Assembly: GCA_965205865.1 (NCBI GenBank)
Contig: CBDBHR010000024.1
Coordinates: 128,001-192,000, forward strand
Reading direction: 5' to 3'
DNA from: a bacterium
GTDB lineage: Bacteria > SAR324 > NAC60-12
Length of the DNA stretch: 64,000 nucleotides
A model generated the notes under the pieces. It was not told the origin of the DNA, made no database searches, and saw nothing but the letters and a program-made list of their open reading frames with translations. This document shows positions 1 through 64,000 of the stretch, piece by piece (position 1 is the first letter of the stretch; each line of letters opens with the position of its first letter). The position numbers and the translations under genes were made by a program.

Positions 1-327
1 ATTGTCATCCAAGGTGGTGATGTAGTGGAAGGTGTCCTGAGCGGCGAAGGCTCGCAGAGTTTTCACGCTGTTGTTGGCGCCATCCATGACGATGGCTCTG
101 AAAACTCGTGCTTTTGATCGAGGGACATCCTCAATGACCTCCTCGATCTTCTCGAAGAGGCTCAGAATGTGTTCTCCCGTTGGCCCATGCCCGGAATAAT
201 TCTCGAAGTAGACCGGATGAGCGAGACCATCATAGATGAAAACTTGCTCTATGCATCCCATCACACGCCCGAGCATGGTGACCTTATTCTTCTTGACGCG
301 CTTTGATGAGAAGAGCGCTTTTGTATT
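1..327 (-). pseudogene. C-terminal continuation of the interrupted large DDE transposase (outer element); runs off the window start
   Basis: Manual minus-strand translation NTKALFSSKRVKKNKVTMLGRVMGCIEQVFIYDG...RAIVMDGANNSVKTLRAF...HYITTLDDN aligns with the 442..2685 protein (NVKPLWSSKRCRKGKVTMMGRVMGCIEQV...LIIDGAGNAVQTLRAF...HYITILDTN). Confidence 0.85.
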
Positions 328-2735
328 ACATGACTTTCGGCTAAATAAATATTAGCGAAATTTAAGTGTCATTTTTCTTAACTTCTCGATATAATCGCCG
401 TATGCCAGGTGAAATAAAACCTTAAGCCCAAGGCGATTTCGTTGAGAACTATCAAAAAAGAAAAAGAAAGACTAGCAGAAATTCTTAAACTCTTTAAAAA
501 GGTTGAAGAGTCAGTTCTCTCTGTGAAAGAATATTTTCAAAACCACCAAACTCCTATCAGTATGAGGCAGTATAGTCGCTTAAAGAAACGCTATACGCAG
601 CAAGGCGTAGCTGGTCTTGCCGATCAGCGTCAGGTCGGTAACGCACGAAAAATTAAACCCGACGAGATCAGTTTGGTTCATGGAACCTTGGCCTATAATC
701 GCAACCTAACGTCCCAATCATTACAAGATGAATTGCAAAATCAATGGGGAATTACGGTAGGCCAACGTCGTATTGAGCAAATCCGACAAGAGTTTAATTT
801 AACGCGCATTAAGTCACAAACGATTCAGCAGGAAACACTCCCGTTTGCCGGTATTGAAATTTTTTCAGCCTTAGCGCAATATGTTGGTCTTCTCGAGCAT
901 TGGAATATTACGATTCAACAACGTTTACAACAAGTCCAAGAAACGCCATCGCCAAAAGCCAATAAAGGCGGAGATCATATCCGAGCCCGTCATCGTGATG
1001 GCACCTTCTCTGCCCGCTACAATCGTCTGGCCAGCGTTCGTCATACCAAGTTTGCCTCGATCACCGATAAAGTCAAAGATAAAGATTTCAGTAGATTCAC
1101 CCTTTCTCAATTAAAAGCCGAGAATTTAAAGCGAAAAAATTTAGCCCTCTTGTTTTTACCTTTAGTCACCAATAACGGTGCCATGCGTCATGTGAATACC
1201 CCCTTAGGGAATGCTTTACGATACGCCTGTGGGTACAATTATAAAAATGCCACCCTGGACAAATACCTCAGAGAACTCAAGTATCTTCAAGTCTCGGCAG
1301 ACTTGATTAACTGCAACGCTCGGTTTTGGCATCAATTTTGGCAACAATATGATGCTCCGGATCACAAAGTGGCCTGTTATTATATCGATGGTAATGTTAA
1401 ACCTTTGTGGTCCTCCAAACGCTGCCGCAAAGGTAAAGTGACGATGATGGGCCGCGTGATGGGATGTATCGAACAAGTGGTGATCCATGATGGCCATGGC
1501 CGGCCACTTTATCTGCGAACCTTTTCTGGCCATGCGGACTTACGAGAAAATGCGCTGCGGACGATGGATGAATTGGACATCGTTTTAAATAAAAAACGAG
1601 AGTCCCGCGCTAAAGAATCACCTGGCAGCCGCGCATTGATCATTGATGGGGCGGGCAATGCTGTTCAAACACTGAGAGCTTTTTCAGAATCGGACTATCA
1701 TTATATTACCATTCTCGATACCAATCAGATAGTAGATCGCAAATTTAAGCATCTGAAAGCGCCGCAACGTTATCAGTACGGTGAAGCCTTCCTGATTGAT
1801 TGCCGCATCGAGTTAATGGACTCAAAAGAATCAGGCTATCTCTACGAGAGCCGCGCGCTGCGGGTTCAGTGGGATAATGGTAAAGAATGCTGTTTAGTCA
1901 CCAGTATCCCCTCAAACCTCTTTTATGCTTCAGAAGTGGTCAAGGCTTATTTTGATCGTTGGCCCTATTGCGAAAAACAATATGCCCTGATGAAGGCCGC
2001 GACCTGTTTTAGTCAAGTGGTGGGTTATGGGAAAAAACTTTTGCCGGATGAAAATACTTTAGAAAAAATCGAAAAACTTCAAACCGACTTGCGAAAACTG
2101 CGGCAGGAATTAAAAATTCCGCTTTCGAGAATTACAGTCGAGGAGAAGAAACTCCAGGATTTATTTGAGAAAGAACGTCAATTTAAAGAAAGAAGCACAA
2201 TTAACAAAAAAGGCCAACGGGATCAATCTCAACGAAATCAGGAAAATCTTGAATCTTGTCAGAAGGATATCCGAAGGATTCAACGTCAAATAAAGACGAT
2301 AGAAGAAGCCTTCAAAAAACAGTTTCAGACTCTACGGCAAAAGAGCAAAGAATTCGCGCGTATCCAGGGTAAACGGAAAGTTTACCATGTCGATGTTGAA
2401 CTCGACCAACTAATGACCAGTTTTCGACTAACGCTGGCAAATCTTCTCGTTTTTCTGGCAAAGGAAATTTTAGATCATACGCCCATAGAAATGAATACCT
2501 TGATCCAGTCCATCTTATTTTTATCAGGAAGAATTGAACATCTCCCGGATCGTCGAAAAATTGTCATCAACAAAAATGAAAAAGATCCTCAGTTTATGAA
2601 TAAATTACAGAAGGGCTTATCGAAGCTTAACGCCCTAAAAATCAGGTACTCCAGCGGGGTGGTTTACGAATTTGTCTTGAACTAATAGACATTTAAATTT
2701 CGTATATTTTTGATATAGCCGAAAGTCATGTAATA
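324..2735 (+). mobile_element. Insertion sequence (~2.4 kb) with ~47-bp imperfect terminal inverted repeats, inserted in opposite orientation into a paralogous element
   Basis: Left end TATTACATGACTTTCGGCTAAATAAATATTAGCGAAATTTAAGTGTC; right end reverse complement TATTACATGACTTTCGGCTATATCAAAAATATACGAAATTTAAATGTC; single long ORF between them. Confidence 0.85.
442..2685 (+). CDS. Large DDE transposase (N-terminal HTH, IS4-superfamily-like catalytic core, C-terminal coiled coil), family unassigned
   Basis: 747 aa; HTH-like YTQQGVAGLADQR; putative catalytic YYIDG, LIIDGAG and YFDRWPYCE (Y-2-R-x-E-like); fills the element between the TIRs. Confidence 0.75.
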   Translation: MRTIKKEKERLAEILKLFKKVEESVLSVKEYFQNHQTPISMRQYSRLKKRYTQQGVAGLADQRQVGNARKIKPDEISLVHGTLAYNRNLTSQSLQDELQNQWGITVGQRRIEQIRQEFNLTRIKSQTIQQETLPFAGIEIFSALAQYVGLLEHWNITIQQRLQQVQETPSPKANKGGDHIRARHRDGTFSARYNRLASVRHTKFASITDKVKDKDFSRFTLSQLKAENLKRKNLALLFLPLVTNNGAMRHVNTPLGNALRYACGYNYKNATLDKYLRELKYLQVSADLINCNARFWHQFWQQYDAPDHKVACYYIDGNVKPLWSSKRCRKGKVTMMGRVMGCIEQVVIHDGHGRPLYLRTFSGHADLRENALRTMDELDIVLNKKRESRAKESPGSRALIIDGAGNAVQTLRAFSESDYHYITILDTNQIVDRKFKHLKAPQRYQYGEAFLIDCRIELMDSKESGYLYESRALRVQWDNGKECCLVTSIPSNLFYASEVVKAYFDRWPYCEKQYALMKAATCFSQVVGYGKKLLPDENTLEKIEKLQTDLRKLRQELKIPLSRITVEEKKLQDLFEKERQFKERSTINKKGQRDQSQRNQENLESCQKDIRRIQRQIKTIEEAFKKQFQTLRQKSKEFARIQGKRKVYHVDVELDQLMTSFRLTLANLLVFLAKEILDHTPIEMNTLIQSILFLSGRIEHLPDRRKIVINKNEKDPQFMNKLQKGLSKLNALKIRYSSGVVYEFVLN

Positions 2736-3701
2736 GGAGATGTAGTAGCAGAGCAGCGGGCCCATCATCGAATCACTGATAGTATCTCCCCAACACCGTT
2801 TCCAAAACTGCGCTAAATCTTGCAGCAGCAAGCTCGAAACCCCCAGGTACTTTAGTTCAGCGAGGTACTTGGTGATGGAACTCTGCTTGTAATTAAAGCC
2901 ACAAAAATGACCCAGGGTTTGCCCTTGAGCTGAGTTGACATTGCGAACCTGACCATTGTTACTCACCATCGGCAGAGACACAACGGCCATACTCTTTCGA
3001 GCAAGCGTCTCAGGATGATCTCGGATGATGTTCATAGAATGCCAGTTCTTGCTCTCACGTTTCTCGGACACCGATGCGAATCGAGCAGCCCTCACCTCAC
3101 TACGTCGGTTGTATCGCCCGGTGAATTTCCCGGCCTTGTCTTTTCCCTTCGTGTTCGCCTGGCCACGATTTGCCTCAAAGGCCTCTGTTTCCTTTAAGGC
3201 ATCAACCGCCCTGCAAATCACGTCGGCTGTTCTTTGCGGCCAACCCAAATGGTAAGCTAGCGCGACGATCAGTTCAAAGCCACCCAAAGCGTTCGAGTCC
3301 GTTCGTGGTGCTTTGACGAGCTTTGCTGGCCTGCCAACCTTCCGTTTTAGCTTCGGGTCGATTCGCGCCAAAGCGCGGCCTGTCGCAGAGACACTGAGGT
3401 CGCAACTGAATTCCTCCATGAGCGCTTGCTGCAACCACTCCAGCGCAACATCAGGGTTTTGTTTGATGCATCCTCTCAAGAAAGATTCTTGCTCCAGCGT
3501 TATTTTACGATTGCCCCCTCTCTTGCGCTGCTCCTTCAGGCCCGCTAGCCCGGACTCTCGCAATTGTCGTCTGTAATTGTAGTACTGCACGCGACTGAAA
3601 GGGACAGCTTTCCTCTCAAAGAATTCTGAAAGGGACAGCTTTGTTGTCTCTATCTGCTCAACCCACTTGACGATGGATGCAATTCTCTCTGTGTCGTTCA
3701 T
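2736..3701 (-). pseudogene. N-terminal half of the outer large DDE transposase, interrupted at CYYI by the inner element
   Basis: ORF 2682..3701 is homologous to the N-half of the 747-aa protein (RFASVSEK/KFASITDK, CGFNYK/CGYNYK, KYLAELKYL/KYLRELKYL) and reads into the inner TIR after PLLCYYIS. Confidence 0.85.
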
Positions 3702-3785
3702 ATACCAGTAAGATCTACGAGTTAGTTTGCAATCTCACTGGTATTCTACACCTATTAATTATAAACGCAAATTATTTTCCTTATA

Positions 3786-3803
3786 TCCGAAAGTCATGTA
3801 TTA
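3786..3803 (-). mobile_element. Left terminal repeat of the outer transposase element
   Basis: Reverse complement TAATACATGACTTTCGGA matches the inner-element TIR core TATTACATGACTTTCGG; lies ~100 bp upstream of the 3701 start. Confidence 0.75.
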
Positions 3804-3832
3804 GTAAAATTGTATTTTTCTGCCAGACACTA
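3804..3832. mobile_element. Probable IS630-family terminus inserted at a TA in the intron RT gene
   Basis: ...TTTTCTGCCAGACAC-TA ends like the ACAC-TA termini of the IS630 at 9342-10520; the RT frame (YLHYVLD) resumes exactly at that TA. Confidence 0.5.
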
Positions 3833-4481
3833 TCTACATTATGTCTTAGACTTGTGGTTTGAAAAGGTCGTGAAACCCCGAATGAGGGGGGAAGCTTACC
3901 TGATACGCTATATTTATGATTTCGTTGTGTGTTTCCAATATCGTTCGGACGCTCTACGCTTCCATGACGTCTTACAGAAACGGTTAAGGAAATTTTCACT
4001 GGAACCAGAACCTCAGAAAACCCGATTAGTCGAGTTTGGTCGGTTTTCAGACCACCATGCAAAACGGAAAGGGAAGCGGATGGAAACCATTTACTTCCTG
4101 GGGTTTACTCATTACTGTACACGTCATAAAGGGAACTTTATGGTAGGGCGTAAAACAGAAAAGAGTCGCTTAAGGCGGAGTCATTCCAAACTCCACCAAT
4201 TGATGCGCAAAAAGAGGCACGATTCATTGGAAGAACAGGCCAAGGCCATTAATCGAAATCTGCGAGGCCATTACGCTTACTATGGTCTGGGTGGAAATAA
4301 AGTTGCTCTATATCAGCTTTACAATGACACCAAACGATACTGGCGTAAGATGCTTTCCAGTCGGAGTCAGAAGAGTTATGTGACTTGGGAAAAGGTTGAC
4401 AAGATTCAAGCCTTATTTCCGATACAGCGACCTAAACTTATCTTGCCCTATGAGGCAATGAAAGCACGCGCTGTGATGTGA
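3831..4481 (+). pseudogene. 3' part of a group II intron reverse transcriptase/maturase
   Basis: YLHYVLDLWF (RT4/5), RYIYDF (degenerate YxDD), FLGF (RT7), domain X LRGHYAYY. Confidence 0.85.
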
Positions 4482-4494
4482 ATCAGATTCTGAA

Positions 4495-4567
4495 GAGCGT
4501 AGTGCGGTAGTTCCGCACGCTACGTTCTTTGGGGCAGGGAGCACAAAGGTGTTTCCCTGTACCCGGT
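4495..4567 (+). ncRNA. Group II intron domains V and VI (3' end)
   Basis: GAGCGTAGTGCGGTAGTTCCGCACGCTACGTTC is a DV hairpin with the AGC triad, followed by GGGGCAGGGAGCAC...GTGTTTCCCTGTACCCGGT. Confidence 0.8.
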
Positions 4568-4672
4568 CGGGTTGGCGACTTTCACAAGGCTCAACTATTT
4601 AGGCACCGTCAGACGAAAGAGACGGAAACCGATAAACCGAACCTAAATGTACATGCCTGTCTGCTACTCTAC
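4568..4672 (+). ncRNA. 3' tail (long domain VI) of a second group II intron
   Basis: AGGCACCGTCAGACGAAAGAGACGGAAAC...AACCTAAA...CTACTCTAC resembles the long-DVI 3' ends of bacterial group IIB introns (recalled pattern). Confidence 0.55.
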
Positions 4673-5107
4673 CCATTTCATTCGATTATAAGTCTTTCAG
4701 TTCTAAGATTCCCTCAAACCCTTTTCTTCGCAGACCTGTAATCAGTTGTCGATCACCAGTCAATAATTTTGCTTCAAGACTGGGCCTAACAAAGACAACG
4801 CAAGAAAAGGAGTATCTTTCTCATCAATATCCTTGCATAGCTCATACGCTGTTTGAACAACAGGACTGGGAATCAATTGCTCATTAACGAAAGAGATATG
4901 AGAAAGAAGGGATTGAAGGGAAGTTAAAATCTCTTCTTCAGCCAATTTAGAAAACTGTTCGATTCGAGGACGATGTTTGAATATTTCAACGAAGAGAAAA
5001 TTACAGGTATGGCACTCATATTGAGGATTGAAGAAGACAGTTTTACTTTTGTTTTCTGCACTCAACAATGCTGAAAAAAAGATATTGCTGTCAACTACGA
5101 TTTTCAT
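4664..5107 (-). pseudogene. PIN-domain toxin, frameshifted near the C-terminus
   Basis: IVVDSNI and DEKDTPFLAL motifs; the expected SLEAKLLTGDRQL tail is in another frame after an apparent 8-bp extra TTAGGCCC. Confidence 0.75.
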
Positions 5108-5297
5108 TTAGCATTCTCTCTTTATTCTCATTCCACCAACTTGACTTGATTTCTTCTGACAATTGCCAAATATCTTCTTCTGTGGCTTGGCTTTTATTTG
5201 AGGTTTCCAGTAGAGATAAAAAGGAAAGAACGTCCTTATCTATTTTACCAATATCAAATTCAACCCTGATTTTGCCATTTTCAATGGATGTTTGCAT
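5091..5297 (-). CDS. Small antitoxin overlapping the PIN toxin start
   Basis: 68 aa ending LSEEIKSSWWNENK; overlaps the PIN gene in a TA layout. Confidence 0.65.
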   Translation of the reverse strand: MQTSIENGKIRVEFDIGKIDKDVLSFLSLLETSNKSQATEEDIWQLSEEIKSSWWNENKERMLNENRS

Positions 5298-5446
5298 TAC
5301 ACCTCCTCAATTTTCAGGTTGACAAGTATCTTGATGAATAATAGTGGTATTATTTCATATTTCTTTAAATAAATCAGTAACAAACTGGTACAATATGGGG
5401 CATGGTCATATTTTCAGCCACCGAGAAATCGTTCCCACGATCCTCG

Positions 5447-5726
5447 CTCATCCTTATACACAAGTCCGTGGGAAGAGATTTATTTTGATTTTGATCTGTT
5501 TGATGAGCCATATATCTTTTCTTTGAGCAAGCCTTGGAAGGGCGACGGAAACATGAATTCAGCACAAAAACATTTTTTGGTACTCCCCTCAAACATTTCC
5601 GCCACCCCTCCAGGGTGGGCTCTACGGGGATATTCGTTTCCAGGGGCTGACGCCACTGGCTACATGCTGTCACCCCGTTCCACGTCGGCTCCGGGGTTTC
5701 TCATCCGACTTGTGTATAAGGATGAG
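5447..5726. mobile_element. 280-bp MITE with IS50/Tn5-like ends and 9-bp TSD
   Basis: TIR CTCATCCTTATACACAAGTC / GACTTGTGTATAAGGATGAG; CGATCCTCG duplicated at 5438-5446 and 5727-5735. Confidence 0.85.
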
Positions 5727-5821
5727 CGATCCTCGTGGGAATGCAGTTTTTGACCCTCGCCGCGTCGGACTCTGCGGTCAAAGGGGACGCAGAGCGTCTA
5801 AGCATGCATTCCGCCGCAGAG

Positions 5822-5949
5822 AGGCTGTGAAAGAATTCGAAATTTAGCTGTTTTTTGCGATTTTTCAAAAAACCGTAGTCAATAATTTCAGTGATTTAAG
5901 GTTTTCACAATTATGAAAAATCGTCAAAACTGGAATTCTTTCACAGCCT
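5822..5949. mobile_element. 128-bp MITE with 17-bp perfect TIR
   Basis: AGGCTGTGAAAGAATTC / GAATTCTTTCACAGCCT; flanked by CAGAG at 5817-5821 and 5950-5954 (boundary uncertain by 1 bp). Confidence 0.8.
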
Positions 5950-6007
5950 CAGAGCGACGGAACGATCAATTTATCAAAAAAAGACAATATGATACTTGAC
6001 CCTATTC

Positions 6008-6094
6008 CAAATAATTCCACCGTGCCAGCGCCCATTCCGTTGTTGCCCCCGGTGACGATCGCGACTTTGCCAGCCAGTCTTCCTGTGTTGTGTT
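6008..6094 (-). pseudogene. N-terminal stub of a second SDR gene
   Basis: Manual translation GRLAGKVAIVTGGNNGMG (Rossmann TGxxxGxG), truncated. Confidence 0.6.
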
Positions 6095-6949
6095 CTACCG
6101 GGCCATTACCTGTCCGCTGTCGACAGCGATGATCTGAGCGGACATATGCTTCGACTCAGGGAGGCATAAGAACACCACTGTCTGCGCGACGTCTTCGACT
6201 GTCGGCAGTTCACCAAGCGGAACAGGCAGGACAAGCTCAGGAAATTTGCTCTCGGCGATACCAGCGAAAAATTCCTCAGATGCCATGCTTCGATATTCCT
6301 CGAACTTTTCTGTGACACGGCGGAAGTTCCCATGCCAAGCGTCGGTGATTACGATCCCCGGACATATGCAATTGACCGTTACCCCAAAGGGGCCAAGCCT
6401 GCGCGCCAGAGTCTGGGTATAGCTGCTGATTGCCGTCTTCATCGCGGCATACTCCGGAGATGAGATGGCCAAAAGCCCCCGCTCCGAGCCAGTGTAACGC
6501 CCGGCGTTCGAGCCGATGTTGATGACACGACCCGCTTTGCGCTCGCGGAAATGTGATGCCAATGCCTCCGACATGAGCACTGGTGCGCGCAACGTGAGCT
6601 GATAGGTCCCGTCCCAGGACGAAACCACATCTGCGAGTGATCCGTGAGTTGGTTCCGCTTTGGTCTTAGCACCGCCACCCACGTTGTTCACAAGAATATC
6701 GATGCCGCCCATCGTATCAATTGATCGGTCGACGAGTGCCGTTACGTTCTCCGGGGCGCTGATATCACCAGGCACGGCTAGCACTCGGCGGCCGAGAGTT
6801 TGTACCTCAGCGGCCACCGTTGTTGCCGATTCCTCACTGAACGAATTGAGAACGATGTCAGCCCCCTCACGTGCCAAGGCCAGGACGATTCCCCTACCGA
6901 TACCCCGCCCCGCTGCGGTCACTAGTGCAACTTTCCCTTGAAGTCTCAT
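6095..6949 (-). CDS. Short-chain dehydrogenase/reductase
   Basis: VTAAGRGIG, NNVG, YAAMK catalytic motif. Confidence 0.9.
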   Translation of the reverse strand: MRLQGKVALVTAAGRGIGRGIVLALAREGADIVLNSFSEESATTVAAEVQTLGRRVLAVPGDISAPENVTALVDRSIDTMGGIDILVNNVGGGAKTKAEPTHGSLADVVSSWDGTYQLTLRAPVLMSEALASHFRERKAGRVINIGSNAGRYTGSERGLLAISSPEYAAMKTAISSYTQTLARRLGPFGVTVNCICPGIVITDAWHGNFRRVTEKFEEYRSMASEEFFAGIAESKFPELVLPVPLGELPTVEDVAQTVVFLCLPESKHMSAQIIAVDSGQVMAR

Positions 6950-7224
6950 TGATTTACCTTTCTACATAACAAGAATATCTGATAGTTTTAAAACAAAAAA
7001 TCTACCTATTTTTTACTGAAAAGTCATTTTTTTACGTCTCGTCGAAAATCAGGCCTTTGTTGTTGTGTTATTCAAGTAAATAACCTAATAACAAAAGCCT
7101 GACTCCATTTCAAAACGAAACTTCTTCAGAAGTCTTATTGTTTTTAGAAACAGTTTTGTGTATGGTTTTCCGAAGTTTTTCCAAATTTTAAATGAAACAG
7201 CTTCTTTCCAAAATCGAGTTTTTT

Positions 7225-8243
7225 ATGAACACACTGACAAATCGAAGCATGATCCTTTCCAGTCGCCCGGTGGGTTTTCCGAAGGAAAGTGATTTCCAAT
7301 TGCTCGAGAGTGCATGCCCCACTCCCCGTGAGGGAGAACTTTTGATCAAAACCCTCTACCTCTCTGTCGATTCCTACATGCGTGGACGGATGAATGCCCA
7401 AGAATCTTATGCTCCTTCTTTTAAATTGAATCAACCCATGGTGGGAAGAGCCGTCGGACAGGTGGCGGAATCCAAAAACTCTCAATTTGCCACAGGAACT
7501 TTTGTTTTTGGCTTCATGCCGATGCAAGAATATTCGCTCAGTGACGGTCAAGGGTTGCGTCTCATTGACCCGGACCTTGCTCCTTTGGAAGCCAATCTGA
7601 GTGTCTTTGGGAGCACAGGGTTGACTGCCTATTTTGGTTTGATGGATATTGGCAAACCGCAACCCGGGGAGACGGTATTGGTTTCAGGGGCCGCTGGTGC
7701 AGTGGGTTCTATGGTGGGACAGATTGCAAAAATTCAAGGATGTCGAGTCGTAGGAACTGCAGGTTCCGAATCAAAAGTGCAACACCTTCTCAAGGATTTA
7801 AAGTTTGATGCTGCCATCAATTACAAAACTGCCAATCTTCAACAAGCGTTGTCGGAAGCCTGTTCCCAAGGCATTGATGTTTATATTGACAATGTGGGGG
7901 GAGAAGTGACCGATTGTGCATTGGGATTGATCAATTCAAAAGCAAGAATTGTGTTGTGTGGTCAAATTTCCCAATACAATGCAGAATCTCGTGAAATGGG
8001 GCCCCGCAATCTTTTTCATTTGATTGCCAAAGTGCCTTGATGAAAGGATTCATCATTTATGATTACCAAGTTCACTACGATGAGGGGTTGCAACACATGG
8101 CGCAGTGGTACCAGCAAGGCAAACTCCAACATCGAGAAACCATTGTTGATGGCCTAGAAAACATGCCCCAAGCTTTCTTAGGACTCTTCAAAGGAGAAAA
8201 CTTGGGCAAACAAATCATCAAAATTGCTGAACCGGATTCTTAA
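7225..8243 (+). pseudogene. NADP-dependent oxidoreductase (YncB/CurA/PTGR1-like), frameshift at ~8030
   Basis: LSVDSYMRGRM, VSGAAGAVGS; the C-terminal half continues in ORF 8037..8243 (GLENMPQAFLGLFKGENLGK). Confidence 0.85.
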
Positions 8244-8247
8244 CATT

Positions 8248-8668
8248 ATGGAACTGCTCACACTTGAAGAAACGTATGCCATTTTCCATAAAGAGTTCCC
8301 CGACAGTCCCATTGAAATTCTCGAATCACGCCCCTCTTATGTTAAAGTGAGGACGCCTTCTGAGAGAAAAAAATTTTTGCGCCCTGGAGATTCGATTGCC
8401 GGGCCAGTTCTAATGGGGTTTGCCGATGTGGCCATGTACGTTCCTTATGATTACCAATCTGGGGGAAATCGGGTATCGTTCAGTCACTTCGAACTTCAAC
8501 ATGACTTTTCTCAGACGGGCTATGCCTGGAGAGATGGTTGCTGAAGTTACTTTGATCAAAACTGGAAGACGCCAATCCGTTGGCGATATAAAATTTTATA
8601 CAGGAGGTTCGCAAGAGACAGTCGCTCACGTCGTTTCTATTTATGTGTTCGTCGATTCGGCAGGTTGA
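8248..8668 (+). pseudogene. PaaI-family thioesterase, frameshift at ~8440
   Basis: LRPGDSIAGPVLMGFADVAMY, then VTSNFNMTFLR in the next frame. Confidence 0.8.
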
Positions 8669-9341
8669 GTCATGTTTATTTAAAAAAGGAGGAAAGCATG
8701 AGTTACGAAACGCTTCTTGTTGAAAAAAATGACGGGCTGACCAAAATCACCCTCAATCGCCCCAACAATGCCAATGCGTTGAATATGGCATGGGGCAAGA
8801 ATTGATGAAAGTCTCGATCGAATGTGATGAATCCGCAGACACCCGTGCCGTGCTTCTGACCGGCAGTGGCAAAATGTTTTGTGCCGGAGGCGATCTGCCC
8901 AGTTTTGCTGAATCGGAAGAACACTTTTATGGCACTTTACTAGAACTCACCACCTACTTGCATGCGGCGATCAGTCGATTTGCAAGAATGAATGCTCCTT
9001 TGATCATTGCGGTCAATGGAATGGCTGCCGGTGCAGGAATGAACATTGCGTGCATAGGAGATTATGTGATTGCTGCCGAATCGGCTCGTTTCACTATGGC
9101 CTACACCAAAGCAGGTCTCTCTCCTGATGGAAGTTCGACTTACTACCTTCCTCGTGCCATTGGTGCACGTCGTGCCAAAGAATTGATGTTGACTAATCGG
9201 ATCCTCAGTTCCCAAGAAGCCCTCGATTGGGGGGTGATCAACCAAATCTGTCCAGACGATCAGTTCCTCACAGAAGCAGAAAATCTTGCCCAACAATTGG
9301 CTCAAGGCCCTACAACCGCTTTTGGCGCAGTCAAAGAACTA

Positions 9342-10520
9342 GTGTATTGCCTGTTTAATACATTGTATTATTGGTCATTTGGTAGACAGGTTTGAGTTTG
9401 TTGATAATTTCTTCGGCAGTTTTAGTCCAGACATAGGGTTTTGGGTTGCGATTGTGTGTCTCGATGTAACTATGGATGGCTTCGGTCAACTCGAGCACGC
9501 TTTTGAAGGCGCCTCGTCGAATCCGTTCTGCAGTGATCTTGCCAAAAAAGCGTTCCACCATGTTCAGCCATGAGGAGGAAGTAGGAATGAAATGCGGGTG
9601 AAATCGCGGGTGTTTTTTGAGCCATTCTTTCACCTTAAGATGTTTGTGGGTGGCGTAATTGTCCAGGATCAAGTGTACCTGCAGTTGCTTCGAGGTAGTC
9701 TTGTCAATAAGACGCAGGAAGCGCAGATACTCTTGGTGTCGGTGCCGTTTTTCACAGCGAGCGAGCACTTCCCCTGTCTGCGTATTCAAAGCAGTAAACA
9801 GACAGCAGGTGCCATGACGGATATAATCATGAGTTCTGGTGCCATTGCGCCCTGGTTTCAGTGGCAGACCTGGCTGGGTGCGATCGAGTGCCTGGATTTG
9901 TGATTTCTCATCGACGCTCAAGACCAGCGCTTTCTCAGGAGGATTCATGTACAAACCGATGACATCTTTCAGTTTCGCAGTGAAATGCTTATCATGCGAC
10001 AACTTAAATGTTTTTTCCAGATGAGGCTTGAGGCGATGGGCCTTCCATACTTTACCGACGGTTGTCTTGCCTACGCCAACTGCCTTGGCCATCGATCGCG
10101 TGCTCCAATGGGTACGGTCCTCAGGCTTCTCTTCAATGGTTTTCTTCACAATCTCCTCGATTTTATCCGCTCCATAAATGCGTGTCCTGCCAGGCCGCGG
10201 ATCATCATTGAGACCTGTTATTCCTTTTTCAACAAAGCGCCGTCGCCACTTTCCAACGGCATTACCGCTGGTTCCAAGCGTTTTGGCAATTTCTTGATTC
10301 TTAAGGCCATCAGCAGCCAACAGGATGATGCGCGCACGACGAGTGTCTCGCATCGCTCCGGTATGACGGCGTGCGGTTTTGCCCAATTCATCCCGTTCTT
10401 CCCGGGTCAGTTTTATACTTGGTGCTTTTCTCATGCTGTCTCCATATATGCAAAAAAAAGGACAGCTCGTAGTATAGCAAACCAAGGATTTTTTTACACA
10501 TTAATAAAAGAGCGACACAC
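9342..10520 (-). mobile_element. IS630-family insertion sequence with TA target duplication
   Basis: TA at 9340-9341 and 10521-10522; ends GTGT.../...ACAC; removal restores the hydratase frame. Confidence 0.9.
9355..10434 (-). CDS. IS630 transposase
   Basis: VDEKSQIQAL, ILDNYATH, SSWLNMVERFF. Confidence 0.92.
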   Translation of the reverse strand: MRKAPSIKLTREERDELGKTARRHTGAMRDTRRARIILLAADGLKNQEIAKTLGTSGNAVGKWRRRFVEKGITGLNDDPRPGRTRIYGADKIEEIVKKTIEEKPEDRTHWSTRSMAKAVGVGKTTVGKVWKAHRLKPHLEKTFKLSHDKHFTAKLKDVIGLYMNPPEKALVLSVDEKSQIQALDRTQPGLPLKPGRNGTRTHDYIRHGTCCLFTALNTQTGEVLARCEKRHRHQEYLRFLRLIDKTTSKQLQVHLILDNYATHKHLKVKEWLKKHPRFHPHFIPTSSSWLNMVERFFGKITAERIRRGAFKSVLELTEAIHSYIETHNRNPKPYVWTKTAEEIINKLKPVYQMTNNTMY

Positions 10521-10923
10521 TAGTGACTGAATCCAGTACGGAGAGTTTAGAAACTCAAATGGAAAAGGAGGCTCGTGCCATTGGGCGTATGGCACAAGGA
10601 GTGGATGCCAAAGAAGGCATTGCTGCATTTCTTGAAAAACGAAAGCCTGTTTTCCAAGGAAAATAAAAATCAGTATGCCTGAGAGCCGAGCCGTTCCAAT
10701 ATGTGGAAAACCCTGATTGTTTTTATTTCATTTTCAATAAAAAATGGCTTTCATTTACTAGGCTATCTGATTTTCACTGAATTCAATTGGATCTACGGAA
10801 TGAAGGACTCTCAAAAAAATTACGATTTTCCGAAAAATATTCTCATTACGGTAATAAGTGGAAATTTAGGCATGAAAAAAGTAATAAGGGGACGTTATTT
10901 CTATATTTTTTGTGTAATATCAC

Positions 10924-10993
10924 AATAAGTGGACAATATGTCCATCCATAATGTAATACCATGGACAAACGTCTACTTATTGCACTGTTCTAT
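10924..10993 (+). other. attI-like integron recombination site heading the cassette array
   Basis: GTTCTAT at 10987-10993 is complementary to ATAGAAC of the next attC; preceded by an imperfect inverted repeat AATAAGTGGAC..GTCCAT / ATGGAC..GTCTACTTATT; no R'' AAC box. Confidence 0.55.
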
Positions 10994-11030
10994 TTACAAA
11001 ACTAACACGTAAAGAAGATAGGAAACCCAC

Positions 11031-11336
11031 ATGCCCAAGCTATATGAATATTTTGGAATCACTATCTTTTTTTATTCTAATGAACACGAACCTATTCATG
11101 TCCATGGCCGTCATCAAGGAAAAGAAAGCAAAGCAGAAATTCTAGTTGAGGAAGGAGAAATCATCGAAATACGAATTACAACGGTTCCTGGTAAGAAACC
11201 GCTAGAATCTTCTCAATTCTCTGATTTCAGAATCTTTGTCGAACATTATGCTGAGGAGATTATCCAAAGATGGGTAGATTATTTTGTATACAATCGAAAA
11301 ATGGTATCTGAACGAATTATGACGAGGATCAGATGA
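11031..11336 (+). CDS. DUF4160-family TA protein (cassette 1)
   Basis: MPKLYEYFGITIFFYSNEHEPIHVH signature. Confidence 0.8.
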   Translation: MPKLYEYFGITIFFYSNEHEPIHVHGRHQGKESKAEILVEEGEIIEIRITTVPGKKPLESSQFSDFRIFVEHYAEEIIQRWVDYFVYNRKMVSERIMTRIR

Positions 11337-11593
11337 CAGAGGTAATGGATCAAATCATTGATATTCATCAAGTCGACTATATTGAGAAATACAAACTCAA
11401 AATTACATTTAGTGATGGAAAAGAACAAATGGTCGATTTTGGGCCCTTTCTTAAAAAATCAAAACATCCGGATATACAAAAATATTTGGAGATAGAGAAA
11501 TTTAAAAAATTTTCTATTATAGAAGGAAATCTTGATTGGAATGATTACGAACTATGCTTTCCAACTATAGATCTATATAGAGGACAAATTTAA
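11333..11593 (+). CDS. DUF2442-family antitoxin (cassette 1)
   Basis: YKLKITFSDGKEQMVDF; ATGA overlap with the upstream gene. Confidence 0.8.
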   Translation: MTEVMDQIIDIHQVDYIEKYKLKITFSDGKEQMVDFGPFLKKSKHPDIQKYLEIEKFKKFSIIEGNLDWNDYELCFPTIDLYRGQI

Positions 11594-11594
11594 A

Positions 11595-11673
11595 ATAGAA
11601 CAAGTCTTTTAGCTGATCATTTGGGGCGCCGCTACGCTCTACCCCAAGCCAATATCTCAATTCTGCGTTCGAT
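11595..11673 (+). other. attC site 1
   Basis: ATAGAAC-AAGTC...GC-GTTCGAT with central TTGGGG/CCCCAA stem, directly after a stop codon. Confidence 0.7.
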
Positions 11674-11758
11674 TCAAAATAATATTCTGACTTTCATCCT
11701 CTTCATTAAATCTACTTTTGCAGATCGAGACACTGCTTTTATTCAACACTAAAGGAAA

Positions 11759-12376
11759 ATGAAAAGAATGAACACAGTAAATAAACAATTTAAGACTTTC
11801 GATCCTAAACCTTCATTAAAATATGCTTTATTGCTTTTAGCGGAAGCAAGAATCAAAAAATTTGCATTGATCGGAAAATTAGCAATGTGGGTCCATTTGG
11901 AAGATGAAAGCCAACATCAATATACGAAAGACGTAGATTTCGCAATCATACTTAGCGATACAAAAAAGATTGAGGAGCTCGTCAATAGTAAAAATTTGAA
12001 TTTCAAGCAGTTGCAAATAGGAGGCATTGGTTTGAGAGAACAAGGAATAAATATAGATTTTATTGACAGACGTTTACATGGGGTGACATCCCTATTCAAT
12101 GAGGCGATAGAAAACACGTCTACAGAAGTTTCTGTTGAAGAGGAAACTATTCCCGTTGTTTCCTTAGAATATCTGGTTGCAATGAAAGCTGTTTCAGGTG
12201 AACCTAAAGATGATAATGATTTAAGAATATTACTGAGTCTAGAGAAACTAAATTATGCAAAAGCAAAAGAGATAGTAGTCAAGCATCTAGGACCAATTAC
12301 AGGTGAGCGATTAGATGTTTTTGCTAGAACCGCTAATATCTTACCCAAAAGAGGACCATATAATTATGGGCAGTAG
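11759..12376 (+). CDS. Nucleotidyltransferase-fold protein (DUF6036/AbiEii-like), sole gene of cassette 2
   Basis: ALIGKLAM, TKDVDF, LEYLVAMK...PKDDND motifs. Confidence 0.65.
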   Translation: MKRMNTVNKQFKTFDPKPSLKYALLLLAEARIKKFALIGKLAMWVHLEDESQHQYTKDVDFAIILSDTKKIEELVNSKNLNFKQLQIGGIGLREQGINIDFIDRRLHGVTSLFNEAIENTSTEVSVEEETIPVVSLEYLVAMKAVSGEPKDDNDLRILLSLEKLNYAKAKEIVVKHLGPITGERLDVFARTANILPKRGPYNYGQ

Positions 12377-12402
12377 CCTTTGAGCTTTCAGTTCTGAACA
12401 AA

Positions 12403-12528
12403 ATCGAACAAGCGGATTGAGGCTATTTGTGGGGTGCGTTTTTTTGACAATGTTTTCGGCAGAGACAAATATTCCGCTTTTTCACAATTTAGGGCATCTC
12501 CACAAAATCCTCATCCTAAACGTTCTGT
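12403..12528 (+). other. attC site 2
   Basis: ATCGAAC-AAGCGGATTGAGG...CCTCATCCTAAAC-GTTCTGT; imperfect palindrome; R'' complementary to the previous GTTCGAT. Confidence 0.8.
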
Positions 12529-12623
12529 CAAAGCATTCCCTCATATATTCAAACCTTATTAGATCTTAAATTTCCTCAAGAAACGTATTGCTATTATACA
12601 TACAATAAGATACTCTTTCATTT

Positions 12624-12921
12624 ATGCAAATCAATTACACTTATCAAGACATCAGCTTTCAATGGGACAGTCAAAAAAGCTTCGACTAATTTGAAAGGTT
12701 ACAATGTTTCTTTTGAAGAAGCTTGTGAAGCTTTTCTTGATCCATTTGTCCAGGTTATTAGCATTCATCAAGGTAGTGGGGAAACAAGAGAAGCAATTTT
12801 AGGGATGACTACCAATTGAAAACTTCTGTATGTCGCTTATACGGTAAAATCAGATGAAATATTTTGTATTATTTCCGCAAGAAAAGCAACGGGGCTAGAA
12901 AGGTTGAATTATGAAGAATAG
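12624..12921 (+). pseudogene. BrnT-family toxin with frameshift and premature stop (cassette 3)
   Basis: FQWDSQK..., VSFEEACEAFLDPF, IISARKA in broken frames; TGA at ~12817. Confidence 0.7.
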
Positions 12922-13192
12922 TGATTTGAAAAAAAGACTTCAAAAAGAACGACCCATGACATCTGTCACAATACGCATACCTCAAGATGTAATAGAAGAC
13001 TTGAAATCTGTTGCACCACAATTAGGTTTTTCCGGATATCAACCATTGATCAGAGCATATATTGGGCAAGGTCTTCGTCAAGATTTAGCAAGACTACAAG
13101 CAAAACCAGACATTAGATCCTTTATAGATCGATTAAAAAAACATGGAGTTGATGAAGATATTATCAATGAAGCAATAGCTGAAACTCAATAG
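12911..13192 (+). CDS. Antitoxin of the cassette 3 TA pair (RHH/BrnA-like)
   Basis: RPMTSVTIRIP...GYQPLIRAYI. Confidence 0.7.
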   Translation: MKNSDLKKRLQKERPMTSVTIRIPQDVIEDLKSVAPQLGFSGYQPLIRAYIGQGLRQDLARLQAKPDIRSFIDRLKKHGVDEDIINEAIAETQ

Positions 13193-13211
13193 AGTGAAGA
13201 AGATTAATATG

Positions 13212-13334
13212 ACAGAACAAGTCGTTGCTCCCGATTTTCACCATTGCCGCTTACGTTGCAAAGAGCAACATAAAGCTATAATTTTTGTGCTTCCTCAAAA
13301 GAGATGGTGAAAACGGGAGAACTCAACGTTAAGC
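13212..13334 (+). other. attC site 3
   Basis: ACAGAAC-AAGTCGTTGCTCCCGATTTTCACCAT...ATGGTGAAAACGGGAGAACTCAAC-GTTAAGC; strong stem; R'' complementary to the previous GTTCTGT. Confidence 0.85.
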
Positions 13335-13409
13335 CTCTAGATTCATCATAGATAAACCGTGAAACTTTTTTAACTTGACTAGTACATCGTTTGTGCATAC
13401 GTTTTATAT

Positions 13410-13688
13410 ATAGGATACATTTGGGATGTAAATAAAGCAGCAATCACGTTAAAAGAACGCAATATTGATTTTGCTGATTGCGTTGGCGTATTTGAAGATG
13501 ACCATAGTCTATACATAGAAGATTTATTTCCCTCTTACGGAGAAGAGCGGTTTATAGCAATAGGTATGGATTTTTTGGGTCGTATCCTCACTGTGGCTTA
13601 CACGTATCGGGACGAAGATATTCATATTATCTCTGCTCGAAAAGCTAGCACAAATGAACGGATGGCATATGAACAACAAGAAAGATGA
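13410..13688 (+). pseudogene. BrnT-family toxin lacking a canonical start (ATA) (cassette 4)
   Basis: Open frame (I)GYIWDVNKA...IDFADCVGVF...EERFIAIG...IISARKAS; ATA where ATG is expected. Confidence 0.7.
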
Positions 13689-13947
13689 AATGAAACCAGA
13701 GTATGATTTTTCTCAAGCGAAACAAGGGCCAATCGCAGTTTCCCCGACTGGAAAAACACGAATTACCATCCAAATTGATACAGATATATTAAATTGGTTT
13801 AAAAGCCAAGTACACCAGGCTGGAGGAGGAAATTATCAAACGTTGATCAACTTAGCTCTTCATGAGCATGTCCAAAGTCAACAAGAACCTTTAGAAGAGA
13901 CTCTAAGAAGAGTTATTCGGGAAGAGATGAAGCAAATTTCTAGCTAA
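13669..13947 (+). CDS. BrnA antitoxin (cassette 4)
   Basis: EYDFS, KTRITIQID, NYQTLIN. Confidence 0.85.
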   Translation: MNNKKDEMKPEYDFSQAKQGPIAVSPTGKTRITIQIDTDILNWFKSQVHQAGGGNYQTLINLALHEHVQSQQEPLEETLRRVIREEMKQISS

Positions 13948-14808
13948 ACCCACGACGAAATCATCCGCATAGCGAATGATGTAAACTTCCCCCCGAGCTT
14001 CCCGCCTTCTCCATTGATTGACCCATAGATCTAAAACATAGTGCAGGTAGATATTTGAATAGATTGGAGAAACTACCGAACCTTGTGGTGTTCCGACCAC
14101 CGTTTCAGACCACTTCCCCTCTTCGATGACTCCGGCGCGCAACGTTTTCTCTACTAAACGCAGAATCCTTTTGTCGGAGATTCGATGCTCGATAAATTTC
14201 AGCATCCAATCATGCTGAATTGTGTCGAAAAATCCTTGAATATCCGCATCTAAGATGTAGCTCACTTTCCGTTGGGTAATGACCACATACAAAGCGTCTA
14301 AGGCTTGATGTTGGCTTCGTCCGGGTCGGAACCCGTAACTAAACCCAAGGAAATCCTCCTCATAGATCGATTCCAACGTCCAAACAAGGGCTTGTTGTAC
14401 GATCTTGTCTTCAAGTGCGGCTATTCCGATTGGCCTTTGACGGCCATCCGGTTTAGGAACCCACACTCGCAGAGAAGGGTGAGGACGATAACGTTCTTGG
14501 TGGATCCTCCCGTGCAGATCGTTAATCCGCTCCAGGAGATTTATGCCATACTCATTCCAGGTCTCCTCGTCCACTCCCGCCGCTGAGTTGCGATTGAGAT
14601 CAAAGTAAGCTCTCCGCAGTAAGTCAGGGTTGATGTGATGAAAGAGATTGTTGAATTGAAGATGGGGGTTCCTCTTCGCCCTTTGGCGCACCCTGCTTAA
14701 ACCGCTCTCTGATTTTACCGGCCTCTGAGTTCCGAACACAGGAGGGCAAGCAGAATTCCTCTCAGCCAAGTCCCTTTGCTCCACAGGCTCCGTTGATTTC
14801 CTTTGCAT
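13948..14808 (-). pseudogene. Group II intron reverse transcriptase, truncated after YADD
   Basis: AAGVD, PKPDGRQRPIG, SYGFRPGR, DADIQGFFD, GTPQG, RYADDF. Confidence 0.9.
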
Positions 14809-15248
14809 TGTTACTCTCTACAAATGATCTCATTGTTCGCCGCTTCATCGCTACTACGAACTTGTCCGACTTCCTGAAGACGTAGATATCGGGGTTATTT
14901 ATTAATTTTCCCGATCCGACTACCAATGGAATGTTGACAGTCGTCTTCAGGATCTCCCAGGTTCCGCTCAAGAAACTTCCACACATGCACCGGGTCTTCG
15001 ACTCCGCCAGGCTCGACCGGGACTCACGCTAACGCCTTCGGTTGATGTTGCCTTCCCCACCAGACTACAAGGTCAGCACCTGAAACTATGATTTCGGAGC
15101 TCAATACCGAGCCTATGTTCTCCCCTGTCAACGCTTAGCGCCTATCCTTGCGAATAACCACTCATGACTCGGGGACTCGGCGGGTCGTTACTGCCTTACC
15201 GAGTAAGAGACTTTCACTCTCTATTTCTTGCCAGCTTTCCTGGCGCAC
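13948..15248 (-). mobile_element. Group II intron, 3'-truncated
   Basis: 5' end GTGCG at 15248; domain I-like RNA (...TAAGCGTTGACAGGGG...GTATTGAGC...); the RT ORF stops abruptly after YADD. Confidence 0.85.
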
Positions 15249-15271
15249 AGCCTGACCCTCTTCCCTAAATT

Positions 15272-15844
15272 TTATGCCTCAAAAGTCACTTTCGTATAAA
15301 ACTCATCGATGTGGATTTTGAAATCAATAGAGGGCAAGAGAACCTCTCCCCCAATATAGGTTTGAATAATCCATTTCAAATCACTTTCTTCTGATTTTCG
15401 GTAGACATCCACCCGTTTCAAATATTGATCTACCAAAACATAATCTTCCAATGAATTTAATGTTTGATATTTTCTAAATTTATCAATTTGGTCATACCGA
15501 GCTGTGGATTTAGAGAGCACTTTTACAATCAATTTGGGATGTGCAATATATTGATCACTCGATTCATTCATACAGGTTACCGAGGCATCTGGATAAACAT
15601 AATCTTGGTGGTTTTCATCAATTATTTTGATTTTCATATCAGAGCCATGGAGCACACAAGGGGATGATTTTAGATGATTCCCTAACATAATAATTAGATT
15701 GGTTGTAATAATTGAATGGTTCCGGCTCGCTCCTGCCATGGCATAAACCTCACCATTGTAGAATTCATGTCTAAGATGAGAGCGTTTTTCCAGTCCGAAG
15801 TATTCATCAACTGTATAATGCTTAATTAATTTTCTTGCCAACAT
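15272..15844 (-). CDS. Uma2/DUF820-family endonuclease
   Basis: HEFYNGEVYAMAGAS, YVYPD, K(for E)VLSKST, YVLVDQ. Confidence 0.85.
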   Translation of the reverse strand: MLARKLIKHYTVDEYFGLEKRSHLRHEFYNGEVYAMAGASRNHSIITTNLIIMLGNHLKSSPCVLHGSDMKIKIIDENHQDYVYPDASVTCMNESSDQYIAHPKLIVKVLSKSTARYDQIDKFRKYQTLNSLEDYVLVDQYLKRVDVYRKSEESDLKWIIQTYIGGEVLLPSIDFKIHIDEFYTKVTFEA

Positions 15845-16155
15845 CAGTGATTTTACCCCTTAGAAAGGTGCCTATAATGTTAATAACATTCAACTCGATA
15901 ACCATAGGGTCATACTCGAAGAGTATGAGGATCATAAAGAGGATCCTCGCGCAAAGCATGTATTAAAACGATTTGTTTTAGTATATTTACATTTAGCAGA
16001 TTGAACAAAGTAACGCAATGCATGGTCTCTCCCTGCACACCAAATCGAGCATGTTCGCTTTATGAAAAAATGAGACTAGCACTATCCAAAGGCCCAATAA
16101 ATTGTTTTGCTCCAAGACAATCTCTAGGTTCACAAATGAAGGAATCCATTGCAAA

Positions 16156-16201
16156 CAATTAGTAACTGTCCCCAGATTCAATTAGTAACTGTCTCCAGAT
16201 T
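16156..16201. repeat. Two tandem 23-bp repeats CAATTAGTAACTGTC(C/T)CCAGATT
   Basis: Direct reading; related copy GTAACTGTCCCCGGATT at 18127-18143. Confidence 0.8.
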
Positions 16202-16217
16202 CACGTATTGAGCTTTT

Positions 16218-17006
16218 TTAGTTTCCTTTAAAAATTGGATTTCTTTTTTCAAGGACTGCTTGTAGGCCTTCGTCGCTGTCTTCTGTATTCCGAGAGAGAA
16301 TATTCTGATCGACATCCATGTGCATGATTGCCCGATCCAAAGCAGAGCTGATCATATTGATGCTCTGTTTGATCATCTGAGTGGGAATGGGCGGTTGGTG
16401 GGCGTATTCATCGGCCAATTGTAAGGCCTTTTCCATCAATTGTTCACATGGCACCATCTCGTCCAGCATTCCCCAATCTAGCAACGTTTGTGCTTTTTCA
16501 TGATTGCCCAGCATGACCATTCGCTTTGCTCGGGCCGGTCCAATCAAATGCACACACAATGGCAACCCCACCCACATCAAGTTGATGCCCAAGTTGACTT
16601 CAGGGTATCCAAAAAAGCAATCTTCCGAGCCAATCCGAAAATCACAAGCCGTCGGAATACAGGCACCTCCCCCCAAAGCCGCTCCTTAAACTGCGGCAAT
16701 GGTGACTTGATTGATTTCAAAAATACTCCTCAACATTCTTCCGCCCAGTCCAGTTTCACGGCGCTTCAACAACAAAGAAGGTTGTTCTTTAGGTGGAGGT
16801 TCTTTAAAATCCCAACCGGCACAGAAATGTTTTCCGGCTGCCGCAAACACCACAACACGGGTTTCTTCATCATATAAAAAGCTTTTGGACACATGTTCAA
16901 TTTCTTCCATGAATCCTCGATTCAACGCGTTGGCACTTTCTGGTCGATTGAACGTCACGATGCTGATATGCCCTTGACGTTCTTTTGTTAAATATTGATA
17001 GTCCAT
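16218..17006 (-). pseudogene. Enoyl-CoA hydratase/isomerase with in-frame stop at 16686-16688
   Basis: TFNRPESANAL, FCAGWD, IAAV*GAALGGG; both ORFs share a frame. Confidence 0.85.
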
Positions 17007-17310
17007 AAGAGTTTCTCCCGTAAACGAAATGAATGATGGATTTTGAATTTCTTTGAATACTGAATTATTGAGGTTTTGTCCATATTTATGCACATAACTC
17101 TGCCTCTGAATTCAACGAGAAAGCGGCAACATTTTTAGAAAAAATAAGGATTTTCTAATTCACACCGCAGCGGCGCCGAGCGATGATACAGACAAAGTTG
17201 AAACAACCGTCGATGCTGAATGACAAAAATGGAAATTGCTGTCCTCTACACAATGTGTTATTCTGTTGAAAAGACGACAATTTTTACCTCTCCTTCCCAT
17301 CGAGGACATC

Positions 17311-18096
17311 ATGACTTCTTTAGAATCCGTCAAAAACCACTCCTCTGCAAGACGGTTGCCTCCCTCTGCCAAGGAGCCCCTTATGGTCAGTGAGGCCGAG
17401 TATTGGAAGATGTATTACGAACACCCGGATGTTCAATATGAATGGAACAATGGCCTCTTGGAGGAAAAACCTATGCCCGATTTTCTAAGCATCTCCCTCT
17501 ATCAATGGTTCCTCCACTTATTAAAAGAGTATTTGACTGTCTTTCCTATCGGACGGATGATGGTATTAGAAATGGGCTTTCGTTTGGAGCTGGGAAAGAA
17601 AAAGGTGAGTATTCGCAAACCGGATTTGGCCGTGATTCTCCACTCCAATCCTGTCGAGGCCAAACCGTTGGATCGTTCGTTTCATGGTGTGTGTGACCTC
17701 TGTATAGAGTTTTTATCCGACTCGACTCCCGCGGAGGTAGAACGGGATACGGTCCACAAAAAAGAAGAATACGCCAAAGCAGGGGTGGCGGAATATTATA
17801 TTTTAGACCGTTTGCGCATGCGCACCACCTTCTATTTTCTCAATGAGCAGGGGGTTTATGAAAGGATGAAGCATCAAGAGCCCGGTGTGATTCATTCCCG
17901 GGTTTTGGATCGGTTCGCTTTTCGTCTGGAAGATTTAAAAAAACAGGTGGCCTTTGAAAGATTAATTGAGGATCCTCTCTACCAACCCTTCCTCCTGAAA
18001 AGCTTCCAACAAGAGCGACAACAAAAAGAAGAAGCGCTTGCGGAAGTCGAACGGCTCCGTGCACTCCTCCAGGATAAAGATTCCGATCCCCGCTAA
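17311..18096 (+). CDS. Uma2/DUF820-family endonuclease with C-terminal coiled coil
   Basis: YEWNNG, RKPD, IEFLS, KKEEYAKAGVAEYYILD. Confidence 0.85.
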   Translation: MTSLESVKNHSSARRLPPSAKEPLMVSEAEYWKMYYEHPDVQYEWNNGLLEEKPMPDFLSISLYQWFLHLLKEYLTVFPIGRMMVLEMGFRLELGKKKVSIRKPDLAVILHSNPVEAKPLDRSFHGVCDLCIEFLSDSTPAEVERDTVHKKEEYAKAGVAEYYILDRLRMRTTFYFLNEQGVYERMKHQEPGVIHSRVLDRFAFRLEDLKKQVAFERLIEDPLYQPFLLKSFQQERQQKEEALAEVERLRALLQDKDSDPR

Positions 18097-18235
18097 AATC
18101 GGGTCTGCTTTTAGTGATTGATTTTCGTAACTGTCCCCGGATTTTCGTCAGCCGTCGTAGAATGACATGGAGTGCAGACCCCGCAGGAGGCATTCTCGAT
18201 CCGAGGCGATGCGTTCCATCGCAGCGGGATCTTCC

Positions 18236-21200
18236 TTACCATGTGTCAACATAGGGCCTCTTTTTACCAGTGCGGGGTGGAGGGGAAGGGACACTCCGCA
18301 ACCCGGCCATGATCCAACGCCGAGAGTCTGCGGGATCAATGACATCATCAATTCCGAAATAGCTGGCGGCGTGTAAAGCTTTCGCATTTTCATAGCTTTC
18401 GGCGACCATAGCGTCGTATTGGATTCGTCGCTCTTCCGGATCCTCGATCGCGGCTAATTCCTTGCGATAGGCCAATTTGATTGCACCTTCGATATTCATC
18501 CCAGCAAATTCCGCGGTGGGCCAGGCTGCTGTGAAGAATGGAACTAAGGAGCTTCCTCCACACATCGCCTGGACCCCTAACCCATAGCCTTTCCTTAAGA
18601 CTAATCCGAACAGAGGAACGGAAAGGTTGGCCCCTGTATTAAAGAGTCGAGCGCTGTGTCGAACCAAGGCGGTGGCCTCCACCTCAGGGCCGACCATAAT
18701 GCCGGGGCAGTCCATCAAACTCACTACGGGAAGATCAAAAGCATCACAAAGCTGTAGAAACCGTGCTCCTTTATCCGCTCCGTCACTATCGATTGCTCCG
18801 GCCAGGTGGTGGGGATTATTGGCAATCAACCCGAAAGGATGGCCTTCGATTCGAATCAACGCAGTGATAATCCCAATCCCGAAATCTTTACGGATCTCCA
18901 GCACCGAATCGCGATCGGCCAAAGTCTCAATGATATCCCGCACATTGTACATTCTGACCCGGTTCTCGGGAATAATCTGCCGCAAAATCCTTTGATCCGG
19001 AGATTCCCAGTCTGTGATGGGTCCTTGAAAGTAGGAAAGGTACTTTTTCGCTGTGGCCACCGCAGCTTCCTCATCTTTAACCAGGATATCAACGACACCG
19101 TTCGGAACCTGGAAGGACATGGGGCCAACCTCTTCAGGCGTATAGATGCCGAGCCCTCCTCCTTCAATCATGGCAGGCCCCCCCATAGCTATTGTTGAAT
19201 TAGCAGTGGCAATGATGACATCACAGCATGCCAAGAGAGCGGTATTTCCTGCAAAACAGCGTCCTGAGTTGACCCCAACCAGCGGTACGAGCCCGCTGAG
19301 TTTAGAGAACTGAGTGAAGGTGTAAACATCCATGCCCACAGGGGACGCGCCATCGGTATCTCCAGGTCGTCCCCCTCCTCCCTCTGTGAAAACGACTATT
19401 GGTAATTGATAACGATCTGCCAGTTGAAACATGCGATCTTTTTTATAATGATTTCGCATCCCTTGGGTCCCTGCCAAAACGGTGTAATCATAGGCAATGG
19501 CTATACACCGCGCATCCTCTCCTTCAAACAGTTCCCCATTGACCGTTCCGACACCCGCTAATAAACCATCGGCGGGAGTGTATTTGCGAAGCCACTCTTC
19601 ATCTCGTCGGGATCGTTGCGCTGCGACGGCTAAAGCTCCATACTCGAAGAAAGTGTCAGGGTCACAAAGATCGGCGATATTTTCTCGGGCTGTCCGTTGC
19701 CCGGTTTTTCGGCGCCGGGCCACCGCCTCAGGCCGGTTTTCGTCTGAAGTGCAGGCATGTCGTTGGTAGGTCTCCTCCAAGTCAGGCCGGATATAATCCA
19801 AGTCAATGGTATTGGCAAGCTCATCTACATCGGTTTGGCCTTCACTGGTTTCAATAAAAAATAGAGGATACCCCTCACGGATGACATCCCCAACCGCCAG
19901 GGTAACGCGCCGGATGGTCCCACTGTGATCGGCTGAAATGACATGTTCCATTTTCATCGCTTCCAAGACGGCCAGTGGTTGGCCCCGGTTGATGCGGTCC
20001 CCTTCAGCAACCATCACACTGACGATCGTCCCTTGAATGGGGACAGGGAGGCCGATGGTCCCGTCGGGTCCGGCCCTTTCAGCTTCTGAAGCTGACTCGC
20101 TTTGTGCTCTTTTAATGGCCTGGTCATGTGAGAAAAGAGCCAGGGGATCCAGTGTATCAATCCGGGCGCCTGCCATGCCAGCTGAGCGGATATCCGGTTG
20201 CTCACTCAACGGGGGTTGGGTGGTGCTGAAGTAGCGGGATTGGGGGATTGGATCAATTTGAGTGAGCCTCGTCAGGTTTTCTTCAACAAATCGGGTATGC
20301 ACTTGCCAGGAAGCCACATCGGGATGCTGCAGCAGGTTTTGTAAAAAGGGAATCGAGGTGGCGATTCCTTCAATGCGAAACTCATTGAGCGCCCGTGTTG
20401 TTCTTGAGAGCCCCCTGGCAAAATCCGTTGAGGGGGTGTGGACGATTAATTTGGCCAGCAACGAGTCGAAGGCGGGATTCGTTTCATATCCGCTATAGCC
20501 GAATCCATCCGTCCGCACTCCAGTACCTCCGGGCACCTCATAAGCAGAAAGGGTCCCCCCTGCCGGACGAATGCTACCATCAGCAGTCAAGGTCTCCATG
20601 TTAATCCGGGTTTGAATGGCATAACCTCGAGGTTTGTCGATGTCCGGTGTCTCTAATCCAAGGGCGTGCAGAGATTCTCCCGCGGCGAGGCAAATTTGCG
20701 TCTGAACCAGGTCAACTCCTGTGACTGCTTCCGTCACGGTGTGTTCAACTTGTAAACGGGCGTTGGCTTCTATAAAAGCAAAGGGCAGATCTTCTGCTCC
20801 GGGATTCATCTTGACTAAAAATTCAATGGTACCGAGATTGGTGTAGGAAACGCTCTTGGCCAATCGCATGGCGGCATCAATAATATCTGAGCGCAGCTTT
20901 TCCGGCAGGTTGGGAGCTGGGGCGATCTCAACCATTTTTTGATAGCGCCGCTGAAGACTACAATCACGCTCACCCAGGTTCATCACGGTTCCGTTTAAAT
21001 CTCCAAGAATTTGAACTTCAATGTGCCGGGCAGGATAGATCAGCTCTTCAACATAGAGATCACTATTACCAAAGGCACTGAGCGCCTCAGACTGGCATCT
21101 TTGATAGGCGGCATCGATCTCGTCAATCCGGGTTATGGCTCGAGCGCCCCGGCCTCCCCCTCCTGCGACCGCTTTAATCATCATACCGCTGCCCGGATCG

Positions 21201-21649
21201 AGGGAGGCAAAAAAATCTTGTGCTTCGTCTACAGAGACGGCCTGGTTGATGCCTCGTACAATGGGAACGTCCGCTGCCGCTGCCGCTGCTCGTGCCTGTC
21301 CTTTATCACCAAACAATTCCAACAATTCCACTGCCGGACCAATAAAGGTCAGTCCAGCTTCCTGGCAGCGACGGGCAAACATCCCATTTTCCGCTAAAAA
21401 TCCATAACCAGGGTGGATGGCCTCACATTGTGTGTTTTTGGCTGCTTGAATCACACTGTCGATGTCGAGATAAGCGGAGACGCCATGCCCCGCTAAACGG
21501 TGAACTTCATCGGCCATTCGGGTGTGTAATGATCTTGCGTCGTCCTCAGAGTAAATGGCAACTGTGTGTAACCCTAAGTCGGTTGCAGCCCGAGCAATTC
21601 TGATGGCGATTTCTCCACGATTGGCGATGAGGATACGACTGAATTTCAT
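18236..21649 (-). CDS. Single-chain biotin-dependent acyl-CoA carboxylase (BC-BCCP-CT fusion)
   Basis: ILIANRGEIA, HPGYGFL, EAMKM biotin motif, C-terminal carboxyltransferase. Confidence 0.92.
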   Translation of the reverse strand: MKFSRILIANRGEIAIRIARAATDLGLHTVAIYSEDDARSLHTRMADEVHRLAGHGVSAYLDIDSVIQAAKNTQCEAIHPGYGFLAENGMFARRCQEAGLTFIGPAVELLELFGDKGQARAAAAAADVPIVRGINQAVSVDEAQDFFASLDPGSGMMIKAVAGGGGRGARAITRIDEIDAAYQRCQSEALSAFGNSDLYVEELIYPARHIEVQILGDLNGTVMNLGERDCSLQRRYQKMVEIAPAPNLPEKLRSDIIDAAMRLAKSVSYTNLGTIEFLVKMNPGAEDLPFAFIEANARLQVEHTVTEAVTGVDLVQTQICLAAGESLHALGLETPDIDKPRGYAIQTRINMETLTADGSIRPAGGTLSAYEVPGGTGVRTDGFGYSGYETNPAFDSLLAKLIVHTPSTDFARGLSRTTRALNEFRIEGIATSIPFLQNLLQHPDVASWQVHTRFVEENLTRLTQIDPIPQSRYFSTTQPPLSEQPDIRSAGMAGARIDTLDPLALFSHDQAIKRAQSESASEAERAGPDGTIGLPVPIQGTIVSVMVAEGDRINRGQPLAVLEAMKMEHVISADHSGTIRRVTLAVGDVIREGYPLFFIETSEGQTDVDELANTIDLDYIRPDLEETYQRHACTSDENRPEAVARRRKTGQRTARENIADLCDPDTFFEYGALAVAAQRSRRDEEWLRKYTPADGLLAGVGTVNGELFEGEDARCIAIAYDYTVLAGTQGMRNHYKKDRMFQLADRYQLPIVVFTEGGGGRPGDTDGASPVGMDVYTFTQFSKLSGLVPLVGVNSGRCFAGNTALLACCDVIIATANSTIAMGGPAMIEGGGLGIYTPEEVGPMSFQVPNGVVDILVKDEEAAVATAKKYLSYFQGPITDWESPDQRILRQIIPENRVRMYNVRDIIETLADRDSVLEIRKDFGIGIITALIRIEGHPFGLIANNPHHLAGAIDSDGADKGARFLQLCDAFDLPVVSLMDCPGIMVGPEVEATALVRHSARLFNTGANLSVPLFGLVLRKGYGLGVQAMCGGSSLVPFFTAAWPTAEFAGMNIEGAIKLAYRKELAAIEDPEERRIQYDAMVAESYENAKALHAASYFGIDDVIDPADSRRWIMAGLRSVPSPPPRTGKKRPYVDTW

Positions 21650-21660
21650 GGAACTCCTTA

Positions 21661-23262
21661 CTACACACCGATCTTCTCTCGCTTGACCGTGATTCCAGCA
21701 ACTTCACGATCCCAGGTATCGGGAGTGATTCCTGCCTCTTTGAGCAGATTTTTTTGTACTTTCTGGGTGGGGGTTTTCGGCAATACGTCGACAAACCGAA
21801 TGAATCTTGGCAGCATGAAGTGAGCCATACGCGGTTCCAGAAAATGGAAGAGTTCCTTGGGATCGATCTGCTGGTCCGACACCGGAGCCACCACAACCAT
21901 CACTTCGTCCTCGCCAAGCTCACTGGGGACGGGAATCGCCGCAGCTTCACGCACTGTGGCGAAAGCTGTGACCTCGCTTTCTACTTCAAAAGAAGAAATA
22001 TTCTCGCCACGGCGACGAATAGCATCCTTGATTCGATCAACAAAGTAAAAATACCCATTCTCATCATATTTGAAAGCATCGCCCGTATGGAACCAACCGT
22101 TACGCCAGGCTTTAGCGGTTGCTTCAGGATTTTTATAATAGCCATGATTCATCGCCCACGGACGATCGGTTCGTAAGATAAGCTCACCGGTGACCCCAGG
22201 ACCGACCTCGCAATCGTTTTCATCAACGACACGAGCTTCCACACCCTCACGGACTTTCCCGCAAGTACCGCTTCCCGGCGGATAGGGTTCTGACATAATG
22301 GGCAAGGATATTTCTGTCATGTTGAAACCGGTGCGCATTTCGAGACCATATCGGCGCCCTAATGTCATGGCATCCTCATTCCAGGGAATGCAGACGGCTT
22401 TCTTCAAAAAAAGATCATTGTCATGATGGCCTGGTGGTAATTTCAGAAGGAACGGGATCATTGCACCCACCAGGCTGGTCGCAGTGGTTTCATTCTCGCG
22501 AACGGTCTTCCAAAATTCGTTGGTTTTGAAATGAGTGTCTAAAAAACAGGAACTTCCATTGGCCAGTGTGACGATAAATAAAATGGTTCCTCCCACATGG
22601 AACATAGGCGCATTGATTAAAATCCGATCGCTTTCCTCGAAATAATAACCTGACTCCGGCCCCATGGAATAGCCTTGAAGATAAGAAGAAAGCACCGCTT
22701 TGGAGGGGCCAGTGGTGCCTGAAGTGAAGATAATATACTGTGTGTCCCAAGGCTCGACCACTTCCGGCATCTCCGAGAGGCCTTGATCGGAGATGAGAGC
22801 AGATGCTGGATGAGTGTTCAGGTTTGGTAAGAAGGTTTCCCCATTGGTGATGATGACATCCCGTAGCAAGCCTGTATCGATGTCATTTAGACGCGGGGCA
22901 AGATCGGCATGACAAACCATCAATGTGGCATCGGATAATTGCACCACATGTTGCAGAAGTGTGCCTTTATAAGCGGTATTCACCGGCACATAGACAGCCC
23001 CTAAATAATTGAGACCAAACCAAGTGAGGACCGCTTCCCGATTGTTCGGTTGCCAGGAGAGCACATGATCGCCTTTTTTGACACCCATTGCTTGAAGCCC
23101 CTTGGCTGCACGTTGCGTCAGTTCCAGGGTCTGACGCCAGGCCCATGTCTCGCCACCATAGAACATGATTGCGATTTCATCGGGCTTCTGGAGCGCCCAG
23201 CGTTCGATTTGATAACCAAGAACGCAAATTTCACGTGCCGGTATGCGAGGATCATAAGTCAT
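21661..23262 (-). CDS. Acyl-CoA ligase (CaiC-like AMP-binding protein)
   Basis: FTSGTTGPSK, FHTGD, RRRGENIS, LPKTPTQK. Confidence 0.9.
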   Translation of the reverse strand: MTYDPRIPAREICVLGYQIERWALQKPDEIAIMFYGGETWAWRQTLELTQRAAKGLQAMGVKKGDHVLSWQPNNREAVLTWFGLNYLGAVYVPVNTAYKGTLLQHVVQLSDATLMVCHADLAPRLNDIDTGLLRDVIITNGETFLPNLNTHPASALISDQGLSEMPEVVEPWDTQYIIFTSGTTGPSKAVLSSYLQGYSMGPESGYYFEESDRILINAPMFHVGGTILFIVTLANGSSCFLDTHFKTNEFWKTVRENETTATSLVGAMIPFLLKLPPGHHDNDLFLKKAVCIPWNEDAMTLGRRYGLEMRTGFNMTEISLPIMSEPYPPGSGTCGKVREGVEARVVDENDCEVGPGVTGELILRTDRPWAMNHGYYKNPEATAKAWRNGWFHTGDAFKYDENGYFYFVDRIKDAIRRRGENISSFEVESEVTAFATVREAAAIPVPSELGEDEVMVVVAPVSDQQIDPKELFHFLEPRMAHFMLPRFIRFVDVLPKTPTQKVQKNLLKEAGITPDTWDREVAGITVKREKIGV

Positions 23263-23330
23263 TGAAGTACCTCCTATTCATTGACTGTCCCAGACCAATA
23301 TTTGGGGAGTCGATAGTAAGGCTTTTTGAA

Positions 23331-24851
23331 TTACATTTTCTTCCAATCCGTTCCTTCCTGAAATCCATGAGCGGCACGGTAAATGGTGGATTCTTCAAAA
23401 TGCTTTCCAATCAGCATTAAACTCACTGGGAGACCCTCTGACATCCCACAAGGAATGGCCATTGCCGGGTGGTGAGTGATATCAAAGGGAGAGGTATTGG
23501 TGATCATCTCGGTCGCCCTTTGAAAAGATTCCTCTCGACTGGCATCAGGAGCTGGAATCGGTTGAGACTTAATCGCAGTGGTCGGCATCGCCAGCAAATC
23601 ATACTCATTCAGAACCTTGTCATAGGCAGCTCTCAGCAATCGACTCAGGTTGATGGCTTTTCCATAATAACGGCTACCGTAATACTTTCGTATGTAGGTG
23701 CCAAACATCGTCACCAATTTCACGGTTTCAGACAGTTCATTCGCCCGGTTTCGCCAATTCCTGTGAAAATCCATGAGACTGGTGACGTACAAATCAGGTC
23801 TGCTCACTCCATAGCCATCGCCCCACATCATGGTTTGTGTGGATCCTTCCACAGCAATAGGGAAAGCGATTGCCGGTCCAACGAGATGCAGAGGAATGGA
23901 GACTTCGTCTACCGTTGCCCCTAAAGACTTCAATGCAGCAGCGGCTGCCTGGACTTTTTCATTCACATCTTTTTCTGCATTTTCCTGCAGGTACCCTTCT
24001 TTGACCACGGCAATCTTCAGGCCTTTCAAACCCTCTGTTCCTTGGAGAGCCTCCGTGTATCGCTGTGTTTTCACATTGTATTGCCTGGGATCATATCCAT
24101 CGACACCAGCAATCACTTCCAGCATTAACGCATTGTCTTCAACATTATTGGTCATGGGACCTGTATGGTCGACGGTAACCTCGGCCGACATGATGCCTGT
24201 ATAAGGGACAAGCCCATGGGTAGGCTTCATGCCATATATTCCACAGTAAGAGGCGGGCATTCGAATGGATCCCCCCTGGTCTCCGCCAATCGCGAGATTG
24301 ACCTCTCCTGCCGCAACAAGGGCAGCACTGCCAGAAGAGGATCCTCCTGCCATATATCCCATTTTATGAGGGTTATGCACCGGTCCTTTTGCATTGGTAT
24401 GACTGCCACCAGACATGCATAAATATTCACAGTGGGCTTTTCCGACAATCGTTGCGCCTGCATCCAAAAGCCGTGTGACAACCGTCGCGTCTATGTCAGG
24501 AACATACCCCTCCAAAGTGGAAGCTCCATTCATCATGGGAACACCAGCAAGCATGACGTTATCCTTCAAGACAACGGTTTTTCCCTTAAGTTTTCCCCGA
24601 GAAGCTCCCTTCACTTCACTTTTTACGTACCAGGCATTGTACTGATTTTCTTCATCCCTGGGCTGGTATCCGGGGGTTCGTGGATACTTCACAAGCGGAA
24701 GATTATCAGGCATCGCGTCAACCACGTTGTAAGCATCTACATTCCCCTGAAACAGACCCATATAAGATTCAACATCCGCATCCGTCAAATCCAGACCCAT
24801 TTCATCAGCGAGTTCTCGTATTTGTTGTGGTGTTGGTAATTGTACCGCCAT
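23331..24851 (-). CDS. Amidase-signature family amidase
   Basis: LKDN, GGSSSGS, GGDQGGSIRMPA. Confidence 0.92.
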   Translation of the reverse strand: MAVQLPTPQQIRELADEMGLDLTDADVESYMGLFQGNVDAYNVVDAMPDNLPLVKYPRTPGYQPRDEENQYNAWYVKSEVKGASRGKLKGKTVVLKDNVMLAGVPMMNGASTLEGYVPDIDATVVTRLLDAGATIVGKAHCEYLCMSGGSHTNAKGPVHNPHKMGYMAGGSSSGSAALVAAGEVNLAIGGDQGGSIRMPASYCGIYGMKPTHGLVPYTGIMSAEVTVDHTGPMTNNVEDNALMLEVIAGVDGYDPRQYNVKTQRYTEALQGTEGLKGLKIAVVKEGYLQENAEKDVNEKVQAAAAALKSLGATVDEVSIPLHLVGPAIAFPIAVEGSTQTMMWGDGYGVSRPDLYVTSLMDFHRNWRNRANELSETVKLVTMFGTYIRKYYGSRYYGKAINLSRLLRAAYDKVLNEYDLLAMPTTAIKSQPIPAPDASREESFQRATEMITNTSPFDITHHPAMAIPCGMSEGLPVSLMLIGKHFEESTIYRAAHGFQEGTDWKKM

Positions 24852-24936
24852 TTTTTCCTTCTGTTAATATGAAAAGAAAGAAGGTTTACATTTAAACAGG
24901 CCATGAAGAATGATTCATGACAACTCCATTCCTAAA

Positions 24937-25341
24937 CTATCGAGCTACGATCTCTTCCCAACTTTTCTTTCTCCATAAATCGCGGGCATTCTCAAGCTCA
25001 CCCAACAGAATCCCCCGTGTTTTTTCGTCTCCTACGAGAGGGCTCGTTTTGAAGTAGTTTATTAAGCCTGAGACTTTTTTCAGGCAAATATCTTTCCCTT
25101 TATTCTTCAACTTCAGGATCTTTGTCGGGTCAGGAGAAGCCCGGTTTAACTCATCTATCTTTTTTTCAAATTCGACCGTCCAACTTTGGGGTGCTTTTTG
25201 GGTGTTAATGATTAATTCAGCGGCTTTGTTCCTTCCCCCTATAGATCTTTGAATGATGAAATTCATCCACCACATACCAGCTCGAGCAAGCAAAACAATA
25301 ACCGCAACAAAGATTATGAAGATCAAAGAGAGTTTTAACAT
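24937..25341 (-). CDS. Hypothetical membrane-anchored protein at the end of the ABC operon
   Basis: 134-aa ORF with N-terminal hydrophobic helix, 5 bp from the ATPase gene. Confidence 0.6.
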   Translation of the reverse strand: MLKLSLIFIIFVAVIVLLARAGMWWMNFIIQRSIGGRNKAAELIINTQKAPQSWTVEFEKKIDELNRASPDPTKILKLKNKGKDICLKKVSGLINYFKTSPLVGDEKTRGILLGELENARDLWRKKSWEEIVAR

Positions 25342-25345
25342 GTCC

Positions 25346-26362
25346 CTAGATGGCCCCTTTCAGTTTGAGTTCCTTGCCAAAATGACAACGTGCATAATGT
25401 CCCTCCTCCATCTCCTCCAGAGGAGGTTCCTCAGTCTTACATACATCTTGCATATATCTACATCTGGGGTGGAAGCTGCATCCTGGAGGTGGATTGACTG
25501 GGGATGCTACCTCGCCACTCAGTATGATTCGCTCAGACTTAAGCCTCGGGTCTGCCTTTGGGGCAGAAGACATCAACGCTTCCGTATATGGATGTTTTGG
25601 ACTCAAAAAGAGTTTCTCTGTCTCCGCCATCTCTACAATCTTCCCCACATACATAACAGCGACTCTGTCGCTGATGTGCTCCACCACACCTAAGTCGTGG
25701 GCAATGAAGAGATAGGTCAGGTGAAATTCTTCTTGTAAATCCTTTAACAGGTTCAATACCTGTGCTTGCACAGAGACGTCCAATGCGGATACAGCTTCAT
25801 CGGCTATGATGAGTTTTGGATGCAGTGCCAGAGCTCTTGCGATACCGACACGCTGTCTTTGTCCTCCACTGAGCGCATGTGGATAGCGTTTCAGATACTG
25901 GACATTCAGTCCGACCACACGGAGGAGTTCCTTGACTCTGTCCTCCAACTCTCTGCCTTTGGCCATCTTGTGCACAAGAAGGGGTTCTCCTACGATGTCC
26001 AATATTGTCATTCGTGGGTTTAGAGAGGAATAGGGGTCCTGGAAGATCACCTGCATATCTCTTCTTAGAATTTTAAGCTCTTTTTCTTCGACCCCAGCGA
26101 CATCAACGACCTCACCGTTGTGTCGAAGAAACATCTCTCCAGCAGTCGGACTAACGGCTCTTAGAATCACTTTCCCCGTCGTGGTCTTTCCACATCCACT
26201 TTCTCCGACCAAGCCGAGAGTTTCCCCTTCACGGATGTAGAAATCGACTCCATCAACAGCTTTTACATATCCAACCGTTCTCTTCAAGAATCCCTTAGTA
26301 ATAGGAAAATACTTCTTAAGCCCTTTAACTTCGAGAAGAATATCGTTATCAGGCACCATCAT
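25346..26362 (-). CDS. Peptide/nickel ABC transporter ATPase (OppF/DppF-like)
   Basis: [21 protein letters not shown]-terminal Cys domain. Confidence 0.92.
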
Positions 26363-27414
26363 TCCTCCTTATTCTTATGGTAGAGAAAACATGCGACCTT
26401 GTGACCCTTTGCCATCTCAACTAAAGCAGGAGGTTTATCCTCATCGCACACACCGGGCAGACCCTCAGGACAACGAGGGAAAAACGGGCACCCTTTAAGA
26501 ACAGCAAAGGGGTCTGGAACTCCACCCTTAATAGATTCAAGACGGACACTCACCTTCTCTACCTTGGGGATAGATTTGAGAAGCGCTCTGGTATAGGGGT
26601 GCTTTGGGTCATGGAAGATACGGTCTACATCGGTGTGTTCTACTGCCTTTCCCAAATACATAACAATGACATCATCCGCCATCTCCGCGATCACCCCAAG
26701 ATCATGAGTGATCATCATAATGGACATCCCAAATTCCTTCTTCAAGTCGTTCATCAGCTCAAGAATCTGTGCCTGGACGGTTACATCCAAGGCTGTGGTA
26801 GGCTCATCTGCTATCAGGAGACTCGGATTGCATGAAAGAGCCATTGCTATCATCGCTCTCTGTCTCATACCACCACTGAGTTGATGGGGATATTCGTCTA
26901 CTCTCATCTGTGGAAGAGAGATCCCAACCCGATCCAGCATCTCTATGGCATGTTCCCTGGCTGCCTTCTTGCTCAGATTCTGATGCAGTAGTATCGCTTC
27001 AATGATCTGGTTTCCAACGGTGTGGACAGGACTGAAGGCTGTCATAGGTTCCTGGAAGATCATAGAGATCTCTTTTCCTCTGATCCTTCTGATCTCGCTT
27101 CCCTGTGGATCCAATTTCGTTAGATCTGTTACTTTCCTTTCATTCCCATTTGTATTCTGATGCAGAATGATCTCCCCTTGAATAATCCTCCCGGGTTGGG
27201 GGACTATTTGCAGGATAGACTGGGCGGTGACACTTTTTCCACAACCACTTTCTCCGACGACACCCAGGGTCTTTTCTTTGTCTATGCTAAAGCTGACGCC
27301 ATCTACGGATTTTACAGTCCCCTCATCCAAATAGAAGTATGTCTTAATGTCCTTCAATTCCAAAAGCGTGGTCAATCTAACACCTCCTTTATTTATAAGG
27401 GTCCGCCGCGTCAC
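26359..27414 (-). CDS. Peptide/nickel ABC transporter ATPase (OppD/DppD-like); true start probably ~27375
   Basis: [24 protein letters not shown]. Confidence 0.92.
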
Positions 27415-28522
27415 GCAGGCCGTCTCCTAAAAAATTAAAGCACAGTGCGGTGACAATAACGAGAAGCCCGGGAATGAGAATCCAGGGATAGAGACCTATG
27501 ACACCTGTGCTCTGCGCATCTTTCAAGAGGGCCCCCCAGCTAACTGCCGGGGGCTGAATTCCTAAGCCAAGAAAGCTTAATGACGTCTCAGCTATGATCA
27601 TTTCGGGTATCGCTATGGTCAGGTGCACTATCAGGTAGGTCATCACTGAAGGAAGAAGATGCCTAAAAATTATTCTCATATGACTTGCACCAGAGAGTCG
27701 AGCCGCCAGGACAAAATCCTCCTCCCTCAATTCTAGTAGTTGTCCTCTCACCACTCTGGCTATGCCAGTCCAACCAACGATAGAGAGGACAATGGTAATC
27801 CCGAAATAAATCCTGATCATCGACCAATCTGTGGGCAGAGCTACCGCCAATGCCATCCATAGGGGGATTCTGGGGATTGATGTTAAAAATTCTATGAGCC
27901 TTTGGATAATCATATCAGGAGCTCCTCCGAAATAACCGGAGATCCCCCCCAATATACTTCCTAGAAAAAGGCTTAAGAACACCCCTACCAAGCCTATAGA
28001 TAAAGAAATTCGTGATCCATTGAGAACACGGGAGAATACATCTCTTCCCAATTTATCTGATCCGAATAAAAAAACCGTTCCCTCAGGCTCCTTTACTCCA
28101 AAAAAATGAATATCTGATTTAAACAAGTTCCAAAATTTATACTCATCACCAGGGACGAAAAAATAGATAGGAAACTTTCGGGTTTTATCTTCTTTGTATA
28201 GTCTGCGCATTGTTTTAAAATCGATTGTTAATTCTTGCTTATATACAAAGGGACGAAAATGGAACTTTCCCTGATCATCGAAAAAATGAATCCTTTGCGG
28301 CGGACTATAGGTAAATTCCGTACGGGAATGCATATGATAAGGAGCAAAAAAATCGCAGAATACCGCTAAAAGATAAAAAACACCTAACAAAATGCCACTC
28401 GCTATAGCGAGCTTATGTTTCCTGAACTTAAGCCACAACAACTGCCACTGTGAAGCAAAATAAATCTTTTCTGCTTCTCTGACACTAACATCATCAACTT
28501 TTTCTTTCTCATTGATCATCAT
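27389..28522 (-). CDS. ABC transporter permease (OppC-like)
   Basis: [25 protein letters not shown]. Confidence 0.92.
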   Translation of the reverse strand: MMINEKEKVDDVSVREAEKIYFASQWQLLWLKFRKHKLAIASGILLGVFYLLAVFCDFFAPYHMHSRTEFTYSPPQRIHFFDDQGKFHFRPFVYKQELTIDFKTMRRLYKEDKTRKFPIYFFVPGDEYKFWNLFKSDIHFFGVKEPEGTVFLFGSDKLGRDVFSRVLNGSRISLSIGLVGVFLSLFLGSILGGISGYFGGAPDMIIQRLIEFLTSIPRIPLWMALAVALPTDWSMIRIYFGITIVLSIVGWTGIARVVRGQLLELREEDFVLAARLSGASHMRIIFRHLLPSVMTYLIVHLTIAIPEMIIAETSLSFLGLGIQPPAVSWGALLKDAQSTGVIGLYPWILIPGLLVIVTALCFNFLGDGLRDAADPYK

Positions 28523-28575
28523 GAACCGCTTCCAAATTTATACATTCAGGTTTCACTTATGAGAGGAGTCGGCTT

Positions 28576-29574
28576 TTAGCCACCACTTATCTTTTCAAAG
28601 CGAATACGGGGGTCCAGCCAAACAAGCAGTAAATCGGAAACAAAAACGCCTACCACAGTTAAAGCGGATAGCAACATCATGATGCTCCCGGCTAAATACA
28701 TATCCTGGCTTAGTAACGCGTGTAGAAAAAGAGGTCCCGTCGTGGGGAGGTTTAATGTTACAGCAACGATAATTTCTCCAGAGAGGATGAGGGGAAAAAC
28801 CCAACCTATGCAGCTTACTATGGGATTTAATGCTATTCTTACCGGATACTTAAATAAAAGAGTCCCTTCCGAGAGCCCTTTGGCCCGGGCGGTAATGACA
28901 TATTGCTTTTGAAGTTCATCCAAAAGGCATCCTCTCATAATCCTGATAAGAAAGGCTAACCCGGCAGCACCGATCGTTATTACCGGAACCCACAAATGAT
29001 TAACCAGATCTAAAACCTTGCCTGGGCTCCAGGGAGCGTGTACATATTCAGATGAGAAAAGACCTCCTACATTTAGTCCGAAAAATCTGTTGAAAAAGAA
29101 CATTAAAATAAGTGCCAAAAGGAAAGGAGGTGTAGCCACACCAACGAAACCAACGGCTGTAAAGGAATAGTCACCAAATGAGTACTGGTGGGTGGCAGAA
29201 TAAATCCCGATAGGTATCGCTACAATATATGTCAGGAAGAGCGTAAAAAGAGATATCGATACTGTCAGTCCTAATCGTTCACCTATCAACTCAATCACTG
29301 GCTTATTATGTGAAAAGGACATGCCGAAATCCCCTTGAAACATATTCCCCATCCACTTGAAATATTGAAGATAGATTGGCGAATCCAGTCCATATTGCTT
29401 GATTAGAGCAGCTTTTTGAGCGTCATCAACAGGCGCTCCCGTCATCTCTAAAGTCGCTATGTAAGATGATAAAAAATCACCTGGTGGAAGCTGGATGATG
29501 ATGAAACCAACAACAGAAACCACTAATAAAATCAGGATCATAAATAAAAACCGCTGAATATAATAATGCAACAT
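28576..29574 (-). CDS. ABC transporter permease (OppB-like)
   Basis: LPPGD, GDFGMS, TARAKGL, LDPRIR. Confidence 0.92.
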   Translation of the reverse strand: MLHYYIQRFLFMILILLVVSVVGFIIIQLPPGDFLSSYIATLEMTGAPVDDAQKAALIKQYGLDSPIYLQYFKWMGNMFQGDFGMSFSHNKPVIELIGERLGLTVSISLFTLFLTYIVAIPIGIYSATHQYSFGDYSFTAVGFVGVATPPFLLALILMFFFNRFFGLNVGGLFSSEYVHAPWSPGKVLDLVNHLWVPVITIGAAGLAFLIRIMRGCLLDELQKQYVITARAKGLSEGTLLFKYPVRIALNPIVSCIGWVFPLILSGEIIVAVTLNLPTTGPLFLHALLSQDMYLAGSIMMLLSALTVVGVFVSDLLLVWLDPRIRFEKISGG

Positions 29575-29798
29575 TTTTTATAATCCTCTTTAGGAATTGT
29601 CCCTTAATAACATCCTTAAATCCCTATACCCAAAACAGAGAGGCGGCTCTCACTCCCAATCTAACGGTGTGAGAACCGCCTCTGCGGAATTCAGGACAGC
29701 TTGACGCCTTTTGAAAAGTGATACACGAGTTGTGCACACTATATCTCAATAAGCTGGACGCCTGCCCTACAGGCTTTTTTGGATAGGCTCTTATCCCA

Positions 29799-31733
29799 CT
29801 ATTTTTTGAAGAACCATTGTTCGGGTAACTGGTATCTGAGACAGCTTGTATCATAGGTATCCGTAAAAGCAGTCTCACTCATATTACGCAAGTTAGCCGC
29901 TGCTACGCCAGGTTTCTTACTATTTCTTATAGTCCCTATTCCCCAAACATACTCGGCTTGTAGCTCCCCAATCTGCCTAATCAAATCCTTCTGTTCCTCT
30001 TTGTTTCCGGAAGCCCACAATTGTGCTTGTAAGGAGTAAAGCTTTTTTACCTCCGCGGGCGGCTCTTCACCGCTTTTACCAAGAGATGTTTTCCACTGTT
30101 GCCACTTGGGAGCGAACCATTCAGAATTAAACATGTGTTGACCAGAGGCCTTCACTATGGGAGCTATTCCTATGGCGCAACCGTTTATGAACACACCTAC
30201 CTCATGCTTTGCAGAGTCTTTCAATTTCCAGACAGCTGCCCTATCCATTTGCTTGACAGTGGCTTTAACACCGACTTCTCCCCAGTAGAGACTTGTCAAC
30301 TCACTGGTCTCAATCCAGGCTATTTCACCCCCGGATGTAACGGTAATTGATACGGTCAAAGTTTTGCCATCAGGTCGGAGCCGGAAACCTTCTCCATCCC
30401 GCTTATCCAATCCCATCTCATCCAGAAGTCTGTTGGCTTCTTTTGGATCATAACTTGCGTACGCTTTGGCAAATCTTTCTTCATAACCCGGGGCATCGCG
30501 TCCGAATGTCAATTGAGCAGGATCGCCTGTCCCATAGTTTACTTTCACATTAACCTCTTGGCGGTTGATAGCCAAAGAGAGAGCTCGTCGGAACCGGACA
30601 TCGCGGAAGATATCACGCTTAACCGGATCATCATCATAGTTCAAATTAAACCAAAAACCGGGATTAGCAGTATAAGCGGTTGTTGGCGTCCAAATACGCA
30701 GGTTATGCTTCTTTATGGCCTCAAAATAAAGGGGATAATCCTCCAGCTTGAACATCCTTTGACCGAAATCAACCTCTCCAGCTATCGCTTTCATACTGTT
30801 TAACTCTGGAGTTGTAGCCATAGTCCCTGTCATTTTATCAATATAGGGGAGTTGGTTGCCTTCCGGGTCTACCTTAAAGTAATAGGGATTTCGCTCCCAT
30901 AGTACATCTAATTCACCAGGTGCCACCTTTTTGGTGATCCACGCAGTGACCGTAGGAAGATCCAAATTTCGCTGTTTACCAGAAGTAAACTCCATTTTCG
31001 CCCTGATTAGCTGCACCCAGCTGTCAAATCCTGCTGCTTTGGCTACCTCATTCGCCTTTTTATTGTACTTGAGGTGAAATTGTTTTAGGTAATGTTTGGG
31101 CAATATCTGAGACTGCCAAAAGCCAAAACATACCCCGGCTAGAGGGAGAAGTACATTTGGATTAGGTGCTCCAAAGCGGAAGCGAAATGTATAATCGTCC
31201 ACCTTCTCTATTTTCGGCAACTCACCACCGGGCGTGACTGTCCACGGCAGGTTTGAGACACCTCCATGATAAGCCGCGAAAAGATCCTTGCTCCAAACAA
31301 TATCGTCATAAGTGAATACCATATCATCAGCGGTGAAGGGTGCACCATCTGACCATCTCATCCCCTTTCTCAAATAGACGGTCAGAACTTTACGTCCTTC
31401 TGAAAACTCCCACTTTTTGGCAACATTTGGCACTATCTCTTCGAAATTACGGTCAAAGAAGAACAAATTTTCAAAGTTACTTTCTGTGGGTTCACCCCAA
31501 TCCAACACAGAAGGCATCATCATCCGCACTGTCCCCCCATACTGTCCAATTTCCTCATAGACTTCAATAACCAAAGGCTCTTCAGGAAGTCTTTCTTCCA
31601 ACGGAGGAAGCTCCCCCGCCTTAACCAATTCCTTCAGCATGGGAGCCTCGTTATACTTTTGCGCCAGTGCTGAAGTCGCTCCCAATAAGCACATTACCCC
31701 AGCCAATAGTACCACCATTAATTTCTTATACAT
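29799..31733 (-). CDS. ABC transporter solute-binding protein, family 5
   Basis: Signal peptide, EAPML..LPPLEERLP, LRKGMRWSDG, RNPYYFKVD. Confidence 0.9.
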   Translation of the reverse strand: MYKKLMVVLLAGVMCLLGATSALAQKYNEAPMLKELVKAGELPPLEERLPEEPLVIEVYEEIGQYGGTVRMMMPSVLDWGEPTESNFENLFFFDRNFEEIVPNVAKKWEFSEGRKVLTVYLRKGMRWSDGAPFTADDMVFTYDDIVWSKDLFAAYHGGVSNLPWTVTPGGELPKIEKVDDYTFRFRFGAPNPNVLLPLAGVCFGFWQSQILPKHYLKQFHLKYNKKANEVAKAAGFDSWVQLIRAKMEFTSGKQRNLDLPTVTAWITKKVAPGELDVLWERNPYYFKVDPEGNQLPYIDKMTGTMATTPELNSMKAIAGEVDFGQRMFKLEDYPLYFEAIKKHNLRIWTPTTAYTANPGFWFNLNYDDDPVKRDIFRDVRFRRALSLAINRQEVNVKVNYGTGDPAQLTFGRDAPGYEERFAKAYASYDPKEANRLLDEMGLDKRDGEGFRLRPDGKTLTVSITVTSGGEIAWIETSELTSLYWGEVGVKATVKQMDRAAVWKLKDSAKHEVGVFINGCAIGIAPIVKASGQHMFNSEWFAPKWQQWKTSLGKSGEEPPAEVKKLYSLQAQLWASGNKEEQKDLIRQIGELQAEYVWGIGTIRNSKKPGVAAANLRNMSETAFTDTYDTSCLRYQLPEQWFFKK

Positions 31734-31931
31734 CGTTTTTCTCCAAAATAAAGTTATAGCTTTTACAAAAGCCGCTTTCGTAAAAGCTCTCAAAAAGAGT
31801 AAAGTGTTAAAAAAAACACTTTTCCGCTATGGAAAGCTCCCTTTTACTCCTCTGCAAATCCAGAAAGAAACATCCTTCAAGCCACTAATCTGGCTTTCCC
31901 GCATAAAGGTCGCCTGCCGCAAGTCTTTAGC

Positions 31932-31947
31932 TTCAAAAGTCATGCCA
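31932..31947 (-). promoter_or_regulatory. Putative sigma54 (-24/-12) promoter for the ABC operon
   Basis: TGGCATGACTTTTGAA vs consensus TGGCACG-N4-TTGCW (two mismatches, one in the -12 GC). Confidence 0.5.
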
Positions 31948-32033
31948 TCCGCTCGAAACGCAGGATTGGCGGGGGCTGAGGGGACCTATGGGAAAGGAGG
32001 CCGCCGGTTTTGAGGTGATTTTTTGGTAAAATC

Positions 32034-32128
32034 GGGCATTTTTGCCCTTCTTAAACACAAAAATGATGTATTTTCGGCAGTAATGTTTTGATATTAAACA
32101 CTAATCTGAAATTCGGGCATATATGCCC
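32034..32128. promoter_or_regulatory. Two palindromes GGGCA-N4-TGCCC, putative upstream activator sequences
   Basis: GGGCATTTTTGCCC at 32034-32047 and GGGCATATATGCCC at 32115-32128, ~90-180 bp upstream of the -24 box. Confidence 0.55.
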
Positions 32129-32184
32129 CATTTGATTATATTTGCCTGAATCAAGCGTTTCGTGGATTTCCGCTTCCAGAAAGA

Positions 32185-32613
32185 CTACAGGCTGTTCAGC
32201 AATTCTTGGATTTCATGAATCAATATAGGTAAATTGGGTTGCGCAAAACTCATTCCTTCTGCAGGAATCCTATTATGTTTCATATCTGGTGGAATATGCT
32301 TGTGATGTGGATGAGTGCTTTGCAAAGTCGAATCATTAGGATGTGGTTGAGAATCGTACCAGTATAGTTTTTTCTCTTTTTGTCGGATCTCATATCCATA
32401 TTCGTCAATGACGGCAGGTATACGATGATAAACAATTCGTTCACGGATGGCGATCCATACATCTTTTGCAAAATACAGTTCTCCCTCCACACGAGCTAAG
32501 GTTGTTCCACGACGGATTAAACGCAAAGTTGAACGTTGGATGACAGGGAACTGTTCGGTGAGTGTGTATATAAACAGCTCGTAGTCTTTGATGGTACGGA
32601 GAGCATTATTCAT
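32185..32613 (-). CDS. DUF6516/TumE-family toxin
   Basis: YWYDSQPHP...STHPHHKH. Confidence 0.75.
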   Translation of the reverse strand: MNNALRTIKDYELFIYTLTEQFPVIQRSTLRLIRRGTTLARVEGELYFAKDVWIAIRERIVYHRIPAVIDEYGYEIRQKEKKLYWYDSQPHPNDSTLQSTHPHHKHIPPDMKHNRIPAEGMSFAQPNLPILIHEIQELLNSL

Positions 32614-32879
32614 ACAGAAACCCGAATCAAACCACTCAAAGTCGGCTTATCACGTTGAATTCGTTGTACTTGGTCACGATAGGTTGCTTGACGCGCTAAC
32701 CACGTTCGAAAGACGCTGGCCCATTCTCCAAAATCTAAGACCCAATTTTCATCTTCAGGTTCTTCACCACTGATATAGGCTGCATAGAATATGTCCGAAC
32801 GAACTCCATACTTTCTTTCAAAATCAAGCAGTTCTTCTTCAAGGGAGTGAATATCAATCAGAATATCTTCAAGAGTCAT
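32610..32879 (-). CDS. TumA-like antitoxin
   Basis: LLDFERKYGVRSDIFY; overlaps the toxin start. Confidence 0.7.
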   Translation of the reverse strand: MTLEDILIDIHSLEEELLDFERKYGVRSDIFYAAYISGEEPEDENWVLDFGEWASVFRTWLARQATYRDQVQRIQRDKPTLSGLIRVSV

Positions 32880-33081
32880 ATAACCATCCTTTAAGTGTGA
32901 ATAGAGCCTATTACTAAATCGGCGATTAACGCCTTCTTTGAGAGTAAGCGTACCGGTTTTCTATGAGTTCTCCAAGCCTGTTTCATTGCTGATCTTTCGA
33001 TGGCATGTCGTTTTCTTCTGCCCGGACGGCGTTCCGCTTCTGCCTCTGGCCTTCCAGGGGCCCACCAAAACAATCTTCCCT

Positions 33082-36000
33082 TTAGGAGGGTTTGAGATGG
33101 TACTGTTTTATTTTTCGATACAACGTTTTAGGATCAACCCCCAGGAGGGTTGAAACTTTGCCCTGGTGCCAGTCATTATCTTCCAGCACCTTGGTCAAAT
33201 ACAGTTTTTCGAGTCGCTTCATGGTGGCATCCAAGGGTTCATTGGTTTCACGCTCCTCAATCGAGACCGGTGGTTCTGTTAGGCTGTCATCGATTAAAGA
33301 GGTATCGAGGAAGTCGAGTTTCTTGAGCGTCAGGTAGCGATGCATGGTGTTGATCAGTTCCCTGACGTTTCCCGGCCAATCATAGGAGGTCAGAGCTTCC
33401 ATGACACGGATGGTGATTTTTGGCAGGTTATTTGAGGAAGGGTGGTTTTGCATAAAATGCTCGATCAAAAGGGGGATATCCTCTTTACGTTTCCTGAGAG
33501 GCGGCAAGTGAATGGGGATAATGTGGATGCGGTAGAAGAAATCCTCCCGTATCAATCCCTTTTTCACCTGTTGTTTTAAATCTTTATTGGTGGCGGCAAT
33601 GATGCGAAAATCGGAGGTTTCCGCTTTAAGGCCGCCTACTGGCGTGAACCCTCCGCCCTCAATAGCACGCAGCAGTTTGGCTTGCAGGTTGGGGCCGATT
33701 TCACCCAATTCATCCAGGAAAAGCGTGCCTTTGTCTGCCAAATGGAGCAGGCCAGGCTTATCCGTGTTGGCTCCGGTAAAGGCCCCTTTTTTGTAGCCGA
33801 AAAACTCGCTCTCCAAGAGGGTTTCCGCAACACCACCAGCGTTGACGGGAACAAAGGGTTTTTCTTTTCTATCACTCATTTCATGGATGGCTTCGGCCAC
33901 CAGTTCTTTACCCGTCCCTGATTCACCATAGACAATGACGCCAACATCGCTAGCCGCCGCCTTTAAGATCAATTCATAAATCTCCTGCATCACGGGGCTT
34001 TTGCCGATGATCTTTCCGAACCGATAACGCTCCTTGATGTTGGAGCGCAGGCGGACATTTTCTTCATGCAGGGCTTCCATCCGGTTTTTCTGCTCCGTTA
34101 CGTCGGAAAGAATCCCTTCGATGAAGCGCAATGCATCAGTCTCGTCATAAACGGGGCGGGCGTGCAGGGATGCCCAGAAGGTGCTGCCGTCTTTACGGAA
34201 AAATTCCACCTCAAAATCCGAAACGGGGCGTCGGTGCCGGATGAGATCCAGGAACTGATGACGCCGCTCCGGATACACATAAAGCTGGTGCCCGACGTCG
34301 GTGATGGATGCCATCAGCTCCTCCGGGGAAGAGTACCCGAAGATTCGGGCCATCGCTGGATTGGCGCTCAGAAAGCGGCCGTCCTGGCTCGTCCGGTAGA
34401 TGCCTTCAGTGGCATTTTCAAATATTCCCCGGTATTCCGCTTCGGTTCGTTTGAGGTTTTCGTGAAGCCTGGCATTTTCCAGAGAAATGGCGATCTGGGA
34501 GGTGAGGTGTTTGATCACCTCGAGTCGCCGGGGGGTGAAGGCTCCCTCAACCAGGTTATTTTCCAGGTAAATGATTCCGGTCAAGGCGGACTGATGAGTG
34601 ATCGGCGCGCACAGGATGGATTTGATGCGCTCCCGTTTAATATAGTCATCCTCGGCAAACCGTTCTTCCCGGGAGGCGTTGTCCAAAACCAGGTGTTCCC
34701 GGGTTTGTTTCACCCAGGAGATGACCGAGAGGGAGAGGGAGAAAGCCTTTTCCACAGGCAGGGAAAGCGGCAGGAAACATTCGACCTGCTCGGCGCTCCC
34801 GCGGGCAGCGATGAGAGACTGACCTTCGGTTTCCAGAAGCAGGGTTGCTGTCTGGGCCCCGGCATTTTCCATGAGAATGCGGAGCAGGATCACCAGCAGC
34901 GGTTCCAACTCGAGGGTTCCGGAGATAGCCTCCGAGGCTTTGAGCATCGTCGCCAGGTCCAGGTTGGCCGAAGGAGGCGCCACTTCTATGTGATCATCGG
35001 CAATCAACCCAGGATATCGAGACTTCAGATGCGCGACCTTCCGTTTTGCCCCCCAGGCTTCGTACTGCTCCATTGCTGCGCGCAGGTAAGACCTGGCGGC
35101 GTCGTTCTGCCCCTGGTTGAGCAAGTACCTGGCTGCCAGTTCATTGGCCAGGGCTTCCTCGTGGATATATTCGCTCTCTCCGGCCAAAGCGATGGCCTGG
35201 TCATAGTGGTACATAATGGTATCGGGTTCACCATCCAAAACCCGCAGCCGCTCGGCTTCCACCAGGTGATGCTTATGCAAATAATTGGGCGGGGCACTGC
35301 GCGCCAGTTTCTCCAATGTATCCTGATTGTCATGAACCCGGGTGAGGGTCTCCTCCTTTTCCCCCTCGCTCCCCTGGTCGCAAACTGCCAGGAGAGCGAG
35401 GGACAGGTAGCAGTTGGCCAAGGGATCAACAAGGGCATCCTTGTAGGTTTTCATCAGGTTGATCATTTCAAAAACCGTCTCACGGGCTGCTTCGTATTCT
35501 TCGAACAGGGTTTGCAGCACCAGCTTTTGGTAATTAAAACTGCTCTGTTCATGATAGACGAACTCTGCACCCGTCACCCTGTGGAATTGATCCATGATGC
35601 CGCTCGACAGGCTCGAAGGTTCCTCCATCAGAATCGTGACCGCCTTCGTCAGCATTTCGACTTGGGGAGACCCGATAATATAATCGATCTTCTCGAGGGC
35701 AAGCTTCAACGTCGACAATTCCCCTTTCAGCCAATTCAGCTCCTTCCCGCACATAAACGCTATACGACACCTTGCGACGGCGCTAATACCGGCATTGTAG
35801 AAATCTCCCGTCTCGATTCCCATCTTATGAGCTTCCAGCAAGGGCTCCAATGACGCCGATAGCGGCTCCCTGTAGAACCGGATCGAGAGGTTGAAAACCC
35901 TGGAAACTCTACAGTTTATTTTCTTCAGAGCAAGCGCTTCCATGAGCTGCATGCCCAGACGACCGAGTTCATAACCAAATTCAAAATCCTGCATAAACCT

Positions 36001-39000
36001 GCAATAGTTTAATCCAAGGAGACAATAGAATTCGGGTGAATATTCCGGATGAAAATGATTGAGCAGCAAAGAGATACGTTTTAATGCGATAGGCTGCCAA
36101 AGACCGTCATCCAAAGTAACCCCAGCCTCTCCATATGCCGTATGGAGCCTATATAGGATAGGGACAAGGATCTCGGCATGCGGTTGGGTGAGCGGCTCAA
36201 AGCGCATCACTTCTTCGACGCTTTTACCGGCCAGGCTGGATTTGATTTGAACGAGGGTCTGCTGCCACTGGTCTAAAGACAAATGGGTGAGATTACACCC
36301 CAATTTCTCCAGAATTTCCTCGCCCGTTTCCATGGCCTTCTTTAATTCACCCCGGGTGGTGTACGCCTTGATCCGGCATCGATAAACGTTGGCCTGGTCC
36401 AGGTCCTCTCGGGTGTTGTCTTTTACGGCACCCGCCAGCTTCTCCATCAACTCGAAGCGGCCGCAGAGCGATGACATCTCCGTGGCCTCCTCATGCAGGG
36501 ATAAGGTTAAGGGGTAATGCCGTTTCCAGGCGGCGGCTCCTGAAAGCTCCAGACCTATGGTAAAATATTCCAGGGCCTGTTCAAAAGCCGAAGCCGCTCT
36601 GGCCTGACGACCGGCTTCCAGGTTCAGTTCTGCCAGATGCAATCGTTCTTTCCATTTATCCTTCACCCTCCGGGCCAGGTTGAGATGGTGAACGATGTCA
36701 AAAAGCAGAGCGTCACTTTCCTCCGGAGCGTATTGCTTGAGCAGGGTCTGACCGATTCGAAGATGGACCGGCTTTCTCTCCTTTTGCGCAATGAGGGCAT
36801 AGGCAGCCTGCTGCACCCGGTCATGCAGGAATTTATAGCCGCCGCCCTCCGCGGTCGATTCGGCGGTCGGATCATCCGGCTGCGGGACCTGGGAAAAACC
36901 GAGGATCAACCCGTTTTCAAGGGCCGGCAACAGGTTCTCATAGATCTCCCCGCTTCCAGCTCCGCTGATCAACTCCAAGGATTCCAGGTCAAAGGTATTG
37001 CCGATGCAGGCCGCCAGGCTCAAAAGTCGCCTGGTTTCAGAGGAAAACCGATGGAGCCGGTCAATCAGCAACTCCACCACATTCTCGGTCACCGCCAGGA
37101 ACTCGATGGCAGCCAGCTCCCAGGTCCATCGTTTTTCCTCAGGGGAGTAACCGATCAGATCCTTCTCGGAGAGTACGGTCAAGAACTGACTCACAAAGAA
37201 GGGATTACCGCCGGTTTTTCGCTCCAGGGCCTCTGCCAGCGGGTTTGCCTCCTCAGGACGGCAGTGGCAGGTATGGACGAGCAGTTGTGAAATGTGATCC
37301 CGGTTCAGGGGCTTTAAGGGGATCGTTTTGGCAGGCAGGCCTGATTTTTTGATCACCTCACTACTGATCATCAGCCGATGATCGGCCTCCACCTCGTTGT
37401 CGCGATAGGCCCCCAGGAAAAGCAGAGGTTTCCTCTCCGGATCCTGAGCGATCTGTTCCACCAGCTTGAGAGTATCAGCGTCCACCCACTGCAAGTCGTC
37501 CAGAAAAATAACCAGGGGATGGGTCTTTTCACAGAAAAGGTCGATGAACTCCAATAAAACGGCAGTGAAGCGGTTGCGGGACTCCAGCGCTCCCATTTCC
37601 GGCAGCGGGGGTTGCGGGCCGATCATCAGCTCCAGTTCCGGGATCACCCGGGTCACCAGTTGTCCGTTGGGTCCCAGCGCTGCCCGTATCCTGCTTTTCC
37701 AACGCTCCATTCCGGATTTGTTTGCGACCGATACCTCCCGGATGAGTCCCCGCAGCGCCTGGATCAGGGCGCTGTAGGGGATATTATGCCGGAGCTGGTC
37801 AAACTTGCCGGAGATGAAGAAGCCGTTTTTTTGGGCAATGGACCTGTGAATTTCACCGACCAGGGCGGTTTTACCGACACCGGCGGTTCCCGAGACCAGC
37901 ACCATCTCGGTCGCTCCCTGGCTGACTCGCTCCAGGGCGGCCTCCAGAGCAGTGATTTCATCCTCCCGACCGTAAAGCCCCGGGGCGATCTGCAGTTCTT
38001 TAGGCATATCATGGCGGCCCAGGGGAAAGTCGGACAGGCTCCCCTGGTTTTCCAGCTGCTCCACACATGCCAGGAGATCGGCTGAAAGGCCCGAATGACT
38101 CTGGTAGCGCGCCTCGGCACGCTTGGCCATCAGTTTCATCACCAGGCGGGAAAGGGTTTTGGGCACCTGCGGCGTTATCTGCTCCAGGGGTACAGGCTGC
38201 CGGGCAATGTGAGCGTGGATGATTTCCATGGCCTCCCGGGAGTGGAAAGGCACTCTCCCGCTGAAAAGTTCGTAAAGGGTGACCCCCAGGGAATAAAAAT
38301 CACTGCGATAATCGAGGGGGCGGTTCATCCGGCCGCTCTGCTCGGTGGAGATATAGGGCAGGGTTTCCCCGGTCAGCTGGGGACTCAAGGTCGTCGAATT
38401 TTCCCGGGGAAGCCGGGTGGCCAGGCCGAAGCCGCTCAGTTTGACCGTTCCCGATGCCGGATCGACAAAAATATTGAATGGGTTGATCATTTTATGAAGA
38501 ATACCCTGCCGGTGCACTTCTTCCAGGGTGCCGGTCAGTGAAACCGCTACCTTGAGGGAGTCCGGCAGGTCGAGCCGGGAGGCGTCCATCAGCTTTCTTA
38601 AAGGGAGCCCTTCGGTGTTTTCCAGGATCAACGCCCATCCCTTCTCATACTGCGCCAGTTCCTCTGACCTGAGGACCCCATCGATCTCGAGATCCCGAGT
38701 GATCTCATGCTCGTGCCGTATTTCCGCCTGTTCCTGCGCGCTCTGCTCAGAGGAAGCCGGTCCCTTGATCAGGACCAAAAGCCCATCCCTTAGCCGCCTG
38801 CCTCGCCAGAGCCGGGTCCGGCTGCTTTCAAGAATGACCTCCTCCAGTGAATATCCCGGTATATCCGGCTTTTTTCTGGCGGGAATCGTCTGCTCTAATA
38901 GCGGAAACAGCTCTTTTACTGGCCTGGGATGCGTTTCCATTCCCTGTCCAGTAGAAATTTCTTCCTTTGACCATTGAGAAATTTTGAAGCTTTTCAGCAG

Positions 39001-39429
39001 ATCCCCCAAGAAACCCTGGTTCTTTTCGATTTCGTGGATTTTTCCCAGCATTCTCCGGGCGGCATGGTAATTTAATCCGATTTTTTCTGATAATTGTTGA
39101 GCCGTCGTCTCCCCATTGCATGCAGCCACATAATAAATCCCCCAAAACCAGTAACGCAGCGGAGTCCGAGTCCGGTGCATCAGAGTTCCCGCGATTAGCG
39201 AAGTCTGGTGTTTACAATTTCTGCATTGCAGTATTTGACGTTTTTTCAGGGCATCGTATCGGTGACTACCGCAGACTGAGCACACATAACCGGCTGGCCA
39301 ACGGAGGTGGGAGAGGTGATTGCGGCAGACTTCATCGTTCGAAAAAAGCTTTTGGATCTCATGAAAGGAATGGGCTTGAGTTGTTTCATCCATTTTGCGC
39401 TCCCACATCTGAGATGGTTTAATGAACAC
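33082..39429 (-). CDS. 2115-aa multidomain sigma54 activator: IS1595-type zinc ribbon/HTH + Ser/Thr kinase-like + AAA ATPase + helical region + GAF + PAS + sigma54 AAA+ + Fis HTH
   Basis: [80 protein letters not shown]. Confidence 0.88.
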
Positions 39430-39496
39430 TCAGGGATGAGCTTGATCTGTTTCATCCACTTGGCGCTTCCACATCTAAGATGGTTTAATGAAAACT
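39367..39496. repeat. Imperfect 66-bp tandem duplication at the 5' end of the giant regulator gene
   Basis: TGTTTCATCCA..GCGCT.CCACATCT.AGATGGTTTAATGAA at 39382 and 39448. Confidence 0.8.
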
Positions 39497-39897
39497 TTTG
39501 ATTGTAAATTTTAGATTGGTATAACCTTTCAGATGATTTAACGCAAGAAAAATTATACTTCTTCCATCACAGAAACTTCATCTCTACTACGAAATAATCC
39601 GCCCGAGGAGAGATGAGATGATAAACTGCTTTCCAAAATATTAAGGATATCCGTTAACGCAGCTCAATCTTTCTTTCAGAACTGGCGTTTTCCCTAAAGA
39701 TCCAGTTTGGTGGCCAATCGTCATCTTTATGTTCCTCAATCCAGATTCATCAAATCGATACGAGTCGATGGTTGATTATAATGAAATTTATTTAGTAAAA
39801 TAACCTCAAAAATAAAGTTAGACTATAATCATTGACCATAGTCTTCATTTATATTAAATTTGAAAAATCAATAACCATTTTAGAGAGGAGATTAAGA

Positions 39898-40152
39898 ATG
39901 GAAAATGAATTGGAGGTGATCGCTATTTCAGAATTCAAGGCTACCTGTTTGAAGGTTTTAGAACAAGTACGAAGGACCGGGGATTCCGTATTAATAACCC
40001 GTAGAGGAGACCCGATTGCTCTCATTTCTCCTCCCCCGCCACAAGAAAAACCGTCGTCGTGGTTAGGGATGTTTCAGGGGCAAGGGAAAATCGAGGGAGA
40101 TATTGTTTCCCCAATATTGGATGAAACAGAATGGGAGGTTTTAAAAAAATGA
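39898..40152 (+). CDS. Phd/YefM antitoxin
   Basis: IAISEFKATCL...VLITRRGDPIA. Confidence 0.88.
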   Translation: MENELEVIAISEFKATCLKVLEQVRRTGDSVLITRRGDPIALISPPPPQEKPSSWLGMFQGQGKIEGDIVSPILDETEWEVLKK

Positions 40153-40547
40153 AGTTTCTGCTCGATACCCATATTTTTTTGTGGAGTATATTGGAACCCA
40201 GCAAACTTTCAAAACAAGTCACAGATGTTCTGGAAAACGCATCAAATGAATTTTGGCTATCACCCATTACGACTTGGGAAATCATGATCATGGCTGAGAA
40301 AAACCGAATCACTTTGGATGGCTCCAACCCTTCCGAATGGATAAAAAAAGTTTACTCCAGGATTCCATTCAAAGAAGCTCCCTTGAACCATGAAATCGCT
40401 CTGCAAAGCCGCCTGCTGGATTTACCCCATCAAGATCCGGCCGATCGTTTTCTCGTGGCAACAGCATTGATCTATAACCTGATTTTCATCACTGCTGATC
40501 ACTCAATCCTTTCCTGCAAACAGATCAGGATCCTGCCAAATGAGTGA
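40149..40547 (+). CDS. VapC/PIN toxin
   Basis: LLDTHIFLW, HQDPADR, ITAD. Confidence 0.9.
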   Translation: MKFLLDTHIFLWSILEPSKLSKQVTDVLENASNEFWLSPITTWEIMIMAEKNRITLDGSNPSEWIKKVYSRIPFKEAPLNHEIALQSRLLDLPHQDPADRFLVATALIYNLIFITADHSILSCKQIRILPNE

Positions 40548-40759
40548 TAAATCATCTATCGGTATTTCATTCATAATATGGTTTTAATATGCCGTCTTTT
40601 AATACTTTGACTGACTATTGAACTTCTTGCCTGATGCCTAAGTCGCCTAGTTCTTTTTCCTAAACGGCTTGAAGAATTTGGCTCCCCTGTGAGCCATGAA
40701 AGCGTCAAGGACTAAATCCCTGTTTCCAGCTGGAATCTCCCCCTCGCCAAAGATTTTCC

Positions 40760-40965
40760 CTGGTCTAGCGTCCGATTTCATCTGGGGATGATTGATCGAG
40801 ATCCCTTGGTTCAACAAAGTCAATGGTTTGGGAGCCCTGACGATTGGAAGGAGTATCTCAAGGAGGAGTTCCATCATTTAGAAAGATTTCGAGATCATTT
40901 TCGGACGGGTCGCCCCTTAGGAGATGACCATTTTTAGAAAGGCGGAAGCCATGACCAAACGAGAC
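40760..40965 (+). pseudogene. C-terminal remnant of a REP-associated tyrosine (IS200-like) transposase
   Basis: Manual translation SSVRFHLG...DWKEYL...RDHFRTGRPLGDDHF. Confidence 0.6.
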
Positions 40966-41330
40966 AAGTCATGAATTGCTTTGATCAGCCAATTTTTTAC
41001 CAAAATTGCTTTATCATCCATAAATACGTTTCCCCCTCTGCAATATTTGATATTCTAAGGCAGCAGGAACCTCTGAAAATTTATTAACTTCTTTTCGAGT
41101 TTTTACCAAAATATCTAAAGGATAGGGAATATCTCTGAGGAGACGATAAGCCAGGGAGGCCCTCATGGTCGGTGACAGTTCACTATTTTTTACAATCACT
41201 AATAAATCCAAATCACTGTCTTGATTTGGATTTCCTCATACATGAGAGCCAAAGAAAAATATTTGCTCCGGACAGTTTGAACTTCAACAATTTGCTAAGG
41301 CTGCTTAAATGCTGCCTCTGTCGGGCAAGG
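40965..41330 (-). pseudogene. Decayed MNT-HEPN TA pair (broken MNT; HEPN N-terminal stub)
   Basis: FGSH*GNPNQDSDLDLLVIV, then an overlapping MDDKAILVKNWLIKAIHDL stub from 41021. Confidence 0.7.
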
Positions 41331-41399
41331 GATCAACGATCCCCTGCACCCCAAGTTAACCTCTGGTGATGGTTGGTAATTGAAAGAGAATATTGCTTT

Positions 41400-41900
41400 A
41401 CAAATGTCCATGTGCTTGCTCAACTCAATGTCCTCATATTTGGTATTCAAGGGATGCGGCACCCTGGTTTATCCATACTTCTTCAATTGTTTGAACGTTG
41501 CTTCCCACTCTTCATTACAAACAACAACATAGTCATTGTGCTCCGCTTTGAGATAAGGATTAATCACAATAATGTCTTCCTGATGAAATTCCGGTTCCAT
41601 GCTATTTCTCCGAACCCGCAAAGCAAACGTGCCTTTGGAATCGGTCTCCATAAGCTTCCAATCCTCCTGTTGAGAATTTGTACATTCTCTCCAATGGCCA
41701 GCCTGTGTCCAGGTAAGGATAGGGATTTGTTTAATCCTACCTTTTTGTTCTGGTTCATTCTGAACAGCAAGATAGCCCGTTTCTCTGAGAAACTCTTCAA
41801 TTTCGATGCGATAGGTGTCCAAGAATCCCATCACCATGTCAGAAGACGGCACACTGCTGCCATTTTCTACATCGGCAGCCTGGGAATCACAGGGTCTCGC
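41400..41900 (-). pseudogene. Degenerate LexA/CI-like S24 repressor
   Basis: IPILTWTQAG, FALRVRRNSMEPEF, ATFKQL; in-frame stop followed by HPLNTKY. Confidence 0.7.
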
Positions 41901-42012
41901 CAGATCTATTTACCAGTTGAAGTTCAAAAATTAATGGGAAACACCGGCAGCATTCGTTGCCAACTTTTAGGTTAATTTTTCCGAGCGATGATCAAGGAAC
42001 GCCTGATCACTC

Positions 42013-42954
42013 CTAATGTGCGCCGGTTCTGCATCGCAGAGACCATATAATGAGGCGAATCAAACGCGTTTTCCGAGAAGGGGGGAGAAGAGCTTTTTGG
42101 GCACGGATATCCACCTTTGCCATTTCTTTTAAAAATTTCCCATGAGCGCTTTGAGCTTTCTTCAATAGGGTTTTGTAATGTTTTTTTCGCTTCGTTTTAC
42201 TGTCCTTTTTACCTGTCTCAAAAGCCATCATCTTAGAGAGCTTATTCATCTCCTTGATGAGGAAATCAAAATTTCTTTCACTGATCTCAGCGATTCCAAA
42301 TGTATCAAGGGAACGCCCTCGATGGTAGCTTCGCTCCACGAGACGAGTCAATATCGACGAATCAGTAGGCCAAGCTGTATTTCCTTTTACAGAGGTGCTA
42401 TCCAGTTTTAAAATATCAAAATCGTCCAACTCTTCATCGAGAACCATTCGAATTTGAGCATCGAAAATAAACTGTCTGCTCTCGTTGCTGACAGCATTGA
42501 CATTATCAAGGATTGTACTCGCTCCCGGCATTTTCAATCCACGGTTGAGCAGAAGCAGATGCAGTGTGATTGACTCTGAAAGAAATATTTGGGCCGTTTG
42601 GGATTTGATACTTCCTAAATATCCCCGAATCATCATAAAAAGGTAGACTAAAAAAGCCGACATCCGAGGACACCCTATTTCCAGCCTCAGTTCTTCCGGC
42701 TTCAATTCCTCATCTTCTACGGGAAGATGAGGAAGCCATGGATTCCGGGCTTCCTGCCATCGTTTATCCTCTAAACGCTCTTTCTTTTTATTTCTTGCGT
42801 ATTTCTCCAAATCCTGTTCAATTTTGTCCAATATCTCCGGCTCTCGCTCAGACAATTGATCAAGTTCTGATAAGAAATTTTCAAATTCTGTATCAGGAGC
42901 GCTTAAAAAAAGATGTTTTTCTGCTCGAATGAATGGTTTCATTTTGGGTGCCAT
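42013..42954 (-). pseudogene. Truncated DDE transposase (IS5/IS1182/ISNCY-like); the element end near 43055 truncates the upstream gene
   Basis: GCPRM, LKLDSTSVKGNTAWPTDS (first catalytic D); C-terminus lost. Confidence 0.65.
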
Positions 42955-43051
42955 AATTCTTAATATTGAAGTTATTCACAGTTATTTCAATGAATTATGG
43001 CACTTTTTAACCTCAAGTTTAAAGATATAATTCTAAAAAATACCTTTTCGG

Positions 43052-45562
43052 CTAGGATCTAGCTACCTGCTCAAGCCAAGCATCCGCATCCTTTATCATC
43101 AACATGCGACACGAGATTTGCAATAGGCATTCTTCGAGCCACTTCAAGAAATCTAATCTTTCAGCGGCAGTCTTTAAATCGAGGTTGGCTGGGTGCATCA
43201 CCTCAACTCGGCTGTTATCGTCATCGGGGAAACTGATCTGTGGAGTCCCTTTTGACTGAGCAGACGGGATGAGGACAATGCTTATGCGCTCATGAATTGG
43301 GGTCACATCAGACTCGATACTCGTGGATAGGAATGCTTCCAAAGTACTAAGGAGGGATTCTGCAATACCAAAGGAGGTTTCATTGTTGGGAGTCTCGACA
43401 ACGAATTTCGATCCGAGGATAGTTGACTTCAGCATACTGGTCTCCCCAACTACCAGCATCGGTTGAGAAGTAATGTCTTTGGCTGCCGGTTGATCTTGCC
43501 ACTGCTCAAAGAAACGCTGAACAGTCCTTGCATCCATGCCATCCTCAAAGAATCCTTCTTCACGAAGAGCCTGTTCATGACCAAGGACGAACAGCAACGC
43601 AATTCGAGCGAAGTCCAGCCCTAGCCGCTGTAACGTACCAGGCAGGCGTGTTACGCTTGAAAGTGCCTCCATGGGAACGTTCAGGATGTGAATACCAAGT
43701 AACTGTTCCTGCATCTGTCTTTCTTCGACGTAGGCTTTCAACCGATCTTCAGGTAGGTCAAGTTGTTGCGCTACGAAATCTGCAAAGGTTATCGCTTCTA
43801 AACTGTGGGGAATACGTCCCAGCCTCAGTTCGGTCCATGCAAGCCATTTCAAGGCAGACAATGTTGCAGGAATCATCTGTCCCAGTTCAACAAACATTGC
43901 CAAAGTCAGATCAGCCGCCGCCAGAGCCTTACTTCGAGCGGCCCATAGGAGTCCTGCGCGTTCAAAGGCATAACTCATGCAAAAAAGGGCCTTAACAAGC
44001 TCTCTACGATATTCCTTCTTTATCAAAAGCTTCTCGGCGCGGCCGAGCCATCGGATTGCTTCATAGGGTTTTTCTAACCTTATTTTCTGGATGGCCCGCC
44101 CGACGTAGGCTTTCCCGGCTTCACCCTCGCTGCGTCGTTCTCTCATGGTATTTGCCAATTTTTCGTAGAGCGCGTCGAATGCAGGACCATCAACATATTC
44201 GCCAAGTTCTCTAACGAGGTCGAATAGATGCTCTAACGAATACGCGCCCAAGCCCTCTGACTTGTCAATAACTTCTGCTAATTCACGACAACCATCTTCC
44301 ATCTTATCGAATTTACTATCATGGTAAGCGCGAGTCGTTCGCATCAGAATCGAGTTCGTACGTGCTTGGAGGGCATTGTTGGGTCGTGTAGAGTCAGCCA
44401 TTATAGCATTCAACTTCGTGGTCAAGCGCTGCGAGCGGGATTCGATCTTGGCATCCTGAGCTTGTATCCGACCAGCAGCCATCGAAGGTAATAACAGCAT
44501 CCAAAGATTTAGAAGAAGGCCGACATCGTGGGAAAGAACTGACTCTTCCACGCGCTGTTCGACATCTTCGTATAATTGACTGAATTCGGTATAGTCCGCG
44601 TACCACCAGAAGGTTGTCCAAGCACGATTGTAAGCAATTCGTAATCGCTGCTGGTTATGGTTCAAGTCTTGAGTCAGTCGCTCCGCCTGCATGAAGCGCC
44701 TCTCGACCTCACTACGCGATCGGTCGAGTCCCCTGGCCAAGATCGCGCTACGCAGACAGTCCTCAACCAACTGATAGCGCGCACCCTGATAACGTGCTGG
44801 GTCAGCAATTTGCTTATCCAGCCTCTCAAGTTCTTCAATCCTTGCAGTGTCTCGAGGACCTGTTCGGGTTTTCCTTTCTTTTTGTATATTTTCAACGCCC
44901 AATGCCGCAAAGTAAGTTTCCATGTATTGGTTGTCGGACTCGTAAACTTTCTCCTTGATCCAGGCGCGGTCGATGATGTGTACGGGAATACCCACGTTCT
45001 TTGAGAGCGTGTCTTCATGGATTGACCGATCCCTGTCGCTGACAAATTAATTGGTAAAAAAGTAGACTAGCTTGTAATCGCGGTCAGTGGAGAGGATACT
45101 TTTTACATCGGCCTTAATCTTCGGCTTCCATTCCTTCTTGGCGCTAAAGGCGAAGGCCCAACGTTCCGTTCCAGCCGATGGCGAACCGATCCACCACCGC
45201 TCGGTGATCTCCTCGGCGACTGGATAGGTTTCGGTGTCAACCTTACTGTCACCGCCACCTGTGGGTCCGGTCTGGACGCGAAGATTCGGACAGATTTCCT
45301 TTTCTGCCAGTTTCCGGCAAAAGTGCTCGAACTGGTACTCCTGTTTGCGGCTGGTCAGCGTGCACAGATGGTATTCGAACACTTCCTTCGGGAGCCGAGA
45401 GACATCATCGACTTGCGTGTCAGAGAAAAGGTCTGGATGGCGAACTCGCATCAGGTCACTGGGATTGGGTATGTTTCGGCTGGATAAAGCCTGATCGTCT
45501 ATATCACTTGAAGCGCTAAGATGACGGTCAATTTTTGCATTATTTATTTTCTCTGTAGACAT
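43052..45562 (-). pseudogene. Large restriction-endonuclease-like N-domain + TPR-like helical protein, frameshifted (~45047) and 3'-truncated by an IS
   Basis: FEHFCRKL...GGGDSKVD...FAFSAKKEW (Mrr/PD-(D/E)XK-like); 647-aa helical continuation. Confidence 0.6.
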
Positions 45563-45924
45563 TTGTGGTAATCTTTCCTTGTAAAGATTGAATTCTCTAT
45601 ATCACAATTACAGTAGGGTAAAAAATTTAGAAAAAATATATTACGATTCAAACAGAATTACAAGAGAAATATTTGCAATTACTTTTTAATTGATTGACTT
45701 TATTACTATTAACTGTAATGATTCGAAACCTTGTATCCCAATCATAAATGTGTCATTCCAAAAGAATGTGAGGAATCTTAAGGATCTCTCCATGCGGTCG
45801 GGAGACACTGAGGGTTATAGCCTGTTGAACCAATACATTTTCCACTAACAGGAGAGACAAAGGAATCTGTAGATTCTTGAGGACCGGTACCCTATGAAAG
45901 AGGAGCAAACGTAAGATCCCTTTT

Positions 45925-46190
45925 GGCTAAACAACACACTTGGCTAAGGAAACTTTGATCATGGCAATACAAATCATGTTTTCGGAAATGTATGTGAGGG
46001 TTCCCGCACAATCGATACGATGATATTGTGGGAGGATTTCAAAATCTTTGGCTGATCATCTGAATCCCCCGAACCAAGCGAGTGTTTGCTCAATAGTAAC
46101 GGATTTATTGGTTGCAAGGACTTTCAAGTGTAAAAGGATACCTGAAGAGTCGATGCTGATACGGCGTCTACGCCCTTTGACTTTTCCTCC
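45925..46190 (-). pseudogene. IS5-family transposase remnants
   Basis: Manual translation GGKVKGRRRRISIDSSG...IEQTLAWFGGFR*SAKDFE...SENMICIAMI. Confidence 0.65.
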
Positions 46191-46273
46191 TCAATAATTC
46201 CAAATCCTCTTGCCAGACCCTTCTTTGATTTCATCGGCGATAATGATCGTAAACGGTTTGCCAGGGAGGAAAA

Positions 46274-48832
46274 TCATGGGAGGGCATTCTCCAGGATTTC
46301 AGCATCCAGACGAGAACGAAAATCTACCAGGTTCTTCTCGCGAAGCTTTTTAGAAAAACCCGGATAGTCTCGTGGTGTCAGCATATTGAATTGATAGGAC
46401 ACGTCTTTTCCTGAATCACTCAACCAATTGTTCAACCGCTCAAAATGTGCGGTTGCGTATTCATATTTTTTGACGTTTTCTTGTGAGGGCTCACCAATTT
46501 CCGAATCATCCTTGATTTCAACAACAAAAACCCATTTACCTTGTTTTATAAAAAAATCAGGACTGAACATACCGCGCTTGATATGTGGCGCCCCTTTTTT
46601 CCTGCTCGTCGTCTTGGAGCAGGCATACTCAATGAAATAAAAACCCATCGCCGTATTTTTTATCCAGCAATCAATGGTTTTAGCATTTTTGGAGTTACAT
46701 AATTTCCGTACAAACCGACGCTCCGGATTGCTATCGGCGATTACAAGATTTACAGAGGTCTTGAAATCATAGTCATTGGAGATGGAGACAGTATTTGCGG
46801 TATATTCGCCGTCTTGATCCGTTAATTCATGAAAGAAATCCTTCTGTTCCCGAGGTAGATATGATTCACAGTCAGAACGAGAAAATACGAATTTATCTCT
46901 ACGTAACTCAGCAGCACTGCAACTGTCCTTTTGACGATCTTTTGTGCTCATTTTAACCAGAGCTTTTGCCGAAGTATCATAAGACACTCGCCGAGACACC
47001 CTGCGTCGCAATATCCCAAGCGATTGAAGAAATTTTTGTCGCGCCTCTTCCGGTATTCTATCCTCGTCAATTTGAGCTCGTTTAGCCGATTCTCTCACGA
47101 CTTTCTCCAACCAGGTTGTCGAATAACGAGCGATATATTGAGTGCGTTTTTCAGGGTCGTTTTCGGAAGCGGTTTCCCTGTCTACCGCTTCCAAAGCTTG
47201 GTGCATATGTCCGGCGATTGCCGTCGCTGTAAAGGTCGTGTGCTTGATCGTTAACGTCTCTTCTCTTCTCTTGCCTCCAACCCTGTCGAATTGTATTTGC
47301 GCCGGTTCTTCTGCCAAGAGTGAAGGTAATTCAATATGACCACGCTCGAACAGGTTGAACTCATCACTCGTTTTCACATCCGTAGAGGATTTATTTTTTT
47401 CATAGTCCAGGTTGTATAATTCAAAGTGATAATCGGACTGGGGTAAAGCCAACGATGAGACACGTTTTTCTATTTCTAAAATTTTATCGACCAGACTTTT
47501 AATGCGAGGCGCCCAAGCGTCATGATTGAAAACGGTAACGACGGGCGGCGGCCCTTTCCATTGTTCGGGAATTCTCAAACCTCGCCCGAGAACCTGGGCG
47601 ATAAGGAGTTTGCTGTTAAAGGCGCGTTCCTCATGCGGAATGATTTGGAATTCGTTCTTGACGTCCCAGCCCTCGGTCAACATGGAAACTGATATAATCC
47701 ACTCCGCTTTGGATTGTGAACTGTCCACTGTTCTCAACCGCGCCACATTCAGTTGGTGTTTATTGGATGAAGTAACAGCAATGACTTTCTCTTTTGCTTG
47801 CTTTGCCGAAATTTTTTCCTTCTCCTGTAAATAAGCCCTTAGTTCATCCGCAACGTCGTCGCACTTGTTGATGGTATTGGTAACGATAATGGTCAATGGG
47901 CGAATTCCTTGCTTGCTCAAATTTCTGAGACCGTTAATATGTCTCTGGTATATCAACTGCCATTTCTCATCAGGGTCATGCAATGTCGGAGCTTCTGCAA
48001 CGTATTCAACATCTTTTACCTTGCGTTCCTCTATCGCCTGACGCAGTGAATAGCGGTAGACCACATCTGCAAAATATTGATTTTTATGGTAGCAAGTGCC
48101 GGAAACCCCGACTATCCGTTTGAATCCAAACTCTTCTTCCATCAAAAATTTTTTCCATTTGCGAAGATCACCTGGAGCAGAAGCAACATGATGCGTTTCA
48201 TCATTGAGAACAAGTGTTCTTTTCCCTTTACCGAGCAAGATGTCCCGTATTGATGATTTCACGTGCTTCAAAACCGCATGATAGTTCTCTACACAGATGG
48301 AACCTTTGACAATTGTCTGCGAAGCGTTAATCACTTGCGGAGAAACATACTTGGCATCCATTGGCATTGCAGACTGCAAATCGGCATCTGCGGCAAGAGT
48401 TTTGAACTTGTCAGTCAGCCCACGTTCAATCGTATTAGAGGGGCAAATGGTTAAAACCTGATCTATCAAATCTTCGGCAAGCAAAATCGCCGCAATACCA
48501 TAAAGGACGTAACTCTTACCGGTTCCTGTTGCAAGATCGAGGGAACAGGAAAGCAGTCCGGGAAATTGCAGTTTACTCTCCATAGCCTCCCAGGAACCGT
48601 ATACCTCTTCCAGCTTCGGATTCTCATTAAAATTTTCACGGGCCAAAGCCTGCAGATTTTCATACCTGTTCCCCGCCAGAAAACGCAGAGTGGTAAATAT
48701 CGCTTCTTTCTGGTACTCGCGGTCGGCACAAAGCTCATCCACAAAAGCATCATATTTGCCTTCATCCCATACGTTAGGGTCGATATGGCCAGACACTTTC
48801 AGAACCAGATCTTCATTTCGTATTTTACTCAC
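46274..48832 (-). CDS. res: Type III restriction enzyme Res subunit
   Basis: LATGTGKS, DETHH, LTEGWD, QVLGRGLR, C-terminal PDF...VEIK. Confidence 0.88.
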   Translation of the reverse strand: MSKIRNEDLVLKVSGHIDPNVWDEGKYDAFVDELCADREYQKEAIFTTLRFLAGNRYENLQALARENFNENPKLEEVYGSWEAMESKLQFPGLLSCSLDLATGTGKSYVLYGIAAILLAEDLIDQVLTICPSNTIERGLTDKFKTLAADADLQSAMPMDAKYVSPQVINASQTIVKGSICVENYHAVLKHVKSSIRDILLGKGKRTLVLNDETHHVASAPGDLRKWKKFLMEEEFGFKRIVGVSGTCYHKNQYFADVVYRYSLRQAIEERKVKDVEYVAEAPTLHDPDEKWQLIYQRHINGLRNLSKQGIRPLTIIVTNTINKCDDVADELRAYLQEKEKISAKQAKEKVIAVTSSNKHQLNVARLRTVDSSQSKAEWIISVSMLTEGWDVKNEFQIIPHEERAFNSKLLIAQVLGRGLRIPEQWKGPPPVVTVFNHDAWAPRIKSLVDKILEIEKRVSSLALPQSDYHFELYNLDYEKNKSSTDVKTSDEFNLFERGHIELPSLLAEEPAQIQFDRVGGKRREETLTIKHTTFTATAIAGHMHQALEAVDRETASENDPEKRTQYIARYSTTWLEKVVRESAKRAQIDEDRIPEEARQKFLQSLGILRRRVSRRVSYDTSAKALVKMSTKDRQKDSCSAAELRRDKFVFSRSDCESYLPREQKDFFHELTDQDGEYTANTVSISNDYDFKTSVNLVIADSNPERRFVRKLCNSKNAKTIDCWIKNTAMGFYFIEYACSKTTSRKKGAPHIKRGMFSPDFFIKQGKWVFVVEIKDDSEIGEPSQENVKKYEYATAHFERLNNWLSDSGKDVSYQFNMLTPRDYPGFSKKLREKNLVDFRSRLDAEILENALP

Positions 48833-48862
48833 AACCTATTCCTCATTGCTTTGCTTCCCTTT

Positions 48863-50926
48863 TTATAACGTAATACCGTTCTTGAAGCTTTTAACATTAA
48901 TCAACTCTCGCGCTTCATTGCCGTAAACGTCAATAAAAATCGCCATGACATTCTCACCGAGATTTTCATAAGAGAAAAATACCGTCCAACCTTCCTTGCT
49001 CAAGTCATCCGCATAAAACACCTCATCAAACTCAAAAATTCCTTTGGCAGATTCATAATCATAATCCAGCATCAGCATTGAAAGGGTTTCCCTGTTGTCG
49101 TCCATCCTCATCGCTTGAGGAATGCGGGCATTGCTCTTAAAGGTTTCAATCTTTATAAAGGCCTTGTCAATCGAATCAACTTCCTGTTTTTTCACCCCAA
49201 CCGAATATTTGAGCTTGGGACGACGGTTGAAATCAAACCCGACTGCCTCCACGGTTTCATTTACCGACATTTCGTTTTCGGGCTGGCGCAACGCGGTGAA
49301 GTCCCGTCGATGCAGTTCATTGATGATTGAATACGGAATGCGCAATGCATAATAACGCACACCATCGTAGTCAATGTAATCCTGGAAAAAACCAAAGGAC
49401 ATGGCAGGCGCAATCAGAAACATATGCCTGCCGACCATCCTTCCAATGTTTGAATGAAGTTCCTGAATCGTCTCCTCTGTAATCAGTTCATTTTTCACAT
49501 TCTGCGGTTCATAAACCAAAACGCTTTTGCCTCTCAGTTTTCCATCCATCCGTATGCCGCCGATTTCATGGATTTCTTCGCGGCACTGAAATAGTAGTAG
49601 TACAAAACGCCGCCAATTCTCGCGCGGCTCTTCACCCAGTTTCTCCAATTCATAAAGTCCGGCATTGAAAAAAGCAAACGTTTTGGGCTGCAAAACCGGC
49701 CCTTTATTTCCGATCTCCTTTCGCAGATTGAGCATTCTTTTTTGGGTTGTGTAAATCGCCAGCTTACCGCAATCACAACCAATCCAACGACGCCCGATTT
49801 TTTCGGCGACAGCTATGGTAGTGCCCGAACCGAGAAAAAAGTCGGCAATAATATCACCATTATCGGACGATGTTTTTAGGATGCGTTCAAGAAGGGCTTC
49901 GGGTTTTTGGGTGGGATAGTCGAGTGATTGGTTGTCTCCTGATGATAAATAGTTAATGTCAGTCCAATTATCTCCGAGAGGAGACCCTTGGTATTCATCT
50001 GCGTAAATTTTATATCGGGGCCGCTCTTTTCCCGTCCAATGGATAAGATGTGGATTTAATTTGAGACGATTATTAAAAGTTTCCTGCGTCCATCTCCAAC
50101 CTACAGAGGAGACCACCGTTTTGCCTTTGATTGTCCGCGGTTCACCTCTGCTACTGTCGTTAGAGGACTGTTCCAGAGCTACATGCTGATAACGTCGTCC
50201 CGTTTCTTTTTCTATGTATGGGAATTTCTGTTCTACATCACAAATTCTACTAAATTGCAGGTTGAAAGTAATTTGCTGTCGGTTCTTGGCATAGATGAAT
50301 ATTGTATCAGTAATAGCATCAAAACCAGATTTGGAAAGACTATGAGGAGCATATCTTTTCCATGATATATGATTCACAAAGTTCTCTTTCCCAAACACCT
50401 CGTCCATCAACACCCGGACATAAGAATTCATCCGCCAATCGAGATGCACATAGATGCTTCCGTCATCGGAAAGCAGTTCCCGAATTAAAATCAATCTTTT
50501 CCTAAGAAACTCAAGAAACTCGCCTGCGGAAAGTTTGTCCTGATAGGCCTGCGCTCCGCCTATACCCTGCATCTCTTTTCTAGTGGAAAACGGTGGATCA
50601 ATATAAACAAGCCTGATGCCGGGCGTCCCATCGGCATTGCACAAATTGCCTCTTTGCTTTTCTTCCAAAAGCGACTTCATCACCTGCAAATTATCGCCGA
50701 ATACCAGTTTGTTGTGCCAGCCGTTGCCATTGTTACCGAACCGCCGCGTTTGCTGGAGTGGTACAGCCATTGTCTCCGCCAGAATTTCCTCTTCCCTCGC
50801 CTTGCCGTCATAGACAAGCTCGCACTCCCGCTTTTGATTGGGAAAGACAACGGATGACCATTCTGATGAAAGCATCTCACCACTCTCAAGAATTTCGATG
50901 ATTCTTTTCCGCTCTTCTTCTTTCAT
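48863..50926 (-). CDS. mod: Type III R-M adenine methyltransferase Mod
   Basis: YIDPPF, YPTQKPE, DFFLGSGTT; adjacent to Res. Confidence 0.88.
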   Translation of the reverse strand: MKEEERKRIIEILESGEMLSSEWSSVVFPNQKRECELVYDGKAREEEILAETMAVPLQQTRRFGNNGNGWHNKLVFGDNLQVMKSLLEEKQRGNLCNADGTPGIRLVYIDPPFSTRKEMQGIGGAQAYQDKLSAGEFLEFLRKRLILIRELLSDDGSIYVHLDWRMNSYVRVLMDEVFGKENFVNHISWKRYAPHSLSKSGFDAITDTIFIYAKNRQQITFNLQFSRICDVEQKFPYIEKETGRRYQHVALEQSSNDSSRGEPRTIKGKTVVSSVGWRWTQETFNNRLKLNPHLIHWTGKERPRYKIYADEYQGSPLGDNWTDINYLSSGDNQSLDYPTQKPEALLERILKTSSDNGDIIADFFLGSGTTIAVAEKIGRRWIGCDCGKLAIYTTQKRMLNLRKEIGNKGPVLQPKTFAFFNAGLYELEKLGEEPRENWRRFVLLLFQCREEIHEIGGIRMDGKLRGKSVLVYEPQNVKNELITEETIQELHSNIGRMVGRHMFLIAPAMSFGFFQDYIDYDGVRYYALRIPYSIINELHRRDFTALRQPENEMSVNETVEAVGFDFNRRPKLKYSVGVKKQEVDSIDKAFIKIETFKSNARIPQAMRMDDNRETLSMLMLDYDYESAKGIFEFDEVFYADDLSKEGWTVFFSYENLGENVMAIFIDVYGNEARELINVKSFKNGITL

Positions 50927-51694
50927 ATCTCCACCACTCTTGACAATCGCACCGCTCTCTCAGTTGTTCCCGGAGCAAGACATTCCAGTTCCAATTCATC
51001 TAAAAGACCTTTGTCGGCAAAACTGTAAAACTCCTCTCCACCAACAACCAAATGATCCAACACTTTAATATTCAGGGGACGAGTCGCCGCAATCAGGTCT
51101 TTTGTCAACAACCGGTCCGACTCGCTTGGTTCCGTATCGCCGGAAGGATGGTTATGGGCGGCAATTATAGCACTAGCGTTGACCTGCAAGGCATTTGAAA
51201 CAATCTGGCGCAAAGAGATATGAACTTTTGCTGCCTCTCCTCGCGAAATCAATATGTCACTGAGCAGTACATTGCGCCGATTCAGGTACAAAACCCGAAA
51301 ATGTTCCTCTGGCAAAAATCTCAAACGATCACGCAGATACTCTCCGGCCTGTGTGGTACTTGTAATTTTCTGCCTTTGATCCCCCGACATAAGCACGCTC
51401 CTGCGCGCGATTTCCCATCGCCGCCGTCAATTGCGCAGCCTTTGCTCCCTTAAGTCCTTTGATTTCCAATAATGCCAAAGTAGGTGCTTCCACCATTGCT
51501 CTCAATGAACCGAATTTTTATAATATCTGCCGTGCCAACTCTACCGCGCTTGACCCGCGTACCCCAACCCTCAAAAGGATTGCCACCAGTTCAGCATCCG
51601 TGAGCGCTTCCGCCCCGTGTTTGAGCAAACGTTCCCGAGGACGCTCTTCTTCGGGCCAGGAAGAAATTCCCTTTTTTGTTTTTGAATCAGCCAT
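50923..51694 (-). pseudogene. radC: RadC/JAB-domain protein with in-frame stop and frameshift
   Basis: [20 protein letters not shown] at ~51520; AHNHPSGD..PS..D in the 3' ORF. Confidence 0.85.
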
Positions 51695-51798
51695 AACACG
51701 TTTTGATTTCTCTCAATAACATCATCAGTACCGGATACTTATTGACGGATATCGTTTGTTCTCATTTTTAAAAGAAGAAGACAATGATCAGACAAATT

Positions 51799-52135
51799 GG
51801 GAATGTCCTAAAATCAGTTGAAAATTGAAAGATGACCTCACATTCGTTATGTTGTGGTTTCATTTACCACACAAAACCCAACCGAACGAACGGAGGTCGT
51901 ATGAAAAAGGTAAGCAAAACCCGAGAAAGAAGCAACGCGAAAGATCAAGTGGAGGCGTATAAAGAATTAGAGCAGGGCGATTTTGAGTTTACCACCCGCT
52001 TAACGTTGATTCAACAGTTGATTCCTTTAGGACTGATGGCAGTAGAGGAAATACTGCAAGAAGAAGTGACTCACATAGCCGGGGAACCTTACAGCCTCGG
52101 AAGGAGCCGGCAACGCTGGGGTAGCAATCCTTTGA
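51799..52135 (+). mobile_element. IS256-family left end with N-terminal transposase stub
   Basis: GGGAATGTCCTAAAATCAGTTGAAAATTGAAAGATGACCTC end; LIQQLIPLGLMAVEE...RWGSNP homologous to the neighbour. Confidence 0.75.
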
Positions 52136-52159
52136 TTTTCCTCAAACTAGGTTCAATTT

Positions 52160-53410
52160 CTAGTAAGGCTGTTGCAATCCAGCGTTGTCGCTGATTGGAG
52201 TTTTCCAATAACTCACTCGATGGGTATATTGCCCTAACTGACTGTTGAGTGATTCGATACAATTGGTGGTTTTCAAACTAATGCCTAACTGCTTGAAAAC
52301 TCTCAGACGATGTAGAGTGATTGTTTCTTCAAAGCCTTCATCAAGGCTGTTGATGGCGGATTGATTGATCAAACTCAGTTCTTTTCGGATGGAATTCAAT
52401 GCCATTTTCGCCTGCTTATAACTCTTTTTCTGATAGGCTTTCCGGAGTTTTTTGCGAAATATGCCTTGTTGAGATTTGGGTAAATAAGCGATGACGTTTT
52501 CACGCTTGTGCCACTGACATCGCTCTACGAGAGCTTGTCTACCAAATACTTTCTGAATCCCTTTTCTCAGTCCTTTGGCCCCATCAATAATAAAGAGAAG
52601 TTTATTTTCATCCCTCAATCCCCTTTCTTTGAGATTTTGGAGAAATTCTCGACAAACCCGATGATTCTCTGTGTGGGATTCGATCATCCCTAAAATAACT
52701 TTTTCTCCTTGCAAAGTCACTCCCAAGGCAATAATCATCTCGTTTTGGGCAAAATTTTTTCCATCCATGAAAATGGCAATGATATCTTGATCATTGAGAT
52801 CACGCTCATTCAATTCCTTCAGTTTCTGAGCAGAGGCTTTGATGAACTTTTGAGAAATACTATTTTTGCTGATACCAAAGGTTTCCAGAATTTTCTCCAC
52901 CGCCTTTTCATATTTTCTCGAACTGATTCCATTGAGCACTTGAGCAAATACCCGCTCATCGACGATTTGAGGAGATTGAAGTTGTCGAAAAGCTTCCAAG
53001 CCAACTTCCTCATTTTCTTCGGTATCTCGAAGGCGGGGAACTCGAATCGAGAGTTTTTGATTACCTAAAAAGACAGATCCAGGGTTCGATCCCCAACGTT
53101 TGAGGCTGCATTCTCGACTGTATCGTTGACCAGCCAACTCGGTCACTTCCGACTGCAGTGCCTCTTCTACGGCCAGAAGACCAATTGGGATTAACTGTTG
53201 AATCAGTAACAACCGGCTGTTCACATCATATTCTCTTTCTACCAATTCCCGATAGGATGCCACTCTTGCTTTCGTATTGATTTTTGATTCGGTTTTGTTT
53301 ACTTTCTTCATGAGACCTCCATGGTGGTTCAGTTATGATTTTTGCGATAAATTTGACTTTACCGCAATGGAGGTCATGTTTCAAATTTCAACTAATTGTA
53401 GGACATCTTC
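52160..53410 (-). mobile_element. IS256-family element; transposase 52160..53311 with a frameshifted/truncated C-terminus
   Basis: IFMDG, IIDGAKGL, RCQWHK, TTNCIESLN; end GAAGATGTCCTACAATTAGTTGAAATTTGAAACATGACCTC. Confidence 0.85.
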
Positions 53411-53712
53411 TGACACACTTGTGGTGAAGCGTATTCATGGAAACCGCTGAATGCAAAAAATATACACGTAACCTTCATGTAAATTATTTTCACCCCGGAG
53501 GATGAATAAAAATAACAAACCATATAGTTTCAGTAGGTTAGATAGTTTTCTTCACGGTAACATGACTCAATAAATAAGCCACTGTTCGAAAACAAAAATT
53601 CAAACGCAGATAGAAAAACATTCAATTGGTCCGAATAGACATTGCCTTATAGAAATAAAACCGATATTAGTGGGACTCACTACCTTGGCACTTTTTGATT
53701 TTCAGAAAATTC

Positions 53713-54684
53713 ATGAATCTCAATACTATTCTTGACAGTGTTGCAGAAGAACTATGCCACGTCGAAAAGGCGATTTTACACTATGTGCAAACCGATATTC
53801 CACTGCTTACCAACGTTGCTCAATATATTCTCAGTGCAGGAGGAAAACGGTTGCGCCCGGCCTTGGTTTTGCTCAGTGCAAAGTTATTCAACTATAATGG
53901 TCATCAAACCATTCAGGCGGCACAAGTTGTAGAATACCTTCACACAGCAACACTCCTGCATGACGATGTGGTAGACAGTGCCGATACACGTCGTTCTCAA
54001 AAGGCAGTTCGCAGCATTTGGGGCAATGAAGCCAGTGTTTTGGTGGGGGACTATTTGTTTTCCATGGTGTTTCGCATGCTCACAGAATTGCGAAACCTGG
54101 AAATTTTGGACGTCATGTCACATACTACTACTCTGATGGCCAAAGGAGAACTTCTCCAATTGACACGCTCTTACGATTCAATGAACGAAGAAGAATACTT
54201 AGAGATCATCTTCAACAAAACTGCCTGCTTATTTGCCTCAGCCTTGAAAATGGGAGCCTCTCTGGCTCAAGCGCCTAATCGAGCCAAGCAACAGCTCTAT
54301 GATTATGGAATGGCCATCGGTTTCGCATTTCAGATAATCGATGATACGCTGGATTATATAGAAGAACAGACAAAAACAGGCAAAGCAATAGGCATTGATT
54401 TGAAGGAACGTAAAATGACACTCCCACTCATTCACTTGCTAAAACTGGCCTCCTCCCCTGACAAAGCCCGGTTAACTAATATCCTTCACGGAGAAGTTAT
54501 CACCAATGCGCATGTCCAAGAAGTCATGCAAATGATGAAACATTATGGTTCCGCCGCATATTCCATTCAAGTTGCGCAAAACTATGCCAGCAAGGCCGAA
54601 TCTAGCCTAGATGTTTTGCCACCTTCTCCAATCAAACAGATGCTGACTGATATCGCCCATTTTATTATAGTACGTCATTCTTAA
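53713..54684 (+). CDS. ispB: Octaprenyl/polyprenyl diphosphate synthase
   Basis: GGKRLRP, LLHDDVVD, FQIIDD. Confidence 0.88.
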   Translation: MNLNTILDSVAEELCHVEKAILHYVQTDIPLLTNVAQYILSAGGKRLRPALVLLSAKLFNYNGHQTIQAAQVVEYLHTATLLHDDVVDSADTRRSQKAVRSIWGNEASVLVGDYLFSMVFRMLTELRNLEILDVMSHTTTLMAKGELLQLTRSYDSMNEEEYLEIIFNKTACLFASALKMGASLAQAPNRAKQQLYDYGMAIGFAFQIIDDTLDYIEEQTKTGKAIGIDLKERKMTLPLIHLLKLASSPDKARLTNILHGEVITNAHVQEVMQMMKHYGSAAYSIQVAQNYASKAESSLDVLPPSPIKQMLTDIAHFIIVRHS

Positions 54685-55001
54685 AGCAAGTTTTCCTGGC
54701 ACAATCGCCTTTCCTAACTTGCGAATCCAGCCCGTTTTGAATCACTTCGACTCATCAATCTCGGCAAAAACACAAAAACTTCCACGCTTAATTGGATTGA
54801 TGGGAAATGGGACGGTATTTGGTGGGATATGATGGTAATTTGGGATGAACGGCTTAGAGTGCTATGTCCTTGTCCGGATTAGCGATCAATTGAAATGAAT
54901 GTCACCATAGGTAGAGGGTCTCGGCCTTGGTCCGGGTTTCCGGTTCTCAACCGGACATGTTTCCCGAATGAGAGGCAAGAATCCTTCCGGACGTCATCGT
55001 G

Positions 55002-55361
55002 TTATGCAGCCAGCTTTGCTTTTACCTCTTCTACAATGGAATCAAAAGCGTCCGATTCTTCCATTGCCAAGTGAGCAAGAGCTTTTCGGTCCAGGTCGAT
55101 ATCGGCTAGTTGAAGGCCATGAATGAATTGACTGTAACTAAGACCATGAGCTCGAACGGCAGCATTGATTCGCACAATCCACAGTCTGCGAAAATCACGT
55201 TTTCTGACACGGCGGTCCCGATAACTATACTGTCGGGCGCGATCCACGGCATTTTTCACGGTACGCCATAAACGACTCCGCGCACCGCGAAAGCCTTTAG
55301 CTGCTTTAAAATAATTTTTTTTTCTTTTTCGAGCCTGTATAGCTCTTTTTATCCGGGCCAT
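55002..55361 (-). CDS. rplT: 50S ribosomal protein L20
   Basis: [18 protein letters not shown]. Confidence 0.97.
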
Positions 55362-55378
55362 AGTTATTCCTTAGCTTT

Positions 55379-55582
55379 TTATCCGTTTGGCAACAATTTT
55401 CTCACCGTAGGAACCTCTGTTGCCGTGACATAGGTCTTGCTCCTTAACGTGCGCTTAACTTTTGGTGGCTTCTTGCGCATCCCGTGTCGTAAATACGCCC
55501 TTTTGCGTTTGATCTTACCACTGCTTTTTATCTTGAAACGCTTGGCTGCGCCACGATTTGTCTTCGTTTTTACTTTTACCAT
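55379..55582 (-). CDS. rpmI: 50S ribosomal protein L35
   Basis: KTNRGAAKRFK. Confidence 0.95.
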   Translation of the reverse strand: MVKVKTKTNRGAAKRFKIKSSGKIKRKRAYLRHGMRKKPPKVKRTLRSKTYVTATEVPTVRKLLPNG

Positions 55583-55588
55583 GATTTT

Positions 55589-56146
55589 TTACTTCTTTGT
55601 CTGCTTCAACTTGCTGGGTGCCAATATCAGAGAAATACTGCGACCTTCCTCTTTCAACGGCTGTTCCACCACGCCCTTTTCTCCAATGCATTCGCTAAAC
55701 TTTTCCAACAATGCAATGCCAATGTCCCGATGCGTCATTTCACGTCCCCGAAATATCACGATTACTTTGACCTTATTGCCTTCTTCTAAAAATCGCCAAG
55801 CATTGTTCAATTTAAAATCAAGATCATGTTTCTCCGTCTTGGGCCTCAACTTGATTTCTTTGAGATGAACGATTTTTTGATTCTTCTTTGCTTCGTGCTG
55901 TTTTTTGTTGCGCTGATACTTGTACTTGCCATAGTCCATCAAGCGGCAAACCGGAGGTGTGGCGTTTGGGGAAACCTCAATCAAATCCAACCCTTGCTTT
56001 TCCGCTATCTCCAAGGCTTCTTCTGTTATAAGGATCCCAATTTGCATACCTTCTGCACTGATGACCCGAACTTCGGGAGCAGCAATTTTTTCGTTGATAC
56101 GAGCTTTTTCCTCAACTGTAGATTGCCGTTTTCTCTGATTTGCTAT
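55589..56146 (-). CDS. infC: Translation initiation factor IF-3 (probable AUA start)
   Basis: INEKI, PPVCRLMDYGK, FRGRE; SD GAGGTG 6 nt before ATA. Confidence 0.95.
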   Translation of the reverse strand: MANQRKRQSTVEEKARINEKIAAPEVRVISAEGMQIGILITEEALEIAEKQGLDLIEVSPNATPPVCRLMDYGKYKYQRNKKQHEAKKNQKIVHLKEIKLRPKTEKHDLDFKLNNAWRFLEEGNKVKVIVIFRGREMTHRDIGIALLEKFSECIGEKGVVEQPLKEEGRSISLILAPSKLKQTKK

Positions 56147-56214
56147 TGTCCTCACCTCTTCAGGTTAAAATGCGCTTCGGGATCAATCCCCTTGAAAATT
56201 AATGACAAAAAGGA

Positions 56215-56289
<75 letters not shown>

Positions 56290-56446
56290 CTCATTTGAAA
56301 AAATATTCGGACTATGTCCGACTCTGTCACATTGATGTTCCTGGCAGTACTATAAGCAATGACTTCACTCCTATTTCAAGGGAGAAAAAATTCTCTTTTG
56401 CCACAAGCACCATAAAACAATTCACTCACCATCGCAAATGCGATGT

Positions 56447-56522
<76 letters not shown>

Positions 56523-56573
56523 AGGAATTCCTATTTTTTCAACATTGCAAATTTCGTTCTCAAAGGGTCAAAT

Positions 56574-56650
<77 letters not shown>

Positions 56651-57076
56651 TTTCCTCAAGTATCCGACTCATTTTTCTGAGCAAAGGAGCCATTCAAGAA
56701 AGAGGCGAAACAAACTGAAAACGCCGACCGTGTCTCTTGGAAGGACTCCAGAAGAAATCCTGCAACTCCCTACCTTCAGATCGCAAGTCTTATGCGGCTC
56801 CGCTGTAGCCAGACCTTAAAAACGAATAACATATCCGGACTCTTTTGATTTGTCAAGACGCTTTGCATTAAATTCTAGTCTTAGGGGGTAAAAAAGCACC
56901 GACAATTTGAGCAGACATATGATATCAAATGTGTCATTAAAAAAAATGGCGAAATAGAGGTGTTCCGTTTTTCCGGATTTTCCGGAAAACGCTTATGGTA
57001 GGTTTCAGATATAACTGGTTTTATTTTAGAAATCCACTGTAAATCTACCATAGAAAATTAGAGAATCAAAGTATGA

Positions 57077-57153
57077 TGGCGCGCCTGGGAGGATTCGAAC
57101 CTCCGCCCTTTAGATTCGAAGTCTACTGCTCTATCCAACTGAGCTACAGGCGC
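57077..57153 (-). tRNA. tRNA-Arg(TCG)
   Basis: GCGCCTGTAGCTCAGTTGGATAGAGC...CTTCGAA...GCGCCA. Confidence 0.93.
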
Positions 57154-57167
57154 CTGGCAAAGCAAGA

Positions 57168-57243
57168 TGGGCGAGCGAAGGGACTTGAACCCTCGGCCAC
57201 TGGAATCACAATCCAGCGCTCTACCAACTGAGCTACGCTCGCC
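57168..57243 (-). tRNA. tRNA-His(GTG)
   Basis: GGCGAGCGTAGCTCAG...TTGTGAT...GCCCA. Confidence 0.93.
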
Positions 57244-57466
57244 ATTGGAAGCGATGAATCATTTATCTTAGGGGTTTTTTCAATAATTTACAATACAAGT
57301 TTTAATTTGTTTCCCAGAGGAAAAACCTGACCCTGTACAAGCCTCCTTTTCTCGTTATAGTCACAATTATGGATTTTATACTAAACCTCGGATTGCTTGA
57401 AAAGCAGTTGGGGGAATTCAGCCGTTAGGTAAGAGAATGGAGGCTGGGACAGGATGGTTTATGGAA

Positions 57467-58708
57467 TCAAATGGAAGCCAATTGTAAATATGAGGACAAG
57501 CGTTTGGCACCACATTTCGTAGAAGCGCCATATTTGTTTTTGAAATAGGCATAAGACATCTCGGAGACCCTCCGATGGAGTTGACTTTGCCGTCTGGCCC
57601 AGGTTTGACCATTACCCCGGATGGAACGATAGTTGGGACGGTCGATAATACTGATAATCGAGTAAGGTCGGCGTCCTTCAGGAGTTTTGATTTCAATGAT
57701 GCCCACATTGGCATTCAACCCCCTCACAAATCCTGTCTTGTCCCAGATTTTAGCATCATGATCTCCGGCGAAGCAAGTGCCGTCTTTGAGTCGGTCTTTT
57801 ACTCCATGACGGCTGGAAAGTCCGAGGAGATACAGCATTTCATCGGATGCTTTTTCGTTCAATTTTGCGGAAAATTCAGCTCCCAGCACTTGGCGGTTCC
57901 ACAAACGAATAAATAGGCGATTCAAATCTTCAGCAGAAATTTTATTCAAATAGGTTTTGCCTCCCTTTGGTATGTACTCCACCAGTTTCAAGTGGCGGTA
58001 CAAGCCTGTATCCTCGAGAATTTTTTTTGCGCCCCAAGGACCTCCCAACAATTTCAAGATACGATTGGTACTTGGATTATCGCTAAACCGAATCATCCGT
58101 ATCAAATTCAATTGTTTTTTCTTGGAATGCTCGATGTTGCCGCGGAAGCGATGTATCATATAGGCTTGCAGGATGAGTACTTTGATCAGACTGGCGGCTT
58201 TCACCTGGGTGGTCGGGTTGATGGAGGCAACCATTTTGTCCGTGTGTAAGTCTTTGATGATCAAAGAAAAATTGTCTTCCACATACATCTGCCCATTGCG
58301 TTTTACATCAACGATGAATTGCTCGATGGCGGTTTCCAATGCGGAGGTGTCGAAGTCTTCTGCCCCATTCTCTCGCGACAGCTGAGATGGAATATGCCGG
58401 ATCTTGCGGATAAATTTTTTTACAACCCAACCCAAGGCTCCATCTCCGTCTTTTACCAGAGCCCACCCTCGTTTCGTGACATGACGAAGGCTGAGGAGAG
58501 TACCGCGGTTCAGAACTTTGATAACTTGGTGTTTTTTGCCGGGTCCCACCCGCATGTTCAAAAGATTTACCTCAACTATATGGCGTTGTTTTTCCAGTCC
58601 GGCCGTATTCTGGTTCGCCCATGTGTGATTCGTAAAAACGAGTAGTAAAGTGCAAAAAATTGTCAAGCGCTGTAAGAGCCTGAAACGATAATTTGAAAAA
58701 TTCATCAT
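57467..58708 (-). CDS. Secreted SH3b + class A beta-lactamase-like serine hydrolase
   Basis: LNMRVGPG...GWV (SH3b); SLIK, SDN, KTG motifs. Confidence 0.8.
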   Translation of the reverse strand: MMNFSNYRFRLLQRLTIFCTLLLVFTNHTWANQNTAGLEKQRHIVEVNLLNMRVGPGKKHQVIKVLNRGTLLSLRHVTKRGWALVKDGDGALGWVVKKFIRKIRHIPSQLSRENGAEDFDTSALETAIEQFIVDVKRNGQMYVEDNFSLIIKDLHTDKMVASINPTTQVKAASLIKVLILQAYMIHRFRGNIEHSKKKQLNLIRMIRFSDNPSTNRILKLLGGPWGAKKILEDTGLYRHLKLVEYIPKGGKTYLNKISAEDLNRLFIRLWNRQVLGAEFSAKLNEKASDEMLYLLGLSSRHGVKDRLKDGTCFAGDHDAKIWDKTGFVRGLNANVGIIEIKTPEGRRPYSIISIIDRPNYRSIRGNGQTWARRQSQLHRRVSEMSYAYFKNKYGASTKCGAKRLSSYLQLASI

Positions 58709-59025
58709 CTTGATCTCGTGATTGAAGAGAGGCTGTTAACAAATTCGAATTGAAATGCGCCAATGATACATTTGAAATTTTTTCAGTTAAAAAAATGAAG
58801 GAACTTGCTATTTTCAAGAGCAAGATATGTGCCGCACAAAAAATTTGTTTGTAGTAAATCATGATGTTATAGTTTCGGCAATAATTCTAATTTCAACGCA
58901 CTTCCTTGCAGAAAGTTCCCTGACGTATTCCAGCGTGTAAATAAAAATATTCGGGGTCGTTGCGCAACTATTGAATTTTTGTCAACAGTATAAAAAATGG
59001 ACCCTGCTTACAGGAGAAGGTCAAG

Positions 59026-60942
59026 TTGATTCAGTCCAATATCGCATGCGCGAAAAAATATGACGTGATGGTGGTCGGGGGCGGGCATGCCGGCTGTGAA
59101 GCTGCGTTGGCTGCGGCCCGAATGGGTGCGGAAACCCTCCTGTTAACCATGTCCGAAGAAACCATTGCGCAAATGTCCTGCAATCCCGCCATTGGAGGAT
59201 TGGCCAAAGGTCATTTAGTCAAAGAAATCGATGCCCTTGGTGGAGAAATGGGAAAAGCTGCTGATGCCAGCGGCATCCAGTTTCGTGTGCTCAACCGCTC
59301 CAAAGGACCGGCCACACGTGGAACGCGTTGCCAGTCAGAAATGGGGTTATATAAAAAATACATGCGTAGCCAACTAAAAAAACAGTCCCGTCTGACTATA
59401 CAAACCGGAACGGTGAAGGAATTGCTGTTCCAGGAACGCCAAGTCATGGGGGTTGTTTCCGGAGAAGGGGTTGAATATTATTCCCAAACCTTGATCCTGA
59501 CCACAGGGACATTCCTCAACGGACTGATTCACCGTGGTGAAGAAAGAATCGCAGCAGGACGCATAGGAGAAGCCCCTTCCACCGGAATCACTCCGTCGTT
59601 GGCAGGAAAAAAACTTCGCATGGGGCGACTGAAAACCGGGACGCCGGCTCGTTTGGACCGTAGGACTATCGAATGGCAGCAAACAGAAATCCAATGGGGC
59701 GACCATCCCATGAGCAAGTTTTCCTTCTGGGACTCCGAGATTCTTTTGCCTCAGTTACCGTGTCATATTACGTATACCAATGAAAAAACACATCAAGTCA
59801 TCCGGAACAATCTCGAACGCTCTGCAATGTATAGTGGCGCCATTCAAGGCGTAGGTCCCCGATACTGCCCTTCTATCGAAGACAAAGTCGTCAAATTTGC
59901 TGATAAACTCCGTCATCAGATCTTTCTGGAGCCAATGGGCCTTCGCGATTTGAAAATCTATCCCAATGGTCTCTCAACGAGCATGCCTGCCGAAGTGCAG
60001 GAGGCATTTTTAAAAACCATCCCAGGACTACAAGAGGTTGAAATCATCCAACCCGGTTATGCAATCGAATACGATTTCATCCTTCCCCATCAGCTATACC
60101 CAAGCTTGGAACTGAAAGACACCAGCAACCTTTTTCTGGCAGGGCAGATAAACGGCACTTCCGGTTATGAAGAAGCAGCAGCTCAAGGGATTATGGCGGG
60201 GATCAATGCCGTTTTAAAAGTGAGAAAAGCAGCCCCTTTTGTCCTGAAACGCAACGATGCCTACATTGGGGTTTTGATTGATGATTTGATTTCCAAAGGA
60301 ACCAATGAACCTTATCGGATGTTCACTTCGCGTTCAGAGTATCGACTTTTACTACGCGAAGACAATGCCGATCAACGCCTCAGTGAGAAGGGTTTTCGCC
60401 TTGGATTGCTTGCCAAAGAGTGTTTTCTTCAAGTGGAAGCAAAAAAGAAAAAAATCTTTCAGCTTTCGGCAACTCTGCAAGCTTGCCGCATTACACCCAC
60501 AGAAGTAGTCAATGGAGAACTGGAGGCTTGCAATGAGGCTAAGTTGAAAAAAGAAACAAATGCCCTCACTCTCCTGAAACGTCCACGGTTGACTATCGAG
60601 AAGCTCCGGCATTTTCGGTTTTTAGAGGAATCCATCCCTTGGTGCCAATATCCCAGTGCGGTCTGGAAACAAGTCGAAATTCAAACCAAATACGAAGGAT
60701 ATATTTTACGGCAGCAACAGGAGTTAAAATCGTTTGATCAATTGGAAAGCATCCTATTGCCTGAGATCCTGCATTACGAAGGCATTCCTGGCTTGTCTTT
60801 GGAGGTCATTCAAAAATTGCAGGATTATCGTCCTATCAATTTAGGCCAAGCAAGCCGAATCAGTGGAATGACACCTGCTGCTATCAGTGTTTTGCATATT
60901 TATTTGAAAAACATGAGAACTCCACTCATCAAAGCTTTTTGA
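59026..60942 (+). CDS. mnmG: tRNA uridine-5-carboxymethylaminomethyl modification enzyme
   Basis: GGGHAGCEAA, SCNPAIGG, GPRYCPSIEDK, GQINGT. Confidence 0.97.
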   Translation: MIQSNIACAKKYDVMVVGGGHAGCEAALAAARMGAETLLLTMSEETIAQMSCNPAIGGLAKGHLVKEIDALGGEMGKAADASGIQFRVLNRSKGPATRGTRCQSEMGLYKKYMRSQLKKQSRLTIQTGTVKELLFQERQVMGVVSGEGVEYYSQTLILTTGTFLNGLIHRGEERIAAGRIGEAPSTGITPSLAGKKLRMGRLKTGTPARLDRRTIEWQQTEIQWGDHPMSKFSFWDSEILLPQLPCHITYTNEKTHQVIRNNLERSAMYSGAIQGVGPRYCPSIEDKVVKFADKLRHQIFLEPMGLRDLKIYPNGLSTSMPAEVQEAFLKTIPGLQEVEIIQPGYAIEYDFILPHQLYPSLELKDTSNLFLAGQINGTSGYEEAAAQGIMAGINAVLKVRKAAPFVLKRNDAYIGVLIDDLISKGTNEPYRMFTSRSEYRLLLREDNADQRLSEKGFRLGLLAKECFLQVEAKKKKIFQLSATLQACRITPTEVVNGELEACNEAKLKKETNALTLLKRPRLTIEKLRHFRFLEESIPWCQYPSAVWKQVEIQTKYEGYILRQQQELKSFDQLESILLPEILHYEGIPGLSLEVIQKLQDYRPINLGQASRISGMTPAAISVLHIYLKNMRTPLIKAF

Positions 60943-61013
60943 ACGGAAATTTCCGTTTTATTCAACTGAAACAGTTAGAAAATGGCACACAAAATCCTTG
61001 CCAGCTGAATCGC

Positions 61014-61832
61014 ATGCCTGAATTGCCCGAAGTGGAAACCATTGTACGGGGATTGCAAAAGACGGTGGTTTCCCATACCATCACCACCGTCACAGTGTTT
61101 CGCAAAGATGCCATCAACCCGGAAAACCCTACGACATTCGCACAGCGTCTCTCAGGCCTCACCATTAAATCGGTCACCCGCCGTGCCAAGTACTTGATTT
61201 TTGAACTGGATCCTCCCTTGTGGTTGATGGCTCACTTGAGGATGACGGGAAAATTTATCGTCACCCCTCCTCTACCTGTTCCGGCCAAGCATCACCGTCT
61301 TTGGTTCCATTTGGATCCGGAACTGCTGCTTGTCTTTGCCGACGTGCGCTGTTTTGGTACTTTGAAATTGTTCGATTCCTTGGAAAATGCGATGGTATTG
61401 CATCAACTTGGTATTGAGCCTCTTTCTTCCGATTTGACAACTACGTATTTGAAAAAATGTTTCACTAAAAGTACGAGTCCCATCAAAAACTTGCTACTCA
61501 ATCAAAATAAAGTAGTAGGAATTGGAAATATATATGCTGCCGAAATTTTATTCGACTCTGGCATTTCTCCCTGTCGTCCGGGAAGTGCACTGCGGAAGGG
61601 GGAATTGAGAAAATTAGTGCGTTCGATTCAAAAAATAATTCAGGCTTCCATTGAGCAAAGTGGCACTTCCATTTCTGACTTTCGCCGCGTTGATGAGCAA
61701 ACCGGAGTCTTCCAGAATTTTCTGAAAGTCTATGGAAAAGCAGAACAGCCTTGTCCTCGATGCTCCACACCTATTCTGCGCATTGTCCAGCAGCAGCGCA
61801 GCAGTTTTTATTGTCCTTCTTGTCAGCAATGA
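61014..61832 (+). CDS. mutM: Formamidopyrimidine-DNA glycosylase
   Basis: MPELPEVE, HLRMTG, GIGNIY, C-terminal zinc finger. Confidence 0.96.
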   Translation: MPELPEVETIVRGLQKTVVSHTITTVTVFRKDAINPENPTTFAQRLSGLTIKSVTRRAKYLIFELDPPLWLMAHLRMTGKFIVTPPLPVPAKHHRLWFHLDPELLLVFADVRCFGTLKLFDSLENAMVLHQLGIEPLSSDLTTTYLKKCFTKSTSPIKNLLLNQNKVVGIGNIYAAEILFDSGISPCRPGSALRKGELRKLVRSIQKIIQASIEQSGTSISDFRRVDEQTGVFQNFLKVYGKAEQPCPRCSTPILRIVQQQRSSFYCPSCQQ

Positions 61833-61835
61833 AAC

Positions 61836-62777
61836 ATGAAAGATTATTGGCAGTTGCGAGCAATAATTTGCATAGTGATTGGAGTCTTCTTTGCTCCGGC
61901 GGAGTGCTTCAACCTGCAAGGGGCTTCTTATTATTCCATCCTGGTAGGAGCACAGGGAACCGGCTCTTATCAATTTGCCAGGGAGTTTTCGCGATTGTGG
62001 GATGTTCCTGAATTTGAAATGCCTGGCTCCCTTGTTCCGATTGTGGAAAAAAAACCGGAAAATCGCGTGCGTCGTCTGCGATCACGTCAGGGAGATTTTG
62101 CCATCCTTCCCCCACAAGAGGCCCATCGTTTGCTTGCTGGCAATTCTGAGATTGTGGTGATTACGGCGCTATGGCCCAACGCGCTTCACGTGATTACGCA
62201 TCAGACAAAAATAACGGCGTTGCGGGTTGAAACTCCAGACTCGATTTATGCGCACCACAACTCCGCGTACTTTGTTGTCTCTAGGAACAAACTGCTCTCT
62301 CTGCGCAAATACAACCCCTCTCAATTCCAGTGGTTTGCAAAGGAAAACATCCTTGAGACTCTTTCCATCCCGGATAATGGAGCACTTTTTGTGACGGCCC
62401 CTTACCCGCTGCAAGAAATCCACCAGTTACTGCTTAATCCTGCTTATAAACTGATTCCTCCGGAGGATAGGCTGATAACCGTTAACCGTGAGAATTACCC
62501 TTGGCTGGTTAGTCGCCCGCTGCCAGCGAATATTTATCCTAACTCTCCCCAGCCTGTGCCGACCCTGACAAGTTACCCGGTCTTGGTTGCAAGGTCTGAC
62601 ACACCGAATACACTCATTTTACAAATCCTGAAAATCCTTTTTCCCTCCGCCTCGGCAAACCACCAAGTTTCCATCCTTCCCCACGGCCTCTTTCGCTTCC
62701 TGGAGCCGCAAATTAATCATCTTTTCAAGAAGAATTATCATTTCCATTCGGAATCAAAAAAACGATTCAAGCTCTAG
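61836..62777 (+). CDS. TAXI-family TRAP solute receptor-like protein
   Basis: GAQGTGSY, LWPNALHVI, LPANIYP. Confidence 0.6.
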   Translation: MKDYWQLRAIICIVIGVFFAPAECFNLQGASYYSILVGAQGTGSYQFAREFSRLWDVPEFEMPGSLVPIVEKKPENRVRRLRSRQGDFAILPPQEAHRLLAGNSEIVVITALWPNALHVITHQTKITALRVETPDSIYAHHNSAYFVVSRNKLLSLRKYNPSQFQWFAKENILETLSIPDNGALFVTAPYPLQEIHQLLLNPAYKLIPPEDRLITVNRENYPWLVSRPLPANIYPNSPQPVPTLTSYPVLVARSDTPNTLILQILKILFPSASANHQVSILPHGLFRFLEPQINHLFKKNYHFHSESKKRFKL

Positions 62778-62948
62778 TTCACTAAAACCAATCCCTGGGT
62801 CTCACTACCTCCTTACCTGAGGACAGGCAAAGCCTCATTGATCGGATTTTCAGTGTTTACATCTCCCAATAAAGTAGTTTGAGTTTTAAAACGGAACAAT
62901 TTACTCTGAAGTTTCAAGCCCATAAAGTAACCTGTGATTTTCTATTTT

Positions 62949-63029
62949 TGTCATTCTTGGCTTGACCAGGAAACCAGGGGTATGCCACGATATGTGGTCC
63001 CTGGATCCTGGATCGGATCCGTGGTGACA
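62949..63029. repeat. REP-like hairpin (TGTCATTCTTGG...GGTGACA)
   Basis: TGTCA/TGACA termini with internal CCAGGGG/CCCTGG arms. Confidence 0.5.
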
Positions 63030-63127
63030 AATCATTGAGATCATCGAATATTCAAAAAATAACAGAAAGATTCACACCCAACCATATATGATCTTCATTT
63101 TTTGAATTTAAATACTCCAAATCTTTT

Positions 63128-64000
63128 ATGATTGAGACTTACAAACAATTCGCTAAGGAATTGATCGCCATCGCTCAAAAAAAGGGTGCGGAACAAGTCA
63201 CCGTTTCAATTGGAGATACCACTTCATTTCAAGTCGAAGTGCGGAATCACCAAATCGATCTTCTCAAAGAGGCAAGTTCGGCCGGGGTGCATTTGACTCT
63301 TTGTCGAAACAAATGCCGTTCATCGGTGACGTCCAATGATCTCCGTATCGAAACACTGGTTCCTTTGGTCCAATCCACTATGGAAGTCCTGCCTTATATC
63401 AATTCTGATGAATTTTACACACTCCCGGATCCTTTCTTGCAGGGGAGAGCCCCTGGTGATCTAGTCTTTCTGGATCCCTGTTTTGAGCACTATTCTTCTT
63501 CCGAAAAAATTCAAAATACATTTCTCCAAGAAGAAAAAACCCTGGCTACCGATTCTCGTCTACGTACTGAACAATCTTATTATTCCGACTTGGTCTCACA
63601 AGCCGTTTATGCCGATTCCAATGGTTTCATGGACAGTTACAAAAAATCGTTGTTTATTCGAGGGATGTCCGCTTTTGTTGAAGATCAAGACATTACCGGA
63701 CAAAACTCCGCACGTAAACAAACCGATGGCTGGCATGGTTGCTCTTGTTTTTATGGGCAATTGGAATCAATGGAAACCATTGCTGACAAAACCTGTGAAC
63801 GTGTCATTCGAAAAATAGGAGCGATTAAACCCGAAAGCCAGGAAGTGCCTGTTGTTTTTAGTCCGGAAATGGCAAGCAGTTTTTTAGGATCTCTCACCTC
63901 TGCTATGATGGGGGACAATATCTTCCGGAAACAATCGTTTCTGGTGGATCGCCTTGAAACCTCCATCGCCAATCCCTGCATCCAATTACGGGACGACCCA
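63128..64000 (+). CDS. pmbA: TldE/PmbA family protein (partial, runs off the window)
   Basis: Open frame MIETYKQFAKEL...GAEQV...YADSNGF...VPVVFSPEMA...IQLRDDP. Confidence 0.8.
   Translation, partial: MIETYKQFAKELIAIAQKKGAEQVTVSIGDTTSFQVEVRNHQIDLLKEASSAGVHLTLCRNKCRSSVTSNDLRIETLVPLVQSTMEVLPYINSDEFYTLPDPFLQGRAPGDLVFLDPCFEHYSSSEKIQNTFLQEEKTLATDSRLRTEQSYYSDLVSQAVYADSNGFMDSYKKSLFIRGMSAFVEDQDITGQNSARKQTDGWHGCSCFYGQLESMETIADKTCERVIRKIGAIKPESQEVPVVFSPEMASSFLGSLTSAMMGDNIFRKQSFLVDRLETSIANPCIQLRDDP

Follow-up and report, generated by a model that had tools for sequence, protein, structure and literature searches.

The 64-kb window (the whole stretch of 64,000 nucleotides analyzed here, from a SAR324-lineage bacterium) contains four consecutive units with toxin-antitoxin genes inside, which were initially annotated as an integron cassette array with non-canonical GTTC core sites. 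This raises the questions of whether the units were assembled by integron recombination, and whether their unusual cores indicate an integron system peculiar to this lineage. We consider it likely that positions 10988–13949 are an integron-type cassette array without an integrase in cis (CALIN) that was built by an IntI-type recombinase and is now decaying. The array is a known kind of element (the CALIN of the IntegronFinder authors); one base pair of its recombination sites is unusual.

Cassette boundaries and gene content

The first core site and the four cassettes, of which three are complete (10988–13328), are as follows.

10987..10993, + strand: first core site, GTTCTAT; the crossover lies between G and TT (G/TT), so that cassette 1 runs from 10988
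10988..11667, + strand: cassette 1, 680 bp; DUF4160 gene (11031–11336) overlapping a DUF2442 gene (11333–11593)
11668..12522, + strand: cassette 2, 855 bp; gene for a 205-aa AbiEii/AbiGii-like nucleotidyltransferase (11759–12376)
12523..13328, + strand: cassette 3, 806 bp; brnT pseudogene (12624–12921), then a 93-aa ORF (12911–13192)
13329..13949, + strand: cassette 4, truncated; brnT (13383–13688) and brnA (13654–13947)

The initial annotation described each complete cassette as bounded by exactly complementary 7-mers. Reading and a script both located the quoted words, namely GTTCTAT (10987–10993) and ATAGAAC (11595–11601), GTTCGAT (11667–11673) and ATCGAAC (12403–12409), and GTTCTGT (12522–12528) and ACAGAAC (13212–13218), as well as the fourth core GTTAAGC (13328–13334). 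For 3/3 complete cassettes, the 7-mer at the cassette start was complementary to R'' of the cassette's own 3' site at 7/7 positions (21/21 nt), and the R'' and R' of a single site were complementary at just 6/7, 5/7 and 4/7 positions (sites 1, 2 and 3, respectively). When GAAC and GTTC were treated as anchors, 9/9 variable positions remained complementary, for which we calculated a chance probability of approximately 4^-9 (4e-6). This swap of 7-mer partners is the footprint of integron recombination at G/TT. Each cassette would formerly have been a circle, inserted by an IntI-type tyrosine recombinase; with a crossover at G/TT, the last six bases of each R' core would derive from the next cassette, and the first 7-mer of a cassette would for this reason complement its own R''. 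When each attC was joined to its own cassette start, as in the circle form, 7/7, 7/7 and 6/7 R-box pairs formed in the minimum free energy (MFE) structures, compared with 0/7, 4/7 and 0/7 in the array form.

The complete units are 680–855 bp long, and each unit carries one gene or operon on the + strand. The gene content comprises DUF4160/DUF2442, an AbiEii-like nucleotidyltransferase and two brnT/brnA pairs; in other words, two-gene toxin-antitoxin-type pairs occupy three of the four cassettes, and the remaining cassette holds a lone AbiEii-like toxin-family gene. The G+C content is 0.37–0.38 across 10–14 kb, compared with 0.44–0.49 in both flanks. The boundary swap, the attC architecture described below, the single gene or operon per unit, the single orientation and the low G+C content all bear out the description of the locus as an integron cassette array.

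Proteins of cassette 1 matched Pfam PF13711 (E 3.7e-10) and PF10387 (E 4.5e-8); a weak NCBIfam match to the antitoxin DhiA fell under its cut-off. The two genes form a toxin-antitoxin-like pair. The window protein of cassette 2 had no Pfam or NCBIfam match; the annotation of its homologues reads 'nucleotidyl transferase AbiEii/AbiGii toxin family', and these proteins contain PF09970, PF19502 or PF08843. At the one relative locus compared, in Desulfococcaceae HSG8, a 71%-identical nucleotidyltransferase gene lies without complementary 7-mer boundaries and is flanked by other palindromic repeats. The brnT gene of cassette 3 is broken by a frameshift in an A6 run (12673–12678) and an in-frame TGA (12817–12819). 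The 93-aa ORF that follows is apparently intact and had no Pfam match at 1e-5; from its place behind brnT and its likeness to cassette 4, it is presumably brnA. Cassette 4 matched Pfam BrnT_toxin (E 1.8e-24) and BrnA_antitoxin (E 7e-9), and its brnT has no ATG, GTG or TTG ahead of the conserved Trp.

attC sites and their detection

Three attC sites separate the cassettes.

11595..11673, + strand: attC 1, 79 bp; R'' ATAGAAC, spacer AAGTC, weak L box, spacer TCTGC, R' GTTCGAT
12403..12528, + strand: attC 2, 126 bp; R'' ATCGAAC, spacer AAGC, L'' GGATTGAGG, L' CCTCATCC, spacer TAAAC, R' GTTCTGT
13212..13334, + strand: attC 3, 123 bp; R'' ACAGAAC, spacer AAGTC, L'' GTTGCTCC, L' GGAGAAC, spacer TCAAC, R' GTTAAGC (canonical GTTRRRY)

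All three share one layout, in which R'' (7 nt) is followed by an AAG-containing spacer of 4–5 nt, L'' and L', a 5-nt spacer and GTT. Known attC sites range from about 55 to 141 bp. The sites had been described as imperfect palindromes of 79–126 bp directly after stop codons. The lengths held, but the sites start 1, 26 and 19 nt past the stop, so that the first alone follows directly; the palindromic character is strong at site 3 and present at site 2, whose expected hairpin is the MFE structure, but poor at site 1. The attC architecture (R box, spacers of approximately 5 nt, L box, bulged base on the R''–L'' arm) is accordingly evident at sites 2 and 3 but only weakly developed at site 1. The bottom strand of attC 3 folded at –26.1 kcal/mol (z –5.4, with 0/200 shuffles as good; z down to –6.6 across folds), with a single bulged T on the R''–L'' arm. 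For attC 2, the bottom-strand MFE structure was the R-box/spacer/L-box hairpin with one bulged A on the same arm; its energy was unremarkable (z –0.4), and in the circle form the R box was paired at 7/7 positions with z –2.4. The bottom strand of attC 1 folded at –5.9 kcal/mol (z +0.8), a value that 164 of 200 shuffles equaled, and its second fold, in the circle form, was no better than shuffles (z –0.6). Its L box is almost absent (4/6 by eye), and its R box was paired at 7/7 positions solely in the excised circle.

We examined detection using a covariance model, R1, that was built from 10 class 1 attC sites, with three further class 1 sites held out. R1 detected 3/3 held-out sites (27.9–34.5 bits) and 0/3 window sites when the full 64 kb was searched at E ≤ 10. 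When the search was restricted to positions 10800–14000 (3.2 kb), the two best matches were site 3 (13215–13334, 8.3 bits) and site 1 (exact ends, 4.7 bits), and attC 2 was missed even there (below 3.5 bits). Position-weight matrices of class 1 site ends gave the three sites –16.6, 1.4 and 4.8 bits, and the best chance score in each of 20 shuffles was higher (11.8–21.9). The suggestion that standard models may miss such sites thus gains indirect support from the class 1-derived stand-in.

The two ends of the array

Three features adjoin the cassettes.

10853..10986, + strand: region before the first crossover; AATAAG(T/G)GGA three times direct (10853, 10883, 10924) and once inverted (10971–10982)
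9355..10485, – strand: IS630-family transposase gene (NF033545, E 8.4e-84), 500 bp upstream of the array
13946..15248, – strand: 3'-truncated group II intron, antisense to the cassettes, with its 5' end GTGCG at 15248

As previously annotated, no intI was visible: 0/52 ORFs in the window contained a tyrosine-recombinase domain (Phage_integrase, PF00589), and a tblastn search of IntI1 against all six frames of the 64 kb (best E 1.4) revealed no integrase gene or remnant. As regards a complete integron, the window thus contains neither intI nor a recognizable attI. The region before the first crossover had nevertheless been called attI-like. The 10-nt direct repeat on which this was based, AATAAGTGGA, does occur at 10853 and 10924; however, six direct-repeat families of at least 10 nt exist in the 3.4 kb around the array, and such a repeat alone is therefore unremarkable. 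The repeated word, in three direct copies and one inverted, mimics the 2+2 layout described for attI1 in PMC3518468, with two inverted integrase-binding sites at the crossover and two direct repeats upstream of them, but no intI adjoins it, and the word is unlike an R box and ends 4 nt before GTT, so that the attI-like label found little support. An inner inverted repeat, TGTCCAT/ATGGACA, is also present. The bottom strand of 10912–10993 folded at z –2.5 (2/200 shuffles as good), and the hairpin at 10923–10982 ends 4 nt ahead of GTT. If this were a decayed attC, its R'' would be GTGTAAT (10912–10918), where the AAC triplet is absent from the expected place, and R1 had no match in the region. 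The head region may be a decayed attC, an attI remnant or plain flanking DNA.

If it is plain flanking DNA, an integrase acting in trans may have inserted the cassettes into a secondary site of the genome (attG, consensus GWT; experimentally shown for IntI1–3), with ordinary chromosome at the head and never an integron at this position. We regard this alternative as possible but rather unlikely. It is consistent with the lack of intI or its remnants within 10.9 kb upstream and with a first crossover at a bare GTT in non-coding DNA, 320 bp past a housekeeping-type gene, and a preprint (10.1101/2022.09.11.507474) proposes such an origin for small CALINs. However, four cassettes would require several insertions or one multi-cassette circle, and the hairpin, placed 4 nt before GTT, has the geometry expected of a decayed attC, which would mean that the array once extended further left. 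The diagnostic right end (the last attC, then a target G/WT) has been deleted.

At that right end, cassette 4 has no attC; a leftover GCTAAAC (13943–13949), matching the expected GCTTAAC at 6/7 positions, is followed by intron sequence. The intron was recognized by Rfam RF02005 (14992–15214, 164 bits) and an RVT_1 domain. Its RT ORF (13903–14808) stops short just past YADDFVVG and covers TIGR04416 profile positions 3–220 of 353; among solved structures, it was nearest to RTs that, as regards their class labels, we take to be of class IIC. We considered an insertion of the group IIC-attC type, in which the intron inserts at TTGT/T on the bottom strand of attC with an attC hairpin as its 5' exon, as described in PMC7923331. 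The SAR324 intron resembles this type in being antisense to the cassettes and in abutting the R'' of an attC. It differs in that sequence flanking a Uma2 gene (15272–15844) on the 3' side, with no hairpin, serves as its 5' exon, and in that its 3' half is missing, the intron being cut within the RT gene at the contact with the cassette; we therefore rejected this candidate and read the contact with R'' as a deletion junction rather than an insertion site. The match to a second intron copy stops at GTTT, which is 13946–13949 on the + strand, and the last attC was possibly lost through a deletion at this shared GTTT.

On the left, the IS630 gene interrupts an enoyl-CoA hydratase gene (8665–9395 and 10523–10666), with ECH_1 on either side. 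The missing integrase, the broken toxin gene, the lost last attC and the IS630 copy just upstream would all be signs of decay, and the array today would be a fossil or, at best, a substrate in trans. Apart from its unusual base pair, it is an ordinary decaying CALIN, with toxin-antitoxin cassettes amid IS and intron debris.

Core-site variation and comparison with known systems

The consensus RYYYAAC fit 0/3 R'' (ATAGAAC, ATCGAAC, ACAGAAC), and GTTRRRY fit one of the four R' cores (GTTAAGC, but not GTTCTAT, GTTCGAT or GTTCTGT). These consensus sequences are descriptive; a strict pattern search with them recovered just 2/8 distinct attC sites that lie behind cassette genes in five class 1 loci. 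The triplets AAC at the end of R'' and GTT at the start of R', described as the only conserved bases of attC (PMC2811028, PMC4889954), were present in 3/3 sites. The C reported at core position 4 in three of the four cores is real and unusual, since A occupied this position in 13/13 class 1 attC sites collected. Here, G:C replaces T:A beside the triplet (GAAC/GTTC for TAAC/GTTA), a change that preserves R-box pairing.

It was proposed that the array belongs to a lineage-specific system, in which a cognate integrase elsewhere in the genome prefers GAAC/GTTC R boxes and standard models systematically miss the attC sites. In addition to the position 4 bias and the failure of R1 at window scale, the identical AAG after all three R'' and the report that attC types resemble one another more closely inside a taxon than across taxa (PMC9668308) are consistent with this proposal. 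However, the same array contains the canonical core GTTAAGC, which implies that the building enzyme accepted both forms, and the conservation of the triplets alone weakens the proposal further. IntI1 is described as requiring just the triplet and as reading folded structure rather than sequence (PMC2811028, PMC3518468). Moreover, in length and sequence the three attC sites are very different from one another, whereas sedentary chromosomal integrons have uniform sites, and no integrase of this lineage was seen in the 64-kb window. We therefore regard such a system as doubtful.

It is least probable, and in our view very unlikely, that no integron was involved and that toxin-antitoxin modules gathered side by side with unrelated intergenic palindromes (terminators or REP-like) between them, the 7-mers being coincidental or marking the ends of small mobile units as terminal inverted repeats: the poor hairpin of site 1, the repeats flanking the Desulfococcaceae homologue and the cheapness of AAC...GTT hairpin shapes (in a simple scan of the window, 20 + strand and 17 – strand matches) speak for it, but the chance value calculated above is small, no terminator-like site was found here on the + strand, the alignment of the spacers with class 1 attC sites starts and stops precisely where the proposed ends lie, and inverted repeats of independent units would not leave all neighboring units separated by a GTT...AAC-bounded hairpin with a 5-nt spacer and L-box geometry. 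GAACAAG, likewise, was not enriched in the window (9 found, 10.3 expected), but three of these nine copies open the three sites; their position, not their number, is non-random.

The observations that run counter to an integron reading in general are the fold of site 1, the misses of R1 and the matrices, the consensus misfits, the HSG8 gene without boundaries, and that no integrase, recognizable attI or recombination product was seen.

Our literature search found no integron report for the phylum SAR324. The CALIN described here adds a hand-verified integron cassette array from SAR324 and an example of attC with a compensated G:C change beside the cleavage triplet, which a class 1-trained model did not call. 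It is useful for testing attC detectors and for asking how large a part of the R box is actually read by an integrase. More speculatively, and with low probability in our estimation, SAR324-lineage bacteria might own an integron family, with integrases and attC sites (G:C beside the cleavage triplet, A/T-rich R boxes) overlooked by mobile-integron models, of which this array would be a broken-off piece; if so, integron cassette pools in uncultured phyla would be under-counted.

We compared the array with known systems. According to PMC4889954, CALINs are common, half occur in genomes without intI, and 38% adjoin an IS. The SAR324 array resembles them in having at least two attC sites in a row in one orientation, no nearby intI and an adjoining IS, and in cassette functions that are unknown or toxin-antitoxin rather than resistance. 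It differs in that membership there is set by the IntegronFinder covariance model, whereas here we used a class 1-derived stand-in that made no calls at window scale, and in that the R box is GAAC/GTTC, not TAAC/GTTA. A closer parallel in content is the CALIN of Halorhodospira halochloris, which is described (Sonbol & Siam 2021, PMC7923331) as having toxin-antitoxin cassettes (three BrnT/A) and truncated group II introns in a genome without intI. Both arrays lack an integrase, consist mostly of type II toxin-antitoxin cassettes with several BrnT/BrnA pairs, contain one frameshifted toxin gene, and are associated with a truncated group II intron and a mobile element at the edge. However, IntegronFinder called the H. 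halochloris array, which has 10 cassettes, and the intron fragments there are of class IIB and sit within cassettes, whereas the SAR324 fragment has retained its 5' end and is located outside the array.

Finally, we compared the sites with class 1 attC sites (aadA1, aadB, dfrA17 and others) from plasmid loci L002–L012. They share the length range, the AAC/GTT triplets, AA after R'', unpaired spacers of approximately 5 nt, a bulged base on the R''–L'' arm (sites 2 and 3) and R' positions 2–7 that belong to the next cassette. At site 3, L'' also starts with GTT and L' ends with AAC (AAC AAGTC GTTGCTCC...GGAGAAC TCAAC GTT, compared with AAC AATGC GTTGCAGC...GCTGAAC TTAAC GTT in dfrA17). In contrast to the class 1 sites, R-box position 4 is G:C rather than T:A, R'' positions 1–3 are A/T-rich rather than GCC-like, site 1 has almost no L box, and the R1 scores are far lower, as given above.

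Units and boundaries of the probable cassette array

We read the plus strand from 10500 to 14400 (quoted words were verified by script) and found four gene units arranged head to tail. These units and the putative attC sites between them are probably integron-type cassettes. They are listed here with, for each complete unit, its opening 7-mer and the 7-mer (R'', the outer left box of attC) that opens its own 3' stretch.

11031–11336, plus strand: unit 1, DUF4160 gene, overlapping a DUF2442 gene at 11333–11593; GTTCTAT / ATAGAAC
11759–12376, plus strand: unit 2, gene for a 205-aa protein whose homologues are named AbiEii/AbiGii-family nucleotidyltransferases; GTTCGAT / ATCGAAC
12624–12921, plus strand: unit 3, brnT, followed by a 93-aa ORF in the brnA position at 12911–13192; GTTCTGT / ACAGAAC
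13383–13688, plus strand: unit 4, brnT, followed by brnA at 13654–13947 (both by Pfam)

The protein of unit 2 had no match in Pfam or NCBIfam. In unit 3, brnT carries a frameshift in an A6 run (12673–12678) and an in-frame TGA (12817–12819); in unit 4, the conserved Trp of brnT is preceded by no ATG, GTG or TTG. The G+C content at 10–14 kb was 0.37–0.38, compared with 0.44–0.49 in the flanks on both sides. Within 10850–13947, blastn against plasmid and phage collections matched nothing, and Rfam gave no match at the gathering score.

The stretches between the units, namely sites 1 (11595–11673), 2 (12403–12528) and 3 (13212–13334), measure 79, 126 and 123 bp, start with NNNGAAC followed by AAG, and end with GTT. 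The initial annotation had described complete cassettes as bounded by exactly complementary 7-mers, and a script confirmed both the coordinates and the complementarity: the first 7-mer of each complete unit is the exact complement of the one opening its own 3' stretch, at 21 of 21 bases across the three units. Because the nine positions outside GAAC/GTTC vary between units, the probability of full complementarity by chance is approximately 4^-9. Within any single stretch, the two ends pair worse (6/7, 5/7 and 4/7). This offset is the product expected of integron recombination, in which the crossover falls between G and TT of the R' core (the outer right box), so that R' positions 2–7 belong to the next cassette (PMC3518468). 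We mimicked the excised circle by appending to each site the six opening bases of the cassette it belongs to; in the resulting bottom-strand minimum-energy folds, the R boxes formed 7/7, 7/7 and 6/7 pairs, compared with 0/7, 4/7 and 0/7 in the array.

Architecture and sequence of the putative attC sites

The R/L-box hairpins proposed for the bottom strands were recovered for two of the three sites. Sites 2 and 3 fold into an R box, unpaired spacers of 4–5 nt, an L box and a variable loop, each with one bulged base on the R''–L'' arm, which is where the extrahelical bases of attC sites are described to lie (PMC3518468). The folding energy of the site 3 bottom strand was –26.1 kcal/mol (z = –5.4; 0 of 200 shuffles were equally good), and site 2 has the expected shape but unexceptional stability (z = –0.4 within the array, –2.4 in circular form). 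The fold of site 1 is weak (z = +0.8), with only a short TTGGGG/CCCCAA stem and approximately 4/6 L-box pairs by eye. The layout of site 3 (ACAGAAC AAGTC GTTGCTCC ... GGAGAAC TCAAC GTTAAGC) is identical to that of the attC of dfrA17 from a class 1 integron (GGCTAAC AATGC GTTGCAGC ... GCTGAAC TTAAC GTTAGGC). A scan of the window for AAC...GTT hairpins was unspecific (20 on the plus and 17 on the minus strand) and missed site 3, and was discarded as evidence. The word ATTGAACAAA at 16000, with GTTCGCT 53 nt further on, gave no fold (z = –0.25) and was taken as a chance occurrence.

For comparison with mobile integrons, class 1 attC sites were collected from plasmid integron loci using IntI1 of R100 as a query (nine loci, L002–L010, and later four more, L011–L014). 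Ten distinct sites, each located 3' of a cassette gene, were aligned, with the canonical R/L-box pairs imposed, to build a covariance model (R1). On three later-added loci, R1 recovered all three unseen sites, namely aadA5 (29.9 bits), dfrA17 (27.9 bits, despite a 94-nt loop) and dfrA5 (34.5 bits), the last of which resembles the training site dfrA14 and is thus not fully independent. In an unfiltered search of the entire window, R1 recovered none of sites 1–3 at E ≤ 10, the sole match being an unrelated one at 5796–5849 (11.8 bits, E = 1.9). When only 10800–14000 was searched, site 3 (13215–13334, 8.3 bits) and site 1 (11595–11673, 4.7 bits) were the top two matches, with the proposed ends; no match fell on site 2. 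Judged from these scores, the three sites appear to share the common attC plan, yet to lie far in sequence from the sites of mobile integrons. Position-weight matrices built from the ends of the class 1 sites had no discriminating power and failed to single out sites 1–3, and a MAFFT alignment of sites 1–3 misaligned their right ends and was hence unfit for a lineage-specific model.

The non-canonical core reported initially is borne out by this comparison. Position 4 of the R' core is C in three of the four cores, and the base before AAC in R'' is G in 3/3, whereas all 13 class 1 sites have A and T, respectively. The change is compensated (G:C for T:A), and R-box pairing is therefore kept. 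Because the GTT/AAC triplet alone is described as conserved among attC and attI sites (PMC2811028, PMC4889954) and recognition as dependent on the folded structure and extrahelical bases (PMC3518468), the deviation is real but modest. GTTAAGC, the fourth core, matches GTTRRRY perfectly, and the presence of both forms in one array argues against an altered specificity.

Flanks and ends of the array

The features that bear on the two ends are as follows.

end at 10666: enoyl-CoA hydratase gene upstream of the array, split by an IS630-family element at 9355–10485
3810–4481, plus strand: second group II intron fragment, 5'-truncated, covering RT/maturase profile positions 194–352 of 353

No intI had been seen upstream, and this observation extends to the whole window: none of its 52 ORFs contains a tyrosine-recombinase domain, and tblastn of IntI1 against the six frames reached a best E of only 1.4.

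The head of the array (10853–10993) contains the word AATAAG(T/G)GGA in three direct copies (10853, 10883 and 10924) and one inverted copy (10971–10982), which stops 4 nt before the first GTT. The head may be a decayed attC, and the array may formerly have extended further left: 10912–10993 fits the attC geometry (12-bp L-type stem, 4-nt spacers, z = –2.5), although its R'' would be GTGTAAT, with AAT in place of AAC. Alternatively, it may be an attI remnant. Its direct and inverted copies near the first GTT recall attI1, which is described as having two inverted and two direct integrase-binding sites (PMC3518468); against this, the repeated word has no likeness to the R box and no intI adjoins it. 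A third possibility is a plain GWT-type secondary insertion site, as described in a preprint (10.1101/2022.09.11.507474).

At the opposite end, only GCTAAAC (13943–13949) is left 3' of the brnA stop of unit 4, where the expected R'' is GCTTAAC. It is directly followed by a group II intron RT gene in antisense, starting right after the YADDFVVG motif. The 5' end of this intron (GTGCG) maps to 15248, 23 nt past the stop codon of a Uma2-family gene; Rfam RF02005 matched its domains 1–4 (164 bits), and its RT covers only profile positions 3–220 of 353. Among solved structures, the top four matches were nearest to this RT by small margins; we take these four to be group IIC RTs. In an alignment with the copy at 3810–4481, similarity stops at a minus-strand GTTT, at plus-strand 13946–13949, which coincides in part with the GTTT in the complement of R''. 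A deletion across these four shared nucleotides would have removed the 3' half of the intron, the fourth attC and the intervening DNA. Group IIC-attC insertion of the tail intron was rejected, as its 5' exon is not an attC. The fragment at 3810–4481 was likewise rejected as the missing half displaced by an inversion: both hold ...RY(A/I)(D/Y)DFVV (YIYDFVV at 3810–4481, YADDFVV in the tail), and this overlap in sequence makes them separate copies. Rfam at E ≤ 1 over 3600–5400 found no domain V/VI downstream of the fragment, and its single match, to a miRNA family, was taken as chance.

A PIN_2 toxin gene with a small upstream partner (4687–5297, minus strand) is convergent on this fragment; it is apparently frameshifted near its 3' end, where the other frame continues ...TGDRQLITGLRRKGFEGILELKDL. 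This pair was rejected as a further cassette, since the TTAGAAC found there is part of the frameshifted coding sequence rather than an R''. At 7192–9395 and 10523–10666 (plus strand), three adjacent metabolic genes, namely an oxidoreductase gene, a thioesterase-like ORF and the enoyl-CoA hydratase gene, are each split over two overlapping frames, as a result of gene decay or of homopolymer errors in sequencing. Another enoyl-CoA hydratase gene (16218–17093, minus strand) consists of two ORFs covering ECH_1 profile positions 2–95 and 100–250. Uma2-family genes, for putative restriction endonucleases, are present at 15272–15844 (minus strand), the 5' exon neighbour of the truncated tail intron, and at 17236–18096 (plus strand). 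Large ORFs of 747 aa (plus strand) and 339 aa (minus strand) at 442–3701 match only an IS630-like N-terminal HTH and share similar internal motifs, possibly representing an uncharacterised transposase family; a related fragment (1–276, minus strand) runs off the window start.

Relatives and comparison with known cassette clusters

The host belongs to the SAR324 lineage: the best named MnmG matches were SAR324 MAG proteins (74% identity), and the closest relatives reached 98–99%. Further features include an unusually large fusion protein of 2115 aa (33082–39429, minus strand) with an IS1595-type zinc ribbon, a Ser/Thr kinase, an AAA_16 STAND-type ATPase, GAF, PAS and a sigma-54 activator with a Fis-type HTH; consecutive genes for a ResIII helicase-type restriction subunit, an N6/N4 DNA methylase and a RadC-like JAB protein (46274–51396, minus strand), after which comes a Mutator-family transposase gene (52160–53311); and five clustered tRNA genes adjoining infC and rplT (56218–57242, minus strand).

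The nucleotidyltransferase of unit 2 had 130 relatives at E ≤ 1e-3, one at 98% identity; those named include Desulfococcaceae, Desulfobacterales and SAR324 proteins. Searching genome contigs with it returned one locus (L001), from Desulfococcaceae HSG8 (71% identity), where the gene sits among other palindromic repeats. This locus has no GAAC/GTTC boundaries and gave no R1 match at E ≤ 1; at 71% identity it says little, neither supporting nor refuting the cassette boundaries. Two tandem hairpin-rich repeat copies of ~140 bp precede the HSG8 gene (L001 9700–10000), and a palindrome of ~80 bp (GTAGATGGAA...TTCCATCTAC; L001 10615–10700) follows it, starting in the stop codon. This palindrome was rejected as an attC because it fails the AAC/GTT rule.

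The array is a CALIN, a cassette cluster without an integron integrase, in the sense of Cury et al., who reported 279 of these across 2484 genomes; genomes lacking intI accounted for half of them, an IS adjoined 38%, and 95% had no intI pseudogene nearby (PMC4889954). A literature search for SAR324 and integron found no report on the subject. The CALIN described in Halorhodospira halochloris, a genome without intI, consists mostly of toxin–antitoxin cassettes, three of them BrnT/A; one toxin gene is frameshifted, and truncated group II introns are present (PMC7923331). The array in the window is strikingly similar to it, and adds a new example, with a variant base pair in the R box, from a new lineage.
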